In this document: positions 1-64,000 of the stretch, piece after piece | Position numbering within the stretch: position 1 is the first letter of the stretch | Layout of the letters: every line of letters begins with the position of its first letter | DNA from: Folioceros fuciformis | Taxonomy: Eukaryota | Assembly (NCBI GenBank): GCA_049999805.1 | Contig: JBNGIO010006139.1 | Span: forward strand, 51,034 to 115,033 | Direction of reading: 5' to 3' | Length of the DNA stretch: 64,000 nt | Made by a program: the position numbers and the translations under genes | Notes under the pieces: generated by a model | What the model saw: the letters and a program-made list of their open reading frames with translations, nothing else | What the model was told of the DNA's origin: nothing | Database searches by the model: none

Positions 1-1103
1 GGATGGAGGAAAGGCCTGGAATTGAGCTGGCTGAAAAAACGAAAAGGTTGCGTCAAGCTTGCTTCAAGGCAAGCTACAAGAAGAGGCGGCAGGCTCAGGT
101 TGAGGCAGGTCTATCACAATCCAGCCAGAGTCGTCAGTCCAAGGACGGCTCACCTTCCGTGCGATTTGACCAACTGCCCATGCCAAGCGGAGGGCATACA
201 GAGTGCGTATCAGCCACTATGGTCTCGTAGGACTGGGCTCCCTTCCGTCCAAACCAACTGACTGCCTGGGGGAATGTAGCGATCGCGAGTCTTCGTCCTA
301 ATCTTATCATAACTTGTGGGAGGAGAAGAAATGTAGATATGCTAGCTGAAAGGTTGCCACTGGGAAAATACTAACCGAAGCCCGTCTTGAATTCTAGGAT
401 TCCTCTGTACCAGTTTCAGTATGAGAGCGAGTGAGAGATGGAGGAAGCCCAAGTTTTGCAGATGATCTTTGTTCCGTCGTGTACAGATCGGATTACAGAT
501 TGTTAGGAAGACTCAGTGAGGACTCAGAAGCTTGGACTTTCTTCGGACGAGGAAGTCTTTGAATCTTAGATCCCGCTGAGTTCACTGGCTCGCAGACTAA
601 CTTATAGGCCCTGGCATCAGAATTTGGGAATTAGGTTATACCGCTTCACTGGGTCCTTCACGTCCGTCGTGTTGATCAGTCACCTAAGCTGGAGTGTTTT
701 GGAGGAAAACCTATAAAATATCGAAATTTATTCGTGCTTTCCATTTCAAGTTGCAACCATGACATTTGTATTGATAGGAGCGCGTATAGGTCTATGAAAG
801 ATGTGTTCAGCAACTTATGAAGCACCGTGTCCAACCTAGAAATTTGTCACTGGACTGCGATGGAGTGTTGTCTTTCAAAGGCCTACAGGCGGTACAAAAA
901 TGAAATGGACTTAGCCTGCTGGGAGCGTTTCGTGGCAATAGTACGGCACTGTGAAAATATCATATCTACTTTGTACAAAAGATTGTCAGATTTGTCTTCC
1001 GAGCAAGGGCTATCCCTGACAAATGCTCTTTGACCAGGTGTACATTTTGTTTGTGTGTAACAAATGATTCTTGTCTGTACATGTACATTTAGTGTCAACT
1101 CAC

Positions 1104-3388
1104 CTACTCTGATAAATAACTGCGAAGATAGTCCAGTCGGGTGGGATGCTTCAATTTGAGCAGGCCTCGAGCTTCGTATCGTCGTACCATTTCCCTTGAC
1201 AAATTCAAGTTCCTGCCAATCTCTCCCAGTGAACGTTCACCCTTACCATCCAGCCCAAATCTTTGCCTGAGAACAATACTTTCCTTCGGCTTCAGAGAGT
1301 CCAACTGTGGCACCAAACAAACAGGTGAGGGCAAACATAAATCGAACAAGTCAACAACTGGTCAAACCTGGAGAACTGCGTACCACATCATCCATCCCAA
1401 GCCGCAGCAGGGCATCCCCTGATAATCTCAGCAACTTGGTATCTAAGTTCTCGCAATCGGCGAAATTCTGGACGTGCTCTTCTCCGGTAACCCTTGACCG
1501 CTCATACAAAGATCTGGTATAGAGAGTGGACCGGACGATGTCTCGAAACCTGTCCTGTTTTAGACCTAACTTTGCTGCAACCTCCTCATCTGATGCTGGC
1601 CGTTCCAGTTTCAGGAGAAGCTCTAATCTCGCTCTCTTGATGTTAAGCTTGTGCTGTTGGAAACATCGCAACAAAGATCAGTACGAACCCAACCGATACA
1701 TCTGGGGACTGGACCAAATATACATGTATATACATCGTACTCCCTTGCAACACAACTGTTTATTCGTGGGTTTACGGATTACTAACACCGGCCAGATTAA
1801 ATGGAGATCGCAGGAGGTGTCCAGATCTTGTTTGAGCTCGCAAAATAGAATTCCGAATCCAGTAAACAGCATACGTTGAAAACCTATGACCCCTTTCAGG
1901 ATCGAACTTGTCAACACCTTGAAGCAGTCCTTGCACCCCTTCCTGGCACAAGTCAAACAGGGACAAGTTCATCTTGTCCCTGTGATATTTGTGTGCTTGA
2001 AACAGTACCAACCTCAAGTTGTGCTGCAAAAAAGTTGAGAAAAACTGGCCTCAGGGTAACCACTGGAAATTTTGTCTAAAGTCTCACAAACAAGGTAAAA
2101 CGACTGAACAGATCGCGCGCGTGAAGGGCATTTGCACCTGGATAAGCTTGTTACGAGCTGCTCTCCCAAGTGCCATCTGCCTCCGGAGAGAAGCCAGGTC
2201 AATTTTGGCCGCCATTGCCAGTTCTTCCTCCGTTGCATCCCTTTGAACAGAGTCATTGAGAGTTCGCCGTAATCGTTGCAAGGTCTGCCCACAGACGTAC
2301 CACAAGTGAGCTGGATTTCAATGGTGGAAAAGTCGTCGCAACTTTTTTCTATAGCCCGCCATTAGCACATGACCAACGAGCGTCACCCGAACACAACGGC
2401 TCACCTTCATCGGCTTCATCAAAAGAGCAAGCGAAGTTTCTTCAGTGCCGGTTAGGATGCCTTTGTCAAGGTTGTTCCAACTGCTTCCCAGATCCAAGGC
2501 CGTGCCATACCGAGTGATCAAGTCTTCGGCCTGCTCGGACCACATGTCCGTGATGTCATACGTCATTGCCTTTAGAACTTTCACATCCCTGGTGACCACA
2601 TTATCCTTTCGCCGATGTCTTCCTTGAACTACGCTAAGACTTTCAACTATGTCTTCCTTTCCCTTCCTGATAGCAATGCGAGTTGTGAGATCCAAGCGCC
2701 GCTTCCTGCTTCCTTTCTTTACATCAGCCGAAGCTGCAACACTTGCATCCGCTTGTGCTGCCGCTGACTCCGTCAATTCCATCCCAACTGGAGCCGCCTT
2801 CTCCTGCTTTGCTCGCCTCTTCCCCGCTAGAGCAGGCACGGTATGGCTAGACGAAGGCTCACCCGTGCACTGGCTAGCAAAATCAAGCCTTGGCTGAGAC
2901 TCTAAATCCGCTACCAACTTCTCAAGCGACGGGACCGTAAAGATGGCCTCCGTTCTAGACACAGTCTCGTGGAACATCTTCTCCAGATCGGCCGCTCTCC
3001 GGTCAAAATCAATGACTTCATCCGCGGGAAACACGACAGTGGAGCGACTAATCGTGGCAGTAGCCCCAGCAGCAATGTTGTTCTTCTTCCCCGGCCTCTT
3101 CCCCTCTCTGATCNNNNNNNNNNNNNNNNNNNNNNNNNNNNNNNNNNNNNNNNNNNNNNNNNNNNNNNNNNNNNNNNNNNNNNNNNNNNNNNNNNNNNNN
3201 NNNNNNNNNNNNNTCCCTGCCACGACGGTGCAGCTCCCGCCTACACGTTTGAGCAACCCGGTCCCAGCACCAGGACTCCGCGCAATTGTTCCTCCTCCCA
3301 GACTGTGCCTACCATACACCAGGGGAGAAGCAAACTGCGAATTCTCGAGCGCCAACGCCGACAACCCGCCAAGTCGGACCTTCTCCAT
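1104..3388 (-). CDS. SIG5: Nuclear-encoded plastid RNA polymerase sigma factor, SIG5/SIGE type (5 exons; exon 1 spans an N-gap)
   Basis: Exons approx. 3388-2405, 2284-2138, 2023-1788, 1653-1383, 1304-1104 with GT-AG introns. Sigma70 region 2 reads HNLRLV...DLCQEG...[23 protein letters not shown]. Region 4 reads [61 protein letters not shown], which resembles plant SIG5. The N-terminus looks like a transit peptide. Confidence 0.9.
3114..3213. other. Assembly gap (100 N). Other gaps: 17776-17785, 40980-41079, 41962-42061, 56671-56770
   Basis: Runs of N in the sequence. Confidence 1.
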
Positions 3389-4411
3389 AACCTACGACAC
3401 ACCAACCCCCGCACCACCACACCAGACCTGAGCTAACACGACACCTACCATTGCACGACCCCGGAAACCATCAAACAAAAGCCAAAGCAACAACAAAACA
3501 TCACAATCTTCCACAAACCTGACAAATTTCCTCACAAATTCCACTCCAACGTCTCTCACACCGACCTCACCTCAATGCAATTTCACCACCGGGCACTCCC
3601 TCACAGCCCGGCCTCGAGATGGCGAGCTCGGCGGGACAAGATTTCCGACTCCGCAACAGGTCGGCCGGGTCCCGCACCTCTAAGGACGGCCTATGCAAGC
3701 AACGTTTTGGCTAGGCCTTGTGCGTCGAGCTGACACGCCACGCACAATGCGATCCTGCCCAGTGAGGGAGGGAGGCAGTGTGACCGGCGCGGGGGAGCAC
3801 CGGAAGCGGGCCGTGCAGCCCGGGGGCCTCGACGCCCCAGTGAGCTTGGGCCGCGTCTGCCGGTGGCCGGTCGCCCGTCTGGCATGCCGGGCTGCGCCCA
3901 TTGGGCTCACAGGTTCGGAAGGAATCGAGCGCATCGCGGTCGGGCATGCTGGCCTCTGCCTGGCATCCGGCGGGTACCAAGTCGCCAAGTCCTTCGCTTC
4001 CAACCATATGCACCAACTTCACGGCATGTTATCCGTTCAGTTACACCGGCACTGATAAATGGCTTACTTGCCTACCGGTATCCATTTACTGTACAAACAC
4101 CCTGTAGCCTTGTTCCTTATCTCCCTTTTTAGGGCCATCATCGACGTCTTATCCCCCTCTGGGTTTCTATCCAAGTATCCTACTGGAAAAACAAAACACG
4201 CCATGAGCTGCCGATGGCATCTAATACCACACAGACACAAACTCCTACAAGGCGCCATGGAGCCAAGGCAGGCCCCGAAGAGGCCTACAGCGCCTCGAAA
4301 ACATCGGGCCACTCTACTCCACTATTTCTTCCTCACGACGTCAGTGCCCCGTTCACAGCTGCAGCGAGCACTGTACAGAACCCGACCGGTACTTGGATGT
4401 CTTCCGGGCAG

Positions 4412-6017
4412 CTACATCGGTAAATCTGGCCTCTTGTTTTGATTCGGAGACGGAAGCTGTAAGGATTGATAGGCCCAGGCTCCTGCGACAGCTCCGATGA
4501 CAGGGCCAAGAATGTAAATCCAGAGTCCTTTGTAGAAGTTGGCAGCCACAGCTGGACCAATCGATCTGGCCGGGTTCATGGACGTTCCCGAAACAGGCCT
4601 GGTAGAAACGATTCACAAGAAACAATGAAAGTGAGCGCATGAAGTTGAGCGAAATTGCTGCAGAAAGAGATGCCATTGGGGTTTGGAGGGAGGACGACGC
4701 ACCCCGTAAACAAGGCATTAAGTCCCACAGTGGATCCGAGGGCCAGACCTGCAAACCCGGGAGCCTGTAACAGGGCACGGCACAAGTCATAAAATCATGA
4801 AGATGCTGCAGTGTTCAAGCTTCCCTATTTGATCCCGAGTGGATTCACGCAATATGGAATTTGGTTGAATGACGAGCTCGGAAACAAAGGACTTCACATG
4901 CTAGCTGCCAGCGATGCATCCACAAGCAATATGATGGAGGACTACGTAGATCGCATTTAATTTTAGATAGAAGCATCGACTGTTTTCATGGGCAGGAAAC
5001 ACTGATTGCGATGGACATGAGAAGGGACGGAGCGATTTATTGACGGCTGTGCATGACGACAAAAATTTGGACGAGAATCTGGTAGTTGGATTGGAATTTG
5101 AGCTAACCGCCATAGGATCAGTGGTGCCTGCGGCGACAAACATGAGCATGAACGTGGTGATGATCTCCAGCACTAAGGACTGCCTGTAGCTTCCAGACGG
5201 TCCGGGAAGTGTTGCTCCCAGATGGGCCGTGAGGCCGTACGGGTTGAAGACCAGTCGAAGCGCAAAGCCGGCGGTGATTGCACCGATCAGTTGCGCTGAA
5301 ATGTAGATCGGGACCTGAAACCAGGGCAATTGAGCAGGAATTTGCAGTTGGGAGACAGGTGGGCCATACATTAATCGGTGGGGAAGGAGGGCTTGTGGAA
5401 GGGACTCACACAGTGCCACTGTATCTTTCCGATGGAAGCGAAGCCGATGCTCACAGCTGGGTTGATATGGCACCCGGAGACGTGTCCCAGTGCATACACC
5501 AGCACTGTGATCACCATCGCGAAGGCCAGCGCAACGCCGACATGCGAAAGCGCCTGTGTATTGGATTCCACAATCACAGCTCCGCATCCAGCAAACACGA
5601 GGAAGAAAGTGCCTACAATCTCCGCTCCTATCTGTATTGCGGATTGAGTCGCGCGTTTCAGGAGACTCGGATTGAGAAACAAGCAAACCAGGCGCATAGT
5701 CCAGTAGGATGAAGTGACTGAAACGCACTGAAATGCGTCGTGTGTCACGGTTTAGTCACCTTCTGGAGGATGAAGTCTTCGTTGATCCGATTAACCAGTT
5801 GGAGGAGCTTGCTGTCGGAAGACTTGTGCAGGTCGTGCGCATGGGTGATGCCTTTGCTGCTCTCCCTCACGGTGTCCCACATGCCGGACTCGTCACTGTG
5901 TTGAGAGACAGGAAGAGCTGAGTCCGGAGGATGCATTCTGGAAGAGGGAACCTTGGCGGTAGGAGCCTTGGCCGAGGTTGGTACAGCTGGAATGTGGATG
6001 GTGGTTGAAGCAGCCAT
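4412..6017 (-). CDS. NIP-family aquaporin/aquaglyceroporin (multi-exon)
   Basis: Spliced product contains [67 protein letters not shown] and [16 protein letters not shown]...LWIYILGP. Two NPA motifs. ATG at 6017, TAG at 4414-4412. Confidence 0.93.
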
Positions 6018-6584
6018 ATCTGATTGTGGACGATGAGTGGGAGGACTTGATGGGTCACCTTGCTGGTGGCGAGAAGACTTGAGGAGTCTTGCTGGTGGTC
6101 GGTCTTTTCAGAGGACTACGTGAGTGAAGTCATGCACGATTCGAGGACGTCGGGTTAGTTGACAGTATCACAAGTTCGTACCCAGTAGAGGAATGTAGGA
6201 AAGCCGGTACAGTGAGTTGGTTTCGGAAGTTGGACCAGTGTGGTGGTGGCGTTCTGCAAGCTGCTTGGTACAAGAATCTGCTTTCCTCAAGTTTACCTCA
6301 CTTTGGCAATAGGATCCCTAAAGGGATCAAGCAAAGCGAAACTGCCGGTACGTAGATCCGCCCATCAGGCTTGTTTGATTCTCCGATAAAAACAAGGGTG
6401 GTTCATGGCCTTTCCTTGTCGTAATAACTTCAATGTGAAACTCCGAGGAAGGGGCTAGAAAACGACGGGCGAAGCAAGATGAAATCGTAACCAGGGTTTG
6501 TCAAGGGTTGATGATTCCAGGGCCGCCCAGATGACCATTTGCAGATAGTCCAGGGAGAAAGACTGCAACACGCAAATGTGAGGC

Positions 6585-9296
6585 TCACATTTTGCGTTTC
6601 CTTGGAGAGTCATGGAGAGCCATCTTGCCTGCAGTTTGAGGTCTCAACAGCCAGTACATAAGTCCCCCGAAGCTGGCCATCCATCTACCTGAGTCTTCGG
6701 AAGGGTGGAAAGGAGCCCTCAACTTAGACAGCTCTTTCTCTACTGCAGTCCTTACTGTGGAGGTGCCCTTGTGCCTGCTCAGCTTCCCCCATCCTGTGAC
6801 TACGGTGACTATCCTAGGGGAGCCAGAAGCACCATCTGACGGTTGCACGTTGGGCAGTCGGTACACCTGACCTGGCAAGCTGCTTGTGTCATGCCAGTAT
6901 GAAGGCAAGAGAGGTAACACAACCTCCAAGGAGGTCGGTGATTCTGGCCCAGAATCTTTGGGGCTATGCAGTCCTTGGTCTACACCTGGCTCTGTGGGTA
7001 CCTCATCTGACGAACTCCTAGGTTCAGTTACATCTTGTCGTTTAGACCTTTCAAAATGGACAGCAATGTAGGATAAGTGAGACATCCACTGGTAGAAGGC
7101 CACTAATGAGCCACCTGTAGAGAGATGTCGAACGTCCAGCTTCCACTCTTGGGGAGACAAAACGCATATGTCCCTTAGAACACCACTTCTCATGAGCCAC
7201 CCAAGAACTAATGCTGCTCTTCGGAACCACCTGAACATCCACAGGGCATCGATAAGAGCAACAAAGAAGACGATTCGGGTTTTCTCGTCATCCATGTCAA
7301 GGAGTGCAAGCATATCCTTTACATGCTCTGCCACCTGTAGCAAGCCAAAAATCGAGCGATAAGCAATTCAATCATAGAACTCAGTGGATAACCCGGACCA
7401 GGATTGCAGACGATAGCGGACTAACCCAGGAGCTGATTGACAGGCTAGGCAGTTAAGGTACCTTATCGTCATCCATGATATCTGAAAGCAGTGAAAGACA
7501 GTTGTGAACTAGCTTGCTCTCAAACTGCTGCAACATGTTCAGAAGGTGGTAGGTGTCCTCGTCATTTCTGGATTTGGCACCTAGTGCTGAAAGAATCACG
7601 GCACATGTCACGATGGTTGGCTCATTACCCGCTGCCTTCATCTCAGCTAAGATATCTGCAGCCTTGTTTAGTAGACCATCTTTTAAACAAGCATCGAGGG
7701 CCTCAGTAAAGGTTAACACGTTACACAGCGAAGGGGCCGCCTTCACGGAGTCATACACGTTGAGTACCTGCACATTCGGAAAGCCATACCACACTGTCAA
7801 GTTAGCCATGCCACATTTGTCAAACCACTAATTTCAAAGCCACATACGTTAAGCATCAGATGTCTCTCTTGCAGAAAATGCTTTCACCTTCTCCACAGCA
7901 CCAACTGCCTTGTAACAGGTCATCAGAGTTGTAAATGTGACAACATTAGGCTGCAACCCAGCTTTAGACATCTTCTCCATGATCTGCTGTGCTCCAGAAG
8001 GGTTACACTGATTGCAATACATATCCATCATGGCATTAAACGTAGAAACAGTAGGCCGGAGTCCAAGTTCCTCCATCCCCTCAAAAATGCTCTCTGCTTC
8101 CTCGAACAGACCCTGTCGTGTGCAACCAGCAATAAGAACACTGAAAGTGACAGCACTTGGGCGGCATCCTCTAGCCACCATCTGTCTGTAGACTTTTAAT
8201 GCTTCACTGCTATTCCCTACAAATGCAAAACAGTAGCAGTAGATTAGTGGACCTTGAATGTGTGCCCGTACAACAATGAAGTTGATGCGGGAGGTTCATA
8301 CCCAACATAAAGCTCACCAGCGCAAATATGTACTCTCATAAGGGACGTGTATGTGACGACTGTTGGCTTCAACCCCTTCTTCCTCACAAGGCTAAACAGG
8401 TTCACAGCTTCTTTCACATGCCTCCCAGCGACACAAGCAGAAAGAAGTATGTTGTACGAAATGATGTTTGGCTGGATTCCCTCTTCCACCATTTTCTTGA
8501 AGAGATGCAGAACACTGGCCAGCGATGTGCCAAGCTTTACACAAGTATCCATCATGATATGGTAGGTCACCTCATCTCGCTTACACGGGAGATGCTCCAT
8601 CTTCTGAAACAATTCTACAGCTGCTTCCATCCGTCCTGACCTACTGCGAGCATCAAGCACCGCATTGAGCAATTCCGTGTCAACCTTCACCTGCAAGTCC
8701 TCCAAGGTTGAGTATAGTTTCTCCACCCAATCCAAAGATTTGGAATGACCGAACATGGTGATCAGAGTTGTGTACAAGTGTGGATCTCTGGAAGCCAGCC
8801 CCTCAAACTGCATCCAGCGGAAAACCCGCCATGCAATTTCGGGCAAACCTCTCTGCCCTAAATCATGGACTACGGCATGCAATGTTCGATGCAATCTCTC
8901 TTGATTATTTGGAGGGGCAACAACTTCAGCGTCCTGTGTCTCAGAATCAACGACTGTCCATTGATCTATCCAGCTGTGAAGAACATCATCTACAGAACCG
9001 CCATCTGGCAAGCTCAGAATCTGAGACACTAGCTTCTCCTTCGCCTCTTGTTTCAGACGCAACTCTGCCTTGAATTCCTCAGAGTGGGATTTGACAAATT
9101 GGTCTTCAGGAGAATTGTCGTCACCGATCACAGCACCTGACGCTTCATCCGTATACCTCCTGACTCGAGCGTTGCCGATTCCAGCATACGGAAAACCACG
9201 TGGACTTCTGCGAGCTCTTAAAGACTTGCAAATGCGGAACACCTGCACCTTGCCGCCACACCTCAATGCTGACAGCATGAAAGGCGGCAATACCAT
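6585..9296 (-). CDS. P-class PPR protein with C-terminal SMR domain (multi-exon)
   Basis: Tandem 35-aa P repeats (QPNIISYNILLSAC, KPTVVTYTSLM, RPSAVTFSVLIAGC, QPNVVTFTTLM) in ORFs 8244-9296, 7849-8181 and 7453-7809. SMR signatures WKLDVRHLSTGG and VVTGWGKLS...LRAPF...GRW in 6585-7343. The start could be 9296 or the next Met. Confidence 0.88.
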
Positions 9297-9433
9297 CAGA
9301 AGCTGTCCAGATTCGGGTTCTCCACAATTCCGAACACCACCACCCTAATCCAGGACCACCAAACACAGCACCTTTACTGGATCGACTTCCTTCAAGTTTG
9401 AAACTGGAAGATAAAGAGACTTACGCATCAGCC

Positions 9434-11766
9434 ATGGCTCTGGATGCAAACGTGTGCTCTCTTCTCTCGTCTTTCTCAGGGACTCAACAGCAGGTGCAGT
9501 CTGCCCCTTTCTTCTGCTCTTTCAGACATTCAGCCTGGTCTGGCTCCACCTCTGCACTCCACCAGGATGGACCAGGCAGGCGGGTCAGGCTGGCTGGTGC
9601 CCAAGACAACTGCTACGGTGCTGCCTCCGAGTTTGTGCGTGATGCAGGCTACACCCCTGTTAGCTCGGCCAGGGCCAGCACGCAGCTGACTGACCCATTT
9701 CAAGGAGTTGCGGTGTACAACCCTTCATCTTATGAGGTCATAGTCTCTGGTACGTGAGTGTCTTGAGGTTGGGATTACACATTCTGATAGTGGAAAATTC
9801 CTTGCCCTCAGGCAAAGGTTACTGACCAGACCCCCCTGAGAATTTCAGATTCCGCGAGAGCACTCGGATATGCACTAGATGACGGCAAGCTACGACTGGA
9901 GATAGAGTTTCCGTGAGTGGGCTGAGTCATCCGACTGTCATTTCACGACCCATCTGATGGCCTTGTTTCTGGTATGGATGATTCTGATTGAGATCTCTTC
10001 ATTTTGCAGTCCTTTGCCAAGCAGCGTGTCTGGGTATAAGGTGCAGTGAAGTCTTGGCCTTTTGTACATTTCTGTGCAAAACTCTTTCAGCTTTTTGCCG
10101 CGTAGACCAGTTATGAGTGAGGGGTGATGTTGAAGTCCTTGGGTGACTCCTGCTCGCCTTGTGCTCATCTGACACCTTTGCTCTGCTCTTCCAGGGAGCA
10201 TCTGAGGAGTTCATTGAGGCAAACATTCAATTAGCTATAGCTCTTGCTCGGAAGCTTCATGCAAGCAGGGGCACTGTATCGCAGCTAGTGAGTCTCACTC
10301 GGGTTTTGCATTTTTCGCAGAGCTTTGCTTTTGTATTGGACTTGTATTCCACAGCCTTGACGCCCTTAATCTGTCATCGGAAGTAGGTGTTCCCTGACAG
10401 ACCGGAGAGGAGGCAAGCATCAAGGACCTTTGGCTCTGCACTTGAGCTTGTGAGTATCAGTGCTGCCATACGTGTTCTGTTGCGTACGTCGATTGCCTCC
10501 CAACTTGAGCTTATTCATGCCCATACGTCCTGCTGCCTTCTGCTCAGACAAGTGGGATCAGCTTAGGAACTCTGGAAGATGCGCCAGGCAGTGGCAGCAA
10601 GGGTTTTTTCGCATCTGTCCGAAATGCTCTGGACTTCGATTTTGGAGAGAATGTTGATGGTTGGTGCTCTCTCCCTTATTCATGCTCCCTTGTTTTCCAC
10701 TTTTGAAACCCATGCCCAGGTTCCTTCTATACGGCGTTGAGCCATAATTGCAGTCTGGTCTTCTTGCATCAGACAAGTTTCAAGCTGCGGAACCTCCCTC
10801 CCTGTATATCATCCTCAACTGCAGCACCGCTGACTTGCCAGCGATTGAGCTGTTCACCGTAAGTTTTTTTTCCTGCCACAGCCTGAGCATATAAAAGCAG
10901 TCTAGCTATCTAACGACGGTGACTCGCTGATTACGCTTCAGAATACATTGGGCTCCAGCACTCCTGTTGTGCTGTTCAATCTGGAATTGGACACTTTAAG
11001 GTAGATATCCAGCCCACAAACTTCTCTACTACAGCTCACTTTGCAGGTAGTAATCTTGCCAATTTGCTTTTTTATCATGCAGAGCAGATCTCGGACTCTT
11101 CGGCTTTCCTGGAAAGGATATCCAATATCGCTTCCTGTCCCAATTTCTACCAGCGTTTTACATCCGCAAGCGTGATTACTCAAAGGTACCATACTTCTGC
11201 TGCAGAACAAGTGCGTCGTTCACCAAACTGACTGTGTCTCGTGGGTTCAGAGCATTGCCGTGGCGCCGTTTATTCTGAACTATAGTGGTGTCCTGCTCCG
11301 GCAGTATCCAGGTTCATTGATCAACTCGCTTCGATTGCAGTTCTGAGTGGTGACAACACCGGATACTCACCTTTTCGTTTGCAGGCCCATGGCAGGTCAT
11401 GTTGCAACAAAATGATGGATCATATGCTTGTGTCTCCGAAGCCAGGGAGCGGTTCACGCTCGGTCAAGTGAGCAAAGTCGCATCTTTTAAGGACTTTCAT
11501 CTCTCTAGTTTCCCAGCAAAGATGGTTAACAATTCACAAGAAGTTTTAAAATGGCAGACTAAGGAGGAATTGCTGACATCCATGGGACTGCAAGAAGAGG
11601 ACCAAACTATGGCCTTTCTCAGACGGGGATACAAGGTGTGCAATGACCTTGCCGTGTGGAGGGACTTCGTTCGGGCTGAGCTGACTTTTGTTCCCCGTCG
11701 TGGCAGACATCGACCTGGTGGGAAGATAATCTGAGTGAAGAAGAGAGCGCAGAATGGAGGAGTTAA
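9434..11766 (+). CDS. LPA3: DUF1995 chloroplast protein, LPA3-like (many short exons)
   Basis: Exons read SYEVIVS / [14 protein letters not shown] / [10 protein letters not shown] / [18 protein letters not shown] / VFPDRPERR / [11 protein letters not shown] / [34 protein letters not shown] / [15 protein letters not shown] / [19 protein letters not shown] / FLRRGYK / [22 protein letters not shown] at 11764-11766. Confidence 0.85.
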
Positions 11767-12071
11767 CGATGTAGGCCTCCAAAGAATTGTGGATGACCTT
11801 GGCAGCTGCTCTGCCCAGCCATCTAGTACAAACAAATTGTGTAGCCAACATGGAATTCCAGTGGAGAGGCACTGCATTAATGATTAGCCAATATGAAATC
11901 CGTGTGGAAGGCATTTCAGTATTCAACTTGCATAGAGGTAATAAAAACACATTTCCAGTCAGTCCTCAATTGACGCCGGCCGTGGTCAGCCAGTATCATC
12001 TGGCAAGCGTCTAACTCGTTGCCGGAAACTTGCATGCAACCTTTGTGGATACATCTAGCACCTGGAGTTGG

Positions 12072-13982
12072 TCAGTGTCCTCTGGTCATCTTGATCCGCG
12101 GCATGGATTTCTTCAATTGGCGAGCCCGTTGCTTTTCTTCCCGTTTCCGCAAAGCCTCGGGACTCAGGTGGACCTCCAGGTCCTCCAATGCCTTACGTCT
12201 CTCGTCCCTCCTTTTCGAAAGTGCCTCATGTCGTGCACTTTCGGTCTCCTCTCGAAGAATCTTAGACCTGACGTCCTCTGCTCTGCGGTGTGCCTGAACC
12301 CAAACAATCACACCAACTCAAGTCAGAGCCCGATAAACTTGCCGTTGCGACAGGAACAACAGAACTAAAAGCAACCTGTGTGCCTGATGAACCCAAACAA
12401 TCAGACTACAACATGTCAGAGCTCGAAGAACTCCTCTTTGTGTGAGGAACAATAAAACTTCACACAGCTTCGCTACCAACCTCTTTGCTGAGCTTGAAGC
12501 GGCCCACAACATCAATGAAGTAAGGTACAACAGCTATAACGCGTGTCAGCTCTGTCAGCTGTTCCACTGGTGGGATGATGAACTTAAAATGGAGAACCTT
12601 TCTGTGTTGTCCTCCGCTACACTGGTCCGAAAAATGCAAGGAGACAAAATACTTGCCATGCTTCGCAAACACCTTCTCTCCAAACAACTGCAAGACAACA
12701 GGCAACAGATTCCGTTAGCACACCCCTAACAGTCCACCAGAGGGCTCCCTTCCACCGAGTACAACTTCTGTGACTGAAAGCAAAGAACCTGATCAATGAT
12801 TGCATCCTTCAAGAGATCGGAGGCGACATCCCGAGATTCGCTAATCACCGCTAGCTCGTCCGCAAGATCCTTGCGTTGGGCAGAAGCCGGTAGAACGGTA
12901 CCGAAAAGCTGCAAGTCCCTGGCTTCCTTGTGCAAGGACTTGGCATGCTTCCGCCGAGTGACGGCAAATACAAAGGGCTCCATGCTTTCATCGTTCATGT
13001 TAACCTCAATCGAAAGCTCATCCTTCCTCGGACTGAGCACGTACCACATCCTAGCAATCAGGTCATGCCGGGACTGCAGATCCAAGGTGGCTAACAGAGA
13101 CTGACAGTATCTCCTCCCACTAGCGTAGAACTTGAAGATGTTTTGGCCCTCCTTCAGCAGCAAAGGAGAATCCACTCCCTCTCCAGTTCCTAACAAACTA
13201 AAATTTTTGTCAAAAACGCTGTCCTTGGCTGCAAAAAGAGCTGCCCACTTCAGGGCAATGTCCTCGTTCATCTTCCTACCCACATAGTACGTGATTGCAA
13301 ATACGGTCAGAAATGCTAGTACCGCAGCCTCCATCAAGTAGTACTGCGGGCCCTTGGGAATGCTCCTTCCCTGAGCTCTGCTTCTTTCCTTCCCAGCGAC
13401 TTCATCAGTCTTCACAACCTGCTCCTCCTGCCTATGGGACGGGACCGCCTGCTCCTCCACAGGAAAGCCTTCAAACTCGTCCTCATCCCACCATTCCTGC
13501 CGGAGCTTGTTATCCACAATTGGACCTCCCTCCGCAGCCTCAGCTCCTCTGTTGTTCAGCACAACACGTACAGATGAGCTTCAGATGTGACAACCTGCAC
13601 GAGTACAGATGCCCGGCATCAACAATCATCCCTACCTGGAGGACACACCCGGAGCATCCTCCCCTTGCACTTCCAGCTGGTCTGCAACAGCAGGAGCCGG
13701 AGGCCCACGATCCGTCTCCAGCCCGCGAGGCTGCGGGACCGGCGGTGGCACCACAATGTGCAGCTCGGGATCGTCCTCCACCTCTTCCACCTCGTCGAAT
13801 CCCTCGAAATCGGACGCTGCCTGTGCCGCCAGGATGAACGAGGAGGACCTCGCAATCTCCTGCCCCAGCAACATCAGCACTGAAGCCAACGCCAAGTACC
13901 ACCACAGCCGCTCCACCGACAAGCCGGGAAGCCATTGCTGCAGCGTATCACGCCGCCGAACCATTCCCAGCAGCCTCAACAT
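12072..13982 (-). CDS. CCDC47: CCDC47/DUF1682 ER membrane protein (PAT complex subunit homolog)
   Basis: Signal-like hydrophobic stretch followed by SDFEGFDE, then WWDEDEFEGFP, one TM segment, LLKEGQNIFKFYASGRRYCQSLLATLDLQSRHDL, and a C-terminal coiled coil ending LSPEALRKREEKQRARQLKKSMPRIKM. Confidence 0.88.
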
Positions 13983-14472
13983 CGCCTCCTGTAAGACCCA
14001 TCACCGTCTCCATCACGATCCAGTTTCAATTCTGCATAATACACAAACCCCCGACGCATAAAGGAAGACTAAGCGTCAAGCACCACCTACAGTCCTGAGA
14101 TTCCGCTTGCACTTCCGCTCTGATCCTCCCTGCTGCCCAGTACCGGCCCACTGTCTTACTGAAAGTCGACCTGTCCATCTCAAGGCAGCTGCAAAACCCT
14201 AATCGATAATCAACGAAGCCTGAATTACCAACAGGAAAGTTGACCTGCGTCTTTTTCTAGTTGTCAGGTTGTTGAACTAGGAACTCTCCTTTCTGGGTCA
14301 GTCCTTCTTCCCCTGGTGGATAGTTCTGCATTTAGCTCATTGTCACCAATTGGTCACCATTGGCAGCTGTGGTGGCGTGTTCTTCGTTCAGCTCACTGTG
14401 GCACGGTGGGTCGTCTTATCAGATTTCAGATCTGAGGCCACATGCTCTGTCCCTCTACTTGCGAGCGTGACC

Positions 14473-16496
14473 ATGGGGTGCATGACTGGGATGGCCTTAG
14501 CTCCCGGCTCCGCTGCCTTGTCCTCCATTTTTAGCAGACATAGTTGGCAACAAGCAATTGTGTTGAAGACCTTCCCACATTCGCTCCGATTGCATAACTT
14601 TCAGTCAGGTGCTTGGTTTAGGTACACAGCACACATTTGGTACGTTCTCCCAAGTGCTGCTCCCGGATTGACCCTCGTGATTGAATTCCAGCTGTCGTAG
14701 GTCGTGCCAATGTACAAACATGGAGACCAAGGGGGAGACGAGGTTTGGTCCGTCTCTGCTGTTTCTCTTCTGCTGAGTACAGCTTGGCACATCCCTTGAA
14801 TGGCATAGTGGTTGTTGCCTAGGGGGTATATTCTACGACCCTGCTCGAGCTGTTCTGGCAAGCAATTCTCCATCTGCAGGAGCCAACTCGGACCTGGTGG
14901 GGTTGGTGACCGGTTCACAAAAGCATGTTCATTCCTTTCCGCTCTCGTATCAGACACAGATTGGTAATGAGATTTCTCAGTGTAGCGCTTTGTCTTCTAC
15001 AGGTTGTTCCTGCCAAGAGTGTTTCGGTCATACTGCTGGCTGGCGGCAAAGGCAAACGAATGGGGGTAAGTGTGACCTCATTTTCAGATTGTGTTGCGTC
15101 TGGCGCTTTTATCAGAGATCAGGAATGAAGCGGCTGACACGGTTCCATTGACAGGCCAGTATGCCAAAGCAGTATCTCCCTCTTCTGGGGCAACCGATTG
15201 CTCTGTACAGGTACTTCATGCCTGAAGTTGGGTCTCTTCCGATCACTCCCGTGAGCAGTAGCTAGGAAAAGGACCAAACTGACAAAGGTAAAGCTGCTGG
15301 GCAGCTTCTTCACATTCGCAGGCATGTCAGAGGTGAAGGAGATGGTGGTTGTGTGTGACCCCTCATATCGTGACGTCTTTGAAAGTATGTGTGTGTATTT
15401 CCTCCCTCTCTCCTAAACATGGCCTCTCCACTCTCAAGAGCTGTACTCACGAGAATGCGCTTGCAGAAGGTGGCAAGGACCTGACTGTAACCTTGAAGTT
15501 CGCTCTACCAGGGAAGGAAAGACAGGATTCTGTTGAAAGTGGATTAAAGGTTCAGAACTGCAGACCATAGCATCCCAATCCTCAAGCCACCAAATCACCA
15601 AACTGCGGTTGTCTTACTTCTGTCCCGTTCTTTGCAGGAAATCAGCCCGGGGTCAAGGCTGGCATGTGTACATGATTCCGCACGGCCCCTTGTCCTTGCT
15701 TCAGACATCAAGAAGGTAGCCACCATACCAACCCATGTCTCCTTGTACATAACACCAGCCAGCGTTCCTACTCTGTCCATACCTGCCATTGGTGAAGGAA
15801 GTTCTGTGGATGTGAATCCATCCAGGTACTGGGTGATGCCTTCGTTCACGGAGCTGCTGTTCTTGGTGTGCCTGTCAAGGCAACCATAAAGGAGGTGACA
15901 TTAATGGTTCCCACGCCTTGCACTTAGTATCCTCTCCTCGTAATCTCTGTATCCACCTTACTGTCTGCACAATCCATCAGGCAACTGAAAACCAGTTTGT
16001 TGCAAAGACACTGAACAGACAAACTCTCTGGGAAATGCACACCCCTCAGGTACGATTTTACGATTAGTCTTCCTACCCGCATGTGGCAGCTTTGTTAACT
16101 GAGCTCTATCTAATATAACCCAATGGGACAGGTCATTGAACCAAGCCTCCTTCGGAAGGGATTTGAGCTTGTGAGAGAGTACGTGACTCAGATCTTTGAC
16201 GTATAGATTGAGATGGGGTTTTCCTCCTAAACATGATTCATGCAGGAAATCCTTGGAGGTGACTGACGATGTCTCAATCGTCGAGTATCTGAACCACCCA
16301 GTGTACATCACTCCAGGGTCTTACACAAATCTCAAGGTGATTCAACATTGCAGGTCAATGGAATCTGGGAAAAAGGTGAAAATCTGGCAATGCCTATGGT
16401 GCTGATCCCCTTTGTGCACAGGTGACCACACCCGACGATCTCATGGTGGCTGAACGAATCCTTCTCAGTGAAAGGAGCGAAGTTGCGGCCAGATAG
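14473..16496 (+). CDS. ispD: 2-C-methyl-D-erythritol 4-phosphate cytidylyltransferase (MEP pathway), plastid-targeted, multi-exon
   Basis: Exons read [15 protein letters not shown] / [19 protein letters not shown] / PGKERQDSV / [11 protein letters not shown] / [15 protein letters not shown] / LWEMHTPQ / [10 protein letters not shown] / VTTPDDL. TAG at 16494-16496. Start Met is inferred. Confidence 0.95.
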
Positions 16497-17692
16497 TAGT
16501 ATGGATGTAAAGCCTCGAAGGAACGATCACAGAAAATGCCACTCCTCGGAGTCACATGTCTTCAAAAAATTTAGTCCCGTGTTGGACATGAGCTTTCAAG
16601 CACGAAAGCATTGTCTATGCACGATTCTGCTAAAGGCAGACAGGGCAAATCCAGATACAGGACGTTTGAGGTAGAACCTAGATGCGATATTACCTGCTCT
16701 AGGTTATTTCTAATTCTTCTCTCACCTGTAGCCTGGGGAAGAAGTGGATTGTAATGGCTCAATAATTCGATAATTCTTTCGTAGAAATAGAAATCTTATA
16801 GTAATGATTGAATAATCTGAAAACATTAAATTATATGAAGTATTTCAAACACTTTAGCCACACACAAAACTTATTAGGCATCAGTTTTGCCCAATAGCAT
16901 GTAGGGACTACATGATGAACAAGTGGAGACTGATCTCCAAATTGGCACACATGCAAAACTTGAATTGTTGTCTTTGCTATCAAATGCAGCCCACTGAAGA
17001 GTTCAATATGTTGGCAAGAAATAAAACAATCATAAGCAAGGAGCCATTGGAAATGCAATCCCAAGTGCTCTTTCCACAGACGCACCTAAGCCTTGAAGCC
17101 ACGAGACATCAGTCCTCATGCACAAGGAATTTTTTTGTCACATTCATGCTTAACAAATTGGGAACATGAAATGAAACCTATTCCGTGCGTACCTACAACA
17201 CACAAATCCTAGTGCCATTTGAGGGATGGCAAGCCAAAGCGTGTGCAGCCCTTACCATCATAGCAAATCAACCAACCAAAGCAACCTCAAGGGTATGTAT
17301 CAGTGCGATCCATTGTTCCAAATCATATTCAATTGTTGTCAACACATTGTCCCAACACTAAGTGCTTGCATTTGCAATTGGTCTGGAGATCCTCTAGCCC
17401 TACTGCAGCTTAGGGGAAGCCATCACCTATTTCTCTATATTTGCTTAAACAGACCTAGCAACATGACAGGCAATACAAGCATTCAATTTTATGTGATGCG
17501 GACCAAGTGTCCTCCATCCTTGGCCCATGTGGGTAGTGATTGTCCTTTGTGGCGCCTTCATTGCTTAGCACCAAGGAAGTCTGGTGATATGCTGCTATGT
17601 AAATATGTATCGTACCTGCTAAAGCTTGATGTCTGGTGATTTGTTTGAAGGAGAACAAAATACCAATACATGCTATAGCCCGATAGTGCGAG

Positions 17693-17832
17693 ACCGCACC
17701 CACAACCTTGGAAACATTGGATGGCATGTCACACCGCACCCACAACCTTGGAAACATTGGATGGCATGTCACACCNNNNNNNNNNTCACACCGCACCCAC
17801 AACCTTGGAAACATTGGATGGCATGTCACACC
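17693..17832. repeat. 40-bp tandem repeat (at least 3 copies, collapsed over a 10-N gap)
   Basis: Unit CACAACCTTGGAAACATTGGATGGCATGTCACACCGCACC at 17701, 17741 and again after the gap. Confidence 0.95.
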
Positions 17833-18016
17833 CTGTAGGAGGTGTATATGAACCTCATGACATAGCTAGAAGAAGAAGGGCCTCATCATGGAGAATGATA
17901 TAAGCTAAAGAAGTCTAAGTCTACTATAATCTACTAGCATAAAATTTTATCACCTTGGTACTTAACAACGTTTTCTCACTTCAGCTACCACAAGGGCAGT
18001 CGCACTCTTGCTAGCC

Positions 18017-18945
18017 ATACCACCGAAGTACCTCAAGAAACACCAGAGGCGTAGCCACCACTTTCTTATAAACGTGTGGATGTGCGTGTACCAGTGCTAG
18101 GAATACCACTGAAGTACCTCAAGAAACACAAGCGGTGTAGCCACCATCACTATCTTATAAGCGTGTGGATGTGTGTACCGGTCCCCCACTATCGCCTCAT
18201 GTACTCCTTGCCCATGTGCTACGCGTACATTGTTGCCTTGATTGTACTGTGTAAGGAGCTGCAGGTGCTTTTCCAGATTTGCATTACTGGAGTTCTACTG
18301 GCATTACTATCTATGCATAAGGTACTCGAGGATCTCTCTCACAGTTGTATTATTGGTGTGCTATTGGCATTGCTCTTTTGGTAGTGCTTTTCCATACTTG
18401 CATTACTGGTGTTCTACGGGCATTCCTGTATATGCATAGCGTACTAGAGGATCTCTCTCCCAGTTGCATTATTGGTGTGCTATTGGCATTGCTCTTTTGG
18501 TATTGGATGTAGAAGATTTTTCCTCAGAAGATTTTTCCTCATAAATGTAGTAGTAGTCTTGTACCAGCATTATTGTGTTTGCATTGGATGCCATAGGCTC
18601 TTTCTTATAGTCACATTCTCTTTTGATGTTGGATTCTCGACTTTTCTTCATAGATGCAGTAGCGGTCTTGTACTAGCATTGTTGCAATTGCATTCTTGCA
18701 GAAGGATTTTCCTCATAGCTGGAGTAGTGGTCTTGCAGTAGTGGTCTTGTATTGGCATTGTTGTGTTTGCTTTGGATGCCAGAGGCTCTTTCGCATTCTC
18801 AGTGTTCTTTTGGCATTGCCATCTCATTATTGGTATTGCTATATATATGATGCTAGGGTTTCCCTCCTCTGAATTCAATGTAGTGGCTTGGCTTGTCTCT
18901 TGATGCTAGGCTTTCCCTCTTCCTGAATTCAATGTAGTGGCTTGT
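18017..18945. repeat. Patchwork of degenerate local direct duplications (periods about 86, 119 and 52 bp) in AT-richer intergenic DNA; possible transposon relic
   Basis: GAAGTACCTCAAGAAACAC x2, GCATTACTGG...GAGGATCTCTCTC...TATTGGCATTGCTCTTTTGGTA x2 and GATGCTAGG...CTGAATTCAATGTAGTGGCTTG x2. No transposase or RT motif was seen. Confidence 0.7.
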
Positions 18946-19443
18946 CTCTTGTTTTGTCTTCGCTATGGCTCCATTGTGGCTTCACACGTAAAGCAATGGG
19001 GAAAGGGCAAATTGCTCAACAACAATGCTGTGCTTGTTGCTATCTACCATTGCGCATCATAAGACACGGCATTAGAGTCCGGAATCAGAACAATACGCTT
19101 AACACGTGGTTGATACGGGAACCAACACACTTAAATTGTTAGGCCTGGAAATGGATCGAGTTGTGTATATTTTGTGGAATTGGGAAACGAGTTGAATCGA
19201 CAAGGGTACAGAGAGAGATAACGGGGGCACAAGTTACGGAACGGGGTACGGCGGTGAGCTGGTGGAGGCAGTCCGTTGGAGGCAACGGCAATGGGACGGG
19301 TTTGAAACGGGAGAGGGAGACGGTGCGAGGGTGACAGAACCCTCTCCCCGCCAAAGGTGGGTCTTGAAGTGGGCAGCTGTGGCCATGGCGCCTGGCGTTA
19401 GACGTCGAGCGTGATCGACGCCAGCAGCGTCGCGGCAAAGGGG

Positions 19444-22400
19444 ATGACGACCATGGTGGAAGTGCGAGGAGCGCCCGCCATGGCACCGGAGACGGAGGCC
19501 AGGACCGGGGCCGTGTCGGTAATCCACGAGGCCGTCATTCAGACTCCCAGCGCCTTCTACGCCGGCGGCAGCAGCAGCGGCAGTAGCAACCCTTCTTCCC
19601 GCATCTGGGGCGCCTCTCCTCCACCGGCATTCCTCCGGGTCGGGGATGCCTCCGGCTCTTTCGTGGCGCCCTCGGAATCGTCGGATTCCTCGTACGCCAC
19701 AGCTCCCGTCTCCTTCGCCTCGGGCTGGAGTGGGGCTAGAAGCCACAGGAAGGGCGCAGCGTCTGCAGTGCCTCCAGGGCCTGCAGGTCCGGCAGTTCCC
19801 GCTTCTGCATCCTCCGGGGGCGCCTCGTCTACATTTGTGTCAGCTTCTTCTTCATCCTCGTTCCAGTCCTTCTCCTCGCCAACCTCTGCATTTTCCTCAC
19901 CTGCAGCCGTCTCGTCCTCTGCTCCCGCAGTTGGATCTGGATCCAGCGGATCTGAGGCGGCCATGGCCAAGGGCGCCAGGAGGCAGGCGGGAAGGCAGGA
20001 TTCGGGGACTTCCACCCGCGCGCCGGCTGGATTCCGCGCTGGCCAGGAGCAGGAGGCCGCGTCCGATGAGGAAGCTGCGTCCGGGAAGCTCAAAGCTGGC
20101 TTGCAGAATTCCGGCAAGGCGAGTTTTAAAAATTCTGCGAAGGGGGAGTCCTGGAATTCCTCGGATTTCCGCGCGGCGGATGCCGGGTTCAGGTTCCAGT
20201 CGATGAAAGGCTCCGGGGAATCCTCTGCACCTGGTGGCAATGTCGGCTTTAGGTTTGGAGCGGATAACGCCGCGGCCGCTGCCTTTGCTGGAGGTGGGGG
20301 TGGCTTTAGGTTTGGAGCGAGAGTGGCTGCGGATGAGTTTAGGGCCTCGGTTACCGCGCACACGGCTTTGGCTTTCCAATCGGAATCATCGGTTTTGAGT
20401 GGTTTGAGTCGGTTGGATTTGAATTCGGAGACCGTTGTCTCTGGAGCAAGAGCAGGAGCAGGTCGGGAAAGTGTGTTCACCCGTGATGTTTTTTGCAGGG
20501 TGAAAGCGGAGAACGGGGTGGGATCTGTGAGTCAAAACGCTGACTCACAGTCGCCTGGTTTGAAGTATGGTGTCGAGCCACTGACGGAGAGTAACAGAGT
20601 GAGCTCCAAGTTCAATCGGGCAACCCCGTTGCCAGGTGGTACCTCTGCAGATGATGCAATGGAAAGTTCCAGTACCAATGCCCCGAAGTTTGGGCAACCA
20701 GGGTTTTCGAGGGAGGAGGTCAGCAGCGGGCAGTCGAGGTTCAAGGTTGAGAATGTTGGACCATCCGCTGATGCACCTCATGCTGACATGTCTGGTAGAA
20801 GTAGCGGTAGGTTCAAGTTGGGCAGTGGTGCGGCAGCTACTAGTACTCACAAGCAGCAGGCTGCATCGGACCATGTTTCTCCAACTGCTAAGTTTGCTGA
20901 ATTCACGGGAGAGACATTGGCGGGGGTAGGAGACCAAGAGAATTTTAGACCGAGAGCTAATGGGAGGACTCTCGACCGAGAGCACTTATTTTCTTTCGAG
21001 GGGAGGCCTTTTCCTGCTTCCTTTCTGAAGAATGGCAATGGCAGTGCCGGGCTCGAATCTCCAACTTCTTCGAATGAGGGGTCGTCTCCTGTTTTTGTTT
21101 TTGGAGCTACTCCAGCTGCACGTGCAGGAGCTTCACAGGACCAGGAGATCGATGTTTCAAGGTTGCCTCGAGGATTCTCAAAACAGAGGAGGAGATCATT
21201 TTCGTTGAAGACAAAAGGCTTGGCTCTGTCGGGTCATTCCACTGTTTCCTTCTCCGATGTTACTTCTTCAGTGACGTCTGGTGCGTCTCAAGGGGAAGCA
21301 TCCTCAGCTGATGCAGTGTTTGATTTCCAGGAAGCTGCAGACAGAATTTTCAAGGCAGGCCCTGTCCAGGGCTCTGGTGATGTTCCCAGCGGTGTGGAGC
21401 CTACACATGGAGCCACTCCTTCCAGAACTCCCGCTGAAGAGCCTCAGTCTGCTGATGTCCCAAGTCCCCCTGTTGCAGGGGCAGAAGGGTTATCACCTCC
21501 TCCGCAGGTTGGTGCAACAAACTGGAATGTTGTTTTTGCAGGCGTGGGCAATTTGTTCAAGCAATCCTTCTCACTCCATGATAACGTTGAACAGAGAGGC
21601 TTCAGTGGCTCAGCATCTCCACCTCCGCCTCCTATCGAGCCCTTGCTTTTCAGCTTTCAATCGTTTGATTTGTCCGGCCCAGAGACTGAAGGGAATGCTG
21701 GTGCCAACTCTGGCCCTTTTGTCTTTGGTGCCACCAGGGCAGTTCCTGTGGAAAGTCAGCAACATCCAAGTGCTGTGAAAAGGAAGAAAGGAAAGCTGCA
21801 TCAGGCCTCCAGCCGAAAGTCTGGAAAGTCTCCTTCTCTTAGTGCCACGCAAGGCTCCACAACCAGTTCTGATGATCGATCCCCCTCACCCATGGATTTC
21901 TCTCCGCGAAATGGAGAGGACATGGAGCCGCAAGATGGATTAGGGGCTCTTCTCTCAGCTGCTGCTAACCTTAGCATCGGTAAAGATAGCAGTGCAGGGA
22001 ATGCAGGTGCTGAAGAAGAACCTGATGAAGGGAAGGGTGGAACAGAGAATGATGGCTCAACTGTTGCTGGTAAAACTGGAAAGTCAAAAAGGTCCTCTTC
22101 GGAAAGCAGCTCTTTGTCAGAAGATGGTGAAGGGAGTGCCAATTCACCTGAGAGTGATGGAGGAACCTCTAATTGGTCTGGCTTTGTCTTTTCTGCCAGC
22201 CCTTTGCATCCAGCTTCGGGTGTGCAAAGACGGATTGTCCGCAAGTCATATCGCGAAAAGGGCCCTGACAGTAGGAGATTTGTGAGTGTCAAAGGGCGTA
22301 GAGAGTTTTCTTCTGGCATGGGGACCTCATTGTCAGCAGATCAAACGATTGCTGAAGATTTAGGTTCAAGGTTACATATATTTGAAAGACAGGCTGGTAC

Positions 22401-25400
22401 CAGTCTGAGATCTACAGAGGGAGATGGCTCAGCGAGAAGCTCTGCTAGCCCTGAGAGCCAGAACGTAAAAGCCCCTCAGAATATTGGAAATCCATACAGG
22501 ACAGAAGCAAGGGTGGAGTTATTAGCAACACCTGCGAGCCCCAGGGCTGCAGTAGCTGTTGCAGCTGAGCAGGCTTGTGAAAAATGGAGATTGAGGTATG
22601 TCGACCACTGCTCAGTTTATTTGGCGGAGCAGTGCTGCTTTGTCCACATGTAGCTTGCAAATGTGGGTAAGAATTACTGGTAATGGAGTGCAGGGGCAAC
22701 CAGGCTTATGAGAGTGGAGACTTCTCTAAAGCAGAGGAGTACTATTCTCGCGGTGCTGGCAGTGTATCTTCACATATGACGTCGCAAAGCTGTGTCCGAG
22801 CTTTGATGCTCTGCTACAGCAACAGGGCTGCGACTAGAATGGCCATTGGAAGAATGAGGGATGCCATTGGGGACTGTGTCCGTGCTATGTCTGTGGATCC
22901 TAACTTCTTACGTGTGAGGCTTCGGCTGGCTAAGTAAGTGTGCAGTGATGGCTTTGGTCTGGTGCACTGAATTGTACAAGACTGCAGGTCTGTTATGGGG
23001 GTTTTCACGTAGAAGTTTTCCTAGTGCAGTATCGTCATTGGTTTTTGCAGCTTGTCAGAAACTCAGCTTTATGTTTGCATCCAGCTGCCATTTGTCTTTG
23101 GGAGAAACGGAAGCAGCGTCAGCTGCATTCAAGGAGTGTTTGAAGCGAGTGAAGGAAGGAGACCATGTTCTTGACTCGAAGATTGCAGCAGAGGCTGCAG
23201 AAGGTTTGAAGAAAACACAGGTATCCGTCAAAATCAGGCAGGCCTCCTCACAGAAAGCATCTGTGTTTTAAATGATGAACCAGTTGTGGATCCTTGAGGG
23301 ATAACAGGTTTCAGAAATGCTGCGGGAAACATGCTTTTAAAGGTTGTGATAAGCTTGAATAGTTTGAGTTGAGCTTCTGAGCTTTTGAGCTGGTGGTCAA
23401 TCACATGTCCCTTGTGAAATTCAGGTTGTACAGGAGTACACTGACCGGGCATTAGAGCTTTTGAAGACCTTGAATGTCGCAGATCAAACAAATGCTTTAC
23501 GACTGGTGACAGAAGCATTAAAGCACAGCCAATATACAGACAAGTTGGTGGAATTAAAAGCCATCGCTCTACTTTTGGTACGTTGAGTATGATCGTAATA
23601 CACCACGTTTACCATGAGATGTGTAGCTTGCGTTAGTTCGATGTTTTTCCAGCTAAGCATCTGACTGCATCAAAACTGGCTGATAGTTGAGGAAGTACGA
23701 GGACGCTGAGCAGCTCTGTGAGCAGACTCTTGTGGCAGCAGAGCGGAATTATCCTATGTCGGATGTGCCAAAGAACAGTAACAGTGAATCCTCTCCTGGG
23801 CAGCCGTACAATATTTGGAGGTGGAAGGTCTTTGCTAAATGTAAGTACCATCTTGGGAAACTGGAGGAATCTCTAGAGTACCTGCAGAGGATAGAGCAAT
23901 TTACGCCTGCTTTCAGTGACAGGTAAGCCCTTCTCTGAAGTCTCTGCTTTTGCTTGTCATCACTCGCAGTTTCTGGGGTTCAGCTTCAGCCATTAGATTT
24001 GAATAATCGCTTTGTGACAGCTTTTTTTGGATTGGTTTGCTGTATAGCAGTCTCCGGATGGGCCGCAGTTTCATGAGTGCTTTTGTGTGTGAGCGCTTAA
24101 AGATGATGTGCAGTATATGTTTCTGAAATCTGATCAATGGGAGCAACTTGTATTGCAGGCTCGATTTCTGGCAGATTTTGGACATCAAATCTCCCCAGAG
24201 TTCAACGATTCGCAATCTTTTGCAATATAAGGTGGCCTGCTTGAAACTGCTTTCCTTGGTATACAGCAAAACCGGATGTCAAGTTGTCGTTAAAGTTGTG
24301 TACGCTGCTGATCTCACGTTTCTGTTCATCCATAGGCAGCAGGTAATGAAGCTTTCCAAGCTAACAGACATGCAGATGCAGTGGAACAGTACACTGCTGC
24401 CCTAGCATGCAGTGGAGACTCCCGCCCATTCAATGCTGTCTGTCTGTGCAATCGAGCCGCAGCCTCACAGGCGCTAGGGCACATTGCAGATGCGATTGCA
24501 GATTGCAGCAGGGCAATCGCCCTTGATCCAAAGTATGCAAAGGTTTGTGTAACCCTTATCCTTTTAACTTGCTTCACTTTTCTCGAGCATTAGTCTGATT
24601 TGGTGTTATGCTTGAGCATAGTAGCTGATGGATATAGCACTAGAGTCGGTTGATTGCTTTGCTTCGAGCACGAGTCTCTGAACGAAGATTGAAGCCCTAC
24701 ACGTGTACAGGCCATTTCAAGGAGGGCGACTTTGCATGAGCTTGTGCGGGATTATTCCCAGTCTGTCAGCGATCTACAACGGCTGATTTCACTGCTCGAA
24801 AGCCAGAAGCTGCATGCTAAGGGTGGCCACGGGGGTAAGCCGAAATCAACCACCATCAGCCAGGACCTACATCAAGCTCGCGAAAGGTTGGCCAAAGCGG
24901 ACGAAGAAATCAGGATGAGAAAGAAGGATCATCCTCTGGACCACTATTTGATTCTGTAAGTTAACCTTGTAAACCATCTGAGGTGAAGTTGAGAAGGGTG
25001 AGAAATAGGGTTCAGGGTGGTTATGTGTGAAATGCAGAGGGGTTGATAAAGTCAGCACTAATGGCGAGATCAAGAAGGCATACAGAAAAGCAGCCTTGAG
25101 GCATCATCCTGACAAGGTACGTCTGTTCCCATTTCGCTCTTCACTTCATCATTATCTGCAGCCTCCTAGAATCACGGTACTAAATAGTTTCAGCACGATT
25201 CAAGAGATTCGTCGTTTGTCATGCGGGGCACACGGCGTCCTTACTTAGTGTGTGGTTGACTGTTCAGGCGGGCCAGTTTGTGGTATGGAATGATGGAGCT
25301 GATGACACCCTGTGGCAAGAGATTCGTGATGAAGTTAGGCGGGATGCAGAGCGTCTCTTCAAACTCATCGGGGAAGCAAACGCCGTACTTTCAGATCCTA

Positions 25401-25746
25401 TCAAGGTACATACGCTCCTCATCTGTGTCAACATGTATGCCCCATCCCCCGTATGATGGTGTCTGACAGTACTTGCTGTAAACCACAGCGTGCGCAGTAT
25501 GATAAACTAGAAGATGCACGCAAGATCGGAGCACATGCCGCCGACATATACGCAGACTGCACAAGAAATAGACGACACCACTCGTCGGATCGCTACGAGT
25601 CGTACAGCGGCTACTCGCAACAGTATCGCTGGCAAAGTGCCCCCGATGCTGCGCAGCCTGACACCTACGCCCGAAGGGGCCGGAATGTCTCGCACCCCGG
25701 TTACAGCACGGGAGACGGCTGTGGACGATACGATTGGGATGATTGA
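19444..25746 (+). CDS. Large TPR + J-domain co-chaperone (DNAJC7/plant TPR15-16-like) with a long low-complexity N-terminus
   Basis: First exon of about 1050 aa, Ser-rich, ending EQACEKWRLR. TPR exons GNQAYESGDFSKAEEYYSRG...LMLCYSNRAATRM and AGNEAFQA...CLCNRAAASQALGHIADAIADCSRAIALDPKYAK. J-domain LDHYLIL / EIKKAYRKAALRHHPDK / DAERLFKLIGEANAVLSDP. Confidence 0.92.
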
Positions 25747-27019
25747 ACCTACAGTATTTATGTGGAATGTTTCATCTTGACATCGCATCCGGCATTGGAA
25801 GACTTTGTGTAGCTGAGCACGGGAGGACTTGACATTGGTTTCTTTTCGTCTTATAAGCCTCCGGACGCTGTGGGGTATTATGGCGTACCGGAACGCTGGA
25901 GGTGGAAGGAAAAAAATTTAGAGTTAATGATTTGAAGTCTACAACATAGAGAACAATAGTGGGGGAGCGGAGAGTCCTGTGGATGGAGGAGGGAGGAGGG
26001 AGGCGGCAGGGGGATGGAGAAATTCCAGGATTATTCGGTTGATTCTCGCAGGCAGATCCAAGTCCTCTCACAAGAAGTTCACAGCACTGAAACAACTTCT
26101 CACACGGAACCATAGACAGTGAGCAACAAATATCTTGAAAATTTAGTGTACACTACAAGCAAAATACAAGCAAAGTGACCAGGAAAGAAAGCACAAGCTG
26201 AAGGTAAACTCGACGACGGCTGCTGACAGGTCGGTGGTTAAGGGAACGCAGGAAGAATGCCTTCTTGACATTCAGACGTCACAGCTGCAGTCGGGCAAGT
26301 AAAGAAGGTTCCCCGCGCAACCGTGCAATCGGCTCAGCTGTTGCCTTCAGTATGACTACGAAGACAAGCTCCGAGAACAGCTCTCTGGGGGACAATACAC
26401 ACCAGTTTTTCGACTCGAAGCCTACACAGTAGCATCTTCAGGAGCTTTGGTGGCATGGAAGCATGGTCTGGACGATCCCCTGGCAAAGCCGGCATGGCCT
26501 CAATGAGATTGTTCCTGTTGCTCGCCATCTCTCTCTTCATGTTTCGCAATACCCTAAAATGACCTCTCCGGTGGGTAAGTGAAAATTTGCTCCTGCTGGA
26601 TGAACGCTTGCTTATTGCTATGCTTCATGAGCAATATTGCCAGCCCCTTCATTGCCTTGGTACGATGTCGGGGCCTGCTAAGAAAGAGCTCCTGCAACCA
26701 CCCAGTCTAGCTTGGTGCAGGGGCCGTGATGATCAACTGCAGCTGAAGAATGTCATGAGTTCCTTCATATTTGCGAGGGTATGGAAAGATTTTAGTGAGC
26801 TGATATTCTTGGCTCCATTTTGCAGACCGAAATCTGCGTCGCAAGCTTCTAAGATCTTCAGGGGGCCTTCCAACATTAGGACGCCACTAGTTGCATCAAA
26901 AATATTGGCCGGTGCCATCAACATGCACAATGGAAGATCTCGTGAGTGAAGACTGCAGGGAAGCCGCTTCCTGCTTCGCAACATGGCCAAGGTGACAGGA
27001 AACAGAGTGCGCTTGGCTG

Positions 27020-30000
27020 TCAGTGGGCATCTCTACATGTACATGTCCCATCTGTGAAGTGATGCACGCGGTGGGCGTCTCTCACTATGATATCTCGGCC
27101 TTCAAGCCTGGACAAGATCTTTGTGCTGCTGTGGCAGTCGTCGCACATACGAAGGTTTTTGGTGACCAGCAAAGTGGTGCCTTTTGGAGTGTTGAGGAGA
27201 CCGAAAGCCAATGCCAGCTTCTCAGCGTGTCCACACAGAGAGTCGGCTTCCTGCTTGTCAGCAACGTGTGAAGCTTTGAACTCCATTTCTGTTCGTGCCT
27301 GCTGGCCTTCCACCTCCATGTGTTGACTGAGACTAAGTACCTTCAGATGGGCATCACATCTCTGATCACCAATGGTGAACTTATGTATTGTCTGATTCAC
27401 CTCAATCATGGCCGTTGCCGGCTTCTTCTGGGCTCCATGGTGTGTTCTCATCTTCTCTATAATCCTTGCGTCCTCCCATCTGCCAGCATTTGAGTAGATA
27501 TGGGACATGAGAACGTAAGCAGCAGATAGCTGTGGCTGCATCTCGATGAGCCGGTTGAAGCACAGCCTTCCTCTCTCCACAGCACTGTGACTTTTACAAG
27601 CACTCAGTAAAGACATCCAACCAACCGTGTCGTTTCTGAAAGGCATGGTTCGGAGAACACTCTCCGCATCATCCAATCGTCCAGAACGCGCAAGAAGATC
27701 AACTACGCAGTTCAAAGTCTCAAGGCTTGGCATAATACCATGATCCTCGATCATCGTCTTGAAGACGTGAAGGCCATCCTTCACCAAGCCTCCGTGACTG
27801 CATGCCACCAGAAGGCACGTGAAGGTGGCAACGTTGGGCTCAATACCATGTTCCTGCATCTCCTCGAAGCATCTGATAGCCGTCTCACAGCGATTATGCT
27901 GGCCATATCCATTAATAAGTGCAGTCCATGTTGCAACATCCCTGATTGGCAACCTCTCAAAAAATGCGAGGGCATCTTCCAGTCTTCCACATTTTGAATA
28001 CATGTCAATCAGACTACTTCTTAAGGACACTTCTCCTCCTAGACCCCTTCCGACGATTTGAGCGTGCAACGACCTGCCTTTTTGCAGAGCTCCCAAGTTC
28101 CCGCAAGCCTTTACCAAACTCAAAAAGGTAATTTTATCGGGGCACACTCCGTCCAGATGCATTTCTCCATAAAGATTGAGAGCATCAACGCCATAGCCAT
28201 GGTTCACACATCCTTCAATCAAGGCATTCCAGGTTACCACATCTTTGATCAGCAACTTGTCAACGATTCTGCATGCATCCTCCAGGCTCCCACACTTTGC
28301 ATACATGTCCAGCAGCGTATTTCCAACAACCAAATCGGCCTCCAGCCCCGCTTCCAGAATCTGTGCATGAATTTCTCTGCCCTTGCGTAAAGCTCCCGTG
28401 AGAGCACATGCTTTTAAAACGGACACAAATGTCAACCTGTCTGCAGTCATGCATCCCAGCTGCATCTTGCTATAAACATTGAGAGCACACTCACCAAACC
28501 CATGCTCAATATGTGCTTCTATCATGGCATTCCAAGTCACAGTGTCCTTGTACGGCAACCTGTCAAAGACTATGCACGCGTCTTCCAAGTTTCCACATTT
28601 GGCATACATGTACACGAGACTGTTCCCTAGAAAACCATCTTCCTCCATCTCCCGTTGCAGAAGCTGGGCATGAATGTGCTTGCCCTTATGGATGGCTCCA
28701 ACGCCTGCACACGTTCTCAACATGCACAAAAATGTAACCCTGTCAGGCATCAAGCCATCCTGTTGCATCTGCTCATAAAGTTTCAGGGTTTCCTGTCTTA
28801 GCCCGTGTCCAGCATATCCTTCCATCATGACATTCCAGGTAGCCACCCCCTTGGTACGCAAATTTTCAAAGACTTTCCGAGCGTCTCTCAGGCTTCCACT
28901 CTTAACATACATGTGCACCAGGGTGCTTCCGAGAACTGCATCTGCTTCTAGACCTCTTTCCCTGATCTGGGCATGGACCTTCTTGCCTACATCCAGGGCT
29001 TTCAAACTAGCACATGCTTTTAGAACGCAGAGAAATGTGACATTGTTCGAGGGAGTTATGCCCTCCAGCTCCATTTCCGCATACAGATCCAAAGCCTCCT
29101 CACCCAAGCCATGCTGAGCATATCCCGCAAGCATGGCATTCCAGGCCACAACGTTCTTCGGGGACAACCTTTCAAACAGAGTACGAGCATCACTGAAGCT
29201 CCCACATTTGGCATACATATCTACCAAGGTATTTGCTATAGCAGCATCTCTTTCCAGCCCCAATCTTATAATGAAGGCATGGATTTCCTTTCCCATCTTT
29301 ATATCTCGAGCTCTTCCACATGCTTTCAAACTACAAAGAAAAGTCACCTTATCTGGCGTCAAGCCATTGTGTTGCATGACCTGATACAGCTGCAGACCTT
29401 CCAGACCTGAGCCATGCTCAGCGAATCCTTTGATCATTGAATTCCAAGTCACCAAGTCCTTGCTTGGCAGCCTGTCAAAAATTGTGCAAGCCTCCCTCAA
29501 GGACCCACACTTCACGTACATATCCACCAACGCGTTCCCGACTGTTGGGTCGATTTCCAAGCCCTTTTGAACAATTCGTGCATGAATTGCTTTGCCTGCG
29601 TGCACGACCCCAATCCCCCCACATGCTTTTAAAACACATAGAAATGTTATCTTGTCTGGAGCCACGCCATGCTGTTCCATGCTCCAGTAGATCCCTAGCG
29701 CCTCTTCACAAAGTCCATGCTGAGCATATCCTGTTATCAAAGCATTCCAGGTAACCACATTTTTGGTGGACATCATATCAAAAACAGCCTGAGCATCCTC
29801 CAAGCTTCCGCATCTACCGTACATATCCACTAGGCTGTTCCACACAAACACACTGGGCTCCAGCCCATATTTCTCAATGTCACCATGGACCAGCTTGCCG
29901 GATGCCAAATCTGCAGCTCTGCCACATGCTTTTAAGACCGCCACAAGTTCGTGGTTGCTGAGTCTGACAGCAGATTCTCGCATTTGCCGATACAATAGAA

Positions 30001-30256
30001 TAGCCACATCAGCCTCCGCAATAGCATCAGGTCCTAATATCCCTGAACCCCGAACCAGCTTGTCTCTGGCAGGCGCCTTGTAAGACTCACAGTCTTTGCC
30101 TTTCACACTCGTCCGAAGATTGTGGCTCTCATGCACGATTGGCACAGCCAAGGCATGCACTCGCCTGCCAAGTTCAGTCCCATGTCTCTTTGCAGGGCTC
30201 TCTTCGAGCGACATGAACGATCCGCTTGTAAGAGCACGGACTGCCCGCTGGCCCAT
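27020..30256 (-). CDS. PLS-class PPR RNA-editing factor with E1/E2 and DYW:KP deaminase-like domain (C-terminus DAH)
   Basis: Long PLS triplet array. KKPATAMIEV replaces the PG-box. Contains CGHAEKLALAFGLL, KNLRMCDDCH and HHFTDGTCTCRDAH*. Confidence 0.95.
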   Translation of the reverse strand: MGQRAVRALTSGSFMSLEESPAKRHGTELGRRVHALAVPIVHESHNLRTSVKGKDCESYKAPARDKLVRGSGILGPDAIAEADVAILLYRQMRESAVRLSNHELVAVLKACGRAADLASGKLVHGDIEKYGLEPSVFVWNSLVDMYGRCGSLEDAQAVFDMMSTKNVVTWNALITGYAQHGLCEEALGIYWSMEQHGVAPDKITFLCVLKACGGIGVVHAGKAIHARIVQKGLEIDPTVGNALVDMYVKCGSLREACTIFDRLPSKDLVTWNSMIKGFAEHGSGLEGLQLYQVMQHNGLTPDKVTFLCSLKACGRARDIKMGKEIHAFIIRLGLERDAAIANTLVDMYAKCGSFSDARTLFERLSPKNVVAWNAMLAGYAQHGLGEEALDLYAEMELEGITPSNNVTFLCVLKACASLKALDVGKKVHAQIRERGLEADAVLGSTLVHMYVKSGSLRDARKVFENLRTKGVATWNVMMEGYAGHGLRQETLKLYEQMQQDGLMPDRVTFLCMLRTCAGVGAIHKGKHIHAQLLQREMEEDGFLGNSLVYMYAKCGNLEDACIVFDRLPYKDTVTWNAMIEAHIEHGFGECALNVYSKMQLGCMTADRLTFVSVLKACALTGALRKGREIHAQILEAGLEADLVVGNTLLDMYAKCGSLEDACRIVDKLLIKDVVTWNALIEGCVNHGYGVDALNLYGEMHLDGVCPDKITFLSLVKACGNLGALQKGRSLHAQIVGRGLGGEVSLRSSLIDMYSKCGRLEDALAFFERLPIRDVATWTALINGYGQHNRCETAIRCFEEMQEHGIEPNVATFTCLLVACSHGGLVKDGLHVFKTMIEDHGIMPSLETLNCVVDLLARSGRLDDAESVLRTMPFRNDTVGWMSLLSACKSHSAVERGRLCFNRLIEMQPQLSAAYVLMSHIYSNAGRWEDARIIEKMRTHHGAQKKPATAMIEVNQTIHKFTIGDQRCDAHLKVLSLSQHMEVEGQQARTEMEFKASHVADKQEADSLCGHAEKLALAFGLLNTPKGTTLLVTKNLRMCDDCHSSTKILSRLEGRDIIVRDAHRVHHFTDGTCTCRDAH

Positions 30257-30494
30257 GACCGTCTCTGGCCCCCAGTCCTCATCCTCTTATCTGGTACCAG
30301 AATTTTCTGCACTGGTCCCAGTACAGAACCATCGCACAGCTTCGGGGAAATAGGAACAGATGAAACAGCAGAAGGCCCTGATATATCCATACTACAAGCT
30401 CAACTCACAATCTATTGCTGTGAAGAGAAGGAGACACATCCCCAGCCCTTCACCCTCCCCGCCCGTCGATCCACATTGAGATTGGACTTGTTAC

Positions 30495-31178
30495 ATGATG
30501 GAAGGACCAGAACGCCTGTACCACGAAAGACAGCGTCTACAAATGTGTCTCCTCCACTCGCTCAACAACCTCCTACAGGTGGGCAAACGGAACTTCAAAC
30601 ACGGTTAGCTGATTCTTCGCGTTCGATGTACTGAGCAATTACAAACAAGCTGGGTTCGACATCTGCAGGGAGAGAGTCCTTTCACCAAAGCCGAGCTGGA
30701 CACCATAGCCGACAATCTGCCCAATTTGGAGCAGACGCAATTCGACCGCTGGAATCCCTTTTCGCCAATTCTGAAACAGCACCGGAACGCCATTACCGGA
30801 AACTACGATGCAGAAGTTCTTTTCGCTGCATTGAAGAGCAGAAGCAAGGATGTGACCTGGTACGATCGGAGGCACGGGTCAGCAGGATTGCAGCTGGCGG
30901 GTGCCGATCATTCTTTGGTTGGAGTGGTTGCGAATATCTTGAAAACCAGGCTAGGTGGGCTGTGGAAGGGAAGGCACTGGGTTGCTCTGTGCAACGTGCA
31001 CGACATTTGGTATAACTTGGACAGTGATTTGCGAGCTCCAGTTCCATTCAAAGATGGGTGGGAAGAGGTACAAGTGTACATGGGGAAGATGCTGGAAGAA
31101 GGAGCGGAGATCTTTTTGGTCAGAAATCTGCAAGCCTCGACAAGCCTACACGAAGTCTCAGACTCAAACCCCGCATGA
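30495..31178 (+). CDS. Josephin-domain deubiquitinase (JOSD-like), 2 exons
   Basis: Exon 1 (30495-30578) is MMEGPERLYHERQRLQMCLLHSLNNLLQ, followed by a GT-AG intron at 30579-30668. Exon 2 (30669-31178) has GNYDAEVL, GRHWVAL and WYNLDSDL. The Cys-His-Asp triad is present. Confidence 0.93.
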
Positions 31179-33523
31179 ACATAAGCCTTGCTTAAAATGG
31201 TGTACACAGTGTGCATCTCTAACTATGATCTCCCTCTGTTCGATCTTGGACAAGACCTTCGTTCCGCTATGGCAATTGTTGCACATACGCAGATTTTTAG
31301 TGATGAGCAAAGTTGTGCCATCTGGAGTGTTCAGGAGGCCAAATGCTAGAGCAAGCTTCTCAGCATGTCCACACAAGGAATCTTTTTCCTCCTGGTCAGA
31401 CACTGGTTTCAGTCCCATCTCTATCTGCGGCCTGTGGCCATCCCGTAGCATTTGCAAGTTCAGACTTCGCAACTTTGACGAGAGATCGTCCCTGTGCTCC
31501 CCAACGATGAACTCATGCACTTTGTTGTCCACTTCGATGAAAGCTGTGGCAGGCTTCTTCTCCGCACCAGCATGTCTTCTCATTTGCTCGATTCTGTCTG
31601 AATCTTCCTGTCTTCCAGCACCTTCATAGATGTTTGCCATGAGAACATAACCAGCAGCCAGTTGCGGATCGAGCGCCACAAGGCGATCGAAACACCGTCT
31701 CCCTCGCTGGACGTCTCCATGAGTTTTGCACGCACTTAGCAAGGACCTGCACCCCACAACGTCAGGAGGAAAGGGCATTGTTTGCAGCACATTTTCAGCC
31801 TCGTCCAAGTGCCCTGACCGTGCAAGAAGGTCCACGATACAGTTACAGTGCTCCAGTGCGGGAGTAATGCAATGGCTGTTTACCATTGCTGTGAAATACT
31901 TTCTGCCTTCATCCACCAGACCCACATGACTGCAGGCCACCAGAAGACACAGGTAAGTGGCACTGTTCGGCTCAACGCCATGCCGTTGCATCTCTTCGAA
32001 ACACTGAATTGCCATGTCACAATCATTTTGCTGACCATAACCGTTAAGTAGTGCTGTCCATGTTGTGACATCTTTAGCAGGCATTTGGTCAAACACAAGG
32101 CGCGCGTCCTCCATGCTGCCACATCTACCGTACATGTCCACAAGTGTGTTCCCTACGAACATGTCTCCCTCCAGACCCCTTGCCTGTACATCAGCATGAA
32201 CTTCCTTGCCCGTGTCCAGGGCTCCTACACAACCACAAGCCTTGAGAGCACATACAAATGTAACAGCATTGGCTGGATGGATGCCTTCCTGCTGCATAGA
32301 CGCATAGAGATCAAGAGCATCCTGACCAAGCCCATGCTGCACATATCCCGCCATCAGCACTGTCCATGTTACGACATCTCTAAGCGGCAGTCTGTCAAAC
32401 ACTGCACGAGCATCATCTAGGCTCCCACATTTAGTGTACATATCCACGAGAGCACTGCCGATAAATACATCTGCTTGCACCCCCATTTCCAGAATGTTAA
32501 CATGAATCTGTTTCCCTCTTTGAACCGCACTTACTCCTAGGCTCCCACAGGCATTCAGAATGCTAACATATGTAACTTTGTCTGGTTTCACACTACCCTC
32601 TTGCATCATAGCATACAGATCGAGAGCCTCCTGACTACGTCCGTCATGAGCATAGCCTGCAACCATCGTATTCCAAGCTACCACATCTCTGGATGGCAAG
32701 CTGTCAAACACAGTTCGCGCATCTAACAAATTCTTGCACTTAGAGTACATGTCCACCAGGGCACTTCCCACAAACACGTTGGATTCGAGTTGAAGATCAG
32801 TGATATCCTTATGTACCAGCTTCCCAGTTGTCAAATCCGCTGCACCTGCACAGGCCTTCAGAACAGCCACAAAGACATAATCATTGGGCTGGACGGTGGA
32901 CTTTCGCATCCGAGTGTACAGTTTGATAGCCTGCTCAGCTTGTCCATGCTCTGCATATGCTGAAATGATGGAAGCCCACATAAAAACGTTCGGAGCAGGC
33001 ACTTTGAGAAACACTTGACTTGCCTCCAGCAGATTCCCCAAGGAGGCATACATACGAATGAGGTGATTGGCCAAAAACGGGTTCAGTGCATACCCACTGT
33101 CCACTGTGAGCGCATGAACCCTCCGACCTAGATCCGGATCTCTCGTCTCAATGCATCCTTTGAGAACCCGATACAACATGTCTCTCGTAATCCAACCCCG
33201 ATGCTCCGCAAGTTCCAACACTTGCACGGCCTCATCCACCCTTCCCTCATCACATAGCCTGCTCCAGGTCTCTGCAGCTCCTTCATTCCTCACCGCCCTG
33301 CACTGTCCAGTGCATGGCACGATGTAATTTCTTTCCCTCCAATTCTTGAATCGAACAAACGTGGAGACAAATGAAGCCTCGGAGGATGAGAAATACCTTT
33401 CATCCCGACGAGGAAAAGGAGCTGATTTGTGCTGCACCAGGTTCGACCAGGATTCAAGCCAAGGAGCCTTCCGCGTTTTGTGCTGCACGAAGTCCGACTC
33501 AGTCCACGACTAGGTGCTCTCAT
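31164..33523 (-). CDS. PLS-class PPR RNA-editing factor with DYW:KP domain (C-terminus CGV*); 5' exon inferred
   Basis: PLS array with KKPATAFIEV, CGHAEKLALAFGLL, KNLRMCNNCH and HHFKQGLCSCGV*. The main ORF has no early ATG. Probable first exon runs from ATG 33523 (MRAPSRGLSRTSCSTKRGRLL...), spliced via an intron at about 33397-33274. Confidence 0.92.
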
Positions 33524-36500
33524 ATTCAACAACTAATCCTCAACCACCAGAGCATCATACCTTGTCGGTATGACAGTCCGCAATGAAATTGTCCCACACT
33601 GCCTGACGTGCCATTGGCTCACCTGAAACCAACCCGAAAGATCAAACCATGAACAAGCAACACAAGTTGTTCAACCCAGACAGATACCCACCCTTTCCAC
33701 TGCCGGACTTGGGTAGCGCTGGCAAACTCTCCAGGCTTGAAATGCGCCTGACCCATTCCTTCACTAGGCCGCGGGGTCTGAATCTGGTCTGCATCATGGC
33801 TTTGCACAATCAACCCCACCCTACTATTGCCTTGTGTTGCACTTCTGGCATAACGTGTCTAGCCCCGAGGACTAGCATGCACCATGATCCATCCAGCCCT
33901 CGTCCAGCAGTGGGAACAAGTCCGATCGAAAATAAATGCCTGACGGTCAGAACTCTTGAATACCTCGTCCTGGCTTCCTGAGGCGTGAACTCCATGAGTA
34001 TCACTCGTATCTGCTTCAGTAGCAAGTGACGATGAAGGCACGTGGTGTCCACCAGCCACGTCTGGCAAGGTACAGAATGATCCAACCCGCAGCGACTTCC
34101 CGCACTCCGCTGCGGACCCTCCCCTTGAGTGCCGACATTCAGAGCTTTGAGGATTCGACAGATCCCGAATGGGATCAGCGAGGAAGCTCTTCACAGGGAC
34201 AACAAATTCACCTTCACATCTTGGAAGAGGACTAGAGGCAGATCCGGTTCTCCGGCACAGCTTGGTTTGCAAACAAGCGTTACTGTCATAAGGGAACACG
34301 CTTGCTCACGGTGCGCCGTTTAGCCAACCAGAGATGTCTTCGAATGGATTGAGCATTGCTCACCCGTGTCTTGGGGTCAGGAAACTCTGTGCAATCTATG
34401 CTGGCATGCAGCAATACAAATTCTCCCGAGTTCATGCCTTCGCAATGCACGTGCCTGCGTTCTAGCTGTGGGTGCAGGACAGAACATCTTTCAGGAAACC
34501 CTACAACAAGGACTGCAACTGTTGAGGATGCGCAAGTTTAGAGCTGAAATGTCTTCGTGGTGGCTGCTCCTACACACATGAAGGTCATATGCTGGTGACA
34601 TGGACTGAATCAATCACAACAACAACACAACTGTGCGAGATTTTGAGGGTATGGTGAGCACCGGAGGAGAGCACAAATGTTCAGTGATAACATGTTTTGT
34701 CAAAATATTGCATGTATCTACATGCAACGTCCAGGACTGCTCTAAGCAAGGTGACGGTCGATGAGCTTGCTTATTAGACTTGGGCACCCTGTGGTAGGTC
34801 CTCCACGCGTGTTAGTGCTGAAAGCCTGGAATGCTGGATGGAAGCATTAAAAAAGTAGCCCTCCCTTTTACACAGGCAGAAACAACTATGTGTGTACAGT
34901 ACGTACAACGTGAGACACATACCAAAGCTGCGCTCTGAAGATCTGGCTAAGCTGGATTCATCCTGCTCAACTGGGACCATCTGACACACCTCTTCGCCGA
35001 AATTCGGGAGCACGGCTCCGGCGGAGTATGGGTCATGGCCAAGACACCCTCAGCATGTGGCTCAAACCTGGCAATAGCTTTCGTCCTCATCAGGCTGCCC
35101 CTGAGGATCCACCGTGGAATCCAATGCGCGTTATCGATACTCTCTGATGGGCAGTGACTGGCACAGTGCCATCCACGCTTTCCACTGCGAAATTCGATTT
35201 TGCTCTCGGTGAGATACTGACTGGCAGCCTTCTATCTGAACAGTATAAGTGCATCGACATCCACTCGCTCTGTCAGTGCTCTGGTGGGCCTGTGCTTATG
35301 CACAAGGAGGTACCCGTCCCCAACAACAGAAGAATCACAATCGTGGCCACCGTAGAAGACTATATGAGTCTGGTCTGTATGCTAAAGGTGATGCACAGGA
35401 GCATTGAACGACGTTCATGCAACCTGCCGGCCATCCAGCGACTGCGGGGTGAGATGACGAGAAGGCAACTACCACACACTGATTGCCAAATTTCGGAGAA
35501 CGTGATATGCATTTTCGCCGCCCGCAAGAGACTCAGCCAGTCCAGAGTGGGTCGCTCGTCTCTTCCATGCCTTTCACGCAAAGCAAACGACCAGATCCCA
35601 TGTCTGGGTCTTGGTGGTGGGCTGGGAGTACATATGTATTTACTAGGCCCGGTGTGTCGGCACTGAGATATGTTTTGATAATTCTGGGAATGGAATCTGA
35701 CACAGGCAAGAAGTCTTTGGAGCACGTGCAGCGAATGGAGACACCCAGAACCTGGCCAATGGAGTATCCAGAGCCCATGACTTTGGTACAGCTGGAGACG
35801 TGATCTTTTGTCGCGGTACCGTGTTTTCCTTGTGTGTGCTCGGTCGAGACTCAATGTCGAAGCTCGCTACAGCTGAAGGGTCTTTTTTCTATGAAGTCTT
35901 CAGGTCTACAGCTGAAGGGCCCACTGTCATCTGCACCACCTAGATACCTAGCGTAGCATAGCATTCTCAATTGTTGCAAAAGCATTCTGTATGGACTCCA
36001 TGAATCCGTCTACCCCTTTCCCTCTCCTCCCACAATACGCGAGGAAAGTACAGAAAGTTCCGCCAAGAGCTCTGACAACTCCCATGATTGGCAAGGCAGA
36101 GAACATGCCCCCTCCAAGGTCCTGGACAAGGGTTAGCCAGGGCCTCCACCATCCTTTCAACGGAAGCTCATCAACCATTGGATGGATGGACAGTTTTCTC
36201 TCGTTCGGCCTCACAAAGCAGATTCTCGACACCCAAAGCCTCATGCATTGGCCCAAACTCTGCTTTGTTCCAGAATCAGGACACCCCGCGTCAAAGGCAT
36301 TGACAGACTTATTTTCGTAGCAACTAGGGAGAGTGGGATGAACCTTGCGAGACTCGCCGACGTCTAACACGATCTCTGGATGCTCCAGGGTCAGTCCGTA
36401 CCTTGTCACCGACGGCGCTTACGCTGTCACAGTCAGGAACATGGACGTGGAGTCTGCAAGGATGTATGCACCTATCGCCTGTTAGCTGTGCATCCCCACA

Positions 36501-37546
36501 GCGACGTGCTTTCCCAAGTCCAGGGGCTTTGGCACATGAGATCATGTGAGCTTCCGACAACAGGCATCCAAGGAAGGCACGCAACCGACGAGAAGCCAGT
36601 GCATTGGTCGGGGAGGAGATCGGTTACGCAAGCCCTAATCAGGAGCTCAGATCAGTGTCATGTGTCATGGAGGCAAGGCCAGCAGCGGACTAAGCGTCAA
36701 ATCCGAAGAGGAACACCCACCGGCTGGCTCTCTCTGAGACGGATTAACCGCCGTTAGTGTGACAGTTTCAGGGTGGCGAAACTCGTGAGCGGCGAAACTT
36801 CCGACAGGCTGTAAGGGGACTCGGTCGGACGGTTCACAAGAGGACATGGCGGGTCTTTCCCGTTGCGTTCCTCTTCCTCCTCCGCCCGCTGCGCGCGGGG
36901 GAGCTGAATGGTCTTGCGGCTCTCAGACTTCACGCCTCAGGGTGAGTCTAGAGAAGGAGCTGAAATCTGCCCCGGAGAGGTGCAGGAATGCAAAACAATG
37001 GCAGCAGGAGGAAGGGCGGTGTGTGAAGCCTCCTGCTGCTGATGGCGACGCTCCATCTGCTGCATCTTGCATCCCTTGGATGCTGCTGCACTGCTGTCAG
37101 GGCTGGGCCGAAGTTGCGTTCCAGCAGGCAATCCTCCTCTTTGCAGCTCTGCCGCTGTCTGCTTGCCAGTTGAAGCGCCAGGTGTGCTGCTGAGGACGGG
37201 CCCGGCTGGTATTGCTTGTGGGAGAGTGGGATTTGGATTTGTGTTTCGATTGGTTGGTTGGTTGGTTGGGTGCTTTTGATCGCCTCTGGTCGCTGCACTC
37301 GACGGTGCGGGTTTGGATCTGGAGGAGGCCGCTGCGTTTCTGTTGGCAAGACCAGAGACTAGGTCGTTTCGGCTTGTATTAGACGCTCCTCGTGGAATCT
37401 CACTTCTCGGAGTCAGGGGTGGGATGGATTCTGAAGTCGTGGGATTCGATGCTGTGGTGACGCGGAACAGTAGGGGAGGATTTTCATAAGTGAATCGGAC
37501 AGTGCAGCGTGATTTGGGTGTAGCTCGTGAGGAGGTGATTCTCGAG

Positions 37547-38629
37547 ATGGAGAATCATTACGACAGGGAAAAGGATAGGAAGGAAGTGCGTCTGGAGAGG
37601 GAAGATAGCAGCGGGAGTAGCAGCAGCTGTAGCAGCGGCTATGGATTCCAGTCGACAGAAACGTTCCCGATTTTGGATGTGCTGGAGATTATGAAAGAGT
37701 CCATGAGATTGATGCGGAAGCGATCCTCCCTGCTCATGTCTTTGACCGCGTCCATGATTATGCCTCTCTCCTTCATCGTGTTGTCGCACATCTTAGTGAC
37801 GCATTCTCTCGTGAAGGGTTTGGCGGTGCAGATTGAAGCTGTTTGCCAGCGCGGACCGCTTTTGGATAGTCCTCTCGACACCTTCCTGTATCTGAAGCTG
37901 TCGGAGGTGATTCTCTCGAGCGTAGTATATTTGCCGTTCTGCATAATTCTGTTCCTCCCATCCAAGGTGGCCATTTCCTACACGGTTGTCAGCGCATATG
38001 CTGGCAGGAAGCTTTCCATGTCCAAGAGTGTGAGAGTGGTGCCTAGGTTGTGGAAACGTGTTGTTTCCACTTACCTGTGGATCTGTCTGGTAGGCCTGGG
38101 AGCCCTGGCTGCCTTCATCTTCCTTCTGGCGGCAATTGCAGTCGTCACCAAGTTTCTGCGACTTGATTCGACCTTACTTTTGGTGACTGATCTCCTCTTG
38201 GCGGTGGCCTTCTGCTTCACATTTGCTCTGCTTTTGGTGCTCTGCAACCTTTCTCTCGTTGTTAGCATCTTGGAGGATGTGGGCGGGTATCCTGCTCTTT
38301 CCCGTGGCCTTATGCTCATCCAGGGACGGACTCAGGTTGCTCTGGGGCTGCTGATGGTGACCGGCGCCTCTGGAATCTTCATCGAATATTTGTTCCAGTC
38401 TCATATACTGGGCAACCCAGAAGAGCCTTTCCAAGATATCTCATCCATCATCTGGGAAGGGCCTCTTCTCATTTTCATGTATTCAGTAGTCTACATGTTT
38501 GATGCCATTATGGCCACCATCTTCTACTTCACCTGCAAGGGCTCGCGATTCGAGGCTTTTGACAAATATGCTCTTCTGGAGCAGCTGGAGGGTTCTAACC
38601 ACGCACACATCAAGAACCTGCCCCTGTGA
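37547..38629 (+). CDS. Conserved plant multi-pass membrane protein of unknown function (At1g26650-like), intronless CDS
   Basis: Several hydrophobic helices. LDVLEIMKESMRL, LWKRVVSTYLW and WEGPLLIFMYSVVYMFDAIMATIFYFTCK match my recollection of this plant family. Confidence 0.8.
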   Translation: MENHYDREKDRKEVRLEREDSSGSSSSCSSGYGFQSTETFPILDVLEIMKESMRLMRKRSSLLMSLTASMIMPLSFIVLSHILVTHSLVKGLAVQIEAVCQRGPLLDSPLDTFLYLKLSEVILSSVVYLPFCIILFLPSKVAISYTVVSAYAGRKLSMSKSVRVVPRLWKRVVSTYLWICLVGLGALAAFIFLLAAIAVVTKFLRLDSTLLLVTDLLLAVAFCFTFALLLVLCNLSLVVSILEDVGGYPALSRGLMLIQGRTQVALGLLMVTGASGIFIEYLFQSHILGNPEEPFQDISSIIWEGPLLIFMYSVVYMFDAIMATIFYFTCKGSRFEAFDKYALLEQLEGSNHAHIKNLPL

Positions 38630-40390
38630 CAGCTCTAGTCTCCAGAGCCAGACTTGTGTTGCTCTCCTTTCTTGCTGTATTGTTACATACTCACACTCTG
38701 GCAGGATTATTTTTTGAGCCAGGCCTGTTTGGAGCTGGCCATTCATTACCACCACATACATTTGTATACTACCTCCTCTGTGATGCACTGCAATAACCCC
38801 CCACTGGGAGAGAGGGTGTGTTCTCCTTTGGCATCCGAGGATGTCACCCACAATTTAGCTGCTCAGCACACTCTCTTGTCTCATGAATGTCGGCTTTTTG
38901 TCTGGCACATACTGACAGGAGCCATGCGAGTCATCGTTTAGCATGTCAGCCCGTCGCCCGCTTTGTCAAGAAGAACGCGGAATCTCCAGCCTGGTACATA
39001 CATCATTCCTCCTCCGCTCTAAAGCTGTCCATCTCCCAAAATAGAGCACCAAGTGCATCCTCGCTGGGCATCTAGCCAAATGGGGACACCATTTCGCATT
39101 AAGCCCGTTCTTAACCATCTGTAGTTAGCTGCGGTGCCCTGGAGGAGTGGATATCCTTACTGCAAGTTGCTGACCTCATCCAAGGTGTTCGTCCAACTGA
39201 CTCTCTTACTACGACACTCTCTTTCTTTTCTTGTGACAAGATGGTCGTTTACAGTTTTCTTACCTTTAAGATTTGTTATGGTTGTATGGTGTCCATATGT
39301 GTTATTTCTTTATTAAATATTTTATTATTATTTCTGTTCTCTAATTTTAATCTAATTGATCAACTATGTTACATAGTTCCTATGCAGTTTTACTTTACCA
39401 TTACCTTATTCTTGTTAATGCAATAAAGAAGTAGAAGAATTTTATTGAATTTTACCAAGCGCCGTTTGTCCATGGATCTCAAAACAAAACCAAAACTACT
39501 AAAATATGTATTCCACTTTTGGTGAGAGGAAAGATTTTTATTTATATTTTTATCCTCTTCTCACCTCCTTTGCACTTTTCATGCCAATTTCCAGTGCCAT
39601 TACAGGCTATTTGCAATGCCCTTCACCAACACATCTCATTGCTTTGTCAAGAGACCACATTGTTTCTTCTTAGTAGCCAAGTTTGTCCCACACTAAGGCT
39701 GTGCATAGCACACCAGAGCTATAGAATCAGCAATTGCATTCTATCATCTCTTTGTTCTCGATTCCAAGCAACCTCTACTTAATTGTAGCAATTATTTATG
39801 CCTTCCCCTCGACAACATCATGCTAAGAAGTCTTCAATTCCTTTTGTAGTCCCACATAAACCTCCTCCTCCCTTTGCTCCATTGTCTCCACCTCCACCAA
39901 AGCAAAGAGGAGAAATGAGCATTTGGTGGAGTAAAAGAGAAGATGAAGTCTACAATGGCAAGGTGGGATGGAGTAACTTCTTATTGTGTGCAGCATGGCA
40001 CCAATGCTTCCCCCCACTAGTGTAAATCCAAGCAGGAGTTACTATGACAATACTAGAAGAAGATTATTTACTACAGCCAGTAGCAAATGTGAAGTGGTCA
40101 CATGAGCAATTGGAGAATAACTTCATCAAACATAAGATTAAAAACTACTTGTAGACTTCAACCAAGAATTGTCATATGCACAAGTCTATGAAATATAGAT
40201 TAGTAGCAATAATAATACTTCTAATCACAATAAGATTTTTATTTATTTTAGAAAAAACAAGATGAAAAACCCATCTACCCTGACAGCAAGATAAGTAATG
40301 ATTGGGACACTAAGGGCTAATCCTTGAAGGTTAATGACTACCAATAGCACCTAAAATATCATGGTTTGGAAGGAGAAAGGGTCCATCTAC

Positions 40391-41458
40391 CACTGGAGTT
40401 GCTGACACCACCTCTCTTGCCAATGTCATTGCTCCCCTTGGAGTTGTTGACATAGCCTCTCTTGCCAACATTGTCGCTAACATTGGAGTTGCTGATGTTG
40501 TCTCTCCTGTTAATGTCATTGCTACCATTAGAGTTGCTGACAGCACCTCTCCTACTATCGCTACCACTTGAGTTGCTGACACTGCCTCTCTTGCCAATAT
40601 CGTCGCTACTACTGGAGTTTTTGACACTGCCTCTCTTGCCAATATCGTCGCTACTACTGGAGTTTTTGACACTGCCTCTCTTGCCAATGTAGTCGCTACC
40701 ACTGGAGTTATCAACACCAAATCTCTTGCCAATTTCTTTGCTACAACTAGAGTTGCTGATGCCACATCTCCTACCATCGTTACCACTAGAGTTGCGGACA
40801 CCCTCTCTCTTGCCAATGTCATTGCTACCACTGGAGTTGCTGACACCATCTCTCTTGCCAATGTCATTGCTACCACTGGAGTTGCTGACACCATCTCTCT
40901 TGCCAATGTCATTGCTACCACTGGAGTTGCTGACACCATCTCTCTTGCCAATGTCATTGCTACCACTGGAGTTGCTGACNNNNNNNNNNNNNNNNNNNNN
41001 NNNNNNNNNNNNNNNNNNNNNNNNNNNNNNNNNNNNNNNNNNNNNNNNNNNNNNNNNNNNNNNNNNNNNNNNNNNNNNNCCACTGGAGTTGGTTACACCA
41101 CCTATCCCGCACCACTGGAGTTGTAGAAGCCACCTCCCCTCCCAATGCCTGTCGTCCATGATGCAATTTATGTACCGAAAGATAGATCCTCTCAAATATT
41201 TTCTTCAAAGACTTCAATCTCCTACCATCGCTACCACTAGAGTTGCTGACACCCTTTCTCTTGCCAATGTCATTGCTACCATTGGAGTTGCTGACGCCGC
41301 ATCTCCTACCATTGCTACCACTAGAGTTGCTGACACCACCTATCCTGCACCACTGGAGTTGTGGAAGCCACCTCCCCTCCCAATGTCTGTCGTCCATGAT
41401 GCAATCTATGTACCAAAAGATAGATCCTCTCAAATATTTTCTTCAAAGACTTCAATCT
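40391..41458. repeat. Minisatellite of 45-bp units (with 33-bp variants) plus an approx. 239-bp higher-order duplication; spans an N-gap
   Basis: Unit TGCCAATGTCATTGCTACCACTGGAGTTGCTGACACCATCTCTCT at 40811, 40856, 40901 and onward. Block CACTGGAGTTGT.GAAGCCACCTCCCCTCCC...AAAGACTTCAATCT at about 41112-41220 and 41351-41458. Confidence 0.95.
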
Positions 41459-42063
41459 ATGGATAGAGGGAGTGTGTTTCTCACATTAACGTTGGAAAGA
41501 TATACTTGCAAAATATCGTACCTACATGAACGATGGAAAGAGATATTTGCAAAATATCGTACCTACATCCGCTTTAGAACTGAATGATATTAGCAGTGTG
41601 AGGGCAGCGAGGCCCTCTATGTGTGGAACTGGGTGGGTGAGGGGACGATATAAAGAAAGGGTAGAAAGGATTATTTTTGTGGAAAGGGTTTTAAGAATGA
41701 AATAGAAATGAACCAATTTCGAGAAACCGATATCGAGAAGGGAGAGTGTGACAAGGTATTAATGTGTGACTACATGGAGGAGAAGGAAAGAGAGGAAAGG
41801 GCACGAACAAGGACGGGGTCCTTTACCGTCTGAGCTGAGCAGGCTGGGGAGGCCGCGGAAGAATGAGGTGACGGAGGCTCTCGGCCTGCGAACGCGGTGA
41901 GCGTCTGCAGGGCGTGCAGCGCTGCGGAGCTGCCAGTTGATTGCTGTGGCGGGATGGAAGGNNNNNNNNNNNNNNNNNNNNNNNNNNNNNNNNNNNNNNN
42001 NNNNNNNNNNNNNNNNNNNNNNNNNNNNNNNNNNNNNNNNNNNNNNNNNNNNNNNNNNNNNCC

Positions 42064-42666
42064 CGCAATGCCGACGAGGACATAGCCGAAGTTCTGCTGC
42101 AACTCCGGGCCCTGAGCGACTCGGCCAAGGCGCTAGCCATGAAGTGGAACAAGGAGTACACGGTAGCCTGGCGCCAAGCTGAGCACCTCAAGAACTCGGA
42201 GCACAGGTGCGGGAGCGAGCAGGGATGCCCTCTCATCAACGCCAGATGCGCGGCCGCGTCCGCTCAACTCCGATACAAGTCCGCTCTCCATTTCGCCATG
42301 AGCTTCATGTCTTTCGCCCTGCAGGGGTTCCAGGGTTTGCGTGCCAACCTCGGCCAGTTGCAGGGCACCCTGCAGGAGCTAGTGTCCGGAGGAGTGCAGG
42401 GCGGGGATTGCTTCATGGCCGCCTGCGGGGACCAGGTGCAGCAGTTGTGGGCCAAGCTCCAGGGTTTGGGGGGGCCGCCTAGGGTTGGGGTTATGGGTAT
42501 GGGTATGGCCATGACCATGGCTATGCCCGTGCCCGCGGCAAAGCATGGCGTTGAGGCTGAGGGAGGGCAGTGTTCCAGGAAACGCTGTTTCGAGGACCCC
42601 GCTAGTTCTCTGGAAGGCGAGTGCTGGAGTTTCCAACATCAGGATAAGCGACGGAAGCAGCGGTAG
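42064..42666 (+). CDS. Putative protein of unknown function, 5' end lost in gap
   Basis: GC-rich 200-codon open frame with helical-looking sequence and a basic C-terminus (SRKRC...DKRRKQR). No family recognised. Confidence 0.45.
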   Translation, partial: RNADEDIAEVLLQLRALSDSAKALAMKWNKEYTVAWRQAEHLKNSEHRCGSEQGCPLINARCAAASAQLRYKSALHFAMSFMSFALQGFQGLRANLGQLQGTLQELVSGGVQGGDCFMAACGDQVQQLWAKLQGLGGPPRVGVMGMGMAMTMAMPVPAAKHGVEAEGGQCSRKRCFEDPASSLEGECWSFQHQDKRRKQR

Positions 42667-43957
42667 GATGGGTGCAGGAATTCCTACTCGCCGCGTTCGA
42701 TTCGGCTGTTACCATCAATTTCCTTTCCGGAGTGGCAGAAGGTTGGGTTTCGCAGAGATTGCGGGATCGATTTTGCGGGTCCAGGGCTGGGGCCGTTGCC
42801 GTCGCCGTCGCCGTTGCTGTTGCTGCCATCAGTGGGAGCGCAGGAAAGTGAAGTGAAGTGCTATGCGTTGTGGCGATGAGTTGATAATCACAGCTGGGAG
42901 ATGAAGGGAGAGTGTTGTCTGATTCTTTCAGTCAAGCTGGGACTTGAAGAATTTTCAGTGCTTTCGCACGTTGGGCCAGAGATTCCTCGTTTTTGATAAA
43001 CGCTGGTATTGCGACAGGGTCACATGTATGTACTTATATATGTGTGTCTGAGCGTGGGGCCCTTGGGATGGAAGAGGTAGCGCTGAAGAGGTGTTCCCTC
43101 CTGGGATCCCATGCACAATTCCTGGCAGCCAGATTTGAGCTCTTGACATCGAGGCAACTTGTCTCTTCCATGATTGCTTGAAGCGTGAAGACTCCTGTAC
43201 ACCACTTCCGTAGGATCCATGTCTTTGCAAGTTTGTTTATGCATCTGATGTCCGCGCAAAGTGCAGTACGTCGTGACCTGGGTGAAGCTGTTTTCTGGGG
43301 GGGAGACAAAACTCAAGAAACATGCTTCTGTGTAAGTGTCTAAGTTGTTGTGATCATAGCAAATGGGCTTATTGAGAAGCAGACACGGCTTTCGAATGCT
43401 ATGCTTTCCTAATTTCAGCTTCTTCAAATAAACAGAAGCCAAGCGAGATTGTAGTGCTTAGGCTTGCTTGCATCCCTTCCAAGCCTGTAGAACTCCACTG
43501 TCGCTCACGGTCTCACAGCTGTTTTGTTCTAAAACTCCCATGTTCAGAATTGAAAACCTGTCGCAGCCATATGCATTTCCGAGCGCTCTTCGCAGAAGCC
43601 GTTGTTCTGCCTCTGCCGCAAGTTACGGTGATGTCTTCGAGTCCGACAATGGTGCAGATATATAATGCAATCTGCTGAATGTCACCTTTATGAACTGCTT
43701 GGCATTGACCTTCACAAGATCTTGCCAATCAACTGCAACAACATTGACCCCCAGAGCTGTCCGATCCGACAAATCAGGTTCCTTTGTGACTGCCACATCA
43801 CTCACGGGGATCAGGACTCGGAGCTCTCGGATTTGTATTTTTGTGCCATCGATGTGAGAGCCTGCTGTGGACAACAGTGAAACCACGAGGCGTTGCTTTT
43901 TGGTCTCTTGGAAGCCTGGAGGGCAGCCATCCTATTCTTTCCGCCTCCTGGGACGCC

Positions 43958-45279
43958 ATGGCTGCTATGAACGGAGGAGGCAGCCATGCCTTGGCAGCTG
44001 CAGCTCTGGATGCTGTGGTGCAGCAAAAGAAGCTGCTGCGGACTACCATGCGACGCCGGCTTCGTGCTTTGCTCCCAGACCTGCGCACGGTGGAAGGTAG
44101 AAGCTGCTGACCTCCTTCCTGCCCGATCTGCCTCGTGTCAGTTTTCGAATTCTCAACGTCGTTCGATTTGGCACTCGCAGATGATGCGATCCAGAAGCGG
44201 GTCTTGGGAGCGTCCTGGTTCAGAAACTGCAGACTTCTCTGCGCTTATATCTCCTGCCCAGCTCTGAAAGAGGTGGACACCTCACAACTGCTTGCCACCA
44301 TTCTGCAGCCGCATCCTTCCGGTAATCCATGTTTTGCTTCAAACCCAACCGTCTACTAGGGCTCAGCACATGGGTTTGCCTCACAGCTGGGGTTGAATGT
44401 TGTTGGCTGTCCTGATCCATGCTCTGCTCTCGGACGTAGAGGTGCCCAAGAGGCTGTTCGTGCCTCGCGTTCAGGACAAGGCTGCTCACATGAGCATGCT
44501 ACGCATAACCAATACCACCAATGACGTTGTTGCCAATTCTATGAACATCCTAGAGCCAACTGTTCTGGATTCAGCGGGAAACCCTAGGGAAGATGGTATG
44601 CCCATGCCATGCTGCTCCATTTCTCCCCGTCGTGTTCAGAATGTGTGTCTCCGGGATTCACTTTGGATGCTGTGTGGCTGCAGTCATGGGCTCCTCTGAA
44701 CCTCTTCAGTTGCTCCTCCTACCAGGTGCACTTCGTCTCCTTTGCTCTCAATGACCTTTCTGTTGGGACTGTCAAGTATTGTTGCGAGCTTACACCTCCC
44801 TAACCCTACAGGACTTGCCTTCGACCACACGGGTAGGCGGCTGGGGAGAGGAGGAGGGTGAGTCCCATCTCACAACATTCTGCAATAGTCAATACCAGCT
44901 TCCGGAACCGTTCTGAATCCTGGCCAGCAACAATGTTTGCTGTGCACTGCTAACGTGTGGACTACACTTGTTTCAGATACTATGACGTGTTTCTCCGGAA
45001 TTACTTGCTTCTTGCCAGGGACAAAGGTTGGAAGCCTCCACTTCTAGGTTGGTTACCTTCTCTGATTATGTCACTTCAAGGCCCATTCACTGTCCAGCTT
45101 CGTGCTGATGGGTCCATTGCCTCTGTTGGACTGCAGTAGCATTGGCCTACTCTGTGCAGTTACTTGACGAGCCTGTGCCTGTGGACGATACTGACGTACC
45201 TGTAGACGCTGTTGTGACCTCGGATGGTGTGTACACTTTCAATGACCGCCTTCGAACCACAGAGTACGGAACGGCGTGA
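43958..45279 (+). CDS. 5FCL: 5-formyltetrahydrofolate cyclo-ligase (multi-exon)
   Basis: Exons read QQKKLLRTTMRRRL / LCAYISCPALKEVDT / LFVPRVQDK...NSMNILEP / LLLP-GLAFDHTGRRLGRGGG-YYD / ALAYSVQL...PVDDTDVPVDAVVT. TGA at 45277-45279. Confidence 0.93.
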
Positions 45280-46217
45280 TAAATGTGGTACGCAGAAAGC
45301 TCATGGATGGCAGCTGAGACTGTGTTGATGTTGGAATACATCAAAAGAGTACGGGGCTTCCGTACACACCGGTGGCGCTTGCCCTGCGAGGGGCCGTCCA
45401 ACGCCTGAGATTTTGACATTGACGTGCACAGTCTACATCTACTGGCTCGCCAACGTTTTAAGCTTGCAAAGCCACAGCGAATTGCCTGTTACCAGGTGAG
45501 GAAATTCTGGTGATTAACAATGAAGGAACATGGAACGTACAAGGTGTCGGCAGGGCTGGCCTGATTCAACACTTATCAGGCTATATTTCCCGCTTCTTCT
45601 CCGCAAGGTCCCCATGACATATTATGTTTTCGTGAACTGGGTTTGGGATTGATAATGACATACATGGCTAGGACAAGACCTGGAAGTCAGTCTCAAAGAT
45701 CTAGCGACTACTTTAGTGAGGGCTTGGAAAATCGAGGCCGGAAGCTACAACCGAGGAGCAAAAACTCGTGAGCAACTGTCAACTAGGAAGGCTCTCAGCT
45801 CCTACAAATTCCGAAGTGTTGGGGATTATAGTTCGGAAAGACACTTAGGTGGCATCGGCCACCTCCGAATTATCACCAGTAAACACCATGAGAACGGATC
45901 GCCTCGTTGATGAACCTGTTTTAGGAGACCTTAGAGATACATCATCGACTACAAACGCCCCAAAGCGAGGAGATAGTGCGTTCGAAGCGGAGCCCAAAAA
46001 TCGGGGTCGGTACCCATTACCGGGACCCAACCACGCTCAGAAATCCAAGCCAATAGTATCCAGCCAACCGGTCCGTGGAACTTCCCCCAGTCAAACAAGA
46101 TGCTTGCCTCAATTTACACTCTGGAAGCCAAGGGTGTTCGCACTCCCACGCAAGAAGAACTTTCATAGCTTTGGTGGTGGCCTTCAACTGTCCATGTTCT
46201 TGAAACGGAAGAAGAGA

Positions 46218-48071
46218 CTAGGTTCCCCGTTTTCTTTTAAATCGCTGCAACGCTGGAGGCAGCGATTCCTCTGAGTCATTAGCTGTTGCCACCCTGCCTT
46301 TTTCTTTCATCCTGTTCTCCTCAGTGATGGTAGACCTTTTTCCAACAATGATGTTGGTTTGCTTTTTCTTGTATCGCTTGCTGGGCTTGTTCCGTCCTTT
46401 AGCCTTCCTCTTTTCCTTTGGAGGCCTTCCTGCCTGTGCTTCCGCAGCAATGTTTGCCTCTTTGGCCAGCCTGGATTTCTCCGCCTGGTTCTCTTTGGAA
46501 GACTTCAACACAGATCCTATTTGTTCAGGGTCGAGAACAATCATCTCCGGTTGCAACTTATCCAGCAACGAGTGTATTTCAGCTTCCCGTCGTTGCCTTG
46601 TAGTCTGAAATGGGTTAGCAACGTAGGAGTCGAAGTTGGGCTCCCCAGATCCCGGAACCAGGAGCGAGGAGAATCCTGTACCATGCCCCACTCCTAGAAC
46701 GTCTTCATAGGGACAGAAGGCCAAATCCTGCACTTGTGAACCCTTTGGTATTCGATGCTTCATATAAGGAGCATGTTGCTTGGCAGCGAGAGCATCCCTC
46801 CAAATCTCGATGCCAGAGCCAAATCCAACTGCAAGCATACCTTTTTGACTAATGTCCAGGGATTTTGGAGTTGTAGCCGCGAAATATGTGTGCAATGCTT
46901 TATATTGTCGTATATCCCACATCTTCACCTTGCCATCAAAACCTGCTGTAGCCATGTACCTACCCTCCAGGTCGAAGGCAACGGCCGTGACCGGACCTCG
47001 ATGGCAAAACATGCTCACCAGAGGGGTATCCAAATTTGGGCTCCACATGGTAACAGTCCCATTGCTGTGACCAAGACCCAGCACTGCATTGTAAGGATTC
47101 ATCCTCATCACTCTACATGGACCCAAACGTGTCCTATGCTGGACAACCATGTGACCTGTGCTGGTATCTTGATAGCGCAGAATTCCTGCCTTATCTACGG
47201 TAGCTAACAGAAAATGCAAGGGTAAAAACTCCAATTTCGTGACCCGGAAGTGATCCTGTACGAAGAAATCCACTATGAGGTTCTAAACCCACGGCACACG
47301 AGAGAAGCCGAGCATCAAACCGACAAAGCCACACTCACCCTCATGCAGTGCAGCTCTACACCCTTCTTGTCATAGATGAAGGTATATCTGCAGACCACCA
47401 AAACCATGATGAGCGCCAGAACCAAATCAAACTCCCTTTTCTGTTCCGAGCAACGAGCTCAAACCTACTTCTTCTGGGCTGCGGCAAAGAATAATTCGTT
47501 ATGTAGAAACTTCACGTCCCGCACAGTCTCACGCACCTGAACACCACAAGGACGAACATCAGATGCAGGATTCCTCAACCATCCCCCAGCTACAAAACTT
47601 GATAACCCATCTTCACCTGCAATTCTGACACCAGCTTCAGCGTCTTCCAATCCAGGATTGCCAAGTGACCCTTCCTACCGCCTAGAACCATATACCGGCC
47701 AGGAGCTGTATAGTCCAACGAATAAGGCCCAAAGTCTGCTCCACACAAACACCAACACCGTAAGCCCTGCCCGTAACCAGACACAAACAAAGCCATAATC
47801 TCAAACGCTCCGACGACCTGGAAGCTTCAAGTCAAACGCCCTCTTTGCACTTGTAATATCGACCTCCTTCACGAGAGCCTCTTGTGTGAAATGCCGGGTC
47901 TGCTCCAAGCCTTCAGCCTCCAAATATCCCCCGCTGCTGGGCAGCAGCCACTGCAGACGTACGAGCACAAACACGAATTAGGTCAGCATCTACATCGGAT
48001 CTACTGGCCCCGAGCACCACCGAGTGAAGCGAACATCCCACCTGACTTGTGAGATCCTTGGTGCGCGCCAT
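46218..48071 (-). CDS. UTP7: U3 snoRNP WD40 protein UTP7/WDR46 (BING4CT domain), multi-exon
   Basis: Exons read WLLPSSGGYLEAEGLE / FGPYSLDYTAPGRYMVLGGRKGHLA / VRETVRDVKFLHNELFFAAAQKK / LEFLPLHFLLA...FCPYEDVLGVGH...LVPGSGEPNFDSYVANPFQTTRQRREAEIHSLLDKLQPEMIVLDP. First exon inferred at 48071-48042. Confidence 0.93.
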
Positions 48072-48342
48072 GGTGACGGCGAACGTATAGACTACACATC
48101 AAACAGATACATGGTTCTACAGATCAGCCTCCCCTTGAGAGGCGCCGTTTAAGCCCTCCCCGCCATATATGTATCTAGTTGCGTAAATCGTAGTAAAATA
48201 TTCGAACAGCTATTCAAATTTGTTCTCGAAGCTGCTTACGAAAAGAGAGAATTCGACAAGGATCCGATCAAGCGGTAGTGTCTACGTCGACGAGCACACT
48301 CCGGAATTGCCATAGACTAAATCCTATGTGGCATATCATAAA

Positions 48343-48463
48343 CATATTATATTCACACGTCTATGTAATTTTTATATTTAATATTGACTACATAATGCCC
48401 TCCATATCATATTCACAAGTCTATGTAATTCTTATGTTTAGTATTGACTACATAATGCCCTCC
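48343..48463. repeat. 60-bp AT-rich tandem duplication (2 copies)
   Basis: ATATTCACA.GTCTATGTAATT.TTAT.TTTA.TATTGACTACATAATGCCCTCC repeated with period 60. Confidence 0.9.
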
Positions 48464-49985
48464 GAGTAGCAACTACGAAACACTATTGATGTTGCAAGGG
48501 AGGAAGGCTGAGGTAGTTTGAAAGAAAAGGGAGTCTTTTCTATTTCTTCCCCTTCCAATTTGATCTAAGCTCAGAAATATCTAATTCAATATATTTGATC
48601 CAAGAGGCTCATCCTTGTCTTGGATTAGTTTAGGTAGAGCAAATGAGAGGTCGCCTCGTATGGCATGCCAAAGCGGCCATACCCTCTCTCTCTTCCTTTG
48701 AAAGAAAACACACGCCACTGATGTCTACTTTGGGGTGAGGATGAATGAAACCCCCTCACCAAAGAGGACATTGCCAAACCCAGGGTGTCAGCCCCTAAGC
48801 GTGGCTGAGGCAAGCTCAAGCCCTCCTTGACACCTGAGGTGTCGCCAAGGCAAGCTGAGGCCGTCCATCATCTCGTGTGGGCCGACGGTTGATGTCCCAC
48901 ATGAGGGAGTGAGAGCGTGAGTTGCGATCAATGCCCTCACTGGCGCCTCACGGCCTTAGGCAGTGTGAGTGCATGAGCTCAGCCCTCACCCACCCGTCAT
49001 GCCCTTGCCTCTTCCGAGGGCCTGAGGTCCGTAGCCTCACGCCTCAAGTCTCAAACCTAAATCCATATCGAAGTTCTTCATTAAACCCTAAGAGTCTGGG
49101 AGGAGTGCTCTCCAAGATCAGTCCTTCTTACTGCATCTCGCTGTTGGAAAGGGTGTTACTCGTGATCGCATTTATTGCTTTCTGGTGTTCCTGCTACTTC
49201 TTACATACCTGTTCGCTGTCTACCGCAGACCCGCAAGTTCCCTACGTCCCACCACCCTCCTATGAGGTGTTCTTGCCAGACTTTCCATCCAGCCATCTAG
49301 CATGCATTTAAGTATGTTGGGTCGAGGTAGAGGCAGAGTTTTGAGCAGACTCTGAAGCCAGCAATTAGCCTTCAGTCGGGAATTCAATTTCCCAGCTGCC
49401 TTGTAGATTCCAAGCGTATTTTACATGTTTATTTGTAACATCTTCCTGCTTGCACAGATGATCCAAGTCAGAGAAGACTTTCACAGAAACAATGCATACG
49501 ATTTAAAATGCTCAACTGCCATCACCAAGAGTTTTAGTGACTTGGCAGCCAATCGCAAACATAGCTAAAAATTCTTACAAGAAGAAACTCGCGGACAAAA
49601 GAAAAAAAATGTATTCTGACTTCGATCCTTAGGAAGTCGATGGGATTCTGCAAGACGGCAACATACTTCAGTCCTGATTACCTTACCAGACATCAAGCAC
49701 AAGACGCACCCTAGCTCACATTGAAACTGCAACGCATATTAAGATAGCATCAGTCTCTCAACAAATGACACTTACTTTCTGGAGAATGTGCCGATGATCA
49801 TGCTCCATATCTTACAGTTCAGGGGCCAGATGACAATGAACATCCCATCTCAACAAGAATAACCAGTGATCCATCCAAGTAGATTAGGAGAAGGATGTCA
49901 TGAGCCCCCATGCAGCCTCCTGAATTCCATAAATATTTGGCATGGATCTGCTAAGCTTACCGTAAATTAACATGTACATAGAGAC

Positions 49986-52382
49986 CTACTGACAAAAGCA
50001 TTCCTTGTATGTCCATAAAAGAGACCGAATAAAAAAGTCAGTCTCCAAGAATTCGATGTGGGCTGTTCTGCCCACGTAATTGCTGAGATTCACCGCTTGT
50101 CCAGTAGTGTCGAAGTTCACATCACACCGGATAAAGGTGTTATGCTTCTGAATGCCTTTCTCGAAGAATCTTTCAAGGCAGCCTTGCACCATCTGCTTGT
50201 ACACGGCCCCTCGTCTTGAGTCCTTCTTGGCTTCAGGACACATCTCCAATCTTGCGGAATGGTATGGCACATACCGATCCTGGGGTGAGGCAAGGAGAAT
50301 AATATGACGGAAGTTTCCCAGCACATCTGTCTGGCTTAGCTTGTACAGAAAACATTCCTGTAGGGTGGACTTGTCCGTGAAACTCAGCTGATGCATACAT
50401 TGTGCTCCCTTAAATTTCTTCAGTATCCACATTCCGGAGTTGAATAGTGAATTGGAACTGTAAAGATAACCTAGATGAGGTGCAGACATGGACAGAAACG
50501 TGTGCAAACACTGTAAATATGGTTTCAATACCTCGTCGCGGAGGGCAGACCTGATAATAACTCCACCAATCGAGTGGCCAACAAAACTGAGCTTACAAAG
50601 TCCAGTCCTTCTCACGGCCCTCTTGCCAGTCCCAAGCTTTTCCTCCAAAAAGCTTACAACCTCATCCGCAAGACGCTTCCCCAGTTCCTCGAAGCTATCA
50701 TATGTACGATCTTCATTAGCCATGGACATCAAGCACACCGCAAGGGGGTCCATGCACAGCCAATTGTTCCGCACCAACCGCAAGTCCCTGTGATGTCCTT
50801 GAAAACCATGAACAAACACGACCACATGTAGCCCTCGTTGATTGTCCCCATTTCTCCTGAGCAATGATCCATCAGCTCTTCCTGGAGAGGAGCACGGATT
50901 TTGGGCCTGCGAGAGACCCTTCTGAGGAGAAGGCGCCCTGTCACGTGTCACATCCCCACTTCCAGCATCTCGCAGGTGCCTCTCCACAAACATGATCGGG
51001 TGTTGAGTTACGTTGCTGAACGTCTGCAAATCCTGAAACAAGCACTTGTCTACATGCAGATCCACTAGGGTTTTCCGATACAGATCCGCAAGGGCACCGA
51101 CAGTCGAGGCACGTGACTCCTGAGCTTTTCGAGAAATGAGCTTCTTGGGTGATTGCCACAGGACGGGGGGACACCTGAGCTGCCAAGGAACCAGCCATCT
51201 CCGGCTGTCGACACCAAGCAAATCGTCGCTCCTCATGCACATGTCCGTACTGATGAGCCACATGGACCAATCTCTAGAAGACGAGGCCTCCCATGCTGAC
51301 CGAAGCCTCAGCCACAAAGATGCTCGATTCGCTCTGTGGGAAGTCAAAAACCTGTTCCACAAATCCGTGAGTTCCAAGCTTAGCTTGTCAAAAACTGTCA
51401 CCAACTCAGGCCTGCTTTCCGCGCCACCTGCGTCGCCGCCCTTGGGTGCGCTTGAGGGCCTGGCGGGGGCCGAGAAAGTGAACTTGTACTGTTTCCCTTC
51501 GTGCTGCATGGTCAACTCGTCCAGGAATCTAGCAGACTTGGACGAGCGCGTCTGGGTCCCGATCCAAGCCAGAAACTCGTTGTCATTCCCAACGCCATAC
51601 CCGGCCTCTGCCTTCCAGAGACCGGCTGGGGAATCCGGTTGGCTGCTCCCTGGCTCTCCTCCCGGGGAAAGGGGGCTGACACTGGAAGCAGCCAGCTCCA
51701 GGGTGAGCGCCTCCCGCGATGCGTACAGCGCCTTTAAAACGGCCATGTCAGCTGCACTGAGCTTGCAGGGAGCTGCCTCATCGTCGCTGGCGGAATGCAG
51801 CATGAAGGAACGCAGCTCCGACTTGAAGTTCAGAAGCACAGTATGCAGAGTGACATCCACCAGAACCATGTGCCACGCATCAAAACGGAGCGGGCAGTAA
51901 GAATGCAGTCCAGGCAGCCCTGCCGCCGAGATCCGGAAGGAATGCACAGCGACGGGGGCCAGTGCCGGGGTCGGATCCGCCTCTGCTGCTGCATCGCCCG
52001 GATCCTTCCTGTCAGCAGCAAATAGCAATTCAAACTTCACAACAGCCGGAACGAGCAGCGGCTTCTGCAGCTTGGCAAGGGAGAGGTGGAAGGACACCAT
52101 CTCCTGCAAAAACACATCTTGCCGGGCATACTTGATGTAGAAGGGACGGCAACAGAAGCTGTTGCTGGCGTCATCAATCTGCCACACCGTAGGCGCTTCC
52201 CCCTTGCTCGGATCCGGTGCCGCGTACTGCATCACCCGGGAGGGAATGCCGTGCACATCCTCCACGCCTTCCCAATGCGAAGTCACCTTGATCCCATACC
52301 ATCCCTGCTGGAACAGATCCAAGTTGTGGAATTTGTGCAGGTATACTGCAATCTCCAGGGTGGGATTGGCATAGGAGAGCAT
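49986..52382 (-). CDS. FAM135-family protein (DUF3657 + DUF676 putative serine hydrolase), single coding exon
   Basis: EIAVYLHKFHNLDLFQQGWY, HVVVFVHGFQGH, KLSFVGHSIGGVIIR (GxSxG), PHLGYLYSSNSLFNSGMW, SPQDRYVPYHSAR and GRTAHIEFLE. ATG at 52382. Confidence 0.92.
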   Translation of the reverse strand: MLSYANPTLEIAVYLHKFHNLDLFQQGWYGIKVTSHWEGVEDVHGIPSRVMQYAAPDPSKGEAPTVWQIDDASNSFCCRPFYIKYARQDVFLQEMVSFHLSLAKLQKPLLVPAVVKFELLFAADRKDPGDAAAEADPTPALAPVAVHSFRISAAGLPGLHSYCPLRFDAWHMVLVDVTLHTVLLNFKSELRSFMLHSASDDEAAPCKLSAADMAVLKALYASREALTLELAASSVSPLSPGGEPGSSQPDSPAGLWKAEAGYGVGNDNEFLAWIGTQTRSSKSARFLDELTMQHEGKQYKFTFSAPARPSSAPKGGDAGGAESRPELVTVFDKLSLELTDLWNRFLTSHRANRASLWLRLRSAWEASSSRDWSMWLISTDMCMRSDDLLGVDSRRWLVPWQLRCPPVLWQSPKKLISRKAQESRASTVGALADLYRKTLVDLHVDKCLFQDLQTFSNVTQHPIMFVERHLRDAGSGDVTRDRAPSPQKGLSQAQNPCSSPGRADGSLLRRNGDNQRGLHVVVFVHGFQGHHRDLRLVRNNWLCMDPLAVCLMSMANEDRTYDSFEELGKRLADEVVSFLEEKLGTGKRAVRRTGLCKLSFVGHSIGGVIIRSALRDEVLKPYLQCLHTFLSMSAPHLGYLYSSNSLFNSGMWILKKFKGAQCMHQLSFTDKSTLQECFLYKLSQTDVLGNFRHIILLASPQDRYVPYHSARLEMCPEAKKDSRRGAVYKQMVQGCLERFFEKGIQKHNTFIRCDVNFDTTGQAVNLSNYVGRTAHIEFLETDFFIRSLLWTYKECFCQ

Positions 52383-54291
52383 TCTGAGTCCAACATTCAC
52401 CCCGATCGCCTTGCCTTCACCTAGCTTTTCCCTGATCCGCTTCTGCAACACACGGAATTACACAATCTGCAGCCACTGCACATTCCAGCCAGCATCAGCC
52501 GTCCGGTCCGTCGGGACAGGCCAGGCCTTCACCACAACCAGCAGCGCGTACCCGATGCCCCGTCTCCGTTCTAGGGTTTGGTGCCAGTCCCGTTGGACGA
52601 CGCAGCCGGTGGCGTGTCACAGTCACGTGAATCATTTGAAAACGTCTCGCACGTCTCGCTTCCACTTCTCCCGGTCCCTCGAGCCTCATAGTTAAACAGT
52701 GGTCGCTCTCGTGATTGTGCGCCATTGGTTCTCGGCTGTCAAGGCAGGCCAGTTGGCACAGAGAAGGCTTCCAAAGCCGAACAGGCCCCTACATATCCCA
52801 GGCCTGTCCAAACTGGTAACAGCTCTGGGCCAGTTTCCGGCCCGGACACTCCACACGCTCCATACTCTGGCTCTGTCCGGACTCTGAAATTTCCAATTCC
52901 AGCGGGGTCGAGAGCCGTGAGAAACCAGTGTCACGCCCCTTCCATGGCAGAAGTGGAAGCTGCGAGCTACGTGATGAACACGTGGAGTCCACTCCCAGCC
53001 GAGGTGAGACCTACACTTCAAGCTCAGTTGTTCTCTTCACTGCAAGATGCAGAGTTGCAGGAAACTGGCGGGTGGTGCGTTCCTCCATCTCTTGTACATA
53101 CTCGACGAGTTGTTTCTCCAGAAATCCATACGGGCAGCCGTCTGCTACATCTCTGCCGTCTGAGATTCTAACGATTCAACAAAACTACAAATGACAACAA
53201 CAGTGCTTCCGACACCTGGTGCATAACTGCCTGAATGTATTCACTTGACAGATCAGAGTCTCCCAACAAGAGAGAGCAGTGACTGGATCCATTCTTGAGA
53301 GGGTAAAGCTTCACAGGAAAAGAGAATCATACAGAATCCTTGTACCCTCATCCTCGTATCCTCTGGCCGCATCTGAGACAGTGGATCCACAACACTTCAG
53401 CATTGCGCAAAACACGTGGAGGCAGATGGCTGGAGGGATCGTCGTTGCGAAAGCATCGGGCAAACCAGGTGAATCAGGGCAGTAAATTCCCAGCTGCCAT
53501 CCTTGAACCTGCGGATGCTCACAGTGGGTTCACTCATCGGCTGACACAGAAGAGTAACGTAAACGCCGTTAACACCGCCGATGCCTTGGTTCACTTATCC
53601 GCTGACACAGAACGGTAACGGGATGCCGTTCAAACAGCTCGACGTGAAAGCATACCACTCGCAGGTCCAGACGAGAAAATCAATTTTCTCTCTCTTCAAC
53701 ACAGAACTCTCTCATATTAATCCGTATTTTTGATATGGACATAAAAGACCTCTATGACGCTTGCGTCCCGTAGCGGCGAAGGACGCGGGCCATGGTGAAA
53801 GAAGGATCTAGATTCCATTGGAGCTGGAAAAACTTGTGGGGTCGGTAAGACAAGAGACACACAGCGGACCAAGCGCTTGACATAGCCATGGTGCAACCAG
53901 CGAAATTAGCGTGGACACTGGTCTCGTCAGGATTGTTTCCTGCTGACAGAAAGAAATGTGACAGTCATACTGTCCAGTTATCTGGTGACGGATCTGCCAG
54001 GCTAGCACCGATATTTTGTCAACAGAGGACATAGCTGGGTGCATGGCTTGGATCCTCTCGGGAGGCGTGACACAACAAAGATGGGCAGGTGCAATGGTTC
54101 CATCCGTACAGGAGGCGTGGGAAAGTAGGCAGCAGCTGGGGGATGTCGTGGTCCATGTCGAATGCCATGGCCGCCAGCAATCCTTGGGGCTCCTAAGTTA
54201 GAAAGAGCCCTCTCGCTTCGCAGGAGCCATTTGGGAATTTTGTGCAGCGTTGGGTTGCAAGCCTGTTTGTGTTTCACAGACGGGAGGAGCA

Positions 54292-56030
54292 ATGACGGAT
54301 CCTTACACGGTGGTCGAGCTTGTGTTGTATCCTGTGAAGTCATGTCGTGGTATTTCGGTACCAAAAGCTTGCGTCTCGTCTCGGGGTAGGTAGTGGCTGA
54401 ATGAGTCATGGTGTCTGGTTCCTGATGTTCTTTGTCATGACCTCTGAATGGTCCCAAACTATGCAGGTTTTCTGTACGACAGGGACTGGATGGTGGTGAC
54501 TGCAGACAAGGGACGCTTGATTACACAGCTCAGAGTTCCTAAGATGGCGCTTGTACAGACTTCTCTTCCTCTTGGTCTGTTCGGAGGACAACCCGTGCCC
54601 AGTGCTGCTGTTCTGTGTAAGCTCTCTCTCTCTGCCTAGCTCCTGTTTGTGAACTGGTTCTCCCAGAAACCTCACCGCTTTCATGGTCTGGCAGGCATGG
54701 ATGCACCTGGAATGCCGACGCTCAAGGTTCCCGTCACGAGACCTGTCCCAAGCTCTGCTCTGAAGGTCGGGCAGCGAGGAGCCATTGTGGATGTCGTGGT
54801 ATGGGCGTGGTCTGGCCTCGGCGTAGATGAAGGTCCGGAGGCTAGCAGGTGGTGGACTGAGTTCGTGGGCATGCCTGCTCGTCTGGTCCGAGTTCATGAC
54901 GGTGAGGTCCAGTCCCTTCACTCCTTATCCAGGTTATCCTAGCTGAATGCCTCGATCGAGAACGGGGACCTTGACGAGCCATTTGATACAGATCTGATGG
55001 ACCGCCAAGTGTCAAATGCTCCTGATGGATTTGTGACCGGGTTCAGCAACACAGGACAGTTCCTGCTCCAATCTGAGGTGCACCTTTCAGCCACTTCCCA
55101 TGATCATGTCATGTCACGTCTTCCCATCTTCTTAGTTCATAGAATCAGCCATGTGCAGGCCTCACTGGAAGATCTGAACCAGCGTTTGGAGCATCCGCTC
55201 CACATGAACCGCTTCAGACCCAAGTCTGCCTACTTGTGCCTCAGTCTCTGAAGATGAAGCATCTCTGCCGACTTGCATTTCCTGCATCATGCTGTCCAGA
55301 ATTCCTTCAGCCTTTCCTAACTACCAGTCCTGGGGGTCCTGCGGCAGTTTTATCATCCGAGGACCCAGGGCGTATGAAGAGGACGAGTGGCGCACCTTTG
55401 CAACTGTGCGTAATGGCCAGAAGCTCCAGTTCTCTTTCGTCAAGCGCTGTTCTCGATGCAGGGTACGTACGTATGTCAAGCGTCTTCCAATGCGAGCTTC
55501 GCTGCAGGCACCACGAGGGCAGGAACCCACCATGCTATTTCGTGTCCCAACGTGCAGGTTCCAAACATCAACCAGGAGACTGCCGAAGGTCCTGCTGCCG
55601 AGCCTGGGCAGGTCTCTGCAAGTCTGACATGCCCACGAGCCTACAACTCCAGTCTTCGCACTTTCTTCAAAAAATTATAAAATGTACTACACCGTACTTT
55701 CATCTGACACTAACCTCGTGTCAGCTGTGTACAGACACTGACCAGTTACCGATCTGGAAAGCTGCTGGGCATGGATGCCAGGGACGCGAGGCAGGTGCGT
55801 ATCCTTTTCGCTCACAGATCCACTGCCCTTGCCTCCTCTCCTACTCCTTACAACAACCTAGAACCTTCCTTCCTTACTCTGCAACTCATTGCCTTGCCTG
55901 CCAGATTTTCTTCGCGACCTACTTCGTTTGCGACCGCACCACGAGTCTGAAGACGAGCCCGCTGGATGAACTCCCTGCTGTGGCAGTCGGAGATGCGCTT
56001 GAAGTGCTCACCTGGGCACCCTCGTTGTGA
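54292..56030 (+). CDS. MOSC_N + MOSC molybdoenzyme, mARC-like (multi-exon)
   Basis: Exons read LYPVKSCRGISV / GFLYDRDWMVV / PKMALVQ / VDEGPEASRWWTEFVGMPARLVR / ASLEDLNQRL...MNRFRPNFII / YEEDEW / KRCSRCRVPNINQET / VAVGDALEV. Confidence 0.9.
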
Positions 56031-56102
56031 TTCGTTTTTGGCATGGGCACACGCTGTGGGCCAGCAGAGCTTCTGTGTTGCTAGCGTAATGCCAGGAGAA
56101 GC

Positions 56103-56500
56103 CGTGTTTGAGAATGCGTTGTAGGACCCCGTGTTCGAGGATGCATTGAAAGATCCATGTTAGAGGACGCATTGAAGGATCCCTGCTAGAAGAAGCATAG
56201 AAGGGTTCGTGTTTGAGGATGGATTGAAGGATCCGTGTTTGAGGATGGATTGAAGGATCCGTGTTTGAGGATGGATTGAAGGATCCGTGTTTGAGGATGG
56301 ATTGAAGGATCCGCGTTTGAGGATGCATTGAAGGATCTGCGTTTGAGGATGGAGTGAAGGATCCGGGTTTGAGGATGCATTGAAGGAGCCATGTTTGAGG
56401 ATGGATTGAAGGATCCTTGCTTGAGGATGGATTGAAGGATCCGTGTTTGAGGATGCATTGGAGGGGCCATGTTTGAGGAGGTGTTTAAGGACCCATGTTG
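56103..56500. repeat. 26-bp minisatellite, about 15 copies, degenerate at the edges
   Basis: Unit GGATTGAAGGATCCGTGTTTGAGGAT at 56221, 56247, 56273 and onward. Confidence 0.95.
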
Positions 56501-56999
56501 GAGGTCACTGTATGAGGAATGCTGGTTGAACTACAAAGATGGCTCAAATGGCCTGATTCTTCCCTGTCGCCAAGCATGAGAAGTGAAGAGCGTCCTGAAG
56601 GGAGACGATTCTAAGAGTTGCAAGAGGGCTCGTGTAATGACAAAGACTGGTGGAGAAACTCCACTCCCAANNNNNNNNNNNNNNNNNNNNNNNNNNNNNN
56701 NNNNNNNNNNNNNNNNNNNNNNNNNNNNNNNNNNNNNNNNNNNNNNNNNNNNNNNNNNNNNNNNNNNNNNGACAGCACTCACACCATATGGGCTGGATGA
56801 GTTCACAAGGGCCAGCGCCATGCTCCTTCGCCCGTGCACGATTTTAGTGTTTTGGTCCAACGCCGTTTCATAATTCAACTACATCGCTTGAGTTAGGCAA
56901 CCAGGTTTATTATTAACTCATGGTCAGGTTAAGTTCGAGACTCCGAATGAGTGCGCGTGGGACTTGGTCGCCATGGCCTTGCCGCCATGTTGTCGGTAG

Positions 57000-58068
57000 G
57001 AGTGCGAGCTCGACATGGAGCCAGTGGCCGCGCCGTCCAAGAGCTCTCCAGATGCTGCGTGCATTGTGGAAGCAACGTGGGATCGAGGATCCGGTTTACC
57101 GATGCTCAAGAACATACAACCTCCAAGCATCAGCCCCGACACGGTGAGTTGAACTGCTGACCGAATTAGGGTTTGCAGGAACTGATTCTTGCTGATCATG
57201 TCCCGATGCCGTAATTGTGGTGTGTGTATGTGTATGTGTGTTGCAACAGCTCAAGGCTGTGATGGCCAGGGAGCCAGGATATGACAGACTGCAGATCAAA
57301 ATACTGGACTGCAGGCATAACTTTGAATTTGAAGGCGGACACATCCTAGTCAGCCTCTTCACCATGACTGTCTGTTCTGGCATTAGGACTCTGAGTAGGG
57401 CCGCCGGAATGCCTGGATATCCGGCCTGTGGAGGTCCTGTGTGGCTGACACAGCGCATCTCTCTGCCAGGGCGCAGTCAACCTGAACGAGCCAACGTCTC
57501 TGGACGAGTTCTATGCGGACCATGAAAGTGAAGGGAAGAACATGGTGCTTCTGTTCCACTGCGAGTTTTCTTCGTCGAGAGCACCGCAGATGTAAGTCTT
57601 TCTCAGGGCAACTCCTCCATGCTCTTCTGTGTTGTTCTCTTTCCTCACAAAGTGCTAGCCCGGGCAGGTACGCACACATGCGAAACATGGATAGGCATCG
57701 ACACATGGAAGTGTACCCCGAGCTGGCATTTCCCCACATGTTCCTGCTGCACGGAGGATACAACTCCTTCTATTATATGCACCCGGTGAGCAACCTGCCT
57801 TCACGTAGTGCGTGACCAGAATGCTCATCGTTAAGGGGCCTTCATTTCACTACATGGTTTCCTGCAGGAGCTGTGTGAGCCCAGGCAGTACGTGCGGATG
57901 CTGGACTCGCAGTACAGTGAACAGCTGAGGATCGCCAAGGAGAGTCTGAGAAGAAGCTGGAGCAAAGTCAGATCTCGTGAAGGCGATATCGCGAGAAGAG
58001 TCTGTGACACAGGCTGTGACAGGATTAGCAGGGCCAAGTCTAAAGCTGTGAGGTCACTTGACGTCTGA
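57000..58068 (+). CDS. CDC25: CDC25 (M-phase inducer-type) dual-specificity phosphatase; 5' end uncertain, further exons may lie at 56580-56870 across the gap
   Basis: Exons 57000-57143, 57250-57348, 57470-57591, 57668-57785 and 57868-58068 are joined by phase-compatible GT-AG introns. Product: ...LPMLKNIQPPSISPDT-LKAVM...ILDCRHNFEFEGGHIL-GAVNL...LLFHCEFSSSRAPQM-YAHMRNMDRHRHMEVYPELAFPHMFLLHGGYNSFYYMHP-ELCEPRQYVRMLD...*. Confidence 0.9.
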
Positions 58069-58303
58069 AGGCTGTCCAACTCCATCTTTTTTATACATTC
58101 CTATTTTCAGTCACAAAACGCGCGCAGAACCTTTTGTACAGCTTCCTCTAGCAATATCGAACTACAGTCCGTGTCGGGCCATTGCCAATTTGGCACCAAG
58201 CATGGCCGTCAGACGACAAATACTTTTGTCTACTTCTGAAACACACAATGTGCCCTGGAGAAGCTCAGTGCTTCGAGCGTCGCAAGTAGCTTTTCGCCCT
58301 CCA

Positions 58304-58455
58304 GGATGAACCTCCGTTGCCCGGATGAGCCTCCGTTGCCGGGATGAGCCTCCGTTTGCAGGATCAACCTCCGTTGCCAGGATGAGCCTCCGTTGCCAGG
58401 ATGAACCTCCGTTGCCAGCATGAGCCTCCGTTGCCAGGATAAACCACTGTTGCCC
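58304..58455. repeat. 19-bp minisatellite, 8 copies
   Basis: Consensus GGATGAGCCTCCGTTGCCA starting at 58304, 58323, 58342, 58361, 58380, 58399, 58418 and 58437. Confidence 0.95.
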
Positions 58456-58579
58456 ACAACCCATAAAGCATCGTATTCCGGGCTTACAACTCTCAGATCA
58501 CAGTCATGGCCATGGACATTGATCCCAACAATGCAAGACTGGGAGCAGGCATTAGCAGTATCGTATCACGCCAATCCCA

Positions 58580-60418
58580 TCAAACCTTCCTGCACACATC
58601 ACCCTCACACACAAACCCTTCCTTCACATCATGTCCAGCACCTTCCTCTTCCCCAGCACCATCTGCAGGGGGCACTGCCGGAGGTTCGCTAAGCTTTGCA
58701 CTGCAATGGACGTGAACGTCGTAGCTGCATTCGTCACAGCGGTAAGCCCAGCGCCGTCCTGTGGTCTCGCAAATGTCACACTCGAACTGCCCGCTAACGT
58801 ATGGAACCCTCATAAGCACCAGGGGATGCGGATGGCCACCGACCGTGACCTCCTTAGCGTACTTCTGCACCTCTGCATCCTCCTCCTCGTGCAACTCCTC
58901 CTCACGCTCCTTGGAGAAGGGATAAGCTTTGGCTCCGAAAGCTTCCACCAACGCGGTGGCGTCGAGCGTGACAACAGACTTCCCATCAGGAGCAAGAATC
59001 ACCAACGTCGGCGTGCCTTCCGCATCAAATGTGGACTCAACCTCATCCGCCTTCTCCCTCTCAGCGTACGGCAGCGCCAGCCACGGCATTTCCGCGTGGT
59101 ACTCACGGAAGCTTTCCTCATTCCTGTCGCGGGACACGAACACCACCTCAAACGGCTTCCCCTGCTCCTTCAGCTCGTTGTAGACCTTCACCAACTTGGG
59201 AGTGAAATCCCGGCAAGCCGGAGACCACTGGGTCGAGAAGTACAGACCAACCGTCTTCCCGAGCAAGGAGGCAACCTTAGTCTCCTCCCCAGCTTGATTC
59301 ACCAGAAAGTCCCGCTCCTCCGTCACCAGCGCCTTCTCCAAGGTCCTCCTAGCAACCTTGATCTGCTCCAGCTCCGCAAACCTCTCCGGTGTGTACGGGA
59401 ATCCCTCGGCTCCATGCCTCTTCACCAGGCCCACGGCGTTGCTGTGCGTCGTCTTGCCGTGCTCATCCAGCAGCACCAGGCTAGGGATGCCGCAGACTTC
59501 GAAGTAATTGTCGAGACGGGACTTTGTGCGCTTATCCGAGAAGGGAACCGCCGGCCATGGCATCGTCTCGAGGTATTCCTTGAAGGCCTCTTCATTCCCA
59601 TCTCCCGACACAAATACCACCTCCAGTTCCTGCTTCTCCTCCTTCAGCTTCTTGTAAACGTCCGCTAGGAATGGCGTGAATTTCCGGCACGGAGGACACC
59701 AGTGCGCAGAGAAATAGATCCCCACCCTCTTCCCCTCTAGATCTGAAACCTTCACTTTGCTTCCGTCAGCTCGAACAAGAGAATCCCTCCCTTCTTCCGG
59801 CAAGAACAAGGACTGAATCGTCTGATTCGCCTTCGCCGCCTCCATCTCCTCCACCAGCTCCTGCACTCGCTCGTCCGTGAAGGGGAAGGCATCGGCTCCC
59901 CATTTCTCCACGATCGGCCACGCCGGCTCGCGACTGAACCTGCCGTCGGCTCCCACGAACGAGAGGCTGAAGATCCCCAGCCGGAACAGCTCCTCAATCT
60001 TGCTGCGGACGGCGGCGCTTCCGAGCGGCACCGCCAGCCATCCGGCGGGCATCTTCTGCAGCACATCCTTGAAAGACTCCTCGTCCGGCCTCCGATCTAC
60101 CTGGCTGCCTTCCCCGAACTTCTCCAGGGACTCGATCACGCCCTCATTGCGGTCCACAGTCGAGTATACGATCACCAACGGCTTGCCCTTCTCAACCAGC
60201 GACTCGTACGGATCCACGAGCAACGAAACAGCTTCGATGAGGCGAGAAGGCAGCCAGTGCGGCCCGACCACAAATCCAACCACCTTCCCTTTGATTTCAT
60301 CGTACTTGAACTCCTTTCCAGCTCCGTTCACCAGTACATCTCCATCCCCGGGAAACAGCAAACTTTGCAAATCCACCTCCGTAACGCTTGCAGCATCGTT
60401 GTCCCGCTCCACCTCCAT
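58580..60418 (-). CDS. NRX1: Nucleoredoxin (three thioredoxin-like domains + C-terminal C1/DC1 zinc domain), intronless
   Basis: GKRVGIYFSAHWCPPCRKFTP, GKTVGLYFSTQWSPACRDFTP, HPHPLVL...FECDIC...YRCDECSYDVHVHC and C-terminal GFVCEGDVCRKV. ATG at 60418. Confidence 0.92.
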   Translation of the reverse strand: MEVERDNDAASVTEVDLQSLLFPGDGDVLVNGAGKEFKYDEIKGKVVGFVVGPHWLPSRLIEAVSLLVDPYESLVEKGKPLVIVYSTVDRNEGVIESLEKFGEGSQVDRRPDEESFKDVLQKMPAGWLAVPLGSAAVRSKIEELFRLGIFSLSFVGADGRFSREPAWPIVEKWGADAFPFTDERVQELVEEMEAAKANQTIQSLFLPEEGRDSLVRADGSKVKVSDLEGKRVGIYFSAHWCPPCRKFTPFLADVYKKLKEEKQELEVVFVSGDGNEEAFKEYLETMPWPAVPFSDKRTKSRLDNYFEVCGIPSLVLLDEHGKTTHSNAVGLVKRHGAEGFPYTPERFAELEQIKVARRTLEKALVTEERDFLVNQAGEETKVASLLGKTVGLYFSTQWSPACRDFTPKLVKVYNELKEQGKPFEVVFVSRDRNEESFREYHAEMPWLALPYAEREKADEVESTFDAEGTPTLVILAPDGKSVVTLDATALVEAFGAKAYPFSKEREEELHEEEDAEVQKYAKEVTVGGHPHPLVLMRVPYVSGQFECDICETTGRRWAYRCDECSYDVHVHCSAKLSEPPAVPPADGAGEEEGAGHDVKEGFVCEGDVCRKV

Positions 60419-60880
60419 CTCCACCAAACCCCAGCAATTCACACGGATGCAACCCAAATTCGGCTCTGTAGGCCAACGTAGAGTGGCGCACACCGAAGCG
60501 ATGACTCGTCTAAGAAAGATAAGGACAGACGGTAATAATAAGGTTCCCGGTTCCCTTCTATGCAGCCACTAGGAAGGTGCAGTGCTCTGTTGACTTTCGC
60601 AATGCCAAGGTCAAGTCAAGACATCCGAAGTGCACTGTTGCACTGTGTTTCGTGTGAAGACATCTGTTGAGCTCTGTTGCACTGCGTGAAATCATCTGCA
60701 GTGCTTTGCTGCTGTGCCTTCAAGACTGACTTCTTTCTCTTTGAGACAGAGGAAGAGGGGTCAGGCTCTCTCCACACATAGCTCCTAAACGCGTCAATTG
60801 TCCGGGAAGAGGAAATTTACCCTTCACCACTCTGTTGAAGAGAGTGTCACAAAATCGTTCCACATACATATATACACAAG

Positions 60881-60952
60881 AGCCTCCACTGAGGATCGAA
60901 CTCAAGACCTTCAGTTTACAAGACTGACGCTCTACCACTGAGCTATAAAGGC
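60881..60952 (-). tRNA. tRNA-Thr (anticodon UGU)
   Basis: Minus strand reads GCCTTTA TA GCTC AGTGGTA GAGC G TCAGT CT-TGT-AA ACTGA AGGTC TTGAG TTCGATC CTCAG TGGAGGC T. This folds as a full cloverleaf with A/B boxes, an upstream CAA and a T4 run about 25 nt downstream. Confidence 0.95.
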
Positions 60953-61004
60953 TTTGACACAGAAAATTGTTTCGTAAATATTCCATCTCTGCATCCGAGG
61001 AGAA

Positions 61005-63749
61005 TTATGTGCCGCAGAAACGAGTCCTTTTGGCCGTGGCGCCTTCGCCAGCGACTGGGGGATCACTCTGAAATCGCCTGCCTTCAAGATATGGTTGCTT
61101 TCTATCCCGAACCACAAAGGTGTGCACCAGCCCGTCCCCATCAGTCCAAGAGCTCTGGCCTGGCTCCTTCCACGCCCCAATCTTTTTCCTCCTCGTCTGT
61201 ACCTCTTGTGCCTTCTCCCACATCAAGGCACTGGAATATATGTTGGCCATCAGCACATACGCCGATGCATCCGTTTCGTCTAGCTTTACAGCTTGGTCGA
61301 AAGCATGGCGTCCGACCTCGACGTCCCTCCACTTCTGAGACGCACCCAACAGAGAGTGCCAAACTGAAATATGGGGCTGAACAGGGATCGTCCTCGCCAC
61401 TGCAAGTGCCTTGTGAAGTTGGCCAGCACGGCTCAGGAGATCCACCATGCACGAATAGTGCTCCATCGTGGGAGTGATGCCGTAGTGTGCGCTCATAGCC
61501 TCAAAGTGAGCTTGCCCCTTGTTTACCAGCCCTGCATGACTGCACACTGTGAGTACATTAAGAAGAGTGACGCTGTCCGGTTGGATGCCATCCTCCTGCA
61601 TCATGCGAACCAAGTGCAGAACCCTGTCGCTGTCCCCTTGACGGGCGTATCCTGAAATCAGCGCATTCCAGCTGACAAGATCTCTCTCGGGCAGTGAGTA
61701 AAACACTTGTTGTGCGTCAACCATGCTTCCAGATTTTGCGTACATGTTTATCAAGCTGTTGCCTACATTCTCATCAGCTAGAAGCCCTTGCTCTTTAATC
61801 TGTCTGTGAAGTTGCCTTCCTGTATCCAGAGCTGCCACAGTTGCACATGCCTGCAGCAGGGAAACGAATGTCGCAGAATGAGCAGCGATGCCTGCTTCTT
61901 GCATAGCTCTGTAGAGAGCAAAGGCTTCCTGACTCAAGCCCTGCTGAGAATATTGAGCTATCAGAGAAGTCCATGTAACCACGTTCTTTACAGGAAGGCT
62001 GTCGAACACAGTCTGGGCATCCTGTACACTGCCACACTTCCCATACATGTTGACCAAACTGCAGCCTACAACCACGTCGACCTGGATTCCTTGTTCTCCA
62101 ATCTGTGCATGAAGCCGCTTCCCCATCTCCAAAGCAGGAGTCCCGACAGCTGCACATGCTTGCAGGAGACATACAAACGTTACAGAATCCGGTGCAGCAA
62201 TACCTTCGTCTTGCATAGAAAAGTACACATGAAGGGCTTCCTCACCCATACCCTGCTGCGCATACCCTGCTATCATGGCCGTCCATGTCACTACATTTCT
62301 TCCTCTGAGTTCATCAAACACGCTCTGAGCATCCTTTAAGCTGCCGCACTTTGAGTACATGTTTATAAGATTGTTGCCTACATTCATCTCAGCTTGAAGT
62401 CCACGTTCCTCGATCTCATGGTGAAGCTCCTTTCCCTTCTCCAATGCTGCCGTACCGACACTTGCACAGGCCTGCAAGAGACACACAAATGTCACGGTAT
62501 CGGGTGCAGCAATGCCTTCTAGCTGCATGATACCGTACAGTTCAAGTGCCTTGCCACCCATACCCTGCTGGCAATATCCTGCTATCAAAGCCGTCCATGC
62601 CACCACAGGCTTCTGAGCAAGTTCGTCAAAAACACTATGCGCATCCTCTAGACTGCCACACTTTGCATACATGTTCACGAGGCTACACCCCACAACCACA
62701 TCAGCCTGAAGTCCTCGTTCCCTAATCTGTACGTGAAGTTGTTTCCCTTTCTCCAAACCTTTGGTACCAACACTTGCGCAAGCCTGCAGAAGGCACACAA
62801 ATGTCACAGAGTTGGCTGCCACAACACCTTCTTCCAACATAGCACCGTAGAAACGAAAGGCCTCCTGGTCCATGCCCTGCTGTGAGTATCCGCAAATCAT
62901 TGCAGTCCAAGTCACCACATCTTTCCGACGTAGTCCATCAAACACTCTCTGAGCATCTCCCAAGCTGCCGCACTTCGCGTACATATCCACCAGGCCATTG
63001 CAAAGATAAGACCCCGGCTCAACTCCACTGGCCAACAAATCAGCATGCACCTGCTGCCCACTCTTCAAGTCCGCCGCCCTTGCACAAGCCTGCAGGGCTG
63101 CCACAAAAACATGCTCATCTGGCTTCACACTCGACCCCCGCATCTGATGGTACAGGTCTATAGCCTGCTTAGCTTCTCCATGTTTCACATAAGCAGAAAT
63201 CATAGCAGACCACGTGAACCGGTCTGGGTCAGTAACCACCGAGAAGACCACCGTGGCTTCTTCTAACCTGCCATGAGAAGCATACATTCTCAGGAGATGA
63301 TTGCACAAGAACGTGTCCGACTCGTACCCAAACTCCACCATCAGAGCATGAAGACGCCGACCCAGACTCAGATCCTTCTTTCCCACACATTTCCTCAGAA
63401 GACTATACAACACAGGTTTCACACCATGGCACCCTGTCTGTGCCAGAACTCCCAGAGCCTCAAAGGCCTCATTCAGCTGACCGTGCTCACATAATCTGCT
63501 TACAGTGTCAACCCTAACAGTCGTTTCCAATCCTTCAGAAGTAGGGGTAAGCCGACCCATCTGCATGACCAGGGCAGCCTGCTGGACCCGGCTGTAATGT
63601 TTCCCAAGCGCAAACAAGCCTCCGTCATGTTGCCTGCTACCGCAACTAGGTGGTTGCTCCTGAAAATAAAGTCCCCATAGTAGCTCTGCTCTGCCAGAGC
63701 TGTGATTAGCCACACACTTTCCTGTCCAACCGAAGGTCATGGCACTCAT
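61005..63749 (-). CDS. PLS-class PPR editing factor with E1/E2 and a truncated DYW (WW-subtype-like) stump
   Basis: PLS array, E domain (VWHSLLGASQKW...AYVLMANIY) and KEPGQSSWTDGDGLVHTFVVRD. No HxE or CxxC motif before the stop. Confidence 0.92.
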   Translation of the reverse strand: MSAMTFGWTGKCVANHSSGRAELLWGLYFQEQPPSCGSRQHDGGLFALGKHYSRVQQAALVMQMGRLTPTSEGLETTVRVDTVSRLCEHGQLNEAFEALGVLAQTGCHGVKPVLYSLLRKCVGKKDLSLGRRLHALMVEFGYESDTFLCNHLLRMYASHGRLEEATVVFSVVTDPDRFTWSAMISAYVKHGEAKQAIDLYHQMRGSSVKPDEHVFVAALQACARAADLKSGQQVHADLLASGVEPGSYLCNGLVDMYAKCGSLGDAQRVFDGLRRKDVVTWTAMICGYSQQGMDQEAFRFYGAMLEEGVVAANSVTFVCLLQACASVGTKGLEKGKQLHVQIRERGLQADVVVGCSLVNMYAKCGSLEDAHSVFDELAQKPVVAWTALIAGYCQQGMGGKALELYGIMQLEGIAAPDTVTFVCLLQACASVGTAALEKGKELHHEIEERGLQAEMNVGNNLINMYSKCGSLKDAQSVFDELRGRNVVTWTAMIAGYAQQGMGEEALHVYFSMQDEGIAAPDSVTFVCLLQACAAVGTPALEMGKRLHAQIGEQGIQVDVVVGCSLVNMYGKCGSVQDAQTVFDSLPVKNVVTWTSLIAQYSQQGLSQEAFALYRAMQEAGIAAHSATFVSLLQACATVAALDTGRQLHRQIKEQGLLADENVGNSLINMYAKSGSMVDAQQVFYSLPERDLVSWNALISGYARQGDSDRVLHLVRMMQEDGIQPDSVTLLNVLTVCSHAGLVNKGQAHFEAMSAHYGITPTMEHYSCMVDLLSRAGQLHKALAVARTIPVQPHISVWHSLLGASQKWRDVEVGRHAFDQAVKLDETDASAYVLMANIYSSALMWEKAQEVQTRRKKIGAWKEPGQSSWTDGDGLVHTFVVRDRKQPYLEGRRFQSDPPVAGEGATAKRTRFCGT

Positions 63750-64000
63750 GTTGCATCTCGCGGCTCTAGTTTGGAAACGTCTGGAAAATCACATTCAGGT
63801 GGGCGGACGCTGTTCTTGCAACATCGCCAATCCGTTGAGTCCGCCAAACTTGTTCCCCAAACAGATACTGTGGCCCTGGGGACCCCAGACTCCCAAAAGC
63901 CAAGACCCGGGTGGGCACACAGCGCATCCCACCAATGCATCTGGCTACGGGACGCAATGTGCGAGTTCATGGGATTCTTCGACCCATTCGGGAAGGATCA

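Follow-up and report, generated by a model that had tools for sequence, protein, structure and literature searches.

A five-exon gene for a Cdc25-type catalytic domain

The window, i.e., the whole stretch of 64,000 nucleotides that was analysed, contains on its forward strand, at positions 57015–58068, a predicted CDC25 gene of five exons, whose spliced reading frame of 669 nt comprises 222 codons and a TGA stop codon. It is preceded by a multi-exon gene of the same strand, tentatively of the MOSC type (53839–56030), and followed by a convergent, intronless gene for a nucleoredoxin of the NRX1 type (58583–60418, reverse strand). The original prediction had placed a Cdc25 mitotic-inducer phosphatase gene at 57000–58068, with five exons that join in frame. 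The joining in frame was borne out, as the 222-codon frame is open and all four introns (106, 121, 76 and 82 nt, in this order) are of the GT..AG type. The 3' end was also correct (the in-frame TGA occupies positions 58066–58068), but coding starts at the ATG at 57015 and not at 57000, and an in-frame TAG lies a short distance 5' of this ATG, at 56997–56999.

Exon 1 (57015–57143, donor GTGAGT) carries the start codon and encodes an N-terminal lead-in of 43 aa, which ends with ISPDT and aligns to the PSIS-x-x lead-in of orthologues. Exon 2 (57250–57348; 33 aa) encodes the CH2A-type box ILDCRHNFEFEGGHI; the residue that follows GGHI in this exon is L, and the donor, GTCAGC, lies at 57349. Together with the start of exon 3, it provides the pattern DCR..[FY]E[FY].GGHI.GA.N. 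Exon 3 (57470–57591; 40 aa) encodes GAVNL and the active-site loop HCEFSSSR (57557–57580), which is of the form HCX5R. Exon 4 (57668–57785; 39 aa) encodes MRNMDR...YPELAFPHMFLLHGGY, with the equivalents of the CDK-docking hot-spot residues of CDC25B, and exon 5 (57868–58068) encodes ELCEPRQYVRM and a C-terminal RRSWS tail motif, followed by the TGA. In alignments, this tail motif falls on LKRSW in the orthologues and on RSWA in CDC25B. All the Cdc25 motifs quoted in the prediction were found, the active-site loop exactly at the predicted position.

Runs of N occur in the window at 3114–3213, 17776–17785, 40980–41079, 41962–42061 and 56671–56770. The last of them ends 245 bp 5' of the CDC25 ATG, and none lies 3' of 56770, so the sequence from CDC25 to the NRX and PPR genes on its right is indeed free of gaps. 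The GC content around the CDC25 gene is 54%, as compared with 50.6% for the window.

Transcription and splicing of the gene

One public sequencing run matched 70% of the sampled words of 56771–58600. Its contigs were aligned to 53000–60700, and 11 of the 12 were at least 99% identical to the window. That this run represents RNA is a guess, though its contigs lack the GT..AG introns, and it may stem from the source sample of the assembly itself, so it does not count as independent; its contigs give no strand, expression level, phase or transcript ends. The contig that covers the CDC25 gene, referred to below as the RNA contig, is 3643 letters long and consists, in order, of 56426–56670, 42 letters that replace the 100-N gap at 56671–56770, 56771–57142, 339 letters, and 57867–60511. 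Its GT..AG joints are 57348>57470, 57591>57668 and 57784>57867. The part of 339 letters, flanked by 57142 and 57867, has exactly the combined length of exons 2–4 (99 + 122 + 118), which means that intron 1 is absent from the contig as well; the joint of this intron is missing from the listed ones because a repeat at 57214–57245 was skipped. Of the two ends of exon 2, the 3' end is set by the first of the joints above and the 5' end by contig arithmetic. When the predicted exon junctions were checked in this way against the RNA-derived contig, all four introns appeared to be removed, intron 1 by arithmetic. The CDC25 gene is thus expressed, and its splicing follows the prediction.

The RNA contig is colinear with the genome over 56771–57142, which covers exon 1 and the sequence upstream of it. 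As the colinear part runs through the TAG at 56997, coding starts at 57015, and the protein has no long N-terminal domain. Exons located further upstream were considered as a source of a Cdc25 N-terminus and rejected: the last exon of the upstream gene stops by 56030 in all three frames, and the presence of the TAG inside the colinear transcript also rules out an upstream coding extension. The transcribed stretch 56426–57014 of the forward strand, which includes the N gap, may be either a 5' UTR or a read-through from the upstream gene. Seven upstream ATGs are present within 56771–57014, and if this stretch is a 5' UTR, they could be taken, together with the long branch of the protein in phylogenetic trees (see below), as a sign that the locus is a pseudogene that is still expressed, or a copy in decay. 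However, the reading frame is open, all splice sites are used, and the protein has retained the residues of the conserved motif columns, which makes such an explanation very unlikely.

The MSA-like G2/M element YAACGGY did not occur in the assembled part of 56031–57014, and it occurred 15 times in the window, as compared with 16.3 times expected. Two other public runs were compared with the locus; one gave no match, and the other gave only three 31-letter pieces, located in the NRX gene.

Genomic surroundings of the gene

The RNA contig runs on into the convergent NRX gene, and therefore CDC25 and NRX are physically linked; that one contig spans both genes reflects a linkage in the assembly and not a single transcript. 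The NRX gene encodes a protein of 612 aa with a Pfam Thioredoxin_8 match (4e-55) and a C1_2 domain. Every organism-named row among the 120 NRX homologues listed was a land plant, and among the matches listed the best named ones were from non-seed plants (42–48% identity), with two others at 55%. In a quick tree, the window NRX protein grouped with those of liverworts (SH-aLRT 99), and the proteins of lycophytes, ferns and seed plants formed a separate clade (99).

The upstream gene, whose stop codon is at 56028–56030, has eight GT..AG RNA joints between 54384 and 55902, and one frame is open across its spliced exons. Its MOSC_N match is weak (E 1e-4; 22.6 bits vs. a cut-off of 25). The sizes of its introns (78–124 nt) are similar to those of the CDC25 introns (76–121 nt). 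Other genes of the window encode one PLS-E PPR protein, two PPR-E-DYW proteins, a FAM135/DUF676 protein and a BING4-type WD40 protein. Both DYW domains are of the KP type, with KKPATA in the place of the PG box and an HAE active site, and they end with ..RDAH and ..CGV. According to PMC9478123, the DYW:KP type is associated with hornworts, lycophytes and ferns, a variant ending with DRH being present in hornworts. Taken together with the GC content of 50.6% and the intron sizes of 76–124 nt, the NRX tree and the DYW domains make a hornwort the likely source of the window, a conclusion that is based on one gene tree and one domain type. Thus, with regard to the predicted position of CDC25 in a land-plant genome, beside NRX1-type and PLS-E/DYW PPR genes, the Pfam matches and the homologues agree.

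The location of the 100-N gap so close to the ATG and the locally elevated GC content would be compatible with a contaminant, or with a misassembly in which DNA of a fungus or an animal was fused to the plant sequence across the gap. However, no gap separates CDC25 from the NRX and PPR genes on the right, and the one spliced RNA contig, covering 56426–60511, bridges the gap on the left with its 42 letters and joins CDC25 to the NRX gene. Moreover, the nearest relatives of the protein are those of bryophytes and streptophyte algae, the green and animal proteins are split with full support, and intron positions are common with moss genes (see below). We consider contamination or misassembly extremely improbable, in line with the original argument from the neighbouring genes.

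Assignment to the Cdc25 rather than the ACR2 type

The exons were searched one by one against all PDB chains and Pfam. All 12 distinct PDB matches of exon 2 were CDC25A, CDC25B or CDC25C (best E 0.021), with the match to CDC25A (1c25_A) at residues 45–61. Exon 3 likewise matched CDC25 in 12/12 cases, the best match being CDC25A (1c25_A, E 2.7e-4; residues 63–104). The same was true of exon 4 (12/12 distinct matches), which gave the best match with CDC25B (E 1.2e-4) and matched CDC25A at residues 112–139. The three exons match CDC25A in colinear order. Exon 5 alone gave no CDC25 match in the PDB, and the only hit was unrelated (E 4.8). In none of the PDB searches with exons 2, 3 and 4 was 1t3k, 2j6p or Ygr203w returned. 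In Pfam, exon 2 had a weak match to Rhodanese (E 0.019), which does not reach the cut-off. Exon 1 matched no family at E ≤ 10, and hence not the regulatory region M-inducer_phosp (PF06617). Two per-exon Pfam hits, zf_C2H2_10 (E 0.16) and DUF429 (E 0.22), appeared to be chance matches.

A profile was built from five streptophyte relatives, taken from the matches of a HMMER search with exon 3 (see below), among which 43 columns are invariant. In a search of the PDB with this profile, the 12 distinct CDC25 sequences all scored between 1.6e-43 and 2e-40, with CDC25B at 1.6e-43. The best match other than CDC25 was Leishmania ACR2 (2j6p, 7e-07); yeast Ygr203w scored 1.8e-4 and Arabidopsis CDC25 (1t3k) 0.86. 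The spliced window protein matched the profile with 256 bits (E 1.3e-80), and in the motif-covering columns among the 43 invariant ones it has the same residue.

These results bear on the question of whether a small rhodanese of the ACR2/Arath;CDC25 type, i.e., the arsenate reductase type, could have been taken for a Cdc25. The proteins of that type (1t3k, 2j6p) resemble the window protein in the rhodanese fold, the CX5R loop and the small size (222 aa in the case of the window protein), and Pfam sees only a Rhodanese domain in the orthologues of the profile (4/5 members). On the other hand, the per-exon PDB matches are CDC25A, CDC25B and CDC25C only, and in the profile search the best protein of the ACR2 type scores 7e-07, as compared with 1.6e-43 for CDC25B. 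A mistaken assignment of this kind is therefore hardly conceivable. As judged from its sequence, the window protein belongs to the green-lineage canonical CDC25 branch and not to the ACR2/Arath;CDC25 branch, as had been predicted. By the per-exon and profile searches, it is also closer to CDC25 than to Ygr203w and to rhodaneses of the MKP and sulfurtransferase kinds.

The resemblance to human CDC25A, CDC25B and CDC25C (1c25, 1qb0/1cwr and 3op3) extends over the CH2A box, the loop HCEFSSxR (HCEFSSSR of the window protein aligns to HCEFSSER of CDC25A/B), the motifs YPE..Y.L.GGY and CEP..Y, and the RSW tail. It also includes the CDK–cyclin docking hot-spot of CDC25B, which we take to consist of R488, R492 and Y497. 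The profile alignment places R (of MRN), R (of DR) and Y (of YP) on FIRERDR..DYP of CDC25B, and the window protein has the same residues; the predicted correspondence was thus reproduced, with the difference that the window protein has a 2-residue insertion after DR, between DR and YP, relative to CDC25B. The Cdc25 of a bivalve also has an insertion there.

In contrast to the human proteins, which have a long N-terminal regulatory domain, the window protein has none: the test for such a domain was negative, as only 43 aa precede exon 2. Consequently, the description of the protein as a canonical Cdc25 holds for the catalytic domain and fails for the full length, exon 1 being a short lead-in that matches no Pfam family. 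As far as the sequence tells, the word canonical fits the catalytic domain only.

Orthologues, phylogeny and intron positions

A HMMER search with exon 3 over 1.84 billion representatives gave seven matches, of which the five named ones were from Mesotaenium endlicherianum, Sphagnum tenellum, Riccia sorocarpa, Ginkgo biloba (Gb_10573) and a bivalve. A word-index search with the same exon, which is a short query for the index, gave one candidate and no match. The window protein itself was absent from the protein collections searched. In a blastp comparison with the stored family members, it matched 124/124 of them. Among the best matches were proteins of Calypogeia (50% identity, 4e-71), Riccia (51%, 2e-66) and Marchantia (MpCDC25_1, 46% over 195 residues, 2e-66), as well as a Sphagnum-like protein. 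The liverwort orthologues as a set showed 46–51% identity (E 1e-64 to 1e-71), and the animal M-phase inducer phosphatases 36–46% (E about 1e-41).

Taken together, the databases contain orthologues from Marchantia, Riccia, Calypogeia, Sphagnum, Klebsormidium and Mesotaenium, and chlorophyte homologues were seen in Trebouxia and Myrmecia. The Klebsormidium protein is annotated as 'M-phase inducer phosphatase', and MpCDC25_1 (Mp4g01900) is named in NCBI. The plant and streptophyte homologues found are all short, and those that carry a name, from land plants, Klebsormidium and Mesotaenium, measure 190–327 aa. With MpCDC25;1 and the streptophyte canonical clade, the window protein has in common the short form, which is essentially a catalytic domain, the same motifs and an LKRSW-like tail, and also the position in the same green clade of the domain tree. 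The liverwort proteins differ from it by their length (295–327 aa vs. 222 aa); the window protein has a shorter lead-in and a longer branch. MpCDC25;1 is, in addition, a liverwort protein, whereas the window lineage is hornwort-like, as judged by the neighbouring genes.

Ginkgo was found to have two CDC25 homologues with tandem numbers, Gb_10572 and Gb_10573, an observation that fits poorly with the description of the gene as lost in vascular plants. Our search for literature on a Ginkgo CDC25 found none.

A domain-only tree of 19 rows and 190 columns was calculated for proteins picked from the 124 stored family members; the Sphagnum model, in which an exon is missing, and long-branch rows were excluded. 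In this tree, the 14 green rows, including the window protein, were split from the five animal rows at 100/100. Inside the green clade, 7/16 inner branches are open, and the window protein is nearest to the liverwort proteins by path. An earlier tree of 27 rows, with full-length rows, gave the same picture with lower support and long-branch warnings. With respect to the phylogeny suggested along with the original prediction, the placement of the window protein in the green clade, apart from animals, was obtained in trees that contain neither fungal CDC25 nor ACR2-type proteins; fungal Cdc25 is missing from them since only homologues of 104–517 aa were searched for. The branch of the window protein in the domain-only tree is long (1.16 vs. 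a median of 0.59), which could reflect relaxed or shifted constraint.

A Sphagnum-like fragment has kept an intron that separates GGHIK from GAVNL, exactly at the position of intron 2 of the window gene; the label of this fragment derives from its clustering with a 48-aa piece and from an exon-3-equivalent stretch that it has in common with the Sphagnum model. The Sphagnum tenellum gene model omits exactly the equivalent of exon 2. The intron positions common to the window gene and mosses favour vertical descent.

On these grounds, we are almost certain that the locus is a real gene of the canonical CDC25 clade. The more specific reading, to which we assign a probability of about 0.85, is that it is a native, transcribed and intact bryophyte gene, most likely from a hornwort, for a Cdc25-type dual-specificity phosphatase of 222 aa, orthologous to MpCDC25;1.

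Discussion

The 'missing plant CDC25' is an old puzzle in plant cell-cycle research. Its answer is now in print (Romani et al., Plant Cell 2026; PMC13237563): flowering plants have lost a canonical-type gene that is still present in bryophytes and streptophyte algae. The sections on CDC25 of this paper describe two CDC25 clades in streptophytes, of which the canonical, metazoan-like one is present in bryophytes and streptophyte algae and lost in vascular plants; they report that the expression of MpCDC25;1 is G2/M-specific and call MpCDC25;1 'a potential canonical' component (PMC13237563). The sampling described there took in Anthoceros agrestis, and the CDC25 of Ostreococcus tauri (Khadaroo et al. 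2004) is cited there as functional (PMC13237563). The latter resembles the window protein in being of the green-lineage canonical type, by description only, and differs in that its source is a chlorophyte alga. MpCDC25_1 (Mp4g01900) also appears by name in the relevant part of PMC11799827. By search listing, 'CDC25' has no occurrence in the 2025 preprint of Romani et al., and a search of the literature on CDC25 in bryophytes (hornwort, Anthoceros, Physcomitrium, Marchantia), Klebsormidium and streptophytes found no further paper.

As bryophyte canonical CDC25 is already in print (PMC13237563) and MpCDC25_1 is a named gene, the possible novelty of a bryophyte CDC25, which the original prediction had left conditional, has to be given up, and the locus confirms a result rather than constituting a discovery. 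What is new is one more family member, apparently of a hornwort, with an RNA-backed gene model. To the answer of the puzzle, the locus adds this exon-exact model in an apparent hornwort lineage, the third bryophyte group, as well as evidence that the plant form consists of the catalytic domain only, and intron positions shared with mosses, which point to vertical descent.

As regards function, the window protein is essentially a rhodanese-fold catalytic domain preceded by the 43-aa lead-in. By analogy with established Cdc25 proteins, its active-site cysteine would attack pThr14/pTyr15 of a mitotic CDK, and the removal of phosphate would reverse the action of WEE1 and promote the G2/M transition. 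The residues R..DR....Y are the counterparts of those that dock CDK2–cyclin in human CDC25B. Because the long N-terminal regulatory domain is missing, the control of such an enzyme would probably be mainly transcriptional, in keeping with the G2/M specificity reported for the expression of MpCDC25;1. We slightly favour the view that the window protein is a mitotic inducer with phospho-CDK as its substrate.

As far as is known, the control of CDKA;1 through Thr14/Tyr15 is dispensable in Arabidopsis, and therefore a CDK-directed role should not be assumed in plants. Arabidopsis is not known to need the dephosphorylation of Tyr15 of CDKA;1 for normal cycling. This would be in accord with another explanation, namely that the locus is a genuine gene of the CDC25 clade with a job other than the dephosphorylation of CDK Thr14/Tyr15, either because its product has other substrates or because it is a drifting relic, and that G2/M is run otherwise, as in flowering plants. 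The restriction of the protein to a catalytic domain, with no regulatory-domain family in exon 1, and its long branch in both trees can be read in the same way, and so can the remark of Romani et al. that the component 'might work differently' (PMC13237563, in the sections on CDC25). However, the frame is intact and spliced, and it still encodes the catalytic loop, CH2A box, docking equivalents (all three) and RSW tail. Moreover, the Marchantia orthologue is reported as G2/M-specific in the same sections (PMC13237563), and the gene has been kept in liverworts, mosses, streptophyte algae and the window lineage. We thus regard a different job as rather unlikely, and a CDK-directed one as the better supported of the two.

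The worthwhile question is whether any land-plant canonical CDC25 acts on Tyr15 of CDK, and it is directly testable. If a CDK-directed role is adopted, a wider scheme can be put forward, which we offer tentatively and would not be surprised to see revised: a minimal Cdc25, which lacks the regulatory arm and is induced by transcription at G2/M, may reverse the WEE1 phosphorylation of CDKA, and this ancestral switch may still operate in all three bryophyte lineages. Its loss would then be later and patchier than a loss 'in vascular plants', as Ginkgo carries the two tandem-numbered homologues.

Canonical-Type CDC25 Homologues among Ginkgo biloba Gene Models

The canonical CDC25 clade is stated in PMC13237563 to have been lost in vascular plants. 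Two gene models of Ginkgo biloba, Gb_10573 (190 aa) and Gb_10572 (192 aa), are canonical-type CDC25 homologues, in conflict with the published loss. They were 44% and 41% identical, respectively, to the CDC25 protein encoded in the window, and in the domain tree they formed a separate branch of their own within the clade of green-lineage CDC25 proteins. These models may instead represent contamination of the Ginkgo data. A search of the literature for Ginkgo CDC25 returned no paper.

Sequences Flanking the CDC25 Gene

The region between CDC25 and its upstream neighbor contains a 26-bp tandem repeat of 15.5 copies with 84% matches (56102-56504). This repeat is transcribed, as judged from contigs of X1, a public run taken by guess to be RNA and possibly derived from the assembled sample, and these contigs were interrupted inside it. 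The assembly gap at 56671-56770 is represented by 100 N in the window versus only 42 letters in the X1 contig. Between this gap and the CDC25 start codon (56771-57014) there are seven upstream ATGs, opening uORFs of 8-75 codons, which are relevant if this segment is truly 5' UTR. They could provide translational control, or else the true transcription start could be closer to the CDC25 ATG.

The upstream gene itself (53839-56030, plus strand), tentatively of the MOSC type, is multi-exonic, with eight GT..AG introns of 78-124 nt supported by X1 contigs. Since two of the contigs covering it differed at nine positions and had alternative joints near 54900 and 55065-55075, they suggest a second allele, a paralogue or an isoform.

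On the other side, a 19-bp tandem repeat of 8.1 copies (58301-58454) separates the CDC25 stop codon from that of the convergent nucleoredoxin gene. It carries seven AACGG cores on the minus strand, spaced by 19 bp, whereas the window as a whole averages 1.1 per kb. Plant G2/M (MSA) elements have AACGG as their core, but the copies in this repeat are downstream of CDC25, and their flanks do not match YAACGGY.

Other Features of the Window

A stop-to-stop open frame of 1083 aa (19402-22653, plus strand) matched no Pfam family at E<=0.001. Two PPR-E-DYW genes on the minus strand (27020-30286 and 31164-33509) both encode a KP-type DYW domain, recognizable by KKPATA..., the HAE active site and the ends ..RDAH and ..CGV. 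Proteins of this type are described in PMC9478123 as candidate factors for U-to-C RNA editing, and hornworts, lycophytes and ferns are the only groups in which they are known.
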